64,000 nucleotides of DNA from Chara braunii (lineage: Eukaryota; Plantae; Charophyceae), in contig BFEA01000043.1 of the NCBI GenBank assembly GCA_003427395.1, positions 372,290 through 436,289 on the forward strand, written 5' to 3'. Shown here one piece after another: positions 1-64,000 of this stretch. The notes below the pieces were generated by a model, which made no database searches, was not told the DNA's origin, and was given only the letters and a program-made list of their open reading frames with translations. The translations under genes were made by a program, and so were the position numbers. Numbering within the stretch: the stretch's first letter is position 1; each line of letters opens with the position of its first letter.

Positions 1-250
1 CTGAGCGTGTGACACCTCTCCTTATGCATCTCGAGCTCATATCATTGGCAATAAATAGCGTACGGCAGGCAGACAATCTTGGCATCCATGAAGGGTTCAC
101 CATCCCCACGCCACTGTTCCGTGCTTCCGCTGCTGTGCTGTTGCTCCAGTGCACGAGTCCACGCACTGTCCTCGACAGGTAAGTCTACAGTTTCTCCTAG
201 CCAGCACAAATCGTGATGGCTGTTGTATCCTGCTAGGAAAGACGCTTCAG

Positions 251-596
251 GTTACTCAAACATTTTCTCCTCACCAGCTCCGCTCGTGCTGGCCGCGATA
301 TCCNGCCATGACGGCGGTCAAGTNCGTTGAACGTTGCTTCTCTCCAGCCAANATCANGATGGCCGCTGTATCCAGCCACAAAAGGTTGAAAGTTTCTCCT
401 TGTCAGCCCAGATCGTGATGACCGTTACTCAAACATTTTCTCCTCACCAGCTCAGCTCGTGCTGGCCGCGATATCCAGCCATGACGGCGGTCAAGTACGT
501 TGAACGTTGCTTCTCTCCAGCCAAGATCACGATGGCCGCTGTATCCAGCCACAAAAGGTTGAAAGTTTCTCCTTGTCAGCCCAGATCGTGATGACC
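251..596. repeat. Tandem duplication, 2 x 173 bp
   Basis: gttactcaaacattttctcctcaccagctc starts at both 251 and 424. Confidence 0.9.
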
Positions 597-1965
597 ATTG
601 TATCCACACATGAAAGGCGATCAGGTAGGTTGAAAGGTTGTCCTCCACCAATCTCCAGACAAAGGATCGTCCACGCAAAAAGATTCTGCCCTATATTGCC
701 ACCAACTATCCACCAGTGCAGAGTACCAGCGGAAGAACGTGCTTCCATCATCTTACAATTCAAAACCTTCAAAGAATGCTCCATGGGAAGTGCGCTAACT
801 TCCAGCGCTCTTCAGTTCGATATGTTCTGTGTGTTCTGGTGAGTTGTGGCACTCGGCCGCTTCATTGGAACCCCTCCCTGTGAGCCTTAGGGGACAAACT
901 CTATCCCTCATGCTCAAGACGACTTCCAGCCGCTGCGTTGAAGCCCTCCGCTCTCCCTACTAGAGGACAAGCTCAAGTCATTGTTGCTCGAGCCCTATGA
1001 TGGCTCGACGGCTTCATGACACACCTCCCCAGTGCTAAGCGCCACAGGGTATGGTGAGCGAACTCCGCGTATATCTGAAAACCCTAAGCCATTCGCGCTC
1101 ACGTGTCACGGAGCTTGAGCGCTTCGGTGCCACCCTCCGCTTCGTCCTCCTCGTCTTGGCCCCCCTCCGTGTCTTATTCATATATTTCGAAGAAGCTGGA
1201 TACAAGAACCCCTTTCCGGAAAAAGAGAAAAAGAAGGAAAGGAAAAGCTGTCTGCCTACCCGTGTTCACCCGAATACAACGTACGGTCATTATTGCTGCA
1301 CCTAGACTCGAAGTTTCCCCAAATACAGCTATAATGGGGGGAAGAAAAGGGGGAAGGGGAGGAGGGGGGGGGAGAGGAGAGGAATAGAAAAAAATACGGC
1401 TCACCACGTCGCCCAGTGTTAGGTTATACTCACACGAGGACGTTTTCGGCCAAACTCTGGGCGTGATTGCGATCAGATTCATCCAAGTTTGGCCGTAATT
1501 GCGATCAGATTCATCCAAGTTCGGCCGTAATTGCAGTCAGATACATTTAGGAAAGTGCTAGTGTGAGCAGGCCCCATAGCGATTTTATTATTTATTAAAT
1601 TATTATTAATACTTTTTGGCCATGTGTGTTGTTGTGACAGTCATGCTTGCTGCACACGACTCCACAAAGAAAGCATGACTGTGGCAGACTCTTCGTTGAA
1701 GTTTCACCGACTCATCATCAGGAGGGGGGAAAGGATGGGGGGAGGGGGGGGCGTGTGTGTGAGTGTGTGCGCGTGCAAGCGCGCGGGCCGTATGCGTGGG
1801 TGAGTGGGTGAGTGGGTGAGTGGGTGAGTGGGTGAGTGGGAGGGGAAGAAAGGCGGATACTTGCGGCTCGCAGTATCACAAATCGTGGCCTTATATATTG
1901 GATGGAAATACAAGAGATACCAACCCCAGTTAGCAGCCAATCCGCCCTCATGATGTTCTGGGAAG

Positions 1966-2001
<36 letters not shown>

Positions 2002-2343
2002 TGGTCCGGACGAGGGAAATCTGGGTCGGGACGCAGTTGCTTGGTGACCTACTCGTATGATGAAAAAGAGAGATTGTGCCTGGCCTTAGCTCACACTCAC
2101 ACTCTGACTTTGTGTGCTGAATCTGACTGCACTGGCGGTCAGATACATCCATGAATCGCCTGGTGATTGCTGCTGCGGTCCTCACCCTAGTAGAGCGCCC
2201 GATCATTAGACGGATGTATTTGGGGCAACTTTCAGTCCAGATACAGCGATAATGCCCTTGCTTTCTATTCCGGCGAGGACGGTAGTTCAATTCGTCGTCC
2301 ACTATCCATCATCTACTTCCCCCCCTCTGTGCAACAGCGGAAA

Positions 2344-2346
2344 ACA

Positions 2347-2427
<81 letters not shown>

Positions 2428-2565
2428 GGGATGCCAGCTGCACAAACAAACAAAGAGAAAGTTGAGCTATCTATATCGGCAGAGAGAGCGAAACAGCAGC
2501 AACACAGGACACAAGGAGTTCTAACCATGGTAAGGATTCATTGAATGTGGACCGTGGCAAAAACC

Positions 2566-2623
<58 letters not shown>

Positions 2624-2648
2624 CGCTCGCTCGCTCGCTCGCTCTCTC
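2344..2648. repeat. (AC)n(AG)n and (TC)n(GCTC)n microsatellites
   Basis: Directly visible. Confidence 0.9.
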
Positions 2649-3373
2649 TACCTTGAGGGTCCCCACCACCTCAGAGAGGTATCAGTTGCCGGGTAGTCGT
2701 TGATGCTTAACCACAACCGGGGTTATGGTTGGTGGTCCCCACCTCCTCAGAGAGGTATCACTTACAGAGTGTAATCAGTTAGGGGATTCTGCTGAAGACT
2801 GTTTTTGAGTGAAACTCCGACGAAACAATTTGTCACAGCCCCCCTCGTTTTTTGCCCTCTTCTCCCTCCCTCCCTCCCTATCTGCCTCCCGCTCTGCCTG
2901 TGCTTTACCGCACAGTCCTGCTTGACGATATATATCATGAAAAAAAAAAAGAAAAAAAAGATTACCACGGTCGCGATGGTATAGGCCAGTGGGTAAATGG
3001 TAAACGCAAGTGACTGTGGTTAAACTGATGACGCGTTAGTTGGAATCATTCGCATAGATAAAAGAGCATCAGGTGCTAGCCCCCTCCCCCTCCAGGGGGA
3101 AAAAAAAGGAGATCAATAGAAATAAAACTAGAAATAAAAATAGAAATAAAAATAGAAATAAAAATAGAAATAAAAATAGGAAAAAAAATAGGGAAAAAAA
3201 TAGAAAAAAAAAACAAAAAAAAACAGAAAAGTAAATGCAGGAATAACAAAAAACATAAAGTAGAAAAATATTTTGTCATTAGAGAAGAAATGGAGAAAGG
3301 AGGATTCCCAATGACCCCATCAGAATCTGATCGTATTCGCTCCCTGGCTGATGTCAGCCTCGAGGGTTCAGCG

Positions 3374-3432
3374 TTTAGGGTTTAGGGTTTAGGGTTAAGG
3401 GCTAAGGGTTTAGGGTTTAGGATTTAGGGTTT
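3374..3432 (+). repeat. Interstitial plant-type telomeric repeat (TTTAGGG)n, about 8 degenerate units
   Basis: tttagggtttagggtttagggttaagggctaagggtttagggtttaggatttaggg. Confidence 0.85.
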
Positions 3433-3540
3433 CCTTCTATCTGAGTGCTTCGATTGATTGATTGATTGACTGGGTGGATTGGTTGGGTGGATTGGTTGGG
3501 TGGATTGATTGATTGATTGATTGATGGGTAGATTGATGGG

Positions 3541-3573
<33 letters not shown>

Positions 3574-4197
3574 CGATGGATGAATGGGAGAGTGGATGGG
3601 TGAATTAGCTAGTTATTCTTCCCTACGTGGCATCCATCCACCCATCTAATCAATCAATTGCCACGTGGCCTGCCCAGGGTAATCATCAAGTCGGTTGTAA
3701 CGAGCATTTGCCACGTGGATGGAGCTTGATTACCACTCCTCCCTCACACCTCTCTCTTTCTCTCTCTCTTCTCTTCGGCGTTCCGTTCTTCCCCTTCATG
3801 CTGGACTCGCTCAGGCCCCTCCATTGCCACCTGGCCTTCGAAGACAGGTTGCCACGTGGCGTTGAAAAAGATTCCCGCGGAGGTCCCAATCGATGGCCAG
3901 GTGGCATTCTCAACGATTGCCACGTGGCGTTCAAGAGGACAGCCACGTCGCGTTCGTCCACGTAGATTACCTCGATTGCCACGTCACTTTGGTTTACGTG
4001 GCGTTCTATCCGATTGACAAGTGGCATTCTAAATGATTGCCTCGATTTCCACGCGACGTTCTAATCGATTGCCACGTGGCATTGGAAACGTGTGGAACGA
4101 CCAAGTCAGGGCGAGGACGAGAAGATAGACAACGAGGGGAAGAAAAGAAAAAAAGAAAAAAAAAAAGAAGAAAGCTCCTTGTTGGAAGGAGGAGGAG

Positions 4198-4813
4198 CGG
4201 GGGCGAGGTCCCATTAGCAGTCGGATAGGAGTGTGCCCGATCCAGTGTGACAAGTTCATTACGAATTTCTGGGCTGAGAAAACAGGAAAAAGGCCAAAAA
4301 AAAAAGAAGAAACAGAGACCTCCCACCGGAAATCACAGCAGTGTGCTTCCCAGCCATCAGATCACAAATGATCTGATGGTGGTGGTTGCAAAAACAGTGA
4401 AAAAAGTAACCGCCACATTTTCTGGAATAAACTTGACTTCTGACAGAAGTGATCCTGACACCCTCCATATGCTCCGTGATTGAAGGAGGGCTCCACCCAA
4501 TGAGATAATTGCACAACAGCAAGTAAAATGCTGAAAATCTTCTATCCAGTGGGCTAAGGCCGACCCCAACCTCGTTTGGGGTTGGCCACAGTCCCAACCG
4601 ATTGAAAAGATTCTGGCGGGAAGCTGTCTTTGCACGGGCATGCCCAGTGTGAAGGAGAGGAGGAGGGGAGCGAAGATCTCCTTATTTTTTCGGGTAATAC
4701 ATGTAAAATACTGACGGTGGGATCACCAGTAGTGCACGGCAGGATTTGGGTCACTCAACGGCCCCACAATCTCGTTTCTATCCTATCCCGTTGCTAGTGG
4801 GACCTCGCCCCTG
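4198..4813. mobile_element. Non-autonomous TIR element (MITE-like)
   Basis: 31-bp inverted repeats ggggcgaggtcccattagcagtcggatagga (4200-4230) and tcctatcccgttgctagtgggacctcgcccc (4781-4811); no clean TSD. Confidence 0.65.
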
Positions 4814-5197
4814 GAGAAGGGTGCGCTTCCCCCTCCATGATAGGTCTTCTGCTTGTTTTTTTTTTTTTTTTTTTTTCCCCCGACCATGATAGCTCTTGTC
4901 TTGTTTGGAGAGGAGCGGGAAAAGCGAATTAAATGCTAATTTTCAACATACAAATAAACAAACAAACAAACAAAATAATAATAAAAATATTTTAAATACA
5001 GCAAAAAAATACTAAAATAGTCTTGTTTGGCACTTTCTTTTTCTTTTCTTCTTTTTTTCTTTTTTTTTTCCCTCCGGCACTTCCGGTGACGGTCCGCTCG
5101 ACAATCGAAACCGTTAGCAACCGTTTGCGATCGTTAGCAATCCTTAACCGACGTTACCCTCTGGCCGTTAGTGCAGTCGTTTGCGGTCGTTAGCAGT

Positions 5198-5232
<35 letters not shown>

Positions 5233-5381
5233 CAGATTTTGACCACTACCGTAAAAGACCGCGTTTTCCCAAAAGAAAAAAGAAGGAAAAAAAAAAGACA
5301 GCGTTTGCGATTGTCAGCAACCGTTTGCGTGTGCAGTGATGTCACGGACGAAGAGCTTGTGGTGAGATCGGACAACTCTAC

Positions 5382-5432
<51 letters not shown>

Positions 5433-6300
5433 CGGAGGGAGGGAGACGCAGAGAGAAAAGGAGGAGGAAGACGGCGGTCTAAAATAAAAATAGAAAAATA
5501 GAAAAGAGGCGCGTAGATTTTCAGTTTTATTTTTTCCTTGTGGAGCGTAAGATTAGGTGCTGATCTTTTCAGAAAAACGAGGCGCAAAAAAAAATAAAAA
5601 GGAGGCGCATAAAATCTGGTCTAGAATAGAAGCGTTCACTTTTTTTCTTTTTTCTTGTTTTTTTTTTAAACGCTTACCTCTTCAGGAAGTTGTACGGACA
5701 GCGCTGCGCTTCACGTCATCGCGGCCACTTTAGGTTACCCCAGCTACTTCTTCACGCTCTTTTTTATATATATATATATTCATATATTTATATATTTATA
5801 TACATATGCACCTCCTTCATGATAGAACGCCCGGTCATCACTGCTGTATGTAGACTGAAAGTCCGCCAAATACAGTCACAATGACCGGGCGCTCTATTCG
5901 AGGGAAGATGGTAACGATCTGTTGGATGCCGTTTCCCTCCGGCATCGTCAGACAGAGTGCCCCCTCACAGCCCGGAGGGCTGAACTTCCGCCTACCTGAA
6001 CTGATTGAAAGAAAAGACATAATTCTATTATATTATATTATATATAGGCTGTATCTGGCTGGAAAGATCGCTTGTATACATTCATGATTCATGGTGAGGA
6101 AGATAATATCTGTGGCCGATTCCGACCGTAGATAACGAACCAAGATTGACGGCCAGGATTTGCTCAATCCGTCCGTGCGAATGGGACCATACCGGGGGGA
6201 GAGGAGGGGAGCCGGGGAGGGGGGGGGAGGGAGGAGGGGTGGAATTCCCTGAGAGCAATGAATGAAACTGGGAAGAACAAAGTCACAAGCACTGTCACAC

Positions 6301-6338
6301 CTGTCTCTTATACACATCTAGATGTGTATAAGAGACAG
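6301..6338. other. Nextera mate-pair junction adapter (sequencing/assembly artefact)
   Basis: Exact CTGTCTCTTATACACATCT+AGATGTGTATAAGAGACAG, two head-to-head Tn5 mosaic ends. Confidence 0.97.
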
Positions 6339-9300
6339 GGAAGGAGGGGAGCGGGGGGGAAAAGGAGGGAGGCAGGGGGCGATGGGAGGATGAGGAGGGA
6401 GTGGGGGGCGATTGTATTCGGTGGTGGAGGGATCGCGACGCTACTGGGTTCGCGACGCTACTGGCTGGAGAGACCTGTCGGGAGCGCGGCGTGGTTCTGA
6501 TTTTCCTCGTCACGGCACAGAAGGCACATGCGCGTTGGAACTCGAAATGGACTTGACGCAATTTTCAGGCCAGAAACAGATCTGATGACCATGCCTTGGA
6601 AATGTACTTCATGGCATTTTTTAGGCCAGAAACAGATCTGATGGCCATGCCTTTTAATCGAGGAAGATGAAGAGGGGTGGGACGGAGGCGGAGGCCAGGT
6701 TCGGTCGGCCGATTGCGGTTTATAGTCTCGGCCTCGTCGGGCTGGGCCCTTATAATTATTATTTTTATTAGGGATAATTTGCAAAATACCCCCATCAGTT
6801 GAGATATGTGCGAAATACCGTTCTGTGCCCTGATAATAAAGGGAACCTTCCTTTAAAAAACACCAAAAAAACAAAAAAAAACTCATGAAAGAAAATCTCC
6901 GGTACAAACATCAATGCATTTATTATATATTTTCGTTTTCTTTCTTTCCTTTTAGGGAAAGTTTGCTTTATACCTCTCGAAGTTGAGATATATGCCAAAA
7001 TGCCCCTAAAAGATGTGGGTAGAGCGGAATACCCTTCTGAGAAGTTCTGACCATGAAAATCTTTGCAAAATACCCTTCACCCAGTTGGACCAACCATCTT
7101 TGCAATATGCCCCTACAGTGTACGGTCCAAGTTTTCGAAATACCCCCATACATGTGAACTTTCAAAGGGCCCAATTAATTTTTAGTTTACCCCTATTGGC
7201 CTGCCTCATCTTCTTTTTTTTCTTTTTCTTTTAAGGCTAATTCTTTAAGCCCAACCAATTCAATTACCTGTCAAATCTGGACAGGACGGCCTTTCAGGCC
7301 GTTTTTATTGTCGTTATAGTATTATGGGGAACCCCGTAGCAGCCACATCCGTGCTCAAGCCTCCAACGAGGGAACATGCAGGAGCTGCACCCACCTGCAG
7401 GTGCGATACCTGCGACAGCAGGTGGGCGATACCGGCCAGGGGTCAGCCGGTAGCATCAGGACTGAGCTTCTTCGATGGGCCAGTCACCACCCTGGCCGAA
7501 AAGAAATATATATTCAGGCAAAATCCGGAAAACTCCTTCACACGTTGTGTGAAAACCACGTCGTGCGAAAATGCCCAAGTTCCCGCATATTGGCAGATTG
7601 TCGTTGCGTTGCCCGTTCACCGCCTTGTGGCGCCATACTCTACTCCAAGTTGCAGGGATATCTTAACTGAGATCTCCCTGGAAGAAGAGATCAAGAACAC
7701 ATGAGAGTTCCTCCGACTATGAGTTGTGGGGTACTCTCAAATAAACTCGAATTTACGGTAGCATTCCCATAATCTTTTCACAACAGTAAGACACTTCGGA
7801 ACAAAAAGTTGAGACGAACATGATGCTCAACAACCTTGGGTGTATGTGACGCGCCAGCTTTCGAACCTGCGCCATCTTCCAACCTCCCCCTCCTCTTTCG
7901 GTATCTGAGTGTTTTTGCAAATAGGCCGACGAGGCCTCTTTTTGTATTTCCATGAATTAATGTGCCTTGTTCGTAATCAGGAAGGCCCGTCCTTCTCAAG
8001 ACCTTTGTCATTTTTGGATCGGTTTTTGGAATTTCATTTTTTTTTGCAATTCGGGAAATGCATGGGAATTATGCGCGCCTTAGCGAACGCACTAGCAATT
8101 TGGGTCGACAGTTAGGAATTCCGGAATGAGCGGAACCTGACGTGTCCTTTCTTGTGCATGAATGTTCGTAACTTCGTCTTGGAAAACTCTAAGAATTTTC
8201 GTAGGAATCCGAATAGGTATAGGACTTTTTCCCGCGCTCGCTCTACGCGCAGACTTTTTCCCGCGTTCGTTCTACGCGCGGATATGGTACTTTTCAATTT
8301 TGAATTAGCTGTAACTGTTTCGGTGCCCTTTTTGCCTTCACGTCGCCGCCATGCATGCGAACCTCCCCTCCTCACTTCCCTCACTACCTTCGACACTCTC
8401 TTCTTCGCGCTCACGCTCCTTCTTTCTCTGTAATCGTTTTCCATCTCTCCTTCGCCTCGTGCGCCTATTCTCTTTCTTGATCGTCTGAATCTTAATTCCG
8501 TTTCACGCTATTCTTCATGCTCGTCTTCTTCCCGTTCTAATCCTCGGACCGAAATATTCTGTCGACTCCCTCTTCCTTCCCTCTAGCCAAGGAGACATAC
8601 CGTGTAAGAGGGAAATTCCTTATATACGAAGATTCTGATTGGCTACAAATGGGATCCAAAGGATCGACATGGCCTTCGTCAGGCGAGTGTCCCTGAACCT
8701 ACCTCTACCCCTCCCTACCTCAGTACTAACCCTTCCTAGCGTCTATCTTCTTTTCCACAACTATAAATTCCGCAAGCGCTCCCAAAAATCTCTCTCTAGA
8801 CTCATCAGCCAACTTCCGGGAAGCAGTGGCTAGGTGGTATGTGGAAAGGTGTGAGTCGAAAAGTCCCGACGAGCTGACTGTAACCTTGGCGGCGGAGCGC
8901 TGGATCGCCCGACAAACTATGGGATCCAGGCCAGACCGTTGAAAGACTAAGTTGGCGGGGTGACGATCTTCATGGTGGAATTTTATGACGAAAGTGCTTC
9001 TTTTTGTCCCAAAATCTGTATCTTCGAGCGTGAGTTTTAATCACTCGGTTTCTAAGCCGGAATTTCCCTTGACAAAATCGTCGGACATTTTGTGATTGCT
9101 TTCTACTCGTTCCTCCCCTTTGATCTGCGTCTATTCTCCCTCACTCTCTCCTTTTGTCATAATGGATGAATTATGGTAACTTTGCTTCTCTCACTTTGAT
9201 ATGTGCATGCAGAGGGTCGTATTAGAGAGCTTGTTGTAGCATGATGGGGAGGTTGACTGGATGATCAGGCTGCCTGGAGTGTCAAACAAATGATGTACGA

Positions 9301-10185
9301 TTAAGAAAATTTTTTGTGCTTGCTTTGGTTGCCATGTGGATTGAACGCCCCAACCCGACCGGGCGCCAACTTCCAGTGCCCCCGTTGCGCCCCTTCCCGT
9401 ACAACGAGGAAAGGATACGTCATACGTGTATGCGAGTGGGACGTACGAGAAGTCGTCACTAAGATCGGCGGGCGCTACTACTTTCCTCCCGAAACTCGAT
9501 GTTCTGGGTTCGTTGGTGCGGGTTTTGTTATTGTTGATACGCACTTTCCGCCCTATTCGTTGTTGTTGCCATTTAATGAGTTGATCGTCGTCCCGTGGAC
9601 GGCAGTGAAGCCTCATTGGCCTAGCACTCTGTGCAGCGATTGTCACCGCCTCGAGCGTTACCGAGCTAAGGGTTTCCACTACCGCACACGTGGCGAGGAC
9701 AAGCATAAGGAGAGGGCTACTCGATTGAAGCCCTCCACGTCGGATTCGGAGTTGTGTAACGAGCGCCGATGAGACCTCATCCATAAACAGAATACCACGT
9801 GTGTACCCGCCCTCTTTCACGCGAAACGAAGAGCGACGGCTCGCTGGGAAGTTCAACGATACTTTTTGGATTAAATTTCCCATAGCCGCGAGTCCCGCAC
9901 GCGCCTTTTTCTCCCTTAAACCCGCGCAGCAATGAACCTCCTTCTTACTAAAATCGGACCAACACGGGGAATTTCAGTTTTGTCTGTGTCCCCACACTCA
10001 ACTTTTTCAAAAATCCTTAGCACACCCCATCTTCACTGTCCTCCCGGGGCCCTTCCGCAAATCAAAACGCTCCGACCGGAAAGCAGCGCGGGGCGTGAGG
10101 TTGAGCGTCACATGTAGGCTTCTAGTCCCACTCGCTGTAACACTTGGCTATCTTAAGTGTCATTTCGGCCCACAAGCCCCCGAGT

Positions 10186-12051
10186 TTATTTGCGACTTTG
10201 AAAATTGCTGAAAAAAATAGTCTTGCTCTTGTAGCCCGCCTCTTTTAGTTCCCTGTGGATTGTGATTATAGAAAGAGGCAGGAGAGCTTCACAGGTTGTA
10301 TTCCTGTGTATCCGATATACTGTTCCCATAATGTAGGCTATTTTTTGTTCAGTAGCCCCAAAAGAGGCAAAATGTCTTGTGATCATATATCTGGGTTTTC
10401 GTGGGTCCTCCCAGATACTCTCGTCATTTTTGAATTTATGCATGGTAATGATCTCAGTGGATTCTTCAAGCACAAAGATCTTGGTCCCCACGCACTCAGC
10501 GATGTTATGATTTTCATCTGTTTTTTTCAATCTCAAGTCCGAGTGATAGCAGAAACTGATCCTTTTCATTGGCTTCGCTTCTTCTTCTTTTACTTTGAAA
10601 AAACCCAAGAGGAGCCAATCATCAACATATCTTTTCCCGAAAATCGTTTGCTGGTCTTTACCGAGACTCCTCAAAACTTGGTTCTCGACGAACATACAGA
10701 CGAGGCAGGCCAGAGGTGGACTGGCCTGTCCCCCACGGGTATTCCTTTATTCTGTTTTAGGATCTTCCCACATGATTAAAAAAAACAATTATCCAAAATA
10801 AAATCAATGAGATTTTCGAGGTCTCGGAGGCAGACAAATTTCCATCCACCTTCCCCAACAGATTTGTTGAGTGTTGCACCTTTATCGGGTCTACACCTTG
10901 TTTTTACGCGAGCCTAATGTTTTCCTTTATCTCGCTCTTCAGAAAAAAATCCATTGCACCGCTCTTCTTACCTCAGAGTGAGTTATCTTTGAAAACATCT
11001 CTTTTATGTCATGGGTCTGAATTTTCACCTTCAGGTTTTCTTTCTTCAGCTTTGTGTTGACAACATAAATACTGTTCTTTATATCTTCACCATACCTCAG
11101 GTTAAAGTGCTGCATTTTTGTTGCGCGATTCAGCAAATTGAGAACTTTCACATTCAACTTTCTTGATTCCCTCAAAGTTAGCGTTGTTGTTGAAAGTGGC
11201 AAGCATTCTAGCCAATAAGTGACAGGGCAATCAACGAGGGTCCCTTTGGGATTGCGATCGAGTGGAGATAGTACGAGTCCCTCAAACGCTTCCCTCAGGT
11301 CCAATACATACTCGTTGAGAACCGCGCCCTTTGGTAATTCACAAGCAGGTCTCATAAGTTTTATTGGTGAGATTTTGAAGGTGTCCTAGACACCGGCCTT
11401 CGAAAGGACAAGCAACGCATGTGTTGACAACATTTGTTTACTTCACAAATATCAGTCAATCTCCCAAGGTGAGGTGCATTTCAGGCATTGTCAACAAAAG
11501 AGTCAACACCCGGAATATCGCTCAATCTAACCTGAACATGCCCGTGTTCTTTGGGAAGTTGAAACCTTGAACATACACTTTTTGCATTAGAATGAGAAGC
11601 ATACATCTTGTGGCTGTGCAGTAGGTCACCAACAGATTTGGACTTGGTCCAGACTGTTCGTAACTTCTTTTGCAACAAGTTAGTGAGATCCGGAGAGGTG
11701 ATTTTTTTCCCAATCCAGTCACAAACTTCAGTCCTGACCGCTTCTTTATTTATGGTCGGGCTGAAGGGTATTTTACTATTTTTATTGTGATCCTTTTTTT
11801 CTCTAGGGTTAAACGGTTAAACCTCGAGTTTTTCTTTAGTTTGGTTGAGATCAATCCTCTAACAATCTGCCTCCCATGCTTCAAGTTGTTATTTATACAT
11901 TTTAGGCCTTTCAACATCGAAATTAGTTCCCCAGTCCCATTTTCCTCAAAAATAAATCTTCGCTTCCAGGGAGCACGCAGCAGTGCGATCAGCTTAGCTT
12001 TTCGTCGGTCTGCTTCATATTCAATTTTAACTAGACAGGTAATTTCCCATT
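10186..12051 (-). mobile_element. Decayed Penelope-like element, RT-containing 3' part
   Basis: VLSPLDRNP, motif A THDIKEMFSKITH, motif B GIPVG/SPPLACL (frameshifted), motif C KRYVDD, thumb HFASFGATEQKIAYIMGTVYRI...LKEAGY; many stops and frameshifts. Confidence 0.75.
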
Positions 12052-13268
12052 TGTTATGACCCTGGCCAATTTCGAGATACACATCCACTGAGAAATACAA
12101 TGCCATCTAATTGTAGAAAGAAATGAATGAACTTGAGAGGGGAGAGTGGAGTATAAGAAGAAGAAGAAATGAGAAAGAAGAAGAAGAAGATGTACACCAG
12201 CAAAGATGATGACAAGGCTCTTCTTCTTCGCCCAACAATCTCCTCCTCCNNNNNNNNNNNNNNNNNNNNNNNNNNNNNNNNNNNNNNNNNNNNNNNNNNN
12301 NNNNNNNNNNNNNNNNNNNNNNNNNNNNNNNNNNNNNNNNNNNNNNNNNNNNNNNNNNNNNNNNNNNNNNNNNNNNNNNNNNNNNNNNNNNNNNNNNNNN
12401 NNNNNNNNNNNNNNNNNNNNNNNNNNNNNNNNNNNNNNNNNNNNNNNNNNNNNNNNNNNNNNNNNNNNNNNNNNNNNNNNNNNNNNNNNNNNNNNNNNNN
12501 NNNNNNNNNNNNNNNNNNNNNNNNNNNNNNNNNNNNNNNNNNNNNNNNNNNNNNNNNNNNNNNNNNNNNNNNNNNNNNNNNNNNNNNNNNNNNNNNNNNN
12601 NNNNNNNNNNNNNNNNNNNNNNNNNNNNNNNNNNNNNNNNNNNNNNNNNNNNNNNNNNNNNNNNNNNNNNNNNNNNNNNNNNNNNNNNNNNNNNNNNNNN
12701 NNNNNNNNNNNNNNNNNNNNNNNNNNNNNNNNNNNNNNNNNNNNNNNNNNNNNNNNNNNNNNNNNNNNNNNNNNNNNNNNNNNNNNNNNNNNNNNNNNNN
12801 NNNNNNNNNNNNNNNNNNNNNNNNNNNNNNNNNNNNNNNNNNNNNNNNNNNNNNNNNNNNNNNNNNNNNNNNNNNNNNNNNNNNNNNNNNNNNNNNNNNN
12901 NNNNNNNNNNNNNNNNNNNNNNNNNNNNNNNNNNNNNNNNNNNNNNNNNNNNNNNNNNNNNNNNNNNNNNNNNNNNNNNNNNNNNNNNNNNNNNNNNNNN
13001 NNNNNNNNNNNNNNNNNNNNNNNNNNNNNNNNNNNNNNNNNNNNNNNNNNNNNNNNNNNNNNNNNNNNNNNNNNNNNNNNNNNNNNNNNNNNNNNNNNNN
13101 NNNNNNNNNNNNNNNNNNNNNNNNNNNNNNNNNNNNNNNGACATGCAGTCCAGCAAGCACACACACACACAGACTTAGCAGGCGGGGAACTCAGTAGGGC
13201 ATTCAGTCTATGAGCAAAACTCAGAAATCAGCTGCGTGTTTCAGTCCGTGTTTGGACGGGTTATCACA
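12052..13268 (-). repeat. 3' LTR of the gypsy element (N gap inside)
   Basis: tgttatgaccctggcc...ggacgggttatcaca; both sequenced ends match 20335-21426. Confidence 0.93.
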
Positions 13269-13281
13269 CTACCCCCCCCTC
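13269..13281 (-). promoter_or_regulatory. Polypurine tract
   Basis: Minus strand G-rich run (GAG...GGGGTAG) abutting the TG of the 3' LTR. Confidence 0.88.
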
Positions 13282-13309
13282 AAGACCGAGGTCCCTTTGA
13301 GCGAGTAAC

Positions 13310-16300
13310 TCATTCTGAGTCCTCAGTAAACGCATCGTAGGCGAGCAAGGCAAAGAGATTCCTGGAATACTCTGTTGCAGAGCGCCTTGCTGAGATCTTT
13401 GGTGTGGCATTAGCGGCGATCTGTCGCTCGTAAGCTTTAACAACGCGCGGTGCGATGCGTAGCAGTTCATGTTTGGAGATCCAGTAGAAATCATCTAACG
13501 GGTGATACATGAAATGAACCTGGTACTGTCTGTTTCTCCCTTTACCTACATGTTGTTTGATTTTATCTATCTAATGCCCGCCCTTGATTGCGCGAGGGAT
13601 CATATCTTCGCGGTAATCGAATGTCTCGGCGTCACGATGGAGATTCAGTTTAGATGCATGAAACACGGGATACGTGCGCAGGTGAGCTGGCAAGTCTACA
13701 ATGTACGAAGGGCCAAAGTGATCTTCCCCAATTACATCCAAAACTTCCCAAGGCCTGTAGTAGAGTGGGAGGAGTTTGCGTGAGACTCCCTCCTCCTCTA
13801 AGAATTCAGACATCTTTACCCAGACATAACTTCCTACCTGAATCTCCGATGGTTTGCGCTTCTTGTTCGCATGGTGAATCATGGCATGCTATTGCTTGGT
13901 CATAGCCACAACAACAACTTTGAGCAAGCGATCATACTTAGCCCTGAAGCCGGGCCTGCCGGGTGTTAAACCAGCTGGCTACTCAGGAAATAAGTAGGAG
14001 AGCGGATTACGGATCTGCCACCCGTAGTGCAGCCTGTTGGGCGTCGTGGCGGTGGCAGAGTGGACGGAATTGTTGTACAACCCCTTGACAGAATACAGTT
14101 CCTCATCCCATGTTTTCTGATAAGGAATGATCAACGCACGGAGTAGTTGGAATACAGTCTGGTTGATCTCCTCAGCCAAACCATTGGCTTCGGGGTGTCG
14201 GCCAGATGTCATGCACAATTTGATTCCTAGGTGGGACGTGAAGTCCTTCCATTCAGTGCTAATGAAACGCGGATCCCGATCGCTCACAAGAGTCTTCGGG
14301 GTTCCGAATTGCAACAGGTATTTCTGCTGGAATTCGCGAATCACTAGCTCTGTCGGGGCGTGAGGCGGTAAAGGGATCAGATTAAGAAACTTTGAAAATT
14401 GGTCAACAATCACCATGACTTGTGAAAACCCGTTCTTGCTTACCTTACCCATGTCAGTGAAATCGATGGAGACAGACTCCCCGAGACCATCCGGAATGGG
14501 TAGGGGTGTGAGTAGCCCCATGGGCTTTTGTCTACATGGTTTGATTCATTGTCAGACTTGACATTCAACTATAAATTTCTCAACAGTCCCTTTCATGCCA
14601 GGCCAATCAAACTGTCTCAGCAGGTTAGCGTACGTTTTTGCCATGCCGAAGTGCCCGCTCCGGCCATGAGCCAAGTCTAGAAAGTGTGTGCGGAGAGGCT
14701 CGTAGTTGGGAACACATAAACGGTCATGGTTCCCGTATCGGCGAAAAATCAGTCCTCCATACTCGTGGAAATCAGGCTGACTACTAGGATCAGCCCGCAG
14801 CTGCTCAAGGATGGAACTGAGTTCCGGATCCTTGGCTGTCTGCTCTACGAGGTCCTCCTTCAATTTCTTCCGGAAGTCGTAGGATTTCACAAGGCAAGTT
14901 ATGTACTCAGGGTGGCGAGACAAAGCGTCAACGACTCGATTGTAACAACCCTTTTTATGTCTCAATTCAAAATAAAAGATGTCAATCCCATGAAACCAGC
15001 GAACCAAGGTAGGGTACAGAGTAGTCTGCATTTTGATCCACTTCAAGGTCTCATGATCTGAGAACACTTTGAAGTGGCGTCCCAACAAGTAATGTTTCCA
15101 GTGATCCAACGCCATGTGCAAAGCGTAGAGCTCGCGCATGTAGGTGGAAGTGGCTACCTTTACGCTGGGCATTCGTTTGTTGTAGTACTCGAGTGGCCGC
15201 AGACCATCGCCGTCATCTTGTTGCAGCACCGCACCGATCCCATTCTGACTTGCATTTGTAGTAACTATGAAGGTCAGTTTGGGATCTGCAATGCGGAGTA
15301 CCGGGTAACATACCAAGGCTTCCTTGAGAGTTCGAAATGCTTCCGTACACGCGGCATCCCAGGAATAAGACACATTCTTGATGGTTAGTCGCGACAATGG
15401 ATGAGCAATAATAGAAAACGGGGTACAAACTTCCGATAGTACGACGCGAGACCAAGAAAAGAACGCAATTCACGAATGTTCACAGGCTGAGGCCAATCGC
15501 GTATGACCTCAATCTTGGTTGCCTCAGGCTCTAGGCCTGCAGCAGACAACCGGTGCCCAAGATAGATGACGCTATCCCTCCCAAACTCGGATTTCTCCAA
15601 GTTGAGATGGAGTTGTGTCTTCTTGAGGACAACAAGCACCTCCTCAAGATGTTTGAGGTGTTCCTCCATGGACTTGCTGAAAATCAGGATATCGTTCAGG
15701 TACACTACCACAAACCGGCCAATCTGTTCGCGGAGGACCTTGTCCATGAGGCTTTGGAACGTGGCTGGTGCGTTCGTAAGACCGAAGGGCATCACAGTGA
15801 ACTCGTAGAGCCCGTCACGTGTTTTGAACGCAGTCTTGTGCTGGTTCGCAGGATCGACTTCAATCTGGTGGTAGCCAGACTTGAGATCGATCTTGGAGAA
15901 GACCTGGCACCCGCCTGCGGCATCAAGCAAATCATCTATACGAGGCAATGGGTAAGCATTATTTCTTGTGATGCGGTTTAGACCGCGATAGTCAATACAC
16001 ATGCGGAGTTTGCCTCCTTTCTTTGACACAAACAACACAGGAGCACCAAATTCAGATTTACTTGTTTTGATCCACCCTTTGTCGATCATCTCATCGATCT
16101 GCCACCGGAGTTCCTCCAACTCGCCGGGTCCCATACGGTACACGCAACCCTTTGGAGGAACAGCACCCTCGACCAACTCGATGGTGTGTCGAACTGGTCG
16201 CGTGGGGACTCCACGTTGCTCGGCCAAGACTTCTGGAAACCGATCGAGGAGGGCTTGGATGTCTGATGGGACAGGTGGGGGTGGGGAATCAGCAAATGGA

Positions 16301-17193
16301 TCACCAAAGTCTGGTCGCAAGTCGCGTATAGAGACGACCGAATCTGAAGTTGGATCATTTGGACTATCGGAGGGTAGAGAGGTAGAGGTGCTAGTAGTAG
16401 AAGTGCTAGAAGTAGGATCATTACTCAAGGTAGTGGTGGTACTAGCCGCAAAAGTAGAAGGCACATGAGCAGGACGAACAAAGGCAACATACAACTGTTC
16501 TTCCTCTTTGTGCTTGCGCCATTTCTTGCAGAATTTTAATGCATTTAGAAAAGTCACTGGGGATTCGCGCTTCTCATCCAAGAGGACAGGAAGCTCGTTC
16601 CCCTGAGCATCTTTGACCATGAAGAGTGATTCCTTCCACTTGGTCCATTCGCATTGGGGCTGCAGCCAGCCCAAGCCAAGGACAACGTCGAAGGGGCACT
16701 TATCAAGGACAAAGAAGTTCAGTGCGTGGGTGATAGTCTTACCTTTGTCAAAGGTAGTGCGCACACCTTTGACTGCATGTGTAGAAGAGACAACTTCTTT
16801 GTTGCCAACTTGGGTCCGGCAAGGGTTCTGCAGAGCCACTTGCTTCATCCCCAAGCCCACCTTGCATATCCCATGGGTTGACATGAAGTTAGCAGTAGCA
16901 CCACAATCAACCAACACACGGAGATAGCGGTGGTTTATGAGAAGTTTAAAGAAGATCAACTTCACTATCCCTTGGGCATGCTGCTGTTTCATCTCAGCCC
17001 AATGCTCCAAGTGATAGTGGAAGTCAATCATCTCAGACTCCTCCCAAGGATCGTCATACAATACATTACTTACCGCAGCCTTGTCGTCAGCAGATGTTTG
17101 GGCTTCAAGGGAGGGCTACTGATCTTCAACAGAACCAGCCTCCCTTACTGTAGAGTTTGCTGAGTCTGACTCTACGCCCGATTCTGGTTTCCC
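13310..17193 (-). pseudogene. pol: pol of the gypsy element (protease, RT, RNase H, integrase, chromodomain), disrupted
   Basis: PR VLVDCGATANF; RT LRMCIDYRGLN, KIDLKSGYHQI, MPFGLTNAPATFQ, YLND (YLDD mutated); RH TTNAS (TDAS mutated); INT H-H-C motif broken by a stop, SIDF, SDRD, E; chromodomain IDKIKQHVGKGRNRQYQVHFMYHPLDDFYWISKHELL at about 13420-13575. Frameshift near 15390. Confidence 0.92.
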
Positions 17194-18745
17194 TGCAGCC
17201 GATAACAGTCTTGAACTTTATGGTTTTGCTTTTGACAATGCAGGCAAACCCCCTTCTTGAGTTTGCCCCGCCAGTCATTCTCAGTGATCCGGAGGTCAAC
17301 CCACGGTTTGGTAGATGCATCCTCCGGTTTAGGCGGGATCTTAACTCCTTTGGGGAGTTGGACATAACTCTTTCCGGCACTCCGATTCGGTCCCTTAGTG
17401 TTGGCAGTCTTTTTAAAGGCAAAAAAAATTTCTTCTTCGTTATTTGCATCGGACTCATGGGCTGAAGAACAAGTTGTATCGGAGTCCTGTTCTTGGTCGT
17501 CACCAAGACTGGGGTCAACCGCGTCGGCTTCTCCTTCGGCCTCCAGCAGGTCATGCACAGCAAAACGGTTGCTGCCCTTGAACCGTCTGCCGCCCATGGG
17601 CTTTCTGTTGCCTGCCGTGCTAACGAGGTCCATGGCCTCCAGACCGACTACGTCCTTCATTAAGGCGAGCCAGTCAGTATATGCAATGTAGCCCGTGCCC
17701 AGGCAACTAGTAAAGTGAGTTGGGACCGCGCTCTTGACCACATCCAAACAAGATTGAGTGGACAATTCCAAACCAGGGGTTACAAACAACTTGCTTAGGT
17801 AGGTCTGCAGGCTTTTCATGGAGCCATTCCACTTGTTGTGCTTCACTTTATCCAGTTGAAATCTTGCTTTAGCAGCAACATGTGGATCTTGGTATTCTGA
17901 GGTGAGGAGTTCTTCGAGGGAGGCAACCGGGGTGGTCCTTAGCCATTTGGCCAGTGCAGCCTTTGGAAACCCAGCCCGCGTTGCTTGGACTTCTAGGAAG
18001 CCCTGTACGGCTGACTCGACATTCATTCCCATGATCACCGCCTGGGTCTCAGTTTGAGTTCCCAGGATCTAGAAGTAGGCCCGCATGGAGCCAATCCAGG
18101 ACTCGATATCTTCCTTGCCGTCGTACTTGGATGGCATTTGAACCGACTTCCGGTCCACATAGGGACCTGCGTAGCTGGTACCAGCAGCAACTGGTTCTGA
18201 TCCTGGGGAGCCTCTTTGCTTGTTACAACAACAGTGGAGTCTACACCTGCTGCAGATCCTGAGGAAGTTGCCATCACACTCGAAGAAGAGGTAAAAGAAG
18301 ATACAGTAAGAGGGGCAAAAGTAGTTCCGATTACAGCTCCGGATCCAGGGGGTTGAGGCAGAGGGTTGGCCACTTGGGCTTGTCGCAGGTCAGCCACCTC
18401 CTTGGTCAAGTCATGGTACTTGCGGGTCATATCAGTCAGATCATCCGGAAGAGTCTGCAGCTTCGCAAAAACTTCAGCGATCTGAGTGGTATGGTCCTCA
18501 AGATTCCGGACTTGAACCAAGGCTGTGAGTATGGACTGCAACTGTTCCCCACACTGCACTTCAGTCAGTGAGGGGACAGTCTCTAGGAGAGCCACTTGCC
18601 TTCTTAGCAGGGTGTTCCTCCTCTCCTTCTCTGTCTCCTGTTCCCGTTTTATAGCACCATCCAAGAGTGCTTGCAGATGTGGTTTCTCAGCATCACCGGC
18701 TGCATCTAACAAGGACCGCCATTGCGTTGAAGTTAGTTGGGCCAT
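17172..18745 (-). pseudogene. gag: gag of the gypsy element (frameshift and stop at about 18050-18200)
   Basis: Coiled-coil N-terminus, PSKYDGKEDIESW capsid start in the shifted frame, CCHC knuckle CLHCQKQNHKVQDC. Confidence 0.85.
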
Positions 18746-20321
18746 CTTTGGACTATCAGTGTGGGCAGGTGGATCAGAGAGCCGCCAGACAGCAAAATAA
18801 TCAATCAGACTCTCAAGAGGTTCACTCCCCCTCGCGCTTAGACGAACACTCCTTTTCCCAGTCCTTGCCCACCTCAGACTATCACTTTCCCTCTCCCTGT
18901 TCTCTCTCCCTCCTCTCTCTTTCTTCTTTCAGATTGCATGTCTCCACGGGCATCGGAAATGAACTCAGAAAAACAGATAAAGCTCAGAGAATAGAAGGTA
19001 GAACTCCTAGCCGGAGCGGCATTTCATTTGGAAGTAGAGAACAGCAAAAGAAACAGTCAAAACTCAAAGAGAGGTCTGATCCAGCGACCCAGTCTGATCA
19101 GGCTGCATAGGAGGTTCTCTCGAGTCCAGTCTGACCAGCGCCGTGTCCGTACAGCAAATCAGACAACGAGTGACTAAATGCAACAATGGAGAATTGAGTG
19201 GTGTACAGGGTGCGAGTCAAGCCACGGATGGTGCAATCAGAATACAAGCGAAACGTCAAAGCCAAGATCCCCTCGGCAGTGGGTGTCCTAATCCAAGAAG
19301 AATGAACTCACATCTCAGCCAAGAAGACAAGAGGTCGATGCCTAACCGATTTGGGTCCAGGGGCTCTCCTTGTTTGGGCCCGGTCCCGCTGGGTCCCAAG
19401 GGTCCCGCTTGGTCCCAAGGATCCCACGTAGGTCTCAACCAGGTCCCAACCAAGAGGAGTCCCACGTGAACTTAATTCAGTCTCTACTGCACTGAAAAAT
19501 GAAATTTCAACTTCTGGCAGAACCTACAGACTACAACCGTTCAGAGATGAAAAGACAAAGCACTTGTAGAAAGACTCGGCATGTATAACAAGATACTTCA
19601 TTTTCCATCCATCAGGTGAGTAGGTAGATCACATGCATTCAGTCACACAATCAAGACCAAAGAGGAGTAGGAAAAGAAACCCATAGTACCCCAGCAGGTC
19701 AATCAATACCATACACACATACATGGGCATCCCGTAGGTGCCCGACACTTACCTGAGTGGCCTTGAGCTTCGAGATGAAGAGAACTCACCCCCCTTCTCA
19801 TATGGTCCTCCTGACCCATCTAACGCTACCCCTACACTAGTGTCCTATCTCCTAGGAGGGTCTGACTCCAACACCCAAGTGCAACGCCGGATCCCCCGTC
19901 GATGCTGAAGAACAAAGTAGCAACTTGCAGTCCGTTGATGCAGAATGGCCGCTGACCCTCAAGCTCGCCTACTTGAGGGCAGCCCTTAAGTTGCCAAGTG
20001 TCTCCCTTGATTCAGATTCCAGGTGCGAGTGCCTCTCACTGTCGCCTCTCTCAAATTGCCGCATGAAGTCTCCTCGAAATGTCTCGCCACCCCAATCTCA
20101 CTCTCAAGCAACCTGGTTAGGGTCGCCACCCCAATCTCACTCTCAAGCACCCTGGTTAGGGTCTATGTTGACCCCACATGACCTAACCAGGTGGGGGCAG
20201 CTTCCCTTAACCACGCTGCCCCACTTCCCTCAACCATCCAACCCTAACCCTAAGTGTTGCCCTCAACCACTTAGGTTAGGGTTAGGGTAGCAAAGTCAAC
20301 TCTCACCAGCAAGTAGAAACC

Positions 20322-20333
20322 GCTCTGATACCA
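20322..20333 (-). promoter_or_regulatory. Primer-binding site (tRNA-iMet)
   Basis: Minus strand TGGTATCAGAGC directly inside the 5' LTR. Confidence 0.92.
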
Positions 20334-20334
20334 A

Positions 20335-21426
20335 TGTTATGACCCTGGCCAATTTCGAGATACACATCCACTGAGAAGTACAATGCCATCCAATTGCAGA
20401 AAGAAATGAATGAACTTGAGAGGAGAGAGAGGAGTAGAAGAAGAAGAAGAAATGAGAAAGAAGAAGAAGAAGATGTACACCAGCAAAGATGATGACAAGG
20501 CTCTTCTTCTTCGCCCAACAATCTCCTCCTCCNNNNNNNNNNNNNNNNNNNNNNNNNNNNNNNNNNNNNNNNNNNNNNNNNNNNNNNNNNNNNNNNNNNN
20601 NNNNNNNNNNNNNNNNNNNNNNNNNNNNNNNNNNNNNNNNNNNNNNNNNNNNNNNNNNNNNNNNNNNNNNNNNNNNNNNNNNNNNNNNNNNNNNNNNNNN
20701 NNNNNNNNNNNNNNNNNNNNNNNNNNNNNNNNNNNNNNNNNNNNNNNNNNNNNNNNNNNNNNNNNNNNNNNNNNNNNNNNNNNNNNNNNNNNNNNNNNNN
20801 NNNNNNNNNNNNNNNNNNNNNNNNNNNNNNNNNNNNNNNNNNNNNNNNNNNNNNNNNNNNNNNNNNNNNNNNNNNNNNNNNNNNNNNNNNNNNNNNNNNN
20901 NNNNNNNNNNNNNNNNNNNNNNNNNNNNNNNNNNNNNNNNNNNNNNNNNNNNNNNNNNNNNNNNNNNNNNNNNNNNNNNNNNNNNNNNNNNNNNNNNNNN
21001 NNNNNNNNNNNNNNNNNNNNNNNNNNNNNNNNNNNNNNNNNNNNNNNNNNNNNNNNNNNNNNNNNNNNNNNNNNNNNNNNNNNNNNNNNNNNNNNNNNNN
21101 NNNNNNNNNNNNNNNNNNNNNNNNNNNNNNNNNNNNNNNNNNNNNNNNNNNNNNNNNNNNNNNNNNNNNNNNNNNNNNNNNNNNNNNNNNNNNNNNNNNN
21201 NNNNNNNNNNNNNNNNNNNNNNNNNNNNNNNNNNNNNNNNNNNNNNNNNNNNNNNNNNNNNNNNNNNNNNNNNNNNNNNNNNNNNNNNNNNNNNNNNGAC
21301 ATGCAGTCCAGCAAGCACACACACACACAGACTTAGCAGGCGGGGAACTCAGTAGGGCATTCAGTCTATGAGCAAAACTCAGAAATCAGCTGTGTGTTTC
21401 AGTCCGTGTTTGGACGGGTTATCACA
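20335..21426 (-). repeat. 5' LTR of the gypsy element (N gap inside)
   Basis: Same termini as 12052-13268; about 7 mismatches in about 327 comparable bases (hand count). Confidence 0.93.
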
Positions 21427-21900
21427 CATTCACCTCCATTTTCAAACGAATCTTTCAAATCTCTTAGTACAACCATCCCCTCATTGCTTTTAATCTTTGA
21501 TTTGCCGTACACGAGTCTGATTAGTCTCCAAGGAGTAAGCCATCGCCTTCCTCCATGGCTCCTAATTTTCGTCGGGCGTTGTTTCCATTTCAACTGGTTG
21601 AGTACATTCATCAAATAAAACAACACGTCGTTAGTATCATCACATGAAAAGGAAATCGGTGACCATGTATGGTGTGAGTTCCCATTGGTCTTAATTTTTG
21701 TTCTTGTCCTGCGAGGTCGCTGCCTTTTGTTGGCTTTTCTACAGTTAAGTCCCAGGTTCTCGTGTTCAGCTAGGGTGAGGAGATAGATGTAGAAAAGTAG
21801 GGTTTTCAGATGCAGAGTGCAGACAGGATCAAATAGTGAAAGGTAGGATGGTGAGAAGTCGAAGGTTTCGGGGGTTCCAGGGAAGGAAAGGACATACTAG
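21427..21900 (-). mobile_element. 5' part of the same Penelope-like ORF, beyond the gypsy insertion
   Basis: Removing the gypsy and one CATT copy rejoins FENGGE to WEITCLVKIEYEADRRKAK in frame. The upstream boundary is approximate. Confidence 0.7.
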
Positions 21901-22236
21901 AGTCAGGAGCGAGCGGTCGCTCGTAAGCTAAACCGGGTAAAGATCCAAGGATAACTCCGGGTTGAATTGTGAGGGCCCCGGCCTTGACCTGTTAAGAAAA
22001 AGAAAACTAAGCTGCTCAAAAGCACATACAAGGACCAGAAACTATAGATCAGCCCCCAAGGGCACCCAAAATGAGGGTCAAACGGTCTGGGGGCCTCTGT
22101 CTGATCCAAGCCTGAGGTCTCAGGGCCCGTGTGGGAGGCCCATGCGTGCCACAAGGGCTTTGCCTGAGATTTGGTGATTTCTTTCTTTTTAACTTTTGAG
22201 TTCACCGACCCCCGTCAATCATTCCAACACCAAATT

Positions 22237-22296
22237 GTCCTTCGGGACATCCGTTAAATTTTGAACGATACCGAGAAGATCAGCATGGCCCCTGCA
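22237..22296 (+). pseudogene. U6: U6 snRNA pseudogene, 3'-truncated
   Basis: gtccttcgggacatccgttaaattttgaacgataccgagaagatcagcatggcccctgca matches the plant U6 5' half; ACAGAGA box mutated to ACCGAGA; A-rich sequence follows. Confidence 0.85.
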
Positions 22297-22479
22297 TACA
22301 CAAGAAAAAAAATAAAATTGTGCAGTGTCACAGGATGAGATTTGGTGATTTCTTATTTGTGAAATTCATGAGATACGGGGTCTAGTTCCCAGCAGATGGA
22401 GCTCCCCTCCAATAAACTGGTGGGGAAAAAAAAAAGCATAATGTGAAAAACAGCATGCAAACAGGGACAACGAGGTCTC

Positions 22480-22510
<31 letters not shown>

Positions 22511-23114
22511 AGAAGAAGAAGAAGAAGAAGAAAAAAAATCCATTCTGGCTACCTTTCAGCACAAAAACTCAAAGAAAGACAATGCAAATCAATGCAACTG
22601 AAGCTGGAAGTCCGGGCGCTCCTCCTCCCCAGCGCTCCACACAGTGCTTCTCCTCCAAGCGCTCCAACAGCGTGATGCCCAAACTTGCATGCAGCAAATG
22701 AGACACAGCAACTCGCTCTTCCCAGAGATATAACGGGCAACTTGCCCTTTAGGCGGTGAATTCCAGGCCGCTCGGCCTCCCAAGGCACCGGTGCCTCCTC
22801 CGTATCGGAGGGAAACATCATTGCAGACCTGATATCCACCGCTACAGGCCCTCGACTCTACACTACCGGACTGCTACTCTTAACGGCACTAACTTTTCGT
22901 CTTCTTCTGCTCAGCCTACCGCTACTCAAGTACTACTGGTACTACCTACCACTACTTGAGTGTGCCCTAAGCTACCCCTTCGGCTACTTGAGTGTTTTTT
23001 CCCGGTGCAACCCTCAAAGTCACGGCCACAGGTAAGTACCGGCCCCGGGGGACTCCCAAACAAACAAGTGCCCTGGTGGACCACAAACACACTCAGGCAG
23101 ATGCGCACTCAAAC

Positions 23115-23174
23115 AGGCACACGCACATGCACACACACGCACACACACACACTGACACGCACACGCACACGCAC

Positions 23175-23205
<31 letters not shown>

Positions 23206-23865
23206 TTCACACACACACGCACACGCACATGCACACGCACACGCACATGCGCACGCACACACACATGCACACGCACACGCACATCCTCCTCCTCCTCCTC
23301 CTCCTCCTCCTCCTCCTCCNCCNCCTCCTCCTCCTCCTNCTTCTTCTTCTTCTTCTTCTTCTTCTTCTTCTTCTTCTTCTTCTTCTTCTTCTTCTTCTTC
23401 TTCGTCTGCACCCTGTTCCTGGTCTGCACACTGGTCCTGGTCTGCAGACTCTTCATCCCGATCCTGATTTGCATCCTGGTCTGCAGAATTCACCCCGATC
23501 CTGGTCTGCCCCCTGATCTGGAGACTCCGCATCCTGGTCCTGGTCTGCACCCAGGTCGGCACCCTGTGCACTGCTCCTGGTCTGCACCCAGGTCGGCACC
23601 CTGTGCACTGCTCCTGGTCTGCAGACTCTCCATCCTGACCCAGCTCTGCCCCTAGTCTGTTCTGGTCTTGAGACTGTGCACCTTGGTCCTGGTCTGCAGA
23701 CTGTCACCCTGGTCCTGGTCTGCAGACTCTCCACTCTGGTCCTGGTCTGCACCCTTATCCTGGTCTGCAAAGTCTGCGCAATGGTCCTGGTCTGCAGCTT
23801 GGTTCGGCTTCTTGTTCAGGCCTGCACCCTATTCCTGGTCTGTGCCAGGATTTATGTCTGCACAC
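23115..23865. repeat. Compound microsatellite (GCACAC)n-(CCT)n-(CTT)n followed by a cctggtctgca minisatellite
   Basis: Directly visible; it accounts for the low-complexity ORFs in the track. Confidence 0.9.
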
Positions 23866-24074
23866 TATGAACTCCCAGTGATCGAAGACTCTTTTCTGAG
23901 ATCCAAAATAGTTGAATTGGTTGTTGGGAATGCGGATCAAAAAGTTTGAAAAACACGTGAGCGCCGTGAGGAGATTTGCTATATCAATATGCAGGGGCGA
24001 ATACTACTCGCAACTTCAATGGATGCCTTGAAGCCCACAAATCCTTCAAAAAAAAAAAAAAGAAAGTTTTTTTT

Positions 24075-24139
24075 AGGGGCCAATGGGCCATGCTAATCTT
24101 CTCTGTATCATTCCAATTTTAACGAATGTCCCCAAGGAC
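24075..24139 (-). pseudogene. U6: U6 snRNA pseudogene, 3'-truncated
   Basis: Minus strand gtccttggggacattcgttaaaaattggaatgatacagagaagattagcatggcccattggcccct followed by an A run. Confidence 0.88.
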
Positions 24140-24318
24140 AGCACAAATCCGACATTTATGGAATGACTTTTTTTTTTTCTGTTTGTTTTCTTCTTGGGAC
24201 AACAAGCTGCTGTCTTTGCTCCATTCTTCTTCCCCCTTCTTCTTCTTCCGAGTCTTCTTCTTCTTCTTTTCCTTCGCCGTCTTCTTCTTCTCCTCCTCCT
24301 TCGTCTTCATCTTTTAAT

Positions 24319-24418
24319 GACCAGTTCTTAATCTGTGAATGTCATCCTTGTGCAGAGGCCATGTTATTCTTCTGATCTGTATTCTTCTTATTTTAATGGC
24401 TGTGATGTCCCAAAGGAT
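24319..24418 (-). pseudogene. U6: U6 snRNA pseudogene, near full length, heavily decayed
   Basis: Minus strand atcctttgggacatc...aatacagatcagaagaataacatggcctctgcacaaggatgacattcacagattaagaactggtc is colinear with U6. Confidence 0.75.
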
Positions 24419-25139
24419 GAGGATACATTTCTTTCGAGAGAGGAGCAGCCGCATAGATTCTTTGGCTGCTACGTGGCGCATATCCGGATGGTAGACGCCT
24501 GTAACTGTTTTGAACCACCAGTGGACAGCCCATCCATTTGGAAAATTCTTTCCAGTTAAACCACCAGCTCACGTGAGCCTAAGTTGATGAAGCTACCTTC
24601 CAAGGCTTGCGAGCCTGACACTGCGCGTTTTCAAAGTGACCTGCTGCATTCACTACCGGCCCAAGCCCAAATTTAAGAGCCCTTTTCTGCCTCGGGTGAG
24701 CTGGCGGCTTAAGGCGGGACTGCGGAAAGGCTTGGTGTCTGCTTTGGAAAAAGTCGGAGGCGCCAGGCAAATCGTGTGTGACAACAGGTCGGATTGCTCA
24801 TGGCCAGGTGAAAGTCCATGTTGAAAACAAGGCTTAGGTCCACTGGCGGTTTGATAAACTGATCAAGCATTCAAACCCTGCTGGATACAGTGAATTGTAG
24901 GGGCTACGACCTATTACAAAAAGATTTGGCTCTCCCACTTTTGGTCCGTTCCTTGCTCGGAAGATGATCAAACTGACCCAACCCATGTGGCTGAGTGGTA
25001 TACACATGTAACTGATAGTAAACAGATCATGAACAATTGCAGGCAGGATCCGAGCGATACAATGATGTTAGAGGCTACTGCCTTTTAAAAGCCGAACAAA
25101 ACAAAAACGTTTGTTGAAGTGTTCCGCTCTACCAACCTG

Positions 25140-28100
25140 ATGGAGGGTGCACCGGCTGGTGTGCCCACGCCTGCAGCACTGGTCTCCCCGGTAGACACGG
25201 ACGAACCAGGACCCAATGATGTCCTTCCTGCAATCACTCAAGATCCCTCTGTTCCTGGCGCTGCCGCCACTGACCCTTCAACTGTTCCAAGTGCTGGTAT
25301 CGACCCAGGTGCCCCTGGTAACCCAGGTGCTGATGCTAGTAGGACATCCTTGTCAGAGCCAGGTGAACCTAAGGTACCCCAGCCATCTGGTGCAGAAGAT
25401 GCGACTGCCTTGGATGCCGCTGAGGGTGATGAAGTCAGTACTCCCCCACCACCAGAAGACCCAGTGGAAACGGCTCTGCGACAGTGTGTCGAGTGGGTGA
25501 AAAGCAGAATCTTCATGATAGCAAAACCTGACCTGTGGAATGAGTCAGAGCATGGCCCCGTTGCAAGGGATTTCTTGACAAGCACGGAGCATGGCACATT
25601 GTTTGTGTATGTGGAATCGTCTACCTCCTCCACATCGACTTCGACGTCGACTTCGACTTTGGCTTCGACTTTGACTTCGACTTTGGCTTCGACTTTGACT
25701 TCGACTTCGACTTCGACTTCGACTTTGACTTTGACTTCGACTTCGACTTTGACTTCGACTTCGACTTCGACTTCGACGTTGCGCTGTCAGAAAGGTCCAC
25801 CTCCCTCCGGGCCCAAAGAGGTGTTATTCTTCATCCGGGACCCTCACAGAGCTGTGACCATCGACAACGTGGATGGTCTTGTGAACTGTGCCACCATTAA
25901 AGGCCACCCCCTCGACAGCATGCAGCGCTTCATGCAGGGTGTTTTTGTGCCAGAGGTTGTGAACAACCAAGCTTGGCCAGATAACGCCAAGAAGGAGTTT
26001 ATGGGTCAGCTGCATCGGTTCATGGCGAGCCTGACGGAGTGTACGTATCATGTGAAAGGGAAAACTGTGCTGTACATCCCTCAGGAGGACCTCGAGAGCA
26101 TGACGGAATCAAGGTTAAAGAAGGACAAGGATCTTGTCCAACGTCTTGAGTCGGCACTGATCCACTGGACCAGACAAATCAAAGAGGTGGTGAATAACCA
26201 AGATAATGCGGAGCTTGGAGAAGAGGCAGGGCCGCTTGCGGAAATTGAGTTTTGGCGCAGTCGAAGCGTGGACCTTAGTGGGATTCGGGAACAGCTCAAC
26301 GATCCCAGCATCGGCCGGATAGTGGGGATTTTGGAGAAGGCCAAATCTTCCTACTTGGCACCATTTTTGAATCTCTCCAACTTGATTCAGAGAGAAGCTA
26401 TGGCTGCTGAGGACAACCTCAAATTCCTGTCCATATTTGAAGAACCTTGTCAAGCGTTGGCCGTGGCAGAGCCCAAGGTTATTCCGAACGTCCTTGTGAA
26501 AATACTGCATTGCATTAGACTGATTTGGAACATAAGCCAGTTCTACAACACTCCAGAAAGGATCACAGGGCTTCTGCGAAAGGTGAGCAACGAGATCATC
26601 AGCCGTTGTCGTGCCAAAATTTCCGTGAAGGAGATCTTTGATGGTGATGTGGAGAGGTGTCGAGAGGCCCTACGGGAGAGTATGAAGGCTGGTGAGGCTT
26701 GGAAACGAGCTTACAAAATGACAGCTGATCAGGTTGCATCTTTTGCCTCTTCGTCGTCTACTGCTGGCCCTGGCCGAGGATCCATCTCCACCACCGCAGC
26801 AACCCTCAAAAACATAACCAACATCGCTGCACCTGGTCATCCAACGAATGTTCTGGAAACCAGCAACCCATCTGCAACCCCAAATGTTGGCACGCAAAAT
26901 GGGAACAAACCGCGGCCAGGAGCAGCAGCAGGAGGGGGAGGAGATCCAGCAGTAGGGGGCCGAGCAGTGGGCCCCGTCGACTCAAGCTACGATGATGCGC
27001 AAAACCGAGCAGGGAGTGGAAGCAAAAGTGGTGCACAAGCGGGTGTGAAATCCGGTCCAGGGAGTGTGCCTTCACTTAGACTATGGGATTTTGATACGAG
27101 CAGTGTGTTTGCTCACATTGATGCCTTTGTCCAACGGTGTCGAGATCTTCTCGAGGTCTGCGACTCCCAAGAGCAATTTGCTCTAAAAAAGGACCTGCCA
27201 TGCTTTGGTGGAACGCGGGGCCCGGAGATCACAAAGAGCCTCTCAGATATCCAAGCTGCATTTCAACGGCTAGCATTCGGGCTTCAGAATTTGAGCTACA
27301 GCATTCTTGACGTCAAGAGCACGATGTGGCATGATGACTACACGCGGTTCAAGAATGGGGTAAAGGATCTAGAGGTGATGATGCAAAACGTGATAACACT
27401 GGCATTCGAGTCGGTGGCGAACGTTGCGAACAGCCTTGAGCTGTTGGATGCCTTCCAATCGATGGCCTACAGGGAGACCATAAAGAGGTGCCTTGAGAAG
27501 GTCACTGCGGACGTGCTAACCACATTTCTGGGTGAGCTGAATGGGGCAAAGAAGCATTTTGATCAGATGCGACGAAAGCCGGTCATCAATTCTACGTTTC
27601 CAAAAGGTGCTGGGGGAGCTTTGTGGGCCCAGGGTTTACGGCTTAGAATCGACAGACCTATGAACTGGTTGAATAGCTGCCTCGGTTTCCTACCTCACGT
27701 GGCGGAGCTCGATGAGTTGCAGCTGCAGCATGTTCAGATAACTTCCGCCATCGAACAGTACATTAGGAATCAGCATGTCGAATGGTTTACCTCCATTGAG
27801 CAGTCTATGCCCAAGCTCTTGGAGAACAGCCTCATGGTGCTCGACCATGACGGGACCTTGGCCGTTAACTTCGATAGGCAACTGCTGTCCCTCTTTCATG
27901 AGGCCCACTACTGGGAGCGGCTTGGTTTCGAGATCCCTGTTTTGGCCGTCGAGATCTGTGCACACAAAGAGAAGTTAAGGGTCATGCAAGAACATGTTCT
28001 GATGGTTGCCCGCGATTACAACAAGATACTGCGTTCTCTTGAACCAGCAGAGAGACAACTGTTCTCTGACAGAATCAGGTACTTGGATAAGAAGATCCAT

Positions 28101-31100
28101 CCAGGGCTTCACAGGCTTAACTGGGTTTCGAGCAAGCACCATTTGGACTATTTTGTGAAGGAGGCGCGGAAGTTCTGCCGGGAAGTTCAAGGGACCGTCT
28201 CCGACTTCAAGATGGCTCATGAGAAGGTCCTTGGCATATGCAAGCGCCTAGGTGGGACTCTGCTTATAATCATGGAAAAGAAGAAGGTTTATGAAACCTG
28301 GGAGTTTGAAGAAAAGCAGGCAGAGCATCGAGAGGTGGTCAGATCAAAGTTTGATCAAGCATACTCAGAGCTCAAGAAGACAATGGAAGGGGCATACGAA
28401 ATTTTCGCTTTTGACGGAGATGATGTGCAAAGGGAATGGGCCAGATACTCGACGAAGATTGACCGAAAAATGGAGGATGCACTGCGTCAGACGGTAAAGA
28501 AATCCTTGCAAGAGTTATCGCGTGCACTGAATGGCGATGCAAGGACAGAAGTTATTCCCATCTTCAACACGGGCGTTATACTCGACAAGGAAACAAACCG
28601 TGTGGAGTTAAAGCCGTCAGTGAGGGAGCTAGTGGGAATGATGAAGACAGTCTGCAGCGAGCTCATCACCGTTGTGAAGGCCATGCCTCGATTGGTGGAG
28701 GCACCCAGACCTCCTCGATCAGCTCCCGCAGATCTGATGCTTCCAGAACTTCTTACAATCACTTACTCCTCATTGCTAGAAGAAGAACCAGAAGGAGGAG
28801 TTCCAAACATGGTAGAGTCAGGGTCCGGCGGGCCACCAAAGGGCCCAACTAACTTACCCACCTACTACGAAATGATATCTGCAGACGAAGACTCCTCTGT
28901 GAAAATGATTACCACTATTACCAGCGGCATATCTGGCCTCTTGGAAAAAGTGCAACAGTTCCTATACTACTGGGAGAAGAAATACAAGCACATTTGGGAC
29001 CAAGACAAGGAAGCGTACATTAGACGGTACGAGAGGGCAAAGAAGACGCTGTCCGCATTCGAGGGTGACATCATGAAGTATAAGGAGCTTCAAGAGGAGA
29101 TCGAGGCCGAGGACACGAGCACCAACATGCGGTTCTTAAGGATCGACTGTGGACCTTTGAAGCAAGCCATCTGGGCACATTGTGAAGCATGGGTGTCCAA
29201 GTTCACGACGCTGCTCAACACCCTTGCCAAAACGGAGCTCGAGTCGATAAAGAGCTACATTAGCAGCAATACACAACATATGCAGTCAGCTGTGCTCAAC
29301 CTCGACATGCTAGCGGATGCCGTAAATCTCTGGAAACGGCTCAAGCAGGAGCAGCCAACGATCGAAGCGCGGTTGGAGCCCCTTGACGAGAAGTACAAAA
29401 CTTTGGAAGCATTCGAGGTGCCTGTTCCCGAGCAGGAACAGGAAATGCTCTCTGGTCTTTCGGCTGAGTGGGCAGCATTCACAGTATTACTGAGCACGAG
29501 AGAGAAGGAGCTCGAAGCAGCAAAAGAGAACTTCCGAGAGAAACTTATAAAACTGGTGGATACATTTGTCAAGGAGGTCGCAGAGCAGCGACAAGATTTC
29601 CTGGCCCGCATGCCACTTACTTCGGAGACGAGCACGGAGGCAGCGCTCGCTTTTGTTGCCGAGGAGCGGACAAAGCTGGATGCAAATCGGAAAAAGGAGC
29701 AGGATCTGAACCAGGGGCTAAACATATTCGACATGGCGCAGCCAGGATATAAAGAATCGATCGCAACGGCCAAGGATTTGGACTTGCTGGAGGCAATGTG
29801 GCAGTTGAAGAAAGATTGGGAGAATGCATACGATGGATGGAAAGGAGGCCTCTTCCGCAACCTGCAAGTAGCGGATATGGAGTCCGTTGCCCAGCAGCTT
29901 TCGAAGCGTGTGACGAAGCTTGGAAGGGATGTGAAAGCCTGGGCTGTCTGGTCAGATATGCGTGATAATCTGGACGCATTCAAGCGGACACTGCCCTTGG
30001 TAATCGATCTTCGTAACCCAGCCATGAGACCCCGTCATTGGGTACAGCTACAGGAGCACATGGGGACCACATTCGATCCGAACAGCGACGAGTTCACACT
30101 GGCCAAAGTGACGGAGCTGAGGTTCGACAAGTATGCAGAGGCTATCGGTGACTTGAGTGCCAATGCAAGTAAGGAGCTGGCCATAGAGCTGAGCATTGAG
30201 ACTCTCGGAGAGACGTGGAAAGAACTAACGCTCGACATGGTCCCCTATAAAGAGACTCACAAGGGAGTTTATAAGCTGCGTAGCACAGATGAAATATTTG
30301 CAGCATTGGAGGACAACACAGTTACCCTTTCAACGATCAAGGCAAGCAGATACTACACAGTCTTTGAGAAAGACATTAATCATTGGGAGCAAAGCCTCTC
30401 GTTGGTGTCAGAAATGATCGAAGTTGTTCTTCAGGTGCAAAGACAGTGGATGTACTTGGAGAACATATTCATTGGCTCCGAGGACATACGGAAGCAATTG
30501 CCTGCGGAGTCTACCATGTTCGATTCCGTGAATGCGAGTTTCATAGCCTCTATGAACACCCTATATGAGAGCAAGAACGTGATCAAGGGAACGCATGTGC
30601 CAGGGTTGCTTGACACATTCCTCGAAATGGAATCGAAACTGGAGAAGATACAGAAATCGCTGGAGAATTACCTTGAGAAGAAACGACAACAGTTCCCTAG
30701 GTTCTACTTCCTGTCGAGCGACGACCTGCTGGAGATTCTAGGCCAGGCGAGAGATCCGTTGAATGTGCAGCCGCATCTGAAGAAATGCTTTGAGGGTATC
30801 AAGAAGCTGGAAATGCACATCCCCGGAGAAGGGCGTAAGCATTATGAATCGACGGGGATTTTCTCTGCGGACGGGGAATACCTGCCTTTCGGCGCATCGG
30901 TGTTGACAGAGGGGAGGCCTGAGGAATGGCTGAACAAGGTGGAGGCAGCAATGTTTTCAACAACCAAGCGGCACCTGCTTAAGACGCTGGAGGAGAGTAA
31001 GGGCATGAAAAAGGAGAAGTGGTTGAAGGACTACCCTGGCCAGTGCGTCATTACCGCAGGGCAAATTATCTGGACAAACGAGTGCGAGCGTGCCTTGTTT

Positions 31101-34100
31101 GTCCCCGAAACTTCCAAAACTGCTTTGAGAAAACTCAAGAAGAGATGGATTAGCTACCTCAACAAACTTACCGCAGTAACAAGGTCTCGTTTGTCCAAGA
31201 TCGATCGACTGAAAACGGTCGCGCTTATCACAATCGAGGTACACGCAAGGGACGTGATTGACAAGCTTGCGAAGTCGGGCTGCAAGAGTGTCAACGACTT
31301 TGAGTGGAGCAGCCAGCTCCGCTTCTACTGGGATCGTGAAGCGGGGGAATGTATCATCAAACAGGTGCTCTCTGTCTTCTGGTATGGATATGAATACCAA
31401 GGCAACAATGGGAGGCTGGTGATTACCCCGCTGACGGATCGTTGCTACATGACCCTTGGTGCGGCCATGTTCACTCGGCGAGGTGGGAACCCGCTGGGAC
31501 CGGCTGGGACTGGCAAGACCGAAACTGTGAAAGACTTTGGGAAGGCCCTTGCCAGATACGTGATTGTCTTCAACTGCTCCGATGGAGTGGACTACCAAAT
31601 GACGGGCAAAATGTTCTCAGGCCTGGCACAGACCGGCGCTTGGGCTTGCTTCGACGAGTTTAATCGGATTGAAGTGGAGGTTTTGTCTGTGGTTGCATCG
31701 CAGATCGCGGCTGTGATGTCTGCCATCAAGAGTGGTGCACAGCGGTTCATCTTTGAAGGCCAAGATATCCGTCTGAACCCCGCATGTGCTATTTTCGTTA
31801 CGATGAATCCGGGGTATGCGGGGAGATCGGAACTTCCGGACAATCTGAAAGCGCTGCTGCGGCCGGTGTCCATGATGGTGCCAGACTTTGTGCTGATTGC
31901 GGAGATAATGTTATTTAGTGAGGGTTTCCAAGGAGCCAAGGTGTTGTCGAAGAAGATGATAGCCATCATGGAGCTGTCACAGCAGCAACTCTCCAAGCAA
32001 GACCATTATGATTACGGTCTGCGATCCTTTGTCATTCCCATAGCAAGAGCTGCCGGGGTGATGAAGAGGGCGGATGCAGACCAACCGGAGGAAGTGATCC
32101 TTTATCGCGCGATGAGGGACTTGATTATGCCCAAGCTAGTTTTTGGCGATATGCCGCTTTTCACTGCCCTGCTGTCGGATCTGTTCCCTGGTGTCGAGAT
32201 ACCGGTGGCTGAGAGTGGATCTCTGCAGAAGGCCATAGAGGAGGAGCTGTCGGGGTCGGGACTTCAGGTGGTCCCACCATTTGTAATGAAGATCATTCAA
32301 ATTTTCGATTGCAAGGTTGCAAGACACGGGAACATGATCGTTGGCAAAACAGGTGCTGGGAAATCTGAGGGATGGAAGACCCTGTCTAAGGCTATGGCTC
32401 GTCTGAAGAAAGAGGGTGTCGAGGACTTCGAGCGTGTCCACGTTTATCCTATCAATCCCCTGTCTCTTTCCGTCGATGAGCTTTATGGCTCTTTTGACGA
32501 GGCTACCCACGAGTGGACGGATGGTGTTCTGGCACGAATCATGCGAACGACGTGCAAGGACGAGAGCCCTGACCAGAAGTGGATCTTGTTCGATGGGCCA
32601 GTCGACACGTTTTGGATTGAATCCATGAACAGCCTCCTTGACGACAACAAAATTTTGACTCTCCTAAGTGGAGAAAGAATCTCCATGCCTTCTCAGGTTT
32701 CCCTTCTCTTCGAGGTTGAAGACTTGTCCCAGGCATCACCAGCCACCGTTAGTCGCGCAGGGATGATTTATATGAACGTCGAAAGCTTGGGTCCATGGCC
32801 TTACTTACGGTCTTGGTTGAGAAACAAGGCTGCGGCTGGAGCCGACCAACTTCTGATCGAGACCATAGGAAAGATGGCGGAGAAGTACATCGATGCTACC
32901 CAGGAATTCAGGCGCCGGGAGTGCCAAGAGCTTGTGAGAGTCGACGACCTAAATGCCGTCATCTCCTTTTGCACGTTATTCGACTCCTTGTGCACTCTGG
33001 AAAATGGAGTGAATCCCGCCGACCCAGATACATATGTGGCAATGATGGAGTTGACCTTCTTATTCAGCTTGATATGGTCTTTGTGTGCCAGTGCTGGAGA
33101 GGAAGGGAGGAAAAAGATGGACATGTTCCTGAGGGAACAAGATACCAGGTACCCACCCACGGAGACCGTCTACGAGTACTTTGTGGATCCCAAGAAGAAA
33201 GCCTGGGCACCTTGGGAGGAGAAGATATCAGGAGGGTACAAGCCTGCACCCGATGTTCCCTTTTTCAAAATTCGGGTGCCAACAATCGACACAGTGAGGG
33301 CGAAGTTCGTGGTAAGGGCCCTTGTGCTGTCCAACAGGCACACCTTGGTGGTTGGTAATGTTGGCGTGGGAAAGACCATAATCGCCCAGAGCGTTCTCTA
33401 TTCCCTGCCGGAAGGAAGGTCCAGAATGATCATCAACTTCAGTGCACAGACAAGTGCACAGTCTTTGCAGGAAACGATCGAGGGAAAACTGGAGAAGCGA
33501 ACCAAGGGAGTTTTCGCTCCGACGGGAGGAAAGCGACTTGTGTGCTTCATTGATGACATGAATATGCCAAGGAAGAGCCAGTTTGGTTTCATGCCGCCGT
33601 TGGAACTTCTGAAATTTTGGGTAGATAACGGGTTCTGGTACGACAGGCAGAAGCAGGAGGTAAAACATGTCAAAGATATGCAGTTGCTGGCAGCCATGGC
33701 CCCTCCTGGGGGAGGGAGGAACCAATTCAGCATGAGAATACAAGCTTGCTTTAGCCTTATCAACGTGGCCAATCCGAGTGAGACGCAGCTGAAGAGGATC
33801 TTTGGGACCATGCTGAATGCCAAGCTGGTGGACTTCGATGATGAGATCAAGCCTCTGGGAGATGCATTAACGCAGGCGTGCATAGATGTGTACAGGACAG
33901 TCTCTGTGGAGCTGCTGCCCACACCAAGCAAGAGCCATTACGTTTTCAATATGAGGGATCTGGGGAAGGTTGTGCAGGGAATATTGCAGGCAACACGGGG
34001 TTTCTACGACAGCAAGGAGTCTATGCTTCAACTGCTGTGCCACGAGTGCTTTCGCATATTTGGCGATCGCATGTGGGACAAGGCAGACAGAGCATGGCTG

Positions 34101-37100
34101 GAGAACTTGCTGGACGAAAGGCTAACCACCGTCTTTGGCATCAGCTGGAAGACATTGTTCGGCGACGACCCCATGCCCGTCTTTGTAAGCTTTATGCGAC
34201 CGGGGATGGACAATCCTCCCTACGAGCCCTTTACGGACATGATCGCCGTCAAGGAGCTCCTTCAAGAGAGGCTAGAAGACTATGGACTAGAACCAGGACT
34301 ACATCCCATGGACCTCGTTCTCTTCCGGGATGCAGTGGAGCATGTGTGTCGCATCCACCGGATTTTGGCACAGCCCCATGGCAATGCACTGCTGGCCGGA
34401 GTTGGCGGCAGTGGGCGGAAGAGCTTGGCGAGGCTCTCAGCTTTTGTCACAGAGCAGAAGGTATTTTCTATTGAGATTGCTAAGACCTACCGCCTTGGCG
34501 AGTTCCATGAAGACCTCAAGAATCTTTATCGGCAAGCAGGTGGTGGCGACGCCCCCAAGCCCACAACGTTCCTGTTCGACGACACACAGATAGTCCTCGA
34601 AACCTTCTTGGAAGACATCAACAACATCCTTACCAGTGGGGAAGTACCCAATCTCTTCAGCAAAGAGGAGGCACAAGCGCTCTGTGATGAGTGCCGCCCT
34701 GCAGCCCAAAAGGCACATGCGGGAGACACCAATGATGCCATATTTGGCTTTTTCATCGAACGGGTTCGCACAAACCTTCACATTGTCTTATGCCTCAGTC
34801 CTGTCGGCGAAACTTTCCGGAACAGGCTGAGAATGTTTCCGGGGCTGGTGAACTGCACCACAATAGACTGGTTCGTAGAGTGGCCTTCGGATGCACTGCT
34901 GGAGGTGGCCACCAAGTTGATGCATTCGGAAGACTTGGGAACCGCAGAGGTGAAGGCGAATATCTGCTGTGTCTTCGTCACTGCTCACCTGTCGGTGTCT
35001 GAAATGTCCACTTCGATGCTCTCTCAACTGAAGCGCCATAACTACGTTACTCCGAGCAACTACTTAGAATTCAATAAAGGGTATAGCCTATTGCTGAAGG
35101 AAAAGAGGAAAGAGCTGGGGGATAATGCTGCCAAGCTCCGGGGAGGGCTGCAGAAGTTGGACGAAACTCGACAGCAGGTAGCAAGTATGCAAATCGTGTG
35201 CCAAGAAAAAAAGGCCGTAGTCGCGAAGGCAAAACGGGACTGCGAAGAGCTCCTCGTGGAGATCGTGCAGGAGAAACGGCTTGTGGACGAGCAAGAAAAG
35301 CAGGTTAATGCTGAGGCCAGCAAGATCGAGAAGGAGACCGAAGAGTGCAACAAAATTGCGACGGAATGCCAGAAGGAGCTTGAGAAGGCACTTCCCGCTC
35401 TTCAGGCAGCCGAGGAAGCACTTAACGTACTGACGAAGAAGGACCTGGCAGAGGTCAAAGCATACCCCAAGCCTCCTGCCCTTGTGGAGTTGACGTTGGC
35501 GGCTGTCATGACTGTACTGAAGAGACCGACGACGTGGGAGGAGTCGAAGCGGCAACTGGGCGACCCAGGCTTTCTAGAGAAACTGCTCAGATATGACAAG
35601 GACCTGCTGGTGGACTCCCTGCTCAAGAAAATCAACAAATATACATCAAACCCGGATTTCACACCTGAAACAGTGGGAAAGGTGTCGTTGGCCGCGAAAG
35701 GACTATGTCTTTGGGTCCGGGCAATGGAAGTGTATGGATATGTAGCGAAGGATGTCAGCCCGAAGCGGGCAAAGCTTAAGAATGCGACTGACACGCTTGC
35801 TAAGAAACAAGCAGCACTTCAGGCAGCAAAAAACCAGCTTTTGGAGGTCGTGGCCAAAGTGCAAGCTCTGAAAGAGAAATACGATGTAAGCACAGCAAAC
35901 AAGGAGGCACTGCAGCAAGAGTTGGACGAGTTGGAGGTGAAATTGCAAAGGGCGGAGAAGTTGGTCTTTGGGCTTGCGGGTGAGAAAGTACGGTGGCAAA
36001 CAAGCATCGAGAGACTTCAGAACCAACTACGAATGCTTCCTGGTGACTGTCTTGTCGCATCTGCATTCCTCTCCTATGCGGGCCCATTCCCAAGCGAGTA
36101 CCGGGACATGCTAGTTCGGCAGACCTGGCTTTCACAGGTCCGCAAGCTGGCGATTCCCTGTTCCGCCGATTTTGATTTTGCATTCTTCCTTGCCAACGCC
36201 AGCGATGTGCGGGACTGGAATATCCAGGGACTCCCGGCGGATGGTTTCTCGACTGAAAACGGGGTCATTGTCACCCGAGGACGAAGATGGCCACTCATGG
36301 TGGACCCGCAGGGCCAAGCCAACAAGTGGGTGAAGAGCATGGAGGCGAGCCGTCGTCTCAAGGTTGTCGATTTGCAGGCGTCCGACCTATTGAGGACGAT
36401 GGAAAATGCGATTATGTTTGGAAATCCGGTCCTTCTCCAGGACATCCTAGAGGAGATAGATCCTGCTTTAGATCCAATACTGGGTAAGACCTTCATGAAA
36501 AGAGGGAACCAGATTCTGATAAAACTTGGCGATAAGGAGATCGACTACAATACAGATTTCCGACTCTATATTACGACAAAGCTAAGCAATCCTCACTTCA
36601 CACCGGAGGTCTCTGCAAAAGCTACCGTTGTCAATTTTTCGGTGAAAGAACAAGGACTGGAGGCGCAGCTGCTGAATCTGGTAGTTCAGAAGGAGAGGCC
36701 CGACTTAGACAAGCAGAAAAATGAGCTTGTCATTAAGGTGGCCACGGGGAAAAGAACTCAAGCACACCTTGAAGATGAGATTTTGCGGATGTTGTCCACT
36801 GCCACGGGGTCTCTTTTAGATAACGTGGAGCTTATAGACACCCTGGACAAGTCAAAGACGACATGGGAGGAGGTAAACGAGTCACTGAAGATCTCGGAAG
36901 ACACGGCAAAAAAGATCGAGATTGCCAGCGCCGCATACAAGCCAAGTGCGGTGCGTTCATCGATTCTGTTTTTCGTTCTGATTGAGCTGTCTGCAATAGA
37001 TCCCATGTACCAGTTTTCACTTGATGCGTACACAGACCTCTTCCTCATATCAATCCAAAAGAGTCCGAAGGCGGACAGTGTGGCAGAGAGGATAAAGAGC

Positions 37101-39395
37101 CTCAATGATTTTCACACGTACGCAGTGTACAAGTACACAGCACGTGCCCTATTCGAGCGGCACAAGCTGTTGCTCTCTCTACAGATTTGCACACGAGTAT
37201 TACAGGCTGGGAATCAGATGAATAGCGAAGAATGGCAGTTCTTTCTACGGGGAGGCACAGTCCTGGACAGAACGTCTCAGTCCCCGAACCCGGGGAAAAG
37301 CTGGATTTCGGAGCAGGCATGGGACCACATCACCGAGCTTGACAAGCTACCTCAGTTCAAAGGAATCGTTTCAAGCTTTGAACAGAACTTAGGTCTGTGG
37401 GAGAGCTGGTATCGGTCATCCGAGCCAGAGGGTGCCGAACTTCCATCCGAATGGGAGAGTAAATGCAGCGAGCTCCAGCGGATGATCCTCGTGCGCTGCT
37501 TACGACAGGATCGGGTTATATTTGCTTCAACAGGCTACGTGGCAAACAGTTTAGGACGTCGTTTTGTGGAGCCACCGGTGCTTGACCTTGGTGAGACCTA
37601 TGATGACTCAGTCCCTGCTTCCCCTCTGATTTTCGTCTTATCTGCAGGTGTGGATCCCACAAGCAGCCTGAAGCAGTTAGCTGGACAAAAGAACATGAGT
37701 GAACGTTTTTTCGCAGTCGCGCTTGGTCAGGGCCAGGCGCCCATCGCTACGAAGTGCATCGAGGATGGCGTGCGCGACGGCAATTGGGTTTTCCTGGCAA
37801 ACTGCCACCTGATGACCGGATGGCTACCTGTGCTGGACAAGATAGTGGACGGCCTGGAAGCCCGAAAACCGCATGCCAGCTTTCGGCTATGGCTATCCAG
37901 CTCGCCAAACCCCAAGTTCCCCATTGGAATACTACAACGAGGAATCAAGATGACAACTGAGCCACCCAAGGGCCTGCGAGCGAATTTGCTTCGACTTTAC
38001 AACGCCACGACTGAGGAGGACTTCAACCAGTGCCGTGCTCAGCAGAAGTACCAGAAGCTCTTCTTCTCCCTCAGCTACTTCCACAGTGTTTTGCTGGAGA
38101 GAAAAAAGTTCGGGATGCTCGGTTTCAACGTCCAGTACAACTTCAATGACACTGATTTTCAAGTCTCCAACGACCTTTTGAAGTCTTATCTGGATTCCTA
38201 CGAGGAAACACCCTTCACTGCCCTCAAGTACCTCATTTCCGAGGCCAACTACGGTGGTCGAGTCACGGATGAGATGGACCGTAGAGTTCTCATCAGCTAC
38301 CTCAACCAGTTCTACTGCGAGGAAACCATCTCCACTCCTAATTATCCTCTATCCCCGCTCCCCTATTACTATGTTCCCGACAACGGTGGCCTTCAAAGTC
38401 ACCGGGACTATATCCTCTCTCTCCCAACTGTTGATAGACCTGAGGCATTTGGTCAGCACCCGAACGCTGACATTGCCTTTCAGATTGCGGACACAAGGAC
38501 TGTTCTTGAGAGCATCGTGAGCCTGCAGCCACGACTAGCATCAGGGACACGTGGCATGCAGAGAGAAGACGTCGTCATGAACCTCATTACCGACCTATTT
38601 CAGCAGGTTCCAGAGCCACTGAACCTGGAGGCGATTCAACGACACAAGCAAGATGATCCGTCCGCCCTCCACGTGGTCTTGTTCCAAGAGATCGAACGGT
38701 ACAATACACTGCTCTTGGCTGTCCGTCACGACTGTATGGAGCTTCAGAAAGGCATCCGTGGAATTGTGTTGATGTCATCAGAATTGGAAGCCATGTTCTC
38801 CGCCCTTTACGATAATAGGGTCCCTGCAATGTGGCTCAAGTGTTACCCCTCTCTTAGACCACTGGGCCCATGGATGAGAGACCTGGTTCAACGAATCATC
38901 GAGCTGAACCAGTGGGCCGCGAAGACGTATCCCATAGTCTATTGGTTAGGCGGGTTCACTTACCCGACTGGTTTTTTAACGGCAGTCCTACAGACAACGG
39001 CGCGACGAATGGTGGTTCCTATTGACACGTTGTCTTGGGACTTCACGGTAATCATCGACAATGAGAAGGATATAATTGCGCCACCGAGAGACGGAGTACT
39101 AGTCAAGGGACTGTTCTTGGAAGGTGCTGGCTGGGATTACCAGAATGGTTACCTCACTGAGCCTGAACCCATGGAGCTCATTGTACAGATGCCTATCATA
39201 CATTTCAGGCCGGTAGAGAGCAAGAAGAAAGCCCACAAGGGTACCTACGCTTGCCCGCTCTACATCTACCCGAAGAGGACGGGCACCAGAGAGCGCCCCA
39301 GCTACATGCTAAGCGTCGATCTCAAGACTGGCACGGCCGATGTCGACCATTGGATCAAGAGGGGGACAGCACTTCTGCTCTCTCTCGCAGACTGA
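25140..39395 (+). CDS. DNAH2: Axonemal dynein heavy chain, inner-arm I1/f beta type (Chlamydomonas DHC10/IDA2-like, vertebrate DNAH2-like); single uninterrupted ORF of about 4751 aa
   Basis: Four AAA P-loops: GPAGTGKT (31497-31520), GKTGAGKS (32343-32366), GNVGVGKT (33354-33377), GVGGSGRKS (from 34398). Also FPRFYFLSSDDLLEIL, LVITPLTDRCY, FNCSDG, FDEFNRI, a coiled-coil stalk with microtubule-binding domain, and C-terminal HWIKRGTALLL. The long DHC_N1-type tail and GGNPLGPAGTGKTETVKDFGKALA fit I1-beta as I recall it. First ATG is at 25140; the track starts at an upstream GTG (25119). Confidence 0.93.
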   Translation: MEGAPAGVPTPAALVSPVDTDEPGPNDVLPAITQDPSVPGAAATDPSTVPSAGIDPGAPGNPGADASRTSLSEPGEPKVPQPSGAEDATALDAAEGDEVSTPPPPEDPVETALRQCVEWVKSRIFMIAKPDLWNESEHGPVARDFLTSTEHGTLFVYVESSTSSTSTSTSTSTLASTLTSTLASTLTSTSTSTSTLTLTSTSTLTSTSTSTSTLRCQKGPPPSGPKEVLFFIRDPHRAVTIDNVDGLVNCATIKGHPLDSMQRFMQGVFVPEVVNNQAWPDNAKKEFMGQLHRFMASLTECTYHVKGKTVLYIPQEDLESMTESRLKKDKDLVQRLESALIHWTRQIKEVVNNQDNAELGEEAGPLAEIEFWRSRSVDLSGIREQLNDPSIGRIVGILEKAKSSYLAPFLNLSNLIQREAMAAEDNLKFLSIFEEPCQALAVAEPKVIPNVLVKILHCIRLIWNISQFYNTPERITGLLRKVSNEIISRCRAKISVKEIFDGDVERCREALRESMKAGEAWKRAYKMTADQVASFASSSSTAGPGRGSISTTAATLKNITNIAAPGHPTNVLETSNPSATPNVGTQNGNKPRPGAAAGGGGDPAVGGRAVGPVDSSYDDAQNRAGSGSKSGAQAGVKSGPGSVPSLRLWDFDTSSVFAHIDAFVQRCRDLLEVCDSQEQFALKKDLPCFGGTRGPEITKSLSDIQAAFQRLAFGLQNLSYSILDVKSTMWHDDYTRFKNGVKDLEVMMQNVITLAFESVANVANSLELLDAFQSMAYRETIKRCLEKVTADVLTTFLGELNGAKKHFDQMRRKPVINSTFPKGAGGALWAQGLRLRIDRPMNWLNSCLGFLPHVAELDELQLQHVQITSAIEQYIRNQHVEWFTSIEQSMPKLLENSLMVLDHDGTLAVNFDRQLLSLFHEAHYWERLGFEIPVLAVEICAHKEKLRVMQEHVLMVARDYNKILRSLEPAERQLFSDRIRYLDKKIHPGLHRLNWVSSKHHLDYFVKEARKFCREVQGTVSDFKMAHEKVLGICKRLGGTLLIIMEKKKVYETWEFEEKQAEHREVVRSKFDQAYSELKKTMEGAYEIFAFDGDDVQREWARYSTKIDRKMEDALRQTVKKSLQELSRALNGDARTEVIPIFNTGVILDKETNRVELKPSVRELVGMMKTVCSELITVVKAMPRLVEAPRPPRSAPADLMLPELLTITYSSLLEEEPEGGVPNMVESGSGGPPKGPTNLPTYYEMISADEDSSVKMITTITSGISGLLEKVQQFLYYWEKKYKHIWDQDKEAYIRRYERAKKTLSAFEGDIMKYKELQEEIEAEDTSTNMRFLRIDCGPLKQAIWAHCEAWVSKFTTLLNTLAKTELESIKSYISSNTQHMQSAVLNLDMLADAVNLWKRLKQEQPTIEARLEPLDEKYKTLEAFEVPVPEQEQEMLSGLSAEWAAFTVLLSTREKELEAAKENFREKLIKLVDTFVKEVAEQRQDFLARMPLTSETSTEAALAFVAEERTKLDANRKKEQDLNQGLNIFDMAQPGYKESIATAKDLDLLEAMWQLKKDWENAYDGWKGGLFRNLQVADMESVAQQLSKRVTKLGRDVKAWAVWSDMRDNLDAFKRTLPLVIDLRNPAMRPRHWVQLQEHMGTTFDPNSDEFTLAKVTELRFDKYAEAIGDLSANASKELAIELSIETLGETWKELTLDMVPYKETHKGVYKLRSTDEIFAALEDNTVTLSTIKASRYYTVFEKDINHWEQSLSLVSEMIEVVLQVQRQWMYLENIFIGSEDIRKQLPAESTMFDSVNASFIASMNTLYESKNVIKGTHVPGLLDTFLEMESKLEKIQKSLENYLEKKRQQFPRFYFLSSDDLLEILGQARDPLNVQPHLKKCFEGIKKLEMHIPGEGRKHYESTGIFSADGEYLPFGASVLTEGRPEEWLNKVEAAMFSTTKRHLLKTLEESKGMKKEKWLKDYPGQCVITAGQIIWTNECERALFVPETSKTALRKLKKRWISYLNKLTAVTRSRLSKIDRLKTVALITIEVHARDVIDKLAKSGCKSVNDFEWSSQLRFYWDREAGECIIKQVLSVFWYGYEYQGNNGRLVITPLTDRCYMTLGAAMFTRRGGNPLGPAGTGKTETVKDFGKALARYVIVFNCSDGVDYQMTGKMFSGLAQTGAWACFDEFNRIEVEVLSVVASQIAAVMSAIKSGAQRFIFEGQDIRLNPACAIFVTMNPGYAGRSELPDNLKALLRPVSMMVPDFVLIAEIMLFSEGFQGAKVLSKKMIAIMELSQQQLSKQDHYDYGLRSFVIPIARAAGVMKRADADQPEEVILYRAMRDLIMPKLVFGDMPLFTALLSDLFPGVEIPVAESGSLQKAIEEELSGSGLQVVPPFVMKIIQIFDCKVARHGNMIVGKTGAGKSEGWKTLSKAMARLKKEGVEDFERVHVYPINPLSLSVDELYGSFDEATHEWTDGVLARIMRTTCKDESPDQKWILFDGPVDTFWIESMNSLLDDNKILTLLSGERISMPSQVSLLFEVEDLSQASPATVSRAGMIYMNVESLGPWPYLRSWLRNKAAAGADQLLIETIGKMAEKYIDATQEFRRRECQELVRVDDLNAVISFCTLFDSLCTLENGVNPADPDTYVAMMELTFLFSLIWSLCASAGEEGRKKMDMFLREQDTRYPPTETVYEYFVDPKKKAWAPWEEKISGGYKPAPDVPFFKIRVPTIDTVRAKFVVRALVLSNRHTLVVGNVGVGKTIIAQSVLYSLPEGRSRMIINFSAQTSAQSLQETIEGKLEKRTKGVFAPTGGKRLVCFIDDMNMPRKSQFGFMPPLELLKFWVDNGFWYDRQKQEVKHVKDMQLLAAMAPPGGGRNQFSMRIQACFSLINVANPSETQLKRIFGTMLNAKLVDFDDEIKPLGDALTQACIDVYRTVSVELLPTPSKSHYVFNMRDLGKVVQGILQATRGFYDSKESMLQLLCHECFRIFGDRMWDKADRAWLENLLDERLTTVFGISWKTLFGDDPMPVFVSFMRPGMDNPPYEPFTDMIAVKELLQERLEDYGLEPGLHPMDLVLFRDAVEHVCRIHRILAQPHGNALLAGVGGSGRKSLARLSAFVTEQKVFSIEIAKTYRLGEFHEDLKNLYRQAGGGDAPKPTTFLFDDTQIVLETFLEDINNILTSGEVPNLFSKEEAQALCDECRPAAQKAHAGDTNDAIFGFFIERVRTNLHIVLCLSPVGETFRNRLRMFPGLVNCTTIDWFVEWPSDALLEVATKLMHSEDLGTAEVKANICCVFVTAHLSVSEMSTSMLSQLKRHNYVTPSNYLEFNKGYSLLLKEKRKELGDNAAKLRGGLQKLDETRQQVASMQIVCQEKKAVVAKAKRDCEELLVEIVQEKRLVDEQEKQVNAEASKIEKETEECNKIATECQKELEKALPALQAAEEALNVLTKKDLAEVKAYPKPPALVELTLAAVMTVLKRPTTWEESKRQLGDPGFLEKLLRYDKDLLVDSLLKKINKYTSNPDFTPETVGKVSLAAKGLCLWVRAMEVYGYVAKDVSPKRAKLKNATDTLAKKQAALQAAKNQLLEVVAKVQALKEKYDVSTANKEALQQELDELEVKLQRAEKLVFGLAGEKVRWQTSIERLQNQLRMLPGDCLVASAFLSYAGPFPSEYRDMLVRQTWLSQVRKLAIPCSADFDFAFFLANASDVRDWNIQGLPADGFSTENGVIVTRGRRWPLMVDPQGQANKWVKSMEASRRLKVVDLQASDLLRTMENAIMFGNPVLLQDILEEIDPALDPILGKTFMKRGNQILIKLGDKEIDYNTDFRLYITTKLSNPHFTPEVSAKATVVNFSVKEQGLEAQLLNLVVQKERPDLDKQKNELVIKVATGKRTQAHLEDEILRMLSTATGSLLDNVELIDTLDKSKTTWEEVNESLKISEDTAKKIEIASAAYKPSAVRSSILFFVLIELSAIDPMYQFSLDAYTDLFLISIQKSPKADSVAERIKSLNDFHTYAVYKYTARALFERHKLLLSLQICTRVLQAGNQMNSEEWQFFLRGGTVLDRTSQSPNPGKSWISEQAWDHITELDKLPQFKGIVSSFEQNLGLWESWYRSSEPEGAELPSEWESKCSELQRMILVRCLRQDRVIFASTGYVANSLGRRFVEPPVLDLGETYDDSVPASPLIFVLSAGVDPTSSLKQLAGQKNMSERFFAVALGQGQAPIATKCIEDGVRDGNWVFLANCHLMTGWLPVLDKIVDGLEARKPHASFRLWLSSSPNPKFPIGILQRGIKMTTEPPKGLRANLLRLYNATTEEDFNQCRAQQKYQKLFFSLSYFHSVLLERKKFGMLGFNVQYNFNDTDFQVSNDLLKSYLDSYEETPFTALKYLISEANYGGRVTDEMDRRVLISYLNQFYCEETISTPNYPLSPLPYYYVPDNGGLQSHRDYILSLPTVDRPEAFGQHPNADIAFQIADTRTVLESIVSLQPRLASGTRGMQREDVVMNLITDLFQQVPEPLNLEAIQRHKQDDPSALHVVLFQEIERYNTLLLAVRHDCMELQKGIRGIVLMSSELEAMFSALYDNRVPAMWLKCYPSLRPLGPWMRDLVQRIIELNQWAAKTYPIVYWLGGFTYPTGFLTAVLQTTARRMVVPIDTLSWDFTVIIDNEKDIIAPPRDGVLVKGLFLEGAGWDYQNGYLTEPEPMELIVQMPIIHFRPVESKKKAHKGTYACPLYIYPKRTGTRERPSYMLSVDLKTGTADVDHWIKRGTALLLSLAD

Positions 39396-39442
39396 TCGAG
39401 CTGCATCCTCTCACAGTCATGCACTCTAACGGGCACTTCGTT

Positions 39443-39700
39443 TTTTTTTTTTTGTTTTTTTTGTTTTTTTTTTTTTCCAGATAACAGAGAGTCTTGGCTC
39501 TGGCTCCTACCATTCTGGGGAGCGACAGTCCGGTTCCTTTCCCCCAGCAAGTCAATTAGGAATACATAAGAGACTCACACACGCTCCCCCCCATTAAGGC
39601 TGGGAGGCCCGAGTAGACGGCATTGATTACTTCCCTGAGGAAATATGTACCACCTCTCACCCCTGCCTAAGTTGCCCTCTGCTAATTTCGCCTACCAGTC
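39443..39700 (-). mobile_element. Short 5'-truncated LINE or SINE-like insertion with poly(A)
   Basis: Poly(T) on +, conserved LINE 3' tail, 17-bp TSD ctaacgggcacttcgtt at 39426-39442 and 39701-39717. Confidence 0.85.
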
Positions 39701-39722
39701 CTAACGGGCACTTCGTTAAAAG

Positions 39723-42077
39723 TTTTTTTTTTTTTTTTCCCCCCAGAAAAAACAGGGCCTTATGGTCCTGGCTCCATATATTTATTCTGGGAGCATCAGT
39801 CCGGTTCCTTTTCCACCGGCAAGTCATGGTAATACAGCAACATACATACGCACGCTTCCTTCCGTCTGGCCGAAGGACACAGCATTGATTGCTCCATCTG
39901 TGTGGAGGATTAACTGTCAACTTGCCTTTTAACCCAACGTCCTCTCAACTTGGGTATACCCTAGCTGTCTGGTATCCTTTAAGCTCAAGACTTTGAGAGA
40001 GGCACAATCCTGTCCACACGCCAACGTCTCTTGTGATGGGTTCTCTCGGTATTCTCTCCGCTCTCTCCTGCCAATCTCCTTCCCTGTGTGCCTTGTTGCT
40101 GTCTTCTTCGGTTATTCCCCTGGTTGCCCTGCTATACCCAGATAGTAGCCGGTATCTCTTGTGTCCTGGAGACCTATACCCAGATAGTAGCCGGTACCTC
40201 TTGTGTCCTGGAGACCTCTCGACCTGTTGCCCCGTCTGAGTTATGCCAGTCTTTCCACCTCAGACTGAGTTCATTTAAACCTGCAACTTTGCCTCCTGCC
40301 AGCCAGTTGTGCTTGAACTTTGCAAGTACCTCCCATTTTGTTTCTGGATTGTTCTGCACCCAGATTTTGACCTTCTTCCATTGGCACAGAATCTCAGCCT
40401 CGATCATACCTTTAGTGGCCGCCCATACCATTTCTCGTGGATTCTTGGCTCCCTCCAGCGTTCTGCTGCATCTCTTTTTCCAAATTGCCCATAGCGTGAC
40501 CTTGCGTATTATTCCAAACCATATCCTTTCAGGTTTGCTCAGATTAAGGGGTAGGTTAGTCCAGAGGAGGAGTTGAAGGGGGTGTTCGGGAAGAGGAGAC
40601 ATGAAAAGGCTATCCCAAAGGTCAGATGCCCTAGCCCAATATTNTGTGGCTTCATTGCATTTAATTAAGCAGTGTAGTATATCTTCTTGTTCCTGGCCTG
40701 CGCAGACCCTGCAGATGTCAGAGGAGTTTGGATCGTTTCTGCTTCTTCTGGAGTGCAACCCTTGATTGACCGGCAGGGCCGTATATGCTATAAGCCACTG
40801 CATGCTTCTGATTTTGATTGGTTTTATGGTTATATAAGTTCTGATTCACTACCGATTAACTTTCGCCATCGGTCCTTGATTACTGGTTCCGGGTCCTTTG
40901 TCTTCAATAACATCCTGTAGCCGAGTTTGACCATATATTCCGAGATTGGAACTGGAGATTTGCTGGTCTTGTCTCTTTGTGGCTGCCAAGCCCACTCATG
41001 CGGGTCGAATTCCAGGTCTTGGACCGATACTCCAATTTGGAAAATCTGTTTTGGCCAGATTCCTAGTACTCTCACCTTGCGAAGTGTAAAAGCCTGGAGC
41101 GTTGTTGTTAGTGGGTCAGTGTTGATGATGATGGGTTCATCCGGTTTTGCCCATTGGATAGGGAACAATGTGAAGATGGACATCGACCCTATTCTCGATT
41201 GTCGATGCGAGAATTGGTACACTCTCGTTGGGGTGCTCTCCTGGATTAGGATTCCCCACTCCCCTGATTTCCAGGTGAAGTCCTCATTGAGTAGATCCTT
41301 CCAGCTATCCGGGATGCTCCGTACGACCTTCCGTAGGTTTTCATCTCTGTGGTGACAGCCTTTTAGTCTGTGTTTAAGTTCATCTTCGTCTAGCCAGTCT
41401 CTCCTTTCCTCGTTCCATATATCTCTCACTCTCCAGATCCCATTTTTGATCCACGTTAGCCATTTATTTCCCGTCGGGGAGAGCGTCCAGGGGTGGTTCC
41501 CTTCGTCTTTCACCCATGGGTTTCCAAAGAGCGGTTGTCTCAGTACTTCTTCCTTTGATCTCGGTCTGTTTATCTTTCCTGGCATAATTTCCCTCCAGAT
41601 TCGTAACAGGGCTGTCCAGTAGGGCAGCGATCCTTGTTCCTGTCTTGGAATTCCTCCTCTCCTCCACCTCCTCCTACCTGTTTTAGGACTCCAGTCTTTA
41701 TTCATCACCCAGAATTGTCCTGACATATTGGGGGGAGATGATGTTGGCGCCAGGCTCCTGATGCTGTCAAGCGCCAGCTTGTTCCATGCCAGCGAATGTC
41801 TGGTCAGGAGTTTGACTATCCATTTGGCTTGGAGGGCTCTTGTTTCCTGTCTGGGGTCTATTATGATAGTATTATCCCAAAGCCACCCTGAGCCGGTTGT
41901 CTTGTGATGTAGTGCCATGCGATCTTTGGTATGTAGTTGCCTCTGTTAGGGTCCCCTTACCATAGATAAGATCTAGTTTTTCGGTTTAGCTCTTTGATTG
42001 TCTGGTCAGGTATGGTCCAGATCGAAGTGATGTACCACATCATTGAGAATATAGACGTATTGATGGTTAGTGCTCCG
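39723..42077 (-). mobile_element. 5'-truncated L1/Tx1-type LINE (ORF2 C-terminal half, 3' UTR, poly(A))
   Basis: ALQAKWIVKLL, EVLRQPLFGNPW, zf-RVT CRVCAGQEQEDILHCLIKC, LWAIWKKRC; poly(T) on + at about 39723-39738. Confidence 0.88.
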
Positions 42078-42093
42078 TTAAGAGTTAAAACTT

Positions 42094-42529
42094 AAAAATG
42101 ACACTTTTTTTGTTCAACTGCACAAGAATTATAAGTCCCAAGTTTCCCAGTTTTCTATGCATTTTTTGGACCCATAGTGCTACACACCTGTAGAAGGAAT
42201 GCCATTTTAGGAATGACATTACTTCGTCATTATACCGTACAAAGTATACGGAAAGCAGTAATAAATCACACCTTAGAGTGAGTCATATGTAGCAGACTGC
42301 AAGCATAAACATCACTCTAAGGTGTGATTCAGTACTACTTTTGTATATTCTTATTATTATGATGACATAATGACAAAGAATTGCCATTCCTAACATGACA
42401 TTCATTCTAGGTGTGTTACGGTGGTTCTACGGGTCCAGAAAATGCACAAATAGTTGATTTTTTTTTTTTTTAAATGGGAAATTTGGCACATTTATTTCGT
42501 GCGAGTAAAGAACAAAAAATGTCATTTTT
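42094..42529. mobile_element. Foldback/MITE-like element (imperfect palindrome of about 436 bp)
   Basis: Nested arms: aaaaatgaca/tgtcattttt, tgcattttttggaccc/gggtccagaaaatgca, aatcacaccttagagtga/tcactctaaggtgtgatt. Confidence 0.75.
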
Positions 42530-43010
42530 GACGAAGGAATGCCCCAGTTCTCTGTACATCCCTCACTCTCCATGGCTATCTGTTTGGCCAAGAAAACAGA
42601 GCTGAGTGCACCGCTAATTGAATAATTCAAAATTCCAATTCCTCTGTCTTCCATGTTAGCGGATCATCTCATCGCATTTGGTCTCTCGGACCATGATCAC
42701 GATGATTTAATCAATGATCCATTTCGTCCCACAAGCTCGTATGGGCTGCCATGGGAGAAAACTTGGAAGTTGGGAACCCACAATCAATGATAATTCTGTC
42801 CCACAAGCACGTATGGGCTTCCATGGGAGGAAATTTGGGACACAGGGGCATAGTCTATAGTCTATAGATATTAGATAGGCCCCTCTAAAAATTCTGAAAC
42901 GACAGAGGCCCCATCAACGACAAACTGAAGTTCATGATGTTCTCTACCGTGTTCCCGCAATTATCGTGGTATCTAGCTAGACTGAGGGCATATTCACACC
43001 AGGCCTCTTT

Positions 43011-43101
43011 TAATCGCAGAACTGCAGAATCAACGGCCAGATCGACTCCTTCGAAAAAAGGAGTCGTCTATCTGGCCACTGATTTTGCAACTCTGTGATT
43101 A
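43011..43101. repeat. 91-bp hairpin palindrome with TA at both ends
   Basis: taatcgcagaactgcagaatca...ggccagatcgactcctt-cgaaa-aaggagtcg...atctggcc...tgattttgcaactctgtgatta. Confidence 0.75.
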
Positions 43102-44124
43102 TAAGGGTTTAGTGTTAATACACTCTGAAAGTTGCACCAAATAACGATGGTGTGTTCCATTTAGGGGAAGACGGTAGGTAGTATGGGGCTGGATCACCTC
43201 TGTTTGCCCTTCACCAGGGTTAGACCACCAGTACACTTGGGCCTGGAGTCCCTGGACGCACCTCACTGTGCGCCAAGCTTTGCCGAACCGCTGGCAGCAC
43301 ACTTCTTTTCTCTTTTGGCTGGTGCCACCAGCCATTGTCGTCCGGTAGGCCCGGGCCGCAAAATTTTCAGAGCAGGCAATGGACTTTCTTCGACAAGGCT
43401 GGGGCCGTGTACTGGCGGTCCAAGGCACTGGGGTTTTCCATATGGATCTTTCAGCAAAGTATGGAGAGCTGTTTCCAGGAAAAAAAAATGGGCAGATTTA
43501 GATGCTATGGGTGGACCTAATCGGGGTGATGTGATCAGCAGAGGAGGCATGCCAAGGGGGTTGGTAAGCTTGGCATAGTGGAGCTAAGCCCAGGTCCTCG
43601 TCCCTGCAGCATGTTGGAATGAGCTTTTTTTCACATAACAGGTGCGTTTGGAGGCCCTTGGGGGGGGTCAGCAGCTATTGAAGATTGCTTTTTCCCTTTT
43701 TCTTTGTTCTCTTTAGAAGGGGGACACCCTTCTAAAGATATCGTCTCATCTCATGGAACTGACTGTCGCTGAGTAAGTTCAGAATTTCATTCAGCGTAGT
43801 CCCAGCTGAATTCAAATTTCAAACTCTTGGTCTGTATGTTAACAGTTGATGGGCCGATCAAGACCCGTCAAGTTTTGTACATTGTAATCTTTCAGTGTAA
43901 TCTAGGTTCATCAGGGTCTAGCAGTGTCGTTGCCAGACCGGGATTAGCTGAAGCGCGCCGGGCAAAGCCAGCCATAAGATGCAGCAGAGTACGGACCTGA
44001 GAACTGTCATTCTGGAAGCTGTGTGCTTGGGCTATGTAATAAAGCACAACTTTCTGGCCTTTGTCACTTCGTCACATCACGTCAGCATGCTGTGATCCTT
44101 GCGCAAGCCCCCCCCCTTCACTTT

Positions 44125-44159
<35 letters not shown>

Positions 44160-44172
44160 GAGTCTTTGACTC

Positions 44173-44217
44173 TTTGGACCATTTCTCAATGTACAAGTGC
44201 CATCCTTGTGCAGGGGC

Positions 44218-44250
<33 letters not shown>

Positions 44251-44268
44251 ACGGCTGTCCCGAATGAC
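44173..44268 (-). ncRNA. U6: Full-length U6 snRNA copy, probably a retrocopy or pseudogene
   Basis: Minus strand gtcattcgggacagccgttaaaattggaacgatacagagaagattagcatcgcccctgcacaaggatggcacttgtacattgagaaatggtccaaa; ACAGAGA and AGC intact; no oligo-T terminator, followed by a hairpin and about 31 A. Confidence 0.9.
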
Positions 44269-44543
44269 TGCACAAGTACCCTACTCTAAGGGGCGAGAAC
44301 AAGATATGAACTCACCAATTTCAATGCTTTATGCTGCTCAGGGTCTACAGGAAGCCAACTTGATGGCTACGCCTCAAGCTCTACCTACAGGAAGCCAATT
44401 TGAAGTTTTGAACCCATTATGGAAAAGCAAAAGGCCATCCAATTGCCATTTACAGCTATTCATATCATCTCAGTTCGTCTGTTGTCGTCGTCTGGGTATA
44501 ATCTCCACCCTTTTCCCCGATTTTCTAGAGGAAAGTGGATGGA

Positions 44544-46460
44544 TGTAATGAACCCAACTTCAGAAGCTTACAATCAAATCCCACATGAACACACAGTGCT
44601 CAACTCAATGATACAACCACCAAATTGGGACAGTATAGAAAGATAAGAGACCATGTGAAGAACCTGCTAAAAGCATACAGTCATCTGGACTCTTTCCCCA
44701 CCCGCCTGGACACAGTGTCACTTGCCAAGTCAACCTCTCTACAGCGCTGGCTATCCTAGGACAGCACAATGTAGCTGGAACTAGAAAGGACAATGTCAAT
44801 ATTCTGCAACAGCATGGAATCTTCTTCCTCCAAATCACAACCACATTTGCCTGCCTGAAGCTATGGTGAGCTTATCTCTCATCCCCTGATCTTACTTAGT
44901 CAAGCACAAGTGCCACACTCTCTGTATAGCACAAGCACCAACAGGATGAAGTGCTGGATGACGAACGCTGGTCTCCCTCCTCTTGGAATCTTCTTCCATG
45001 GGTAGGTATGGCCGCCAGTCAACAGGTAAGCTTCCTAGGCTTGCTTCCCAACTCCTGTCCAATGGTTATCTCGTTCTTCCTATCTCCGCTGTGACCCTCA
45101 TTTTTGTGGCGTCAGGCAAGCTCTAGTCCATAACACCCCCTCTGAGGCTTGGATGAAGAATGTGGGGCGCATGCAACCACTGGTCTTCTCTGCAGCAGCT
45201 ATGGCTGAACACTCCGGGTTGGCATTCTCTCCAGGTAAGCTTCCTCTTCACCCCAAGCCTTGGACTCTACCTCAGATCTCCCCTGTTCTCTCTCTGGTAG
45301 CTATGGTGCATCAGCACCTTCTTCAGGCTATGGCTACCACTCTCTGCCCTTCTAGTTATGGCAGCCTCTCTCTCTGACTGCCTTCTCTAGCACTCACTGT
45401 ATAGCAGCGCACTGTACCGTGTCACTGTAGCACATCACTGTAGCGCGTCACTGTGGCCACACACTGTAGAATGTGCACTGCAGAAACGGAAGGCAGAATG
45501 AATCCATGAACTGGTGCAGACCACCCTTTTATAGTGCTTGCTCGGCCTGGCGTGCCTCCATTTGCCTCCTCGAAGGGCTGAGATTTCCCAATATGTGGCC
45601 CAGATTTGCTCGGGACCAGTGTGTGCCTGGACCCAGTGGGCCTTAGAAACTTCTAGAAACTGCACTGAGCCTTTGGGGGGTTGTGTGAAATATGTGGCCG
45701 CGGTTGACTCCTGGGAAATCTTTGACTCTTCGATTTCTGGGCCCTGGTCGGGCTTGACTGTTGACTTTCCTAGAGTCCACTTGTGAATCAAGAGGCCTGA
45801 GGTGCTTCATTTTCACCCTTGACCCAATACCTATTCACCAAGGGACATTCTAGTGCCTCTTAGAGTCAGGGAAGTGACTTTTGGACCCTATAACTTTTAC
45901 CTGTCCAAAGTTTACGACCCCTAAGCATCTCTGTACGGGTTTCATATCAGTTCTAGAGACTTATGAGAGTACGTAGGACCAAAACTGTTTACCCCTGAAC
46001 TCTGCTGGGTCAAAAGCTTTGTACTTTAGACTTTCACCCTCTGGTTTTACCCCATCCTTTGACTGTGTAGGTGTCTTCATTCCAAAGAGCTTTGACTAAG
46101 ATAAGGACTAGACCATAGTCTGTCTGTAGGATTGCGGGCCATTCTGACGGACTTTGGGACCCTACAGTCCTATTTCTCATGCTTAGCCTTGACTCAGACT
46201 TTGGATGCATGTTTCTGTGCTGGATTTGAACCCGGGTCATTGCAGTGGATGCCACAGCATCGAGCCTCACTCCTCGCCTTCTTCCTCCGAACACAACAGG
46301 TGAACGGTGCAATAAATACAGCCACAGTAACTGGGTGTAGTATTCGGGGAAATACGTTAGTGGATGAGGTTGACTTATGAAACAACGAAAGAGTGACTGA
46401 TTAGATGTAGTGGTTGGGGCACAACATGTAATCTTGTCTGGTTGGCACAAGCGTCTCACA
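44544..46460 (-). mobile_element. Probable large LTR (about 1.9 kb) of a second LTR retrotransposon
   Basis: TGTAATG...TCTCACA termini, minus-strand TATA-like CTATAAAAG (45526-45534), tandem cactgtagc motifs (45395-45480). No matching TSD or partner LTR seen. Confidence 0.5.
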
Positions 46461-47870
46461 ACCTACTGATCCTACTGAGGGGTGATGGAACCCCTTCTCT
46501 GCACCCACCCCTTCCACCACTCTTTGCCAAGCCCTCTGAAATATCTAGCTGACCTTCATGGAACCCACTCTCCTGTGTGGTTTGTGCAAGTGTCTCACAA
46601 CCTAATGAGGGCTTTGGTGCAGAGAAGCGGCTCCACAGCCTAACGAGGGGTAATGGAACCCCTTCCCCTGCCCTGTGCCAAACCTTCTGCAATATCTGGC
46701 CGACCTTCGTGGAACCCCTTCTCCATGATTGCCTTCCTCACTTCTTCCGCTGAGATCGGCACATCTAGTGTTTCCTGCTGCACCTCCTGCACTTGCTCCA
46801 GGCTTGCTGATCTGGGTGTAAGGCCATATCTCCCTCCAAAGAAATCTCTTGTTCTGTAGAAAGAGATAATACTCCTTTGCATATGCCACTGTCCGCAGAG
46901 TAATGAACGCTTGTCGCCAATGCTCATTGAAGGGATGCTTGATCTCGTGTACCAGAGTAGCCCCATTTCTAACCTTCATATCAGGCAACAAGGCAGGTGA
47001 GCAGGCAGCTGTAGGCAAAGCAGCAGAGTGACATCGCAACATAAGACAAACAGGCAAGCAGCATGGAAAGACAAGACAAGCAGATGAGCAGCAAGGCAGC
47101 AGGACAACACGGACAAGGCATTTCTCAGACATACAACACCGACCAGAGCATCATCACCCATTCACACCACCATCGGAGCCAGGGGGTCACTTTGAAGAAT
47201 GCCTGTCCTCACGGGGGAACACATAGGCACACAGGCATCCTGAAGACAGCAGCCCCTCTGATGGTGCTGCGGGCATTCCATGCAAACTGGCACTGACTGT
47301 TTGGCACACCTTAAAGGTGCTCACTTAGACACAAGCACACGAGAAAGAAGTAGAAGACTGACACTGGGCAACACAGAGAAAACACTTGGAATGGAATAGA
47401 AAGTATGACTGTGTGTGTGGAAGTGTGTGGGTGTGGGTGTGTGTGGGAGTGTGTGGGTGTGTGTGGGTGTGTGTGGGTGTGTGTGGGTGTAAGTGGGTGT
47501 GNNNNNNNNNNNNNNNNNNNNNNNNNNNNNNNNNNNNNNNNNNNNNNNNNNNNNNNNNNNNNNNNNNNNNNNNNNNNNNNNNNNNNNNNNNNNNNNGGGG
47601 GGGGGGAAGTGTTGTGTGTGTGTGATGGTGTATTTGAAAGCACATTGCAGATAGCTCCACTACAACACAGTCGTACTGCGACCATCTACTTCCCAGGACA
47701 AAACCATGTACAAAGACTTGAAAACAATTCTTAATTTCTTACATAAATCTTTAGTGGACAGACCGATTGTCAGAAGGGTGGAAGACTTTCGTTTTTTTTT
47801 TTTTTTTTTTTTTTTTAAGGAGCTGCAGTTGCGAGGAATTCGAGTCTCGGCATACCTGCATGTGGCCCGT

Positions 47871-48295
47871 ACAGTAAGCATGTGCCCGTCCTAAGTGAAG
47901 GCGGCCTGAATTTGTCAATTTTGCAAAGTCATGGTGGGCGTGAGACAGTTGCCATGCCCCAGTTGGTTACATCCGCCCTGCTCGTGAAGATCAGAAACAT
48001 TCGTGAGACTTCCAGGCTATTCTGGAAACTCAGTCAAAGCAGGGCACACTTCATGTTTGTGTGTGGGTGGTTAGGCAGGCCAGAAACAGTAAGCATGTGC
48101 CCGTCCTAAGTGAAGGCGGCCTGAATTTGTCAATTTTGCAAAGTCGTGGTGGGCGTGAGACAGTTGCCATGCCCCAGTTGGTTACGTCCGCCCTGCTCAT
48201 GAAGATCAGAAACATTTGTGAGACTTCCAGGCTATTCTGGAAACTCAGTCGAAGCAGAGCACACTTCATGTTTGCGTGTGGGTGGTTAGGCAGGC
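47871..48295. repeat. Tandem duplication, 2 x about 215 bp
   Basis: acagtaagcatgtgcccgtcctaagtgaagg at 47871 and 48086. Confidence 0.9.
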
Positions 48296-49043
48296 CTAAC
48301 CAATTCCGTCCCAGGCCACTGTCTGAACGGACCTGGGCGTAAACACTTTGGCCCGACTCGAAGCTAGAGGGCACATGTGTGATCCAACCCAGCAGCATAG
48401 CAGGCAAGCACTTCCCATTTAGGAAAGAGCTCACCACTGGAAGAGGCATTTAGGCACTTGGGTGAGCATGCGGCAGCGCTGCTTGAGCGTGTGCTCACCT
48501 GCTAGCACTTGCTAGGTGCAAGAACGCGTGCGCGGTCGTGGAAGAAGGGCGCTGCAAGAAGGCAGCGCCATAGCCCAGCCCTCATAGCCGGGCTTGGGCT
48601 TGGAAGGAGGTCAGCGGGGTTCGGCAGTGGTCTTCAGTTGTTGTAGAGCCGTGGGAGGAGAAAACGAGGGTGAGCAAGAGAGGGCGAGTGAGGGAGATGA
48701 TGTGAGGGCACATACCTGGTCTTGGCTGAGGTCTGCATGATTGACATCTGCATGTACTTCGGTTGCTGCTGTTGACGTCAACTGGTTGCTTCATCATTTT
48801 GTAGGCGAGTAGTGTGGGTGTGTGATTGTAGTCTGGGCGCTGAGCGCCAATAAGAGGAAGGGATTCAATTACATTGTTGGTGGTGGCGAGTGTATGCTTT
48901 CATCATTTCATCAACGATTGAGTTCACTGCTTTGGTTGTCCTTTGGTGTAACATCAATGGACAGCTTTCGACTATCTGGCTTTCCATGTGATATTGCAAT
49001 CTGTAATTCTGTCATTTCGCTATTGCTCATTTTCCTTGCAATT

Positions 49044-49055
49044 TGGTATCAGAGC
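49044..49055 (+). promoter_or_regulatory. Orphan tRNA-iMet PBS of a decayed LTR element
   Basis: ...ttgCA-att-TGGTATCAGAGC; no recognisable gag or pol downstream. Confidence 0.5.
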
Positions 49056-50299
49056 TGGTTCGAGCCGCTCTGCTGGCTCCAGTGCAATTTCTGTTTGGTG
49101 CTTTGTCGTGGAATGGCGAGGCAGTGATAAGGCTTGTACGTTGAATTGAAGGCGGCCCTGTGTCGAGAGGCCACACCAGGAAGGCTATGTGGTGACATTG
49201 GGGTGTATGTTGGATGATGAGAGCTTGCTGACATGGCATTTAAGCCGAGGGAAGTTCAGGGAACTGGATTGTATTGTGGGTTGTGCCGAGGCACCGACCG
49301 GTCATCATAAATGCACATCAGGTTTCCTGGTGAGAAATCTGTGGTTGGGGGCAGCATTATGAGGTATGTTGCTCCTTACCTTATCTACCCTCTTCGTCGC
49401 TTCTTACCGTGAGGAAGTGAGTCCTGGTATTGAGAGTCCTCTCATTACAAGGTGTCACGAGCTCAACCTTGAGAGTCGGCATTCTTCCTGGGGAGCATGC
49501 TGATGGGAGACGGGCGTTGCCTCTGAAGGGCCCTGGACGAAGCACTTTGGTCACAGTCAACATGCCAACCCACTGGGAGTAGAGCACACATGCTTTGCTG
49601 CTTGTCCTTTGGTCTGCTTGCTGCACTGTAGAGGTTGTGTCAGGCAGGTCAGCCCTATGGGGGAGAGACGAGTACCAGACCGTCTATAAAGAGACCCCGA
49701 CGGGGATACACGACTCGCACTGTACGCAAGTATAAAAATAGTATGGACAGGGCTGGCCAGTTCTGCATTAACTTGGGGCACAGGGGTGGGCCGTGTGCAC
49801 ACCTTCAGACATGCTGCTCAACCAGGGCTTTCAGGACGTTGACGCTAAGTGACACTCAAGAAAGATTAAGGAGGAGGGAAGGTTCCAGTTAACTGCTCAA
49901 TCATTAATTATTGTTTTTATTTCCATTCAACATGCATTCCAGGCTTTTCCAGCAAATGATTTTATTTTTATTTTTGATTAGTTAGTTGTTATGGACTCTG
50001 CTGACAACTAACAGACTTTTGCAGGTAGAGTAGAAAATTATTCTTTTAAAATCTTTTTTTTTTTTTTTTTTAATCAAACCGAGCTCATTCATTGCAATAG
50101 AAACCTTGAGGCCGGGGTCCTCACAGTCTACCTGGTATATAACCATCTAGTCCTTGGATTGCTGTTGCATATTCTGCTCCTGTAGCAGCAGCTGCTGCTG
50201 TGTTTGGTGGATCAAATACAGCAACAGAAAGGACGAGACTGACCAATACAATCATCCGACCAACTGCCCTCCTACCTCGGAGGGGAGGTACCTAAAATA

Positions 50300-51586
50300 G
50301 TTCCAGCGAACCAATAATGCTCCCTCCAAACCCCTCTTGCCACTATCTACTGCCTTCCTACCAGCGGGAAAAAAAAAACGACCATCCAGGTTATTAAGCT
50401 TCACCTAGTGGACTCTCAAACAAAACACTACAAATTAACCCGGGCACTCTTTACTTAGACATAGAGCAAACCCCGCAGTTCAAAGGTTTCAACCTATTCT
50501 TCTTCTCACTAATCAGAAAAGCCTCTCTGTGGATGATCTGGAAAAGGAGGTGCGACCTGACTTTCAATGATCACCCTACTAATCACGAAAACCCCCTCAT
50601 AACTATCAAACAACTAATAGAAACTGAACTCCACGCCCTCTGGCAAAAAAACTCAGAACCAAATACAAAACGCCCCTGACAAAAAGCTCGAGAGTATTAA
50701 AAGATTTACGGTGGGAAAACTAGGAGGGGGAAAGCTAGGCAAGATAGAAGGAAACAGACTAGTCTTGAAAGACTGGTTCACTCTGCCAATCAACAGTATC
50801 CAGGTCCTAGGGAACCCTCCACTCACAACCAGACTACAATCTGAGGCGCAACACAACCACGGACCATATGACAGTCACAATGAACAAATCTAACTATCCG
50901 ACAATAAAAGGGGTCACCCTTCTTAGGTGCTACATTAGGAAGACACGCTGGAACCGGTTCTCAGCCAGTGTCTAATATGATAATGATTCCAAAACCCCCG
51001 CAGGTTAAAAGGTGGTCTAAAGGCAGGGCTAGAACTTGCCAAGCTTGCAGCGATACAACTACAAAAGTCTATCAGACATCAATAAAAAAAAAAGAAGGCT
51101 AAAACTCAGTCTAAGGCTAAAGAGCACTACAGTACATAGAAAGGTAAGGCTAGGGTCATAGATAAGGGCGCCGATGAAAGCGGAACTAGCTTTACCAGCA
51201 ATCCACACTGATCCAACAGCCATACAGCTGAGAGGAAAAGCTAAAGTCAGCCCATATAGGCAGGCCTTCAGCAACTACAAGATAGGTCCATAAGTCCGAG
51301 AGGCTTCCCAGCCCAAGAGTACGTCAAGCAGGCTAACTCAGGCAGGGGTGAAAGGTGGTACATCCTTCCTTGGGAAGTAATCAATGCTGTCTTTCGGGCC
51401 TTCCTACCGTAAGGGGGAGGAGCGTGTGTGAGTACCCATTGTATCATTGTAATCATTTCCGACTTGCCGGTGGAATAGGAACCGCACTGATGCTCCCCAG
51501 AATGGAAAAGGAGCCAGAACCTTTTTTTTTTTTTTTTTTAAAAAGGAGCCAGAACCTTACGGTTCTGTTTAAAAAAAAAAAAAAAA
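50300..51586 (+). mobile_element. LINE 3' remnant with conserved tail and poly(A)
   Basis: Decayed frame LIRKASLWMIWKRRCDLTF at about 50510-50570; shared 3' tail at 51335-51570; A16 at 51571-51586. 5' boundary approximate. Confidence 0.75.
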
Positions 51587-51589
51587 GCT

Positions 51590-53344
51590 TCACCTAGCGG
51601 CCACAGATCGATCTTGAATGTGCTGCCTTCCATCTTCACCAGATTGCCTCCGACAGCCCAGGTGGGTACAAACCATGCCAAACCGGAAGCCCTTTGTGTC
51701 ATGTCGTAGACCTCCCTTCTCCAATGCCCCTCGATTGTACGCCTGGTGTGTGGTTTGACTGAAGACTTGATGGCGGGATCGGAGATCAAATTTCCTTCAA
51801 AGACATTCTTGTTCCTGACTTCCCAGATAACGATGAAGAGACAGGCTCTCAGAGCTTGGGCTATGTAGCCCCAGCCGCTGACCAGCGGGAGCTCGTCAGC
51901 GACACCCCCAAGTAGGATCCATTTGTCATCCCTGGGGAATGCAGGTCCACTGATTATGTCCCAGTGGATCCTCCACCAGTCCCAAATTCTCTCTGAGAGG
52001 GGGCAAGAGAGCCACAGATGTGTCGTCGATTCGAATGGCCATCTGCACCTTCCACATTGTATCTCGATTGTCATCCCCCTCTGTAGCAGCCAGACAGCAG
52101 AGGGAGTGACTAGCAATGAAAGCAGCCATAGCAAGGCCGCAACACTTGGCAACGGTGCATGCTGCAGTTGCTCCCACCATCGGGCTATATCATGGATGAT
52201 TACTTCAGTGTCGAACGCAGTCACCTGAGACCACCTGTGGATTGCGACTGCATTCAGGGTCTTTGCTGTTTGTTGGAGTTCATATCCAACAGCCACTGAG
52301 TAATCTGTCAGCCCGGCTTCTTCCGAGACAAGTTTTGAGCCCCTCCAGGCCCACAGCCTGGGGTCTAACCTCAAACTTGAAGATTTGATAGGCGTGCCAT
52401 TATTCCAGAGGATGCAGGAGTGAGTACCATCCTCAGCGCAGGATTCCTTGACTCAGATCTGTGTAAGGTTGCCCAACGGAGAGTGAGCTTGGGTTGAGAG
52501 AGATGACGGATCTTCTGAGGGATCATCTCGGAAACTCAATTCGTTGCCCTAGTCGCATGTCTCCCATGCTTGAAACGTCCGAGTCCCATTCTCATTAAAT
52601 GAAATAAGCTTCCAAATGCCATTGGAGCTTCCTCCTGGTCCTCGACAAACCAGGTGCCTGGAGACTTCACCCCTTGTGGTCTGAGAAGGTAACGCCACTC
52701 CACGGGGATGGATGCAAGCAACTGTTCAAATCTGAGTTCAATATGACCCAAACGTCCCAGTTTTCCTTTGAGAGATCTAACCAAGACCCAATGTCCTGTC
52801 AAATCGTCCCAATTTCTCCCAAAGGTCCGATATTCTGATCGCCCCTTTCTCGGACCAAGATCTTCCAAAATTCTGTGTTGTGCTTCCTGCTGAGAATGGT
52901 CGTCCATTCGTGGAGCACATGGGCGGATTGTCAAACAGCGGTTGGGCCAGAACTTCTTGTTTGGACACTGGAGGAACCCCCAACCGCGGTCCTACTTTTC
53001 TCTCGGCCTTCAAGAATCCTCTCCAAAATTCTGATTTGATTTGCCTGCGGAGGAAGGAGTCCATCATACAGCATATCCACAGATCCCTGTAGCGCCGTAG
53101 ATTCCATTCTGCAACCAATATCTGTTCTGCCAGTAGAATCCAGTGTTCCTCAGTTTCAGTCTCTATTGCCTTAATGATCCATCTGGCCAACATGGCCGCG
53201 TTCTGGCGGCAGGGGTCCAGCAACCCCAATCCGCCCTCCGTATGGGGGAAGCAAATCAGATCCCAGGCCACTTTGGAAACGAAGCCAGCATCCTCTTTCC
53301 CAAATGGCTTCCAAATAAACTTCGCAGCTACCCTTCTAACTATC
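51590..53344 (-). mobile_element. L1/Tx1-type LINE ORF2 C-terminal fragment
   Basis: VAWDLICFPHTEGGLGLLD, EVLAQPLFDNP, zf-RVT CGRCRWPFESTTHLWLSC, VIWEVRN; bounded on both sides by the poly(A) ends of other LINEs. Confidence 0.88.
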
Positions 53345-56300
53345 TTTTTTTTTTTTTTAAATAAAAACAGAACCTTGCAGGTTCTGGCTCCTTTCGATTC
53401 CGGGGAGCGTCAGTCCAGTTCCTATTCCACCGGCAAGCCAGACATAGTTTACGCACGTACGCTCCTCCCCATTATGGCTGAGAGGCCCGAGTGGACAGCA
53501 TTGATAACGTCCCGTGGGGAGGATGTACCACCCCTCACCCCTGCCTAAGTTATCCTGTTTCACTTACTTGACCTGCTCTTGCTGTCCTGACTCTCTCTAC
53601 GTCTCCCTCGCTAATGTATTCCAACCAGGGGTAACAAGGCTTGTCTGTTCCTCTCAGCTATTTGGCTGTCAGGTTTTCTTTATGTGCTGGAGCAGTTGGC
53701 CTAGCTGTTTATTGTTGGTCTGGATAACCCTAAACCCTAGCAAGAGCTTTCTCTGGTGCTGCTGCTATCTGCTGTTTTGTGGGTTTGCTTTAGCGGTTAG
53801 CGCTGTTCTTCTAATACCTCTTTGCTGGGTGTATGTCCCTTGGCCTTCGGACATGAGACAATATTAGCCTAGAGAGGAAGTTAATGGATTGTCCCAGGAG
53901 GCTTGTATATCTGTCCTCTATAGGGGGACTATTAAAGGTAGAACTACTATCAGAAGGATTTTATACCGGTGTCTGCCTGTCTACTGCGTCTTTCGGTAGC
54001 CTACCGAGGCGTGGGGGCTCTTCTCTTGCACCTATGGATGTCTCTAATAGGTACGATCAGAGGTCTTGTGTTTAGTGCTTATGGGCTTGCCTTTACATTG
54101 TGTTTGGTAACTTTGGTGTGATCAGTGTTCCGGGATTCCTGTTTTTTGTTCCTACTCCTGAGGAGAGCTGTTAGTTGGTTGGTTATCCTTGTCTGTAGTT
54201 TGGCTTATTTTCTTTTGTGCTTGTAGTCTCTGTGTTATTTTGTTTTCGTCTAAGTCTTGTGTAGGTTTGTGTTTAATGGATGTTGTTTCCCCCCCCCTTT
54301 TTTTTCCTGTGTCTCTCTTCCTTTCTTACTGCTCATCTTCGATTTGTGCTTCTTCCTCCTGACTCTCCCCTGTGTTCTGCTGTTCTGTGTCCCATTCTCT
54401 AAATTGTAGGTAATTGTCTTTAATTTTTGCGATTCTCTTATTTAATATCCAATTTTCCTCAAATGCCTTTTGATTCTCTCCTTTCTTTGGGGATCTGTTA
54501 TTCTTTCTTGTTTCTTGAGTTCCTTTTTCCATTGCACTCTGATTTCTGTTTCCACTATTTCTTTCGTTTCCTTCCTTCTTGTTCCGTTGTTGTCCTCAGG
54601 TTCTTTAATGTACCTTTGCATCTTGTACGCCATATGACCCATATAGCCGCTCTTCTTAATAGGTCTGCTACTGTTCTTTCTTCTTCTTCCAGTTTTCCTT
54701 CTCCGTCTCTTGCTGAGAGTAGGTAGTTGGCTTGCGCTGGGTACGGGTTCAAGGAGATGTTAGACCAGGCTGTCCTGACTGACTCCCATAATGTGACTGC
54801 GTGTGAGCACTCAATCAAGCAGTGAATGAGGGATTCTGCTTTGTTATCTCTTCACATTTTGCAATGGGATGATTGTTCCGTCCTTTGGTCTGCCCTCCTA
54901 CGTGAGTCTAGCCATTCATTGACTGGGAGCGCCCAGTAAAGGATCAGCCACTGCAGACTTCTGAACCTAGTGGGCCTTATGCTGCTGTAGTAGTCCCACG
55001 GGATTTCAGACGGCCATCCATGACTTTCTCCTAGATGTTTGGACCATCTTTTTTAGATGACAGGACGTGGGTCCTCTGTCTTGTTCCTTATTTTGTACCC
55101 TATCTTTGCCTCATAGTCCTGCAGGTTGACTAGTTTTCTTGCTCTTCCCCTGCCCAGTTTGACATACCATCCCCACTCCGTTGGGTCCACCAGTCTCCAC
55201 CTCCAACTCTCTCATGTCCTTATTTGGTCTGAATATTAGTTGTTTATTCACATGGTTGTCGTTGCTGTCCTGAGTTTCTTTTTTCTTTTTCTGGGACCAT
55301 GTTCTGACTTTCCTGATGTTTTCTAGGTTGAATTCTAATGTTATTATACTCGCTTCTTCGATTTCGACAATTGACTTATGTTTCTTCATTAGTTCATGAA
55401 CTTCAAATTCTGCGGTGTCTCCCTGGTTTCCTAACTTCTTTTGGAATTTCAGGGCTACTGAGGGTGTTGATCGTTGCTTGTCTGTTCCCAATCCCCCACT
55501 TCCCATTTGATTTCCCCTTTTAGTATGGCTCTCCATTCTAACGAGATGCTAACTAGCATTTCCTCTAGATTCTTTTCAAGGTTGTAGGCTCCCTTGAGTT
55601 GAAGTCTCAGTTCTGGGGTCCTCTTCCATCTCTTCCCTTCTAACTATCTTAACTAGCTGTTTTCCTAATTCTCTAACTGTTACCAACAAACCAGAGGAGA
55701 GCAAAAAGGGCAACATTTGTAAGTAAAGCCCTTCCAAACAGGGACAGATGTTGCGCTGGGCCCCATATCGAAATTCGCTGCATGATTCTCTGCTGCAGCA
55801 GATCGTTTTGAAATTCAGCACACCTTCCCAGGGCCACCTGCACCCCCAGGTATCATTCAGTGCTGCCTTCCGCCACCTTTTTCATCTCCCATTCAACCAC
55901 AAGTGCGTACCTGTTTGGAAGAAAATAGATCGACTTGCTCCAATTGACAGCAGCTTCAGAATATTAGCATATTGTGCCAAACAAGCCTTTAAAGCTGACA
56001 GGGACTGAACTGTATTTTCCGAAATAGCCATGAGGTCATTGGCGAGAGCTTTGACCCTGCATTCTGTGTACTGTATCGGATGGCCCCGGATCTCCTGGTG
56101 GCTATGATATTATTGATGAGCACTTCCAACTGCAGGACAAACAGCAGAGGTGCCAAAGTGCTATGAACCTGGTTGTTTGTTGTCTCAAGACCAACACTCG
56201 CTCTCATAGACTTCCAGGTATGCCCATACATACACAGAAGGAAAGGGAGAGGATGGAAGTATCACACCGCACAGGGAGATAGAAACACAGCGGAAGACTT

Positions 56301-58688
56301 GACCATGCGATATGACAGAGTACACTGAAAGTACAATTCGCTCAACAGAATCCTCACAACCAGTCACAAAAGAAAGTCGAGTAGATCACATTCAGAAAAC
56401 AATGAAGCAAAGATAGTTTCCACACAGTATCAACACTGTTTATTAAACCCTCGTCGTCGTCGGGCTCCACGTAGAGCGCACTGGCTTCGTCTTGCAGGGA
56501 TTGATCTGTGGTGAGAATGTGGGACCTGATGATGGAGGCCAAGGAGACCGCCATGACCTCTGCCGGGCACATCTTTCCTGCAAGAGTGGTGTACGGCAGC
56601 GCTGTCACAGTGTTCCACGCTCTCCATACCAGACCTTCGTGTAATTTGGCTTTCTCGTCCAATTTCCCTATGATTGGCTCGAAGGGCTTGGCTGTGTCAG
56701 GGGCCTGGCCTGTTTTGTCTTCATTATCTGCATGGGCCGCTGGGACTTCATAAACGCCCGTTGGGAATTCATATGAGATCCCTTCTTTGATCGTTCTGGC
56801 CAGAGGCCGCTGGTCTCCCAACGTCGGGATAGTGAACGAAACATCGTTGGCTACCTGCCACTCACCGAATTTCCTCCTGTATCAGATGGGGACCAGAGGT
56901 CTGACGACTTTGATTGTTTTGCGGTCCGATGCTGCTTTCTCAGTGACATGGGGAACCCTGTTCTCCGCAACATTTCGGATTGTGCAGTTACTGTACTCTT
57001 TGTTGTGTTTCTGGCGGTACTCCTCATTCTGATCGAACAGGCACTTTGTCTGAGCAGCGACAATGGCTATCTCCCGTTTGATGGATCGTTGCTCACTGCC
57101 TTTTTCCGATGTATCAGCTTGAGATTCCCTGGGCCTCTTGTCTCTGCCCTTTGAAGGCTTCCATTTTTTTGGAACCATGTCTCTGATTGGGTCCTTGTGG
57201 GACTGTGTGTCGGCGCTGGATTCCTTTTAGGAGCCTGAGTCTTCTCTTTCCCTCTTCTTCTCGTAGTAGCGGAAAGCACTGAACTCCGATAGCTCACTCT
57301 GTTGTCTCAGGATGTCGTATGGATTCTTCGAAGTGTGGATCCCTGCTACCGCGGTCTTGTTGTTTCTGCCTGTCTTCTCTTGGTGTTTCATGCATGTCAC
57401 GCGGATGTCAAATTCTTTTTCTCTCTCGTTTCTGGCTCTTTCAAGATATTCTTGCAGCCACGATATAGGAGTCTCCCTTTCCTTTCGAGTTCTATGTCTT
57501 CTCCTTTTGGTGGAAGATATGTCCATTCCTTGCTGGGTTAGATCCTGGTCTGAATGATCCGGGCCCGTTAAGGAGGCATGAGGGTTCTGGTTCTCAGAGG
57601 GTTCGCTACCCTTAGCAGGCGTAATGCCCTTCCTTTTTTTATTTCCGCTTGGTTCGTCGTCGTTAGTCTTTTGGGGTGAGGCTTGCCTCTTGAGGGAGGG
57701 GTCAGCCTGTGGGCTTCGGCCCTCGATGATCTGTTTGGCTGTGTCCAGGATGTTGTCATAGTCCTCTGGATTGGAGAGAGAGGCAGCCGTTTGCTGTCTG
57801 ATTGACTCCAGGTCCCACATCAAGTCCTCATGCTTCTTTTCTTCCTTGATCACCCGGGAGTGGATCACTGGGTCCGGGTGGATTTTCCCTGGGATTCCGG
57901 TAATCTTTTGTGCCCCCACGTAGTGCCATTTGCTGTCTGAAGGAGGGAAGATGCCTGGCAGTTTGACCGATGGGGAGGTGTTAGTATAGATCCAGATCCA
58001 TTTGGGATCTGGGATGTTATCGTCAAAGACCCAACCGTCGTAGTCTGAGTCGTTGACGAACCAGATTCCTTTAGCTTCTTCCACCTCTACTAACATGTTC
58101 TGCCTTAATTTTTTCTGTCAGTGGAGTGTGGGATTTGGGATCCGTTCCCAGATGGCCCCTGGCTTTGCATCTAAAACAGATTGGGGGCATTTTGGTTGAC
58201 ACTGTTACTACCGTGACTTTGTCTCCAATGAGACATTGCCACTTTTCTGTGAAGATCGATGGGTCATCGGTGAGTACCTCCAAGATAGCTGTGACCGAGT
58301 CGCAGTGGGGAGCCAAGAAGTCGGGCGTGGGAAGGACCCACTTCAGTATCTTGTTGGCTGGATATTCCACTTCTAGGCGGTCTTTGATGAGGGGGTGTCC
58401 TCTAGCGGGGATGTTGTTGAATTGTACCCAGAACTGTTCCCTCACCAATCATTGTTTGTAGGAGGCAGCTGGCGAGATTTCGGCTCGTTTTGTTGTTTCG
58501 GATTTCCAGCGTGACAGGGTGCAGACAGAGCCGTGACAGTTCAGAGTCTCGCATCTTCCCAACAAGTGTGTGGCTTGAGTGGCGTCTTTGAACACCACCA
58601 TCATCATGGTTCTGCCCAAGCCGAGCAGGGAGAACTTGTCGGCATCAGTTTTTATGTTCTCCTGTTCCAGAATGGTTTTCACTATCCA
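53345..58688 (-). mobile_element. Internally deleted L1/Tx1-type LINE (ORF1 plus ORF2 remnants and 3' tail)
   Basis: ORF1 FWVQFNNIP...PPICFRCKARGH knuckle (58071-58682) continuing through 57227-58096 and 56354-56821; RT remnant LAPLLFVLQLEVL/ECRVKALANDL at about 56030-56170; HCLIECSH and AIWVIWRTRC at about 54600-54830; poly(T) on + at 53345-53358. Confidence 0.8.
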
Positions 58689-60992
58689 NNNNNNNNNNNN
58701 NNNNNNNNNNNNNNNNNNNNNNNNNNNNNNNNNNNNNNNNNNNNNNNNNNNNNNNNNNNNNNNNNNNNNNNNNNNNNNNNNNNNNNNNNNNNNNNNNNNN
58801 NNNNNNNNNNNNNNNNNNNNNNNNNNNNNNNNNNNNNNNNNNNNNNNNNNNNNNNNNNNNNNNNNNNNNNNNNNNNNNNNNNNNNNNNNNNNNNNNNNNN
58901 NNNNNNNNNNNNNNNNNNNNNNNNNNNNNNNNNNNNNNNNNNNNNNNNNNNNNNNNNNNNNNNNNNNNNNNNNNNNNNNNNNNNNNNNNNNNNNNNNNNN
59001 NNNNNNNNNNNNNNNNNNNNNNNNNNNNNNNNNNNNNNNNNNNNNNNNNNNNNNNNNNNNNNNNNNNNNNNNNNNNNNNNNNNNNNNNNNNNNNNNNNNN
59101 NNNNNNNNNNNNNNNNNNNNNNNNNNNNNNNNNNNNNNNNNNNNNNNNNNNNNNNNNNNNNNNNNNNNNNNNNNNNNNNNNNNNNNNNNNNNNNNNNNNN
59201 NNNNNNNNNNNNNNNNNNNNNNNNNNNNNNNNNNNNNNNNNNNNNNNNNNNNNNNNNNNNNNNNNNNNNNNNNNNNNNNNNNNNNNNNNNNNNNNNNNNN
59301 NNNNNNNNNNNNNNNNNNNNNNNNNNNNNNNNNNNNNNNNGTGTGCTATGCTACCCTTTCTGCGGGGTGTGTTTGCTTTATGGTGAGGGATGGTACCGTG
59401 GAGGTTAGATTTTTCCCTTTTTTGTTTAAGATTGATGTGTAGCTCTATAACAATCTTTATTCAGTGGTTTGGCGATGTGTTGTTTTCCAGAACAAGATGG
59501 GCTTCCAACGATCTGCCCAGTCGTGTACGAGCTGGACTCGACACGTAGGATCGAGCTTGTGTGTCAGATTTCGGGCGATCGAGCTGGGGAGGGAGGGGGG
59601 GGGGGAGAGGTCTTATCCGGAGGTCCGGATCGAGTGGACGACTACGGGGAATGCAGCTGCATGCATGCAGCCTGCGTGGCCTGGTCGGGACTATGCCCGG
59701 CTGGGATTTGGGGGGGGAGGGTGGGAGGGTGCTGAGGGGGGGGGGGTGGGCTATGGGGTGCGTTAGGTTTGCTTTACTGTGATTCATGACAGGTGGAGGG
59801 GGGGTCTTGGAGGTGGGAGCAGGTAGGAGGGAGGTTGAGTAGATGGGCTGGGGTCGATGTTAGGTGATGGGGCTGCGAAGAGTTAGGAGGCAAGGAGCGG
59901 TGAGGGGAGAGGGAGGCGGGTGGGGGTTGAGGGGGAGTGGAATATAGGCGTGGGGAGGGAGTGACCAACGAATGAATGTGACGAGAGTGCTTAGGGAAAT
60001 GGGCGGTAGGAGTTGGAGTCGTGAGAAGAGGAGCTGGAGGCTGGGGGCGTGAAAGAGGATTGTCCCCTTTGTGAGGAGAGGTGGGATGTTAAGGCAGATT
60101 TAGGGGAGGGAAAGCTCTGTAGATTCAGGACGGGAACTTGGAAAGATGAGATGACGAGAGTTAGTATAGGTGTGAATGTAGACAGTATGGAGAGGGGAGG
60201 GGGGCGCAGTAGAGAGCTTCTCACGGAGGGGCTAGTAGATTGAACCTTTGTCTTCATCACTGAAGCAGGCTGAACGTGGGCCGAATGTAGGTCTTGATGC
60301 CTTCGATGGATCAGCTCAGCTGTATGTCACTGTTGTCAAGCAGGGGCGGCGTCCTGCTTGGGAGCGTACTTCGGTCCTCTGGAGATGGTGGCCAAGTCGA
60401 GTTCCGGGCGGGAGGGCTGCTGCGAATAGCAAACGACTCCAACGATGCAGCAGTCCTTCCACTGATGTCGTGCGCGCAGGGGGTGCACCTGGGCGGGCTT
60501 GGGCGGGGCATCTGCACGCCCTCGTGGCGATGGCGGGCGTTCCCGCCCAGCTTTGAAAGTTTGAAGTCGGGCGCGCGCAGCGCACGGGCGGTTGGGCGGG
60601 AGGGTGAAGGGGGCTGGGTTGTGGTTGGCGTCATCCCGTAGGGCCAAGGCCGGGCACTAGCGCGATTTAGCGCAACGCTAAAGTTTTGCGCTTACCAACG
60701 GCGCAGGCGTTTTTTTTTTTCCGCATTCTGGAGATTGTCATCTTGCCGACGACGAAGACTATGGGGTGGCTGACGGGATTTCCTCGGAAGGAGCAGGTAC
60801 TGGAGCCACGTCACTGCCCGAAGGTAGCATGGGGGCATACAGCCTGAGCTCCATGTCGGGGAAAGAGAGCAGCGAGGGCAGCGAGAACAGCGAGGACTCT
60901 GGACTGGGCAGCCCTAAAACCTCTGCCGCTGCGGACTAAATATATCGAACGTCCAACTAGCAACCTCGCCCAACGAACGCCCACCCCAACCG

Positions 60993-61023
<31 letters not shown>

Positions 61024-61137
61024 CAAACAAACAAACAAACAAACAAACAATATGAACACAGCACCCCGCCAGACGAAGCCAAATGGACTACAACGAGGAT
61101 CAGCCTGAGCCAGTGAGAATAGACTGGCAAGCCAAAG

Positions 61138-61385
61138 GATTGACGATCCATAGCTGGAATGTCAACGGCTTGGGCAACATTCTTGAGGAAGATGACAAAC
61201 TATGAGACATCAGACTTGGCCTCACAGACAAAAGAAATCTCAAACCCGATGTCATCCTTCTATAAGAGACTATCTATCAAACCTCACCAACCACACCAGA
61301 ATCAAGAAGACTGTGGAAAAAAGCCTAGGTGGATGCCCTTTCACACTGTGGTCCAATTAACCGGACCAAAGCAACCACGGAACAG

Positions 61386-61426
<41 letters not shown>

Positions 61427-64000
61427 TGGTCCGATGGACCACAGATCAGATATTAAAGTGATCATAACAGGTACTTCACTTGATCTTAGCCAAAAGGCCG
61501 TGATACCATCTACATCCAAAATCTGGTCGGAAGGACAGGTAAGCAACGGCGAAGGCGACACAGCGGAGGGTAGGTCGTCATGGGTCCAAATCACATGTCA
61601 AGAGGAAGAGATCAGAATCCTCAACATATACGCCCCCAACACGGAAACTGAACGCATAGCTTTCTTTGACCACATCAAATCACTCTTCCCGAACCCCCTA
61701 CCGCTAATCATTGCAGGCGACTGGAACAGCACGATGGATCCCAACCTGAACCGCATCTCCCGGGCAACGCTGTTGGGACCCACACGAGCGAGCACACACC
61801 TGAGAAACATCATGACGGAGTTCGATCTGGTAGACCCTTTTCGAATTTTCCACCCACGCAAAAAAACCTTCTCCCTAGTCAAAAGGAACCGATCTAACCA
61901 CGCATCACTGTCACGGATCGACTTCTTCCTAATCTCCGACATGTTGCAGGGAGCAATCAAGGAGGCCGATATCCTACCAGCAGCAGCCTTCAAGGGGCTC
62001 GATCACAAACCGACCTACCTGCTCCTCAACTTCAACTCTCCGGTAGAAAAAGGGAAAGGCTTTTTCAGACTCAACAACTCACTTCTCTCCACAGATCGCA
62101 TATCAGAGGCAGTCAGATAGAACTGGGCTTTCTTACAACAAGATGAGATGAAACGCCGAAACAGACACAAGTGGTTCATAGACAGCTATACAGACCTATC
62201 TTAGACAGTCTCGGTAGAGTCTAGAAGCATAGCAGCAGAACGCAAAATCAGGAAGGGAGAATTACAAATTGCTCTTGACATCACGGAAACCAACCTCGCA
62301 TCAGATCCTTCCAACTCCTTCTATCACGACCTACTACAATCTACCAAGGACAAATTAAATGAATGGAGAAGATGGGAACTCAGGGGCCTACAAATACGGG
62401 CCCGAATGAACGACTACACCCTGAACAAATCCATGTCCAAATTTTTCTTCTCCAAAATTAAAGCCAATGGAAGGAATAACATGATCGAGAGACTGAAGGA
62501 CCCAGCGGACCAAGGGAAGAGAAAGTCAGCCAATACAAACATGGTAAGAATAGTCAGATCCCTTTACGTCGACCTCTACGAGTCCAAAACTACCTCCCCC
62601 CCCCAGTTAGCAAACATCAATGCCCGTCAGCGCATGATGACCTACCTAGAGAGAACAATCACCCAACAACAAACAGATGAACTGGACAAACCTATCACCC
62701 TAGGGGAACTGCACACAGCCCTATCCCAGATGGGAAATGACAAAGCTCCAGGAACCGATGGCGTGTCCAAAGAATTCTGGATCCAGTTCTGGCCCACACT
62801 GGGAGTTGACCTCCTTAACTTTATTAATGACAGCAGGGAAAAAACAGGCTTGGTTCAAGTCCTAAGCACCAGCGTAATCTCACCGTTATATAAGAATGGC
62901 GACAAGGAGGAACTTAGGAACTACAGACCAATCTCACTTCTCACAACGCCATACAAAATCCTAGCAAAGGCTTTAGCAAACAGAATCATAAAACTTACAG
63001 ACAAATGCTTTCACATCGACCAAGCAAGATACATTATGGGCTGATATATTTTGGATATTGTGATGACTCTAAACGAGGCTGTAAAGAAGATAACAGAAAA
63101 ACGGATGCAAGCAGCGATCCTATTCCTCGATTTCGAAAAGGCCTACGATCAAGTTAATTGGGACTTCCTGCATAGTTGTATGGAAAAGATGGGAGTCGGC
63201 CCAAACTTCAGAGAGTGGGTAAAAGTACTCTATGGGGATGCCACGGGCAAGGTGCAGATAAACAAAATACTGTCAGAAACCTACCCGATATCGAGATCGG
63301 TCCGTCAAGGCGACCCTCTCGCACCCCCAATATTATAATGGAAGCCATTGCATCCTTCCTCCGCAAGGATCCATCCATAGACCGCCTGGCCGAACAAAAC
63401 CACAACCCCTCCACGACTTCGTTCTCCCCACAGCACAAATGTTCGCAGATGACCTCACGGTCCTCATCCGCGCCAGCAACTCCTCCTTCCAGGCCCTAGC
63501 CCGTGCAATGGAAGCCTTCAGACTCGCCTCAGAAATGAAGGTAAACTGGTCGAAAACGGAAGGGTGGTGGCTTGTTGAAGGCACCCTCCCCCTAACCTCC
63601 AGACCCATCCACCCCAATGTCATGGACCACAGGCGACCAAGCGCTCCGATACCTGGGCATTATGGTAAACAGAGATGGCATCTGGCGAGGCATGGAAGAT
63701 ACTCTAATCGCCAGAATAATAACCCGTCTAGCCACCTGCAACAAAGCCCAGGCCTCCCTGATAGGGAGAGCCCTGATCATCAACACAACAGTTTTCTCCA
63801 CTCTGTGGTACATGGCCTCGATTTGTTCCCCTCCTGACGATGACCTGAAGAAGTTGAAGGCTAGAGCCAGGTGTTACCTGTGGACCGGCGACCTCGGCAG
63901 AACCACCTGCATAAACAAGGTGGCCTAGCAAATTGTCACCAGGAAACCACACGAAGGTGGGCTAGGTATTATTGACCCCAAACAGGAAGCGATCGCCCTC
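61138..64000 (+). mobile_element. L1/Tx1-type LINE ORF2 (APE endonuclease plus RT), disrupted, runs off the window
   Basis: HSWNVNGLG, LL*ET, NIYAPN, IIAGDWNS, SRIDFFL, LDHKP; RT KAPGTDG, NYRPISLL, LDFEKAYDQV, VRQGDPLAP, FADDL, RYLGI; several stops and frameshifts. Confidence 0.93.

What the first reader, a model, noticed from the sequence alone, without database searches (positions are those of the whole stretch)
25140..39395. Apparently intronless 14.3-kb axonemal dynein heavy chain in a TE-saturated region
Seen: one stop-free frame of about 4750 codons with all motor domains and no recognisable TE insertion, although the flanks are almost entirely repeats. Known: axonemal DHC genes of Chlamydomonas, bryophytes and animals are normally highly multi-exonic. 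Inference: a giant retrogene that replaced its parent, or wholesale RT-mediated intron loss, kept under purifying selection for sperm motility. Caveat: no + strand poly(A) or TSD is visible; the T tract after the stop belongs to an antisense LINE tail.
Basis: partly seen in the sequence, partly recalled or inferred. Interest (0 to 1): 0.8.

Follow-up and report, generated by a model that had tools for sequence, protein, structure and literature searches.

The report
Intronless inner-arm dynein gene in Chara
A stonewort-type alga encodes one of its sperm-flagellum motor proteins (4,751 amino acids) in a single uninterrupted 14.3-kb coding exon, while the same gene has 48-70 introns in a liverwort and two green algae. 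This is an unusually large example of complete intron loss, which is a known process.

Summary
Window 25140-39395 (+) is one stop-free frame of 4,751 codons with every dynein heavy chain domain. The other five frames carry 110-235 stops each.

**What it is:** the orthologue of the I1/f inner-arm 1-beta heavy chain (Chlamydomonas DHC10, human DNAH2). In a tree it is sister to land plants and its branch length is ordinary, so it was inherited vertically.

**Conservation:** it keeps 96.6% of the columns that are invariant in 11 orthologues.

**Comparison with orthologues:**
- Marchantia has 70 introns, Volvox 61 and Bryopsis 48.
- The Diphasiastrum gene spans 238 kb.
- Eleven Marchantia intron positions are shared exactly with a chlorophyte, so they are ancestral. 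All are absent here, without indels.
- Only a compact-genome marine picoalga also lacks introns.

**Transcripts:** contigs from three 2018 runs, probably RNA, lie on 25737-30599 with no gaps or mismatches. They run unspliced through the one long lineage-specific insert.

**Retrogene marks:** no + strand poly(A) or target-site duplication was found.

**Reading:** a functional gene stripped of all coding introns through reverse transcripts. Whether this happened in place or by retroposition with loss of the parent is unresolved. I could not test whether other Chara dynein genes share this state. This is a new, very large member of a known kind, of moderate interest. I found no earlier report of it by this scan.

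The parts
25140..39395 (+). Complete single-exon coding sequence (4,751 codons plus stop) of the I1/f inner-arm dynein 1-beta heavy chain (DHC10/DNAH2 orthologue)
   Evidence: ORF list. Pfam domain set. Best solved-structure match is Chlamydomonas 1-beta at 6414 bits, against 2601 bits for the 4,625-aa chain 8glv_Cn, which I take from its length and rank to be the partner I1-alpha heavy chain (its molecule name is only 'AAA+ ATPase domain-containing protein'). Tree.
25140..25487 (+). Pro/Ala/Asp-rich N-terminal extension with no counterpart in most orthologues. Homology with orthologue N-termini starts at about aa 117.
   Evidence: MAFFT alignment. No transcript contig covers 25200-25736, so use of the ATG at 25140 is inferred.
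25635..25777 (+). In-frame hexanucleotide microsatellite (TCGACT, 23.8 copies) encoding a Ser/Thr/Leu repeat
   Evidence: Tandem Repeats Finder. It is an insertion relative to all orthologues.
26760..27083 (+). Lineage-specific low-complexity insert of about 105 aa, and the only plausible candidate for an in-frame intron. It is retained, not spliced, in contigs of runs X1 and X2; a 205-nt X3 contig covers its first 180 nt.
   Evidence: Alignment. X1 record 4 (26727-28081) and X2 record 10 (26721-27277) span it with 0 gaps; X3 record 18 (26736-26940) is colinear over the part it covers.
27075..30977 (+). Tail and linker region (DHC_N1 best stretch, DYH2-5-8 coiled coil, DHC_N2)
   Evidence: Pfam. 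Coordinates converted from the 4,758-aa numbering.
31383..32366 (+). AAA1, the main hydrolytic site. Walker A GPAGTGKT lies at 31497-31520.
   Evidence: Pfam AAA_6, E 3.7e-146. P-loop scan.
35133..36134 (+). Microtubule-binding stalk
   Evidence: Pfam MT, E 3.7e-52.
38490..39380 (+). Dynein C-terminal domain
   Evidence: Pfam Dynein_C, E 1.2e-100.
39437..41918 (-). Antisense LINE material starting 42 nt after the stop: two successive T-tract-headed 3' tails (39437 and 39721), then minus-strand ORFs, one with a zf-RVT domain. The gene's 3' UTR must lie in or end before this.
   Evidence: Sequence. Repeat families D4 and D5 shared with tails at 47795, 51521 and 53340. zf-RVT at 40174-40803.
22237..24139 (.). 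Upstream flank with two U6 snRNA retrocopies (22237-22321 +, 24053-24139 -) and long microsatellites. No host gene was recognised.
   Evidence: Rfam. Tandem repeats. Sequence.

Best explanation
This is the functional, vertically inherited gene for the beta heavy chain of the two-headed inner-arm dynein I1/f of the sperm flagellum, in a charophycean alga. Earlier scan notes name it Chara braunii, and my tree agrees with that position. Its whole 14.3-kb coding sequence is one exon.

The ancestor of this lineage and land plants had an intron-rich gene. At least 11 intron positions are shared between Marchantia and chlorophytes, and probably dozens more existed. All of them were removed precisely on the lineage leading to this alga.

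The most likely agent is reverse transcription of the spliced mRNA in germline cells. The spermatid both expresses the gene and passes on its genome. Two routes could follow. In the first, the cDNA recombined with the resident gene; I slightly favour this because it keeps the promoter and leaves no poly(A) or target-site duplication. In the second, the cDNA was inserted elsewhere and the parent gene was later lost.

Once the gene had no introns, every transposon insertion in it would be disruptive. That explains a clean 14.3-kb island in a repeat-rich region.

Shown here: the ORF, the orthology, the conservation, the intron-rich orthologues, the precise absence of introns, and colinear contigs. 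Inferred: that the colinear runs are RNA, that reverse transcription was involved, which route was taken, and that expression is sperm-specific.
For: - **ORF and domains:**
- **Orthology:** the Chlamydomonas 1-beta heavy chain scores 6414 bits and DNAH2 about 4700 bits, against at most 3545 bits for any other dynein class.
- **Tree:** the protein is sister to five embryophytes with SH-aLRT 100. Its end branch is 0.26 against a median of 0.24.
- **Conservation:** 1358 of 1406 columns invariant in 11 orthologues are kept (96.6%). Leaving out each orthologue in turn gives 94.2-98.5%. The AAA1 P-loop is intact.
- **Orthologue gene spans:** Marchantia 36.6 kb, Diphasiastrum 238 kb, Volvox 30.8 kb, Bryopsis 26.1 kb.
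- **Exact exon reconstruction:** 70, 61 and 48 introns.
- **Ancestral introns:** 11 Marchantia positions are shared in column and phase with a chlorophyte, against 0.28 expected by chance.
- **Precise absence:** 166 of 179 intron positions are gap-free within 3 aa either side, and nearly all of the rest have gaps shared by both rows.
- **Colinear contigs:** three runs cover 25737-30599 with 0 mismatches and 0 gaps. Cover fades towards the 5' end and is nil (X2, X3) or faint (X1) on the upstream flank (24600-25139), as expected of poly(A)-selected RNA from a 14-kb message. Each run holds only 17-23 Mb of contigs.
- **Reverse transcriptase sources and retroposed cellular RNAs in the same window:** Gypsy RT, LINE zf-RVT ORFs, three U6 copies and one U2 copy, and A or T tracts that abut at least three of the four snRNA copies.
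Against: - The kind of runs X1-X3 is not on record. If they are DNA, they support the assembly but not expression.
- One raw oligo-dT RNA run of 2026 gave a single read, so expression in that sample is near nil. Its tissue is unknown.
- Only 25737-30599 was checked against reads.
- UTR introns, the transcription start and the poly(A) site are unknown.
- Nothing positively marks a reverse-transcript origin, and precise loss is circumstantial.
- I could not search the rest of this genome for a second copy. Nor could I check whether other dynein or flagellar genes there are also intronless, so 'exceptional within the genome' is not established.
- No protein from this organism for this locus was found in the protein collection. 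How the public annotation models the locus is therefore unknown.
Confidence: 0.7

Rival explanations
1. Orphan retrogene. A full-length spliced mRNA of about 14.5 kb was reverse-transcribed and inserted at a new site by LINE (or LTR-element) machinery. It acquired a promoter there, and the intron-bearing parent was later lost. This is one of the two routes left open inside the best explanation, so its odds overlap with that one.
For: - The coding sequence has no introns, and their absence is precise.
- The gene sits alone among retroelements, with no recognised host neighbour within about 25 kb on either side.
- The same window holds four snRNA retrocopies, so retroposition of cellular RNAs in trans happens in this genome.
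- No second I1-beta-like protein above 70% identity turned up in the protein collection. This is weak, because this organism's proteins may not be in it.
Against: - There is no + strand A tract within 11.7 kb downstream of the stop, and no target-site duplication was seen.
- LINE retrocopies are usually 5'-truncated, so a full-length 14-kb copy that also gained a sperm-specific promoter would be exceptional (general knowledge).
- These marks could have decayed or been displaced by the later LINE insertions, so the absence is not decisive.
Confidence: 0.25
2. Young processed retrocopy, possibly untranscribed, of an intron-bearing parent that still exists elsewhere. The colinear RNA contigs would then come from the parent's spliced mRNA.
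For: Spliced mRNA from a near-identical parent would also lie colinearly on a retrocopy (logic). The rest of the genome could not be searched.
Against: - A copy young enough to show 0 mismatches over about 4.8 kb in three runs should still carry its poly(A) tail and target-site duplication, and neither is present.
- The 3' flank has since received at least two diverged LINE tails, which implies age.
- A 14.3-kb frame with no stop, and 96.6% of invariant columns kept, argues for selection on this copy.
Confidence: 0.06
3. Stepwise loss of individual introns by genomic deletion, with no reverse transcript involved.
For: Intron numbers vary widely among green lineages (70, 61, 48 and 0), so turnover in this gene is common.
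Against: Dozens of independent deletions would each need to be exact to the base. No indel is seen at 166 of 179 positions, and nearly all the remaining gaps are shared.
Confidence: 0.05
4. Artefact or foreign origin: cDNA contamination of the assembly, a contaminant alga with intron-poor genes, or horizontal transfer from such an alga.
For: An orthologue on a marine-metagenome contig is likewise a single ORF, so intron-free donors exist.
Against: - The ORF is joined to retroelement-rich flanks on both sides with no N between 23339 and 40644.
- The tree puts it sister to land plants, not with the picoalga or other chlorophytes.
- The best identity to anything in the collection is 70%.
Confidence: 0.02

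Closest known systems
Chlamydomonas reinhardtii DHC10 (I1/f inner-arm dynein 1-beta heavy chain) and human DNAH2
   Same: Same orthogroup. Best match in solved structures is 8glv chain Co at 6414 bits, followed by DNAH2 (9fqr, 8j07). It has the same complete domain order, about 64% identity to green-algal orthologues, and an intact AAA1 P-loop.
   Different: The coding sequence is a single exon, while the volvocine orthologue examined has 61 introns. It also has about 230 extra low-complexity residues in the tail: an N-terminal extension, a Ser/Thr microsatellite and a 105-aa insert.
Marchantia polymorpha I1-beta dynein gene (P0022; 71 exons in 36.6 kb)
   Same: It belongs to the sister group (land plants) of the window protein among the genes whose structure could be read. 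It has the same length class and domains.
   Different: It has 70 introns with a median length of 230 nt, against none here. Eleven of its intron positions are shared with chlorophytes and so predate the split from this alga's lineage.
'Orphan' retrogenes and reverse-transcript-mediated intron loss (for example Ciomborowska et al. 2013, PMC3548309; the Fink cDNA-recombination model, cited from general knowledge)
   Same: An intronless derivative of an intron-rich ancestral gene, present as the only detectable copy, conserved, and probably expressed in the male germ line.
   Different: No poly(A), target-site duplication or relocation was shown. The size is far above typical retrogenes, at 14.3 kb of coding sequence and dozens of introns removed at once or in series.
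Intronless 4/1-like gene of Chara braunii (Morozov and Solovyev 2019, PMC6374339; 2023 preprint 10.1101/2023.12.28.573512)
   Same: A published case in the same species: a gene lacks all introns while the orthologues of other streptophyte algae and of land plants have them.
   Different: That gene is small and plant-specific. This one is a 4,751-codon ancient eukaryotic motor gene.
Intron-free I1-beta orthologue on a marine-metagenome contig (P0004, locus L004)
   Same: The same gene as one uninterrupted ORF, 13,125 nt.
   Different: It lies in a compact genome, with neighbouring genes 135-250 nt away, where intron poverty is probably genome-wide. The gene here lies in a repeat-rich region of a genome whose other genes are reported to have long introns (earlier scan notes, not checked by me).

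Membership tests
I1/f inner-arm dynein beta heavy chain (DHC10/DNAH2 orthogroup) | Complete dynein heavy chain architecture: tail (DHC_N1), linker (DHC_N2), six AAA modules, stalk, C-terminal domain | tested here: met
   All Pfam domains are present in order and above their cut-offs.
I1/f inner-arm dynein beta heavy chain (DHC10/DNAH2 orthogroup) | Closer to 1-beta/DNAH2 than to any other heavy-chain class | tested here: met
   1-beta scores 6414 bits and DNAH2 4686-4756 bits. The next class scores at most 3545 bits, and DNAH10 scores about 2550 bits. All named top hits are 'Dynein-1 subspecies f' or DNAH2.
I1/f inner-arm dynein beta heavy chain (DHC10/DNAH2 orthogroup) | Placement among orthologues follows the species tree (vertical descent) | tested here: met
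   Sister to embryophytes with SH-aLRT 100. Mesostigma plus Chlorokybus and the chlorophytes form separate groups. The tree held orthologues only, with no paralogues.
I1/f inner-arm dynein beta heavy chain (DHC10/DNAH2 orthogroup) | Catalytic AAA1 Walker A motif intact and invariant residues conserved | tested here: met
   GPAGTGKT at aa 2120. 96.6% of 1406 invariant columns are kept.
I1/f inner-arm dynein beta heavy chain (DHC10/DNAH2 orthogroup) | Assembles with the 1-alpha heavy chain, IC140 and IC138 in the axoneme of motile flagella | not testable with these tools
   This needs proteomics or cryo-ET of spermatozoid axonemes. Lucas and Geisler 2022 (PMC9237703) report that charophytes encode DHC1 and DHC10 orthologues.
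Processed retrogene | Lacks the introns of its parent or orthologues | tested here: met
   0 introns against 70, 61 and 48. Their absence is precise.
Processed retrogene | Poly(A) tract at the 3' end of the copied mRNA | tested here: not met
   No + strand A tract lies between 39396 and 51080. The T tracts belong to antisense LINE tails.
Processed retrogene | Target-site duplications flanking the insert | tested here: inconclusive
   None is evident by eye in the sequence next to the ORF. The transcript ends are unknown and later insertions may have displaced the true edges.
Processed retrogene | Location differs from the parental or ancestral locus; parent present or demonstrably lost | not testable with these tools
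   The rest of this genome and those of sister charophytes could not be searched. The protein collection held no second copy.
Reverse-transcript-mediated intron loss (cDNA recombination) | Exact removal of introns with no change to flanking codons | tested here: met
   166 of 179 positions are gap-free within 3 aa either side. Nearly all of the other 13 have gaps shared by both rows.
Reverse-transcript-mediated intron loss (cDNA recombination) | Gene expressed in germline cells and a reverse transcriptase source available | tested here: inconclusive
   RT-bearing Gypsy and LINE copies and snRNA retrocopies lie in the window. Germline (spermatid) expression is inferred from the family's role. 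The runs holding the transcript have no recorded tissue.

The most novel reading that the evidence does not exclude
The intronless state may not be a one-off. Giant sperm-expressed genes of Charophyceae (dynein heavy chains and other flagellar genes) may have been systematically stripped of introns. Two things would drive this. The spermatid both transcribes these genes and transmits the genome in a cell rich in LINE and Gypsy reverse transcriptase. And in a transposon-bloated genome with 10-kb introns, a 70-intron gene would be too long to transcribe during the short, synchronous spermatogenesis. This gene would then be the largest known product of a germline-expression-driven intron purge.
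Probability: 0.15. Interest if true: 0.7.

Novelty: new member of a known kind. Interest (0 to 1): 0.45.

Why it matters
Dynein heavy chains are among the longest and most intron-rich conserved genes of eukaryotes. A 14.3-kb version with no coding introns, in a repeat-rich genome where other genes are reported to keep long introns, would be an extreme case of complete intron loss.

It gives a concrete test bed for three questions:
- How far can reverse-transcript-mediated intron loss or retroposition reach in transcript length?
- Does expression in the male germ line bias genes towards intron loss outside animals?
- Does a transposon-saturated genome select for intron-free architecture in very long genes?

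It also has a practical use. No protein from this locus was found in the protein collection searched here, so the single ORF gives a clean full-length sequence for studies of charophyte sperm axonemes.

Tried and rejected
- **Looking for the organism's own annotated protein or a second copy.** I searched with the whole protein, then a 1,500-aa C-terminal piece, then a 300-aa piece. No hit exceeded 70% identity. The public model of this locus, and the existence of a paralogue, therefore stay unknown.
- **Supplement of Lucas and Geisler 2022,** for the Chara DHC10 accession: not held.
- **The Chara genome paper** (Cell 2018): not held. I found no quotable genome-wide figure for introns per gene.
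- **Earlier scan notes on other dynein or flagellar genes of this genome:** none.
- **Raw oligo-dT RNA run X4:** one read, uninformative.
- **In-frame intron hypothesis for 26760-27083:** rejected, because contigs of two runs cross it unspliced and a third covers its first part colinearly.
- **Alternative start at Met126:** rejected, because homology with orthologue N-termini begins upstream of it.
- **Horizontal transfer or a contaminant:** rejected by the tree and by the contiguous flanks.
- **Inverted-repeat scan of the 5' flank:** nothing convincing.
- **Bacterial promoter/terminator scan of the 3' flank:** empty, and not relevant to a eukaryote.
- **Selaginella gene structure:** the protein is not on record in the contig index.
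- **Orthologue exon structures:** these were rebuilt inside a script by matching each stored protein to its own locus.
Full report
**1. Observation**

The six-frame ORF list gives one ORF at 25119..39395 on the + strand. The first ATG is at 25140 and the stop at 39393-39395, which makes 4,751 codons. The other five frames of the same 14.3 kb contain 110-235 stop codons each, so the open frame is not chance.

Pfam finds the complete dynein heavy chain set in the right order: DHC_N1, the DYH2-5-8 coiled coil, DHC_N2, AAA_6, Dynein_AAA_lid, AAA_7, AAA_8, the MT stalk, AAA_9, Dynein_heavy, AAA_lid_11 and Dynein_C.

No N lies between 23339 and 40644. The ORF and both junctions with its flanks therefore belong to one contiguous piece of assembly.

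**2. Identity**

Against all solved structures, the best match is the Chlamydomonas 'dynein-1-beta heavy chain, flagellar inner arm I1 complex' (8glv chain Co, 6414 bits). Mammalian DNAH2 follows at 4686-4756 bits. Every other heavy-chain class scores 3545 bits or less. This includes the 4,625-aa chain 8glv_Cn at 2601 bits, which I take from its length and rank to be the partner I1-alpha chain, and DNAH10 at about 2550 bits.

In the protein collection the best hits are green-lineage orthologues at 57-70% identity:
- Mesostigma 70% over part of the query
- Nephroselmis 65%
- Chlorokybus 64%
- Diphasiastrum 62%
- Marchantia 59%

Many of these are named 'Dynein-1, subspecies f'.

A maximum-likelihood tree of 20 orthologues places the window protein as sister to five embryophytes, with SH-aLRT 100. 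Mesostigma plus Chlorokybus, and the chlorophytes, form separate groups. The end branch is 0.26 against a median of 0.24. That is the position expected of a charophycean alga. Earlier notes of this scan name the genome Chara braunii. I did not verify the species independently.

Lucas and Geisler 2022 (PMC9237703) already list a DHC10 orthologue in Chara braunii. The presence of the gene is therefore known. Its exon structure is not discussed there, and I found no paper that describes it.

**3. Is it intact and constrained?**

Of 1406 alignment columns invariant in 11 orthologues, this protein keeps 1358 (96.6%). When each orthologue is left out in turn, the figure ranges from 94.2% to 98.5%. 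The AAA1 Walker A motif GPAGTGKT is present.

The only segments without counterparts in orthologues are low-complexity:
- the first 116 residues
- an in-frame (TCGACT)n microsatellite at 25635-25777
- a stretch of about 105 aa at 26760-27083
- 12 aa at 28746-28781

From residue 1215 to the end, the protein is colinear with all orthologues. No transposon fragment is embedded in it.

**4. Are orthologues multi-exonic?**

| Orthologue | Gene span | Introns |
|---|---|---|
| Marchantia | 36.6 kb | 70 |
| Diphasiastrum | 238 kb | not read (no DNA returned) |
| Volvox reticuliferus | 30.8 kb | 61 |
| Bryopsis | 26.1 kb | 48 |
| Marine-metagenome picoalga (P0004, L004) | 13,125-nt single ORF | 0 |

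The coding sequences of the first four are about 13.1-13.6 kb. I rebuilt the exact exon chains by matching each stored protein to its own locus through GT/GC-AG junctions. Every residue was accounted for.

Together these genes have 150 distinct intron positions, and 149 of them fall on residues aligned to the window protein. Eleven Marchantia positions coincide in column and phase with a chlorophyte intron, against 0.28 expected by chance (maximum 3 in 2000 trials). Given the tree, these eleven were present in the common ancestor of this alga and land plants and were lost here.

At 166 of 179 intron positions the alignment is gap-free for 3 residues on either side. Nearly all the others have gaps shared by both rows. 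The introns are therefore absent exactly, without scars.

The marine picoalga is the one intron-free orthologue. Its contig is compact, with neighbouring genes 135-250 nt away, so intron poverty there is probably a genome-wide trait.

**5. Transcript evidence**

One look-up of public runs and one laying of reads were allowed. I gave 6,000 letters.

Three runs of 2018 come from one sample. Their kind is not recorded, they hold 17-23 Mb of contigs each, and their longest contigs are 9-11.5 kb. They contain 39-82% of the sampled words of 25000-31000.

Laid on 24600-30599, their contigs are colinear from 25737 to the end of the stretch, with no mismatch, no indel and no joint inside the ORF. Contigs of two runs cross the 26760-27083 insert unspliced: X1 record 4 covers 26727-28081 and X2 record 10 covers 26721-27277. 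A 205-nt X3 contig (26736-26940) is colinear over its first part.

I read these runs as RNA for three reasons:
- A contig set of about 20 Mb from a genome in the gigabase range would not cover a given single-copy 5 kb by chance.
- Cover is nil in two runs and faint in the third over the 540 nt of upstream flank that was laid (24600-25139), and no contig crosses from the ORF into it.
- Cover fades towards the 5' end, as expected for a poly(A)-selected 14-kb message.

This is inference. If the runs are DNA, they confirm the assembly instead.

A raw oligo-dT RNA run of 2026 gave one read, so the gene is close to silent in that sample. Its tissue is unknown.

The stretch 25200-25736 had no cover in any run, so use of the ATG at 25140 is not confirmed. 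Homology with orthologue N-termini starts at about residue 117, upstream of the next Met at residue 126. The start must therefore lie in the first 116 codons.

**6. Flanks and retrogene hallmarks**

The stop is followed after 42 nt by a T tract (39437-39478), and a second T tract lies at 39721-39740. Both are followed by sequence shared with three further T-tract-headed ends at 47795, 51521 and 53340 (families D4 and D5). Minus-strand ORFs with the zf-RVT domain of LINE ORF2 lie just beyond two of these (40174-40803 and 51538-52374).

No A tract on the + strand lies between the stop and 51080. I saw no target-site duplication.

Upstream lie microsatellites and two U6 copies. The window holds three U6 copies and one U2 copy in all, and at least three of the four abut an A tract, or a T tract on the opposite strand. 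They look like LINE-made retrocopies of cellular RNAs.

A Gypsy pol lies at 14552-17061.

**7. Interpretation**

The best-supported reading is a functional, vertically inherited I1-beta gene whose coding introns were all removed on the charophycean lineage.

Exact removal of dozens of introns points to a spliced RNA intermediate rather than to repeated genomic deletions. Two routes fit:
- **Recombination of a long cDNA with the resident gene.** This keeps the promoter and leaves no poly(A) or duplication.
- **Retroposition to a new site followed by loss of the parent** (an 'orphan retrogene').

The absence of retrogene marks, and the rarity of full-length 14-kb retrocopies, make me lean to the first. 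Later LINE insertions next to the stop could have displaced such marks, however, and I could not test synteny or search for a parental relic.

A very young retrocopy of a surviving parent is unlikely. It should still carry its tail and duplications, and diverged LINE tails have since accumulated beside it, yet the contigs match this locus with zero mismatches.

The clean state of the ORF amid repeats needs no special mechanism. Without introns, every insertion is disruptive and is removed by selection.

**8. What remains open**

- Are this organism's other dynein and flagellar genes also intron-free? I could not reach the rest of the genome.
- Other genes of this genome are reported by earlier agents to have introns of 10-11 kb and to be spliced. 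I did not check those notes.
- One published case, the 4/1-like gene, shows that complete lineage-specific intron loss has happened in Chara braunii before.

**9. Verdict**

Intron loss and orphan retrogenes are known kinds. This is a new and unusually large member of them. Interest is moderate. It would rise if the state proves general for sperm-expressed giant genes.

Noticed in passing
window 22237-22321 (+), 24053-24139 (-), 44168-44268 (-), 61402-61509 (-): Three U6 copies and one truncated U2 snRNA copy reach Rfam gathering scores within 64 kb. At least three abut A tracts, or T tracts on the opposite strand, so they look like LINE-made retrocopies of cellular RNAs. This suggests strong trans-retroposition activity in this genome.
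   Followed up: partly
window 25635-25777: An in-frame hexanucleotide microsatellite (TCGACT, about 24 copies) encodes a Ser/Thr/Leu repeat inside the dynein tail. It is absent from all orthologues and may vary in length between individuals.
   Followed up: partly
window 39425-39480 and 39700-39745: Both antisense LINE tails next to the stop codon are preceded by nearly the same 17-nt string ahead of the T tract. This is either part of the element's 3' end beyond its poly(A), or a sign that the tail region was duplicated.
   Followed up: no
L004:3001-16125: A marine-metagenome contig (ENA ERZ907913) carries the I1-beta orthologue as one 13,125-nt ORF in a compact gene neighbourhood. In the tree it branches at the base of the chlorophytes.
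   Followed up: partly
window 14552-18745 (-): Gypsy-type pol genes (protease, RT, RNase H, integrase zinc domain) lie in adjacent minus-strand ORFs. Scaffold gaps (N runs) at 12250-13139 and 20533-21297 flank the element's region.
   Followed up: no
window 25140-39395: No protein from this organism matching this locus was found in the protein collection at 165-525 aa or at 825-8,300 aa. The public annotation may lack the gene, fragment it or mis-model it.
   Followed up: partly
window 24755-25094: One 241-nt contig of run X1 lies on the minus strand just upstream of the start codon. It has an opposite-strand joint (24755/24937) and loose ends. It is probably a transcribed repeat and not the dynein 5' UTR.
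   Followed up: no
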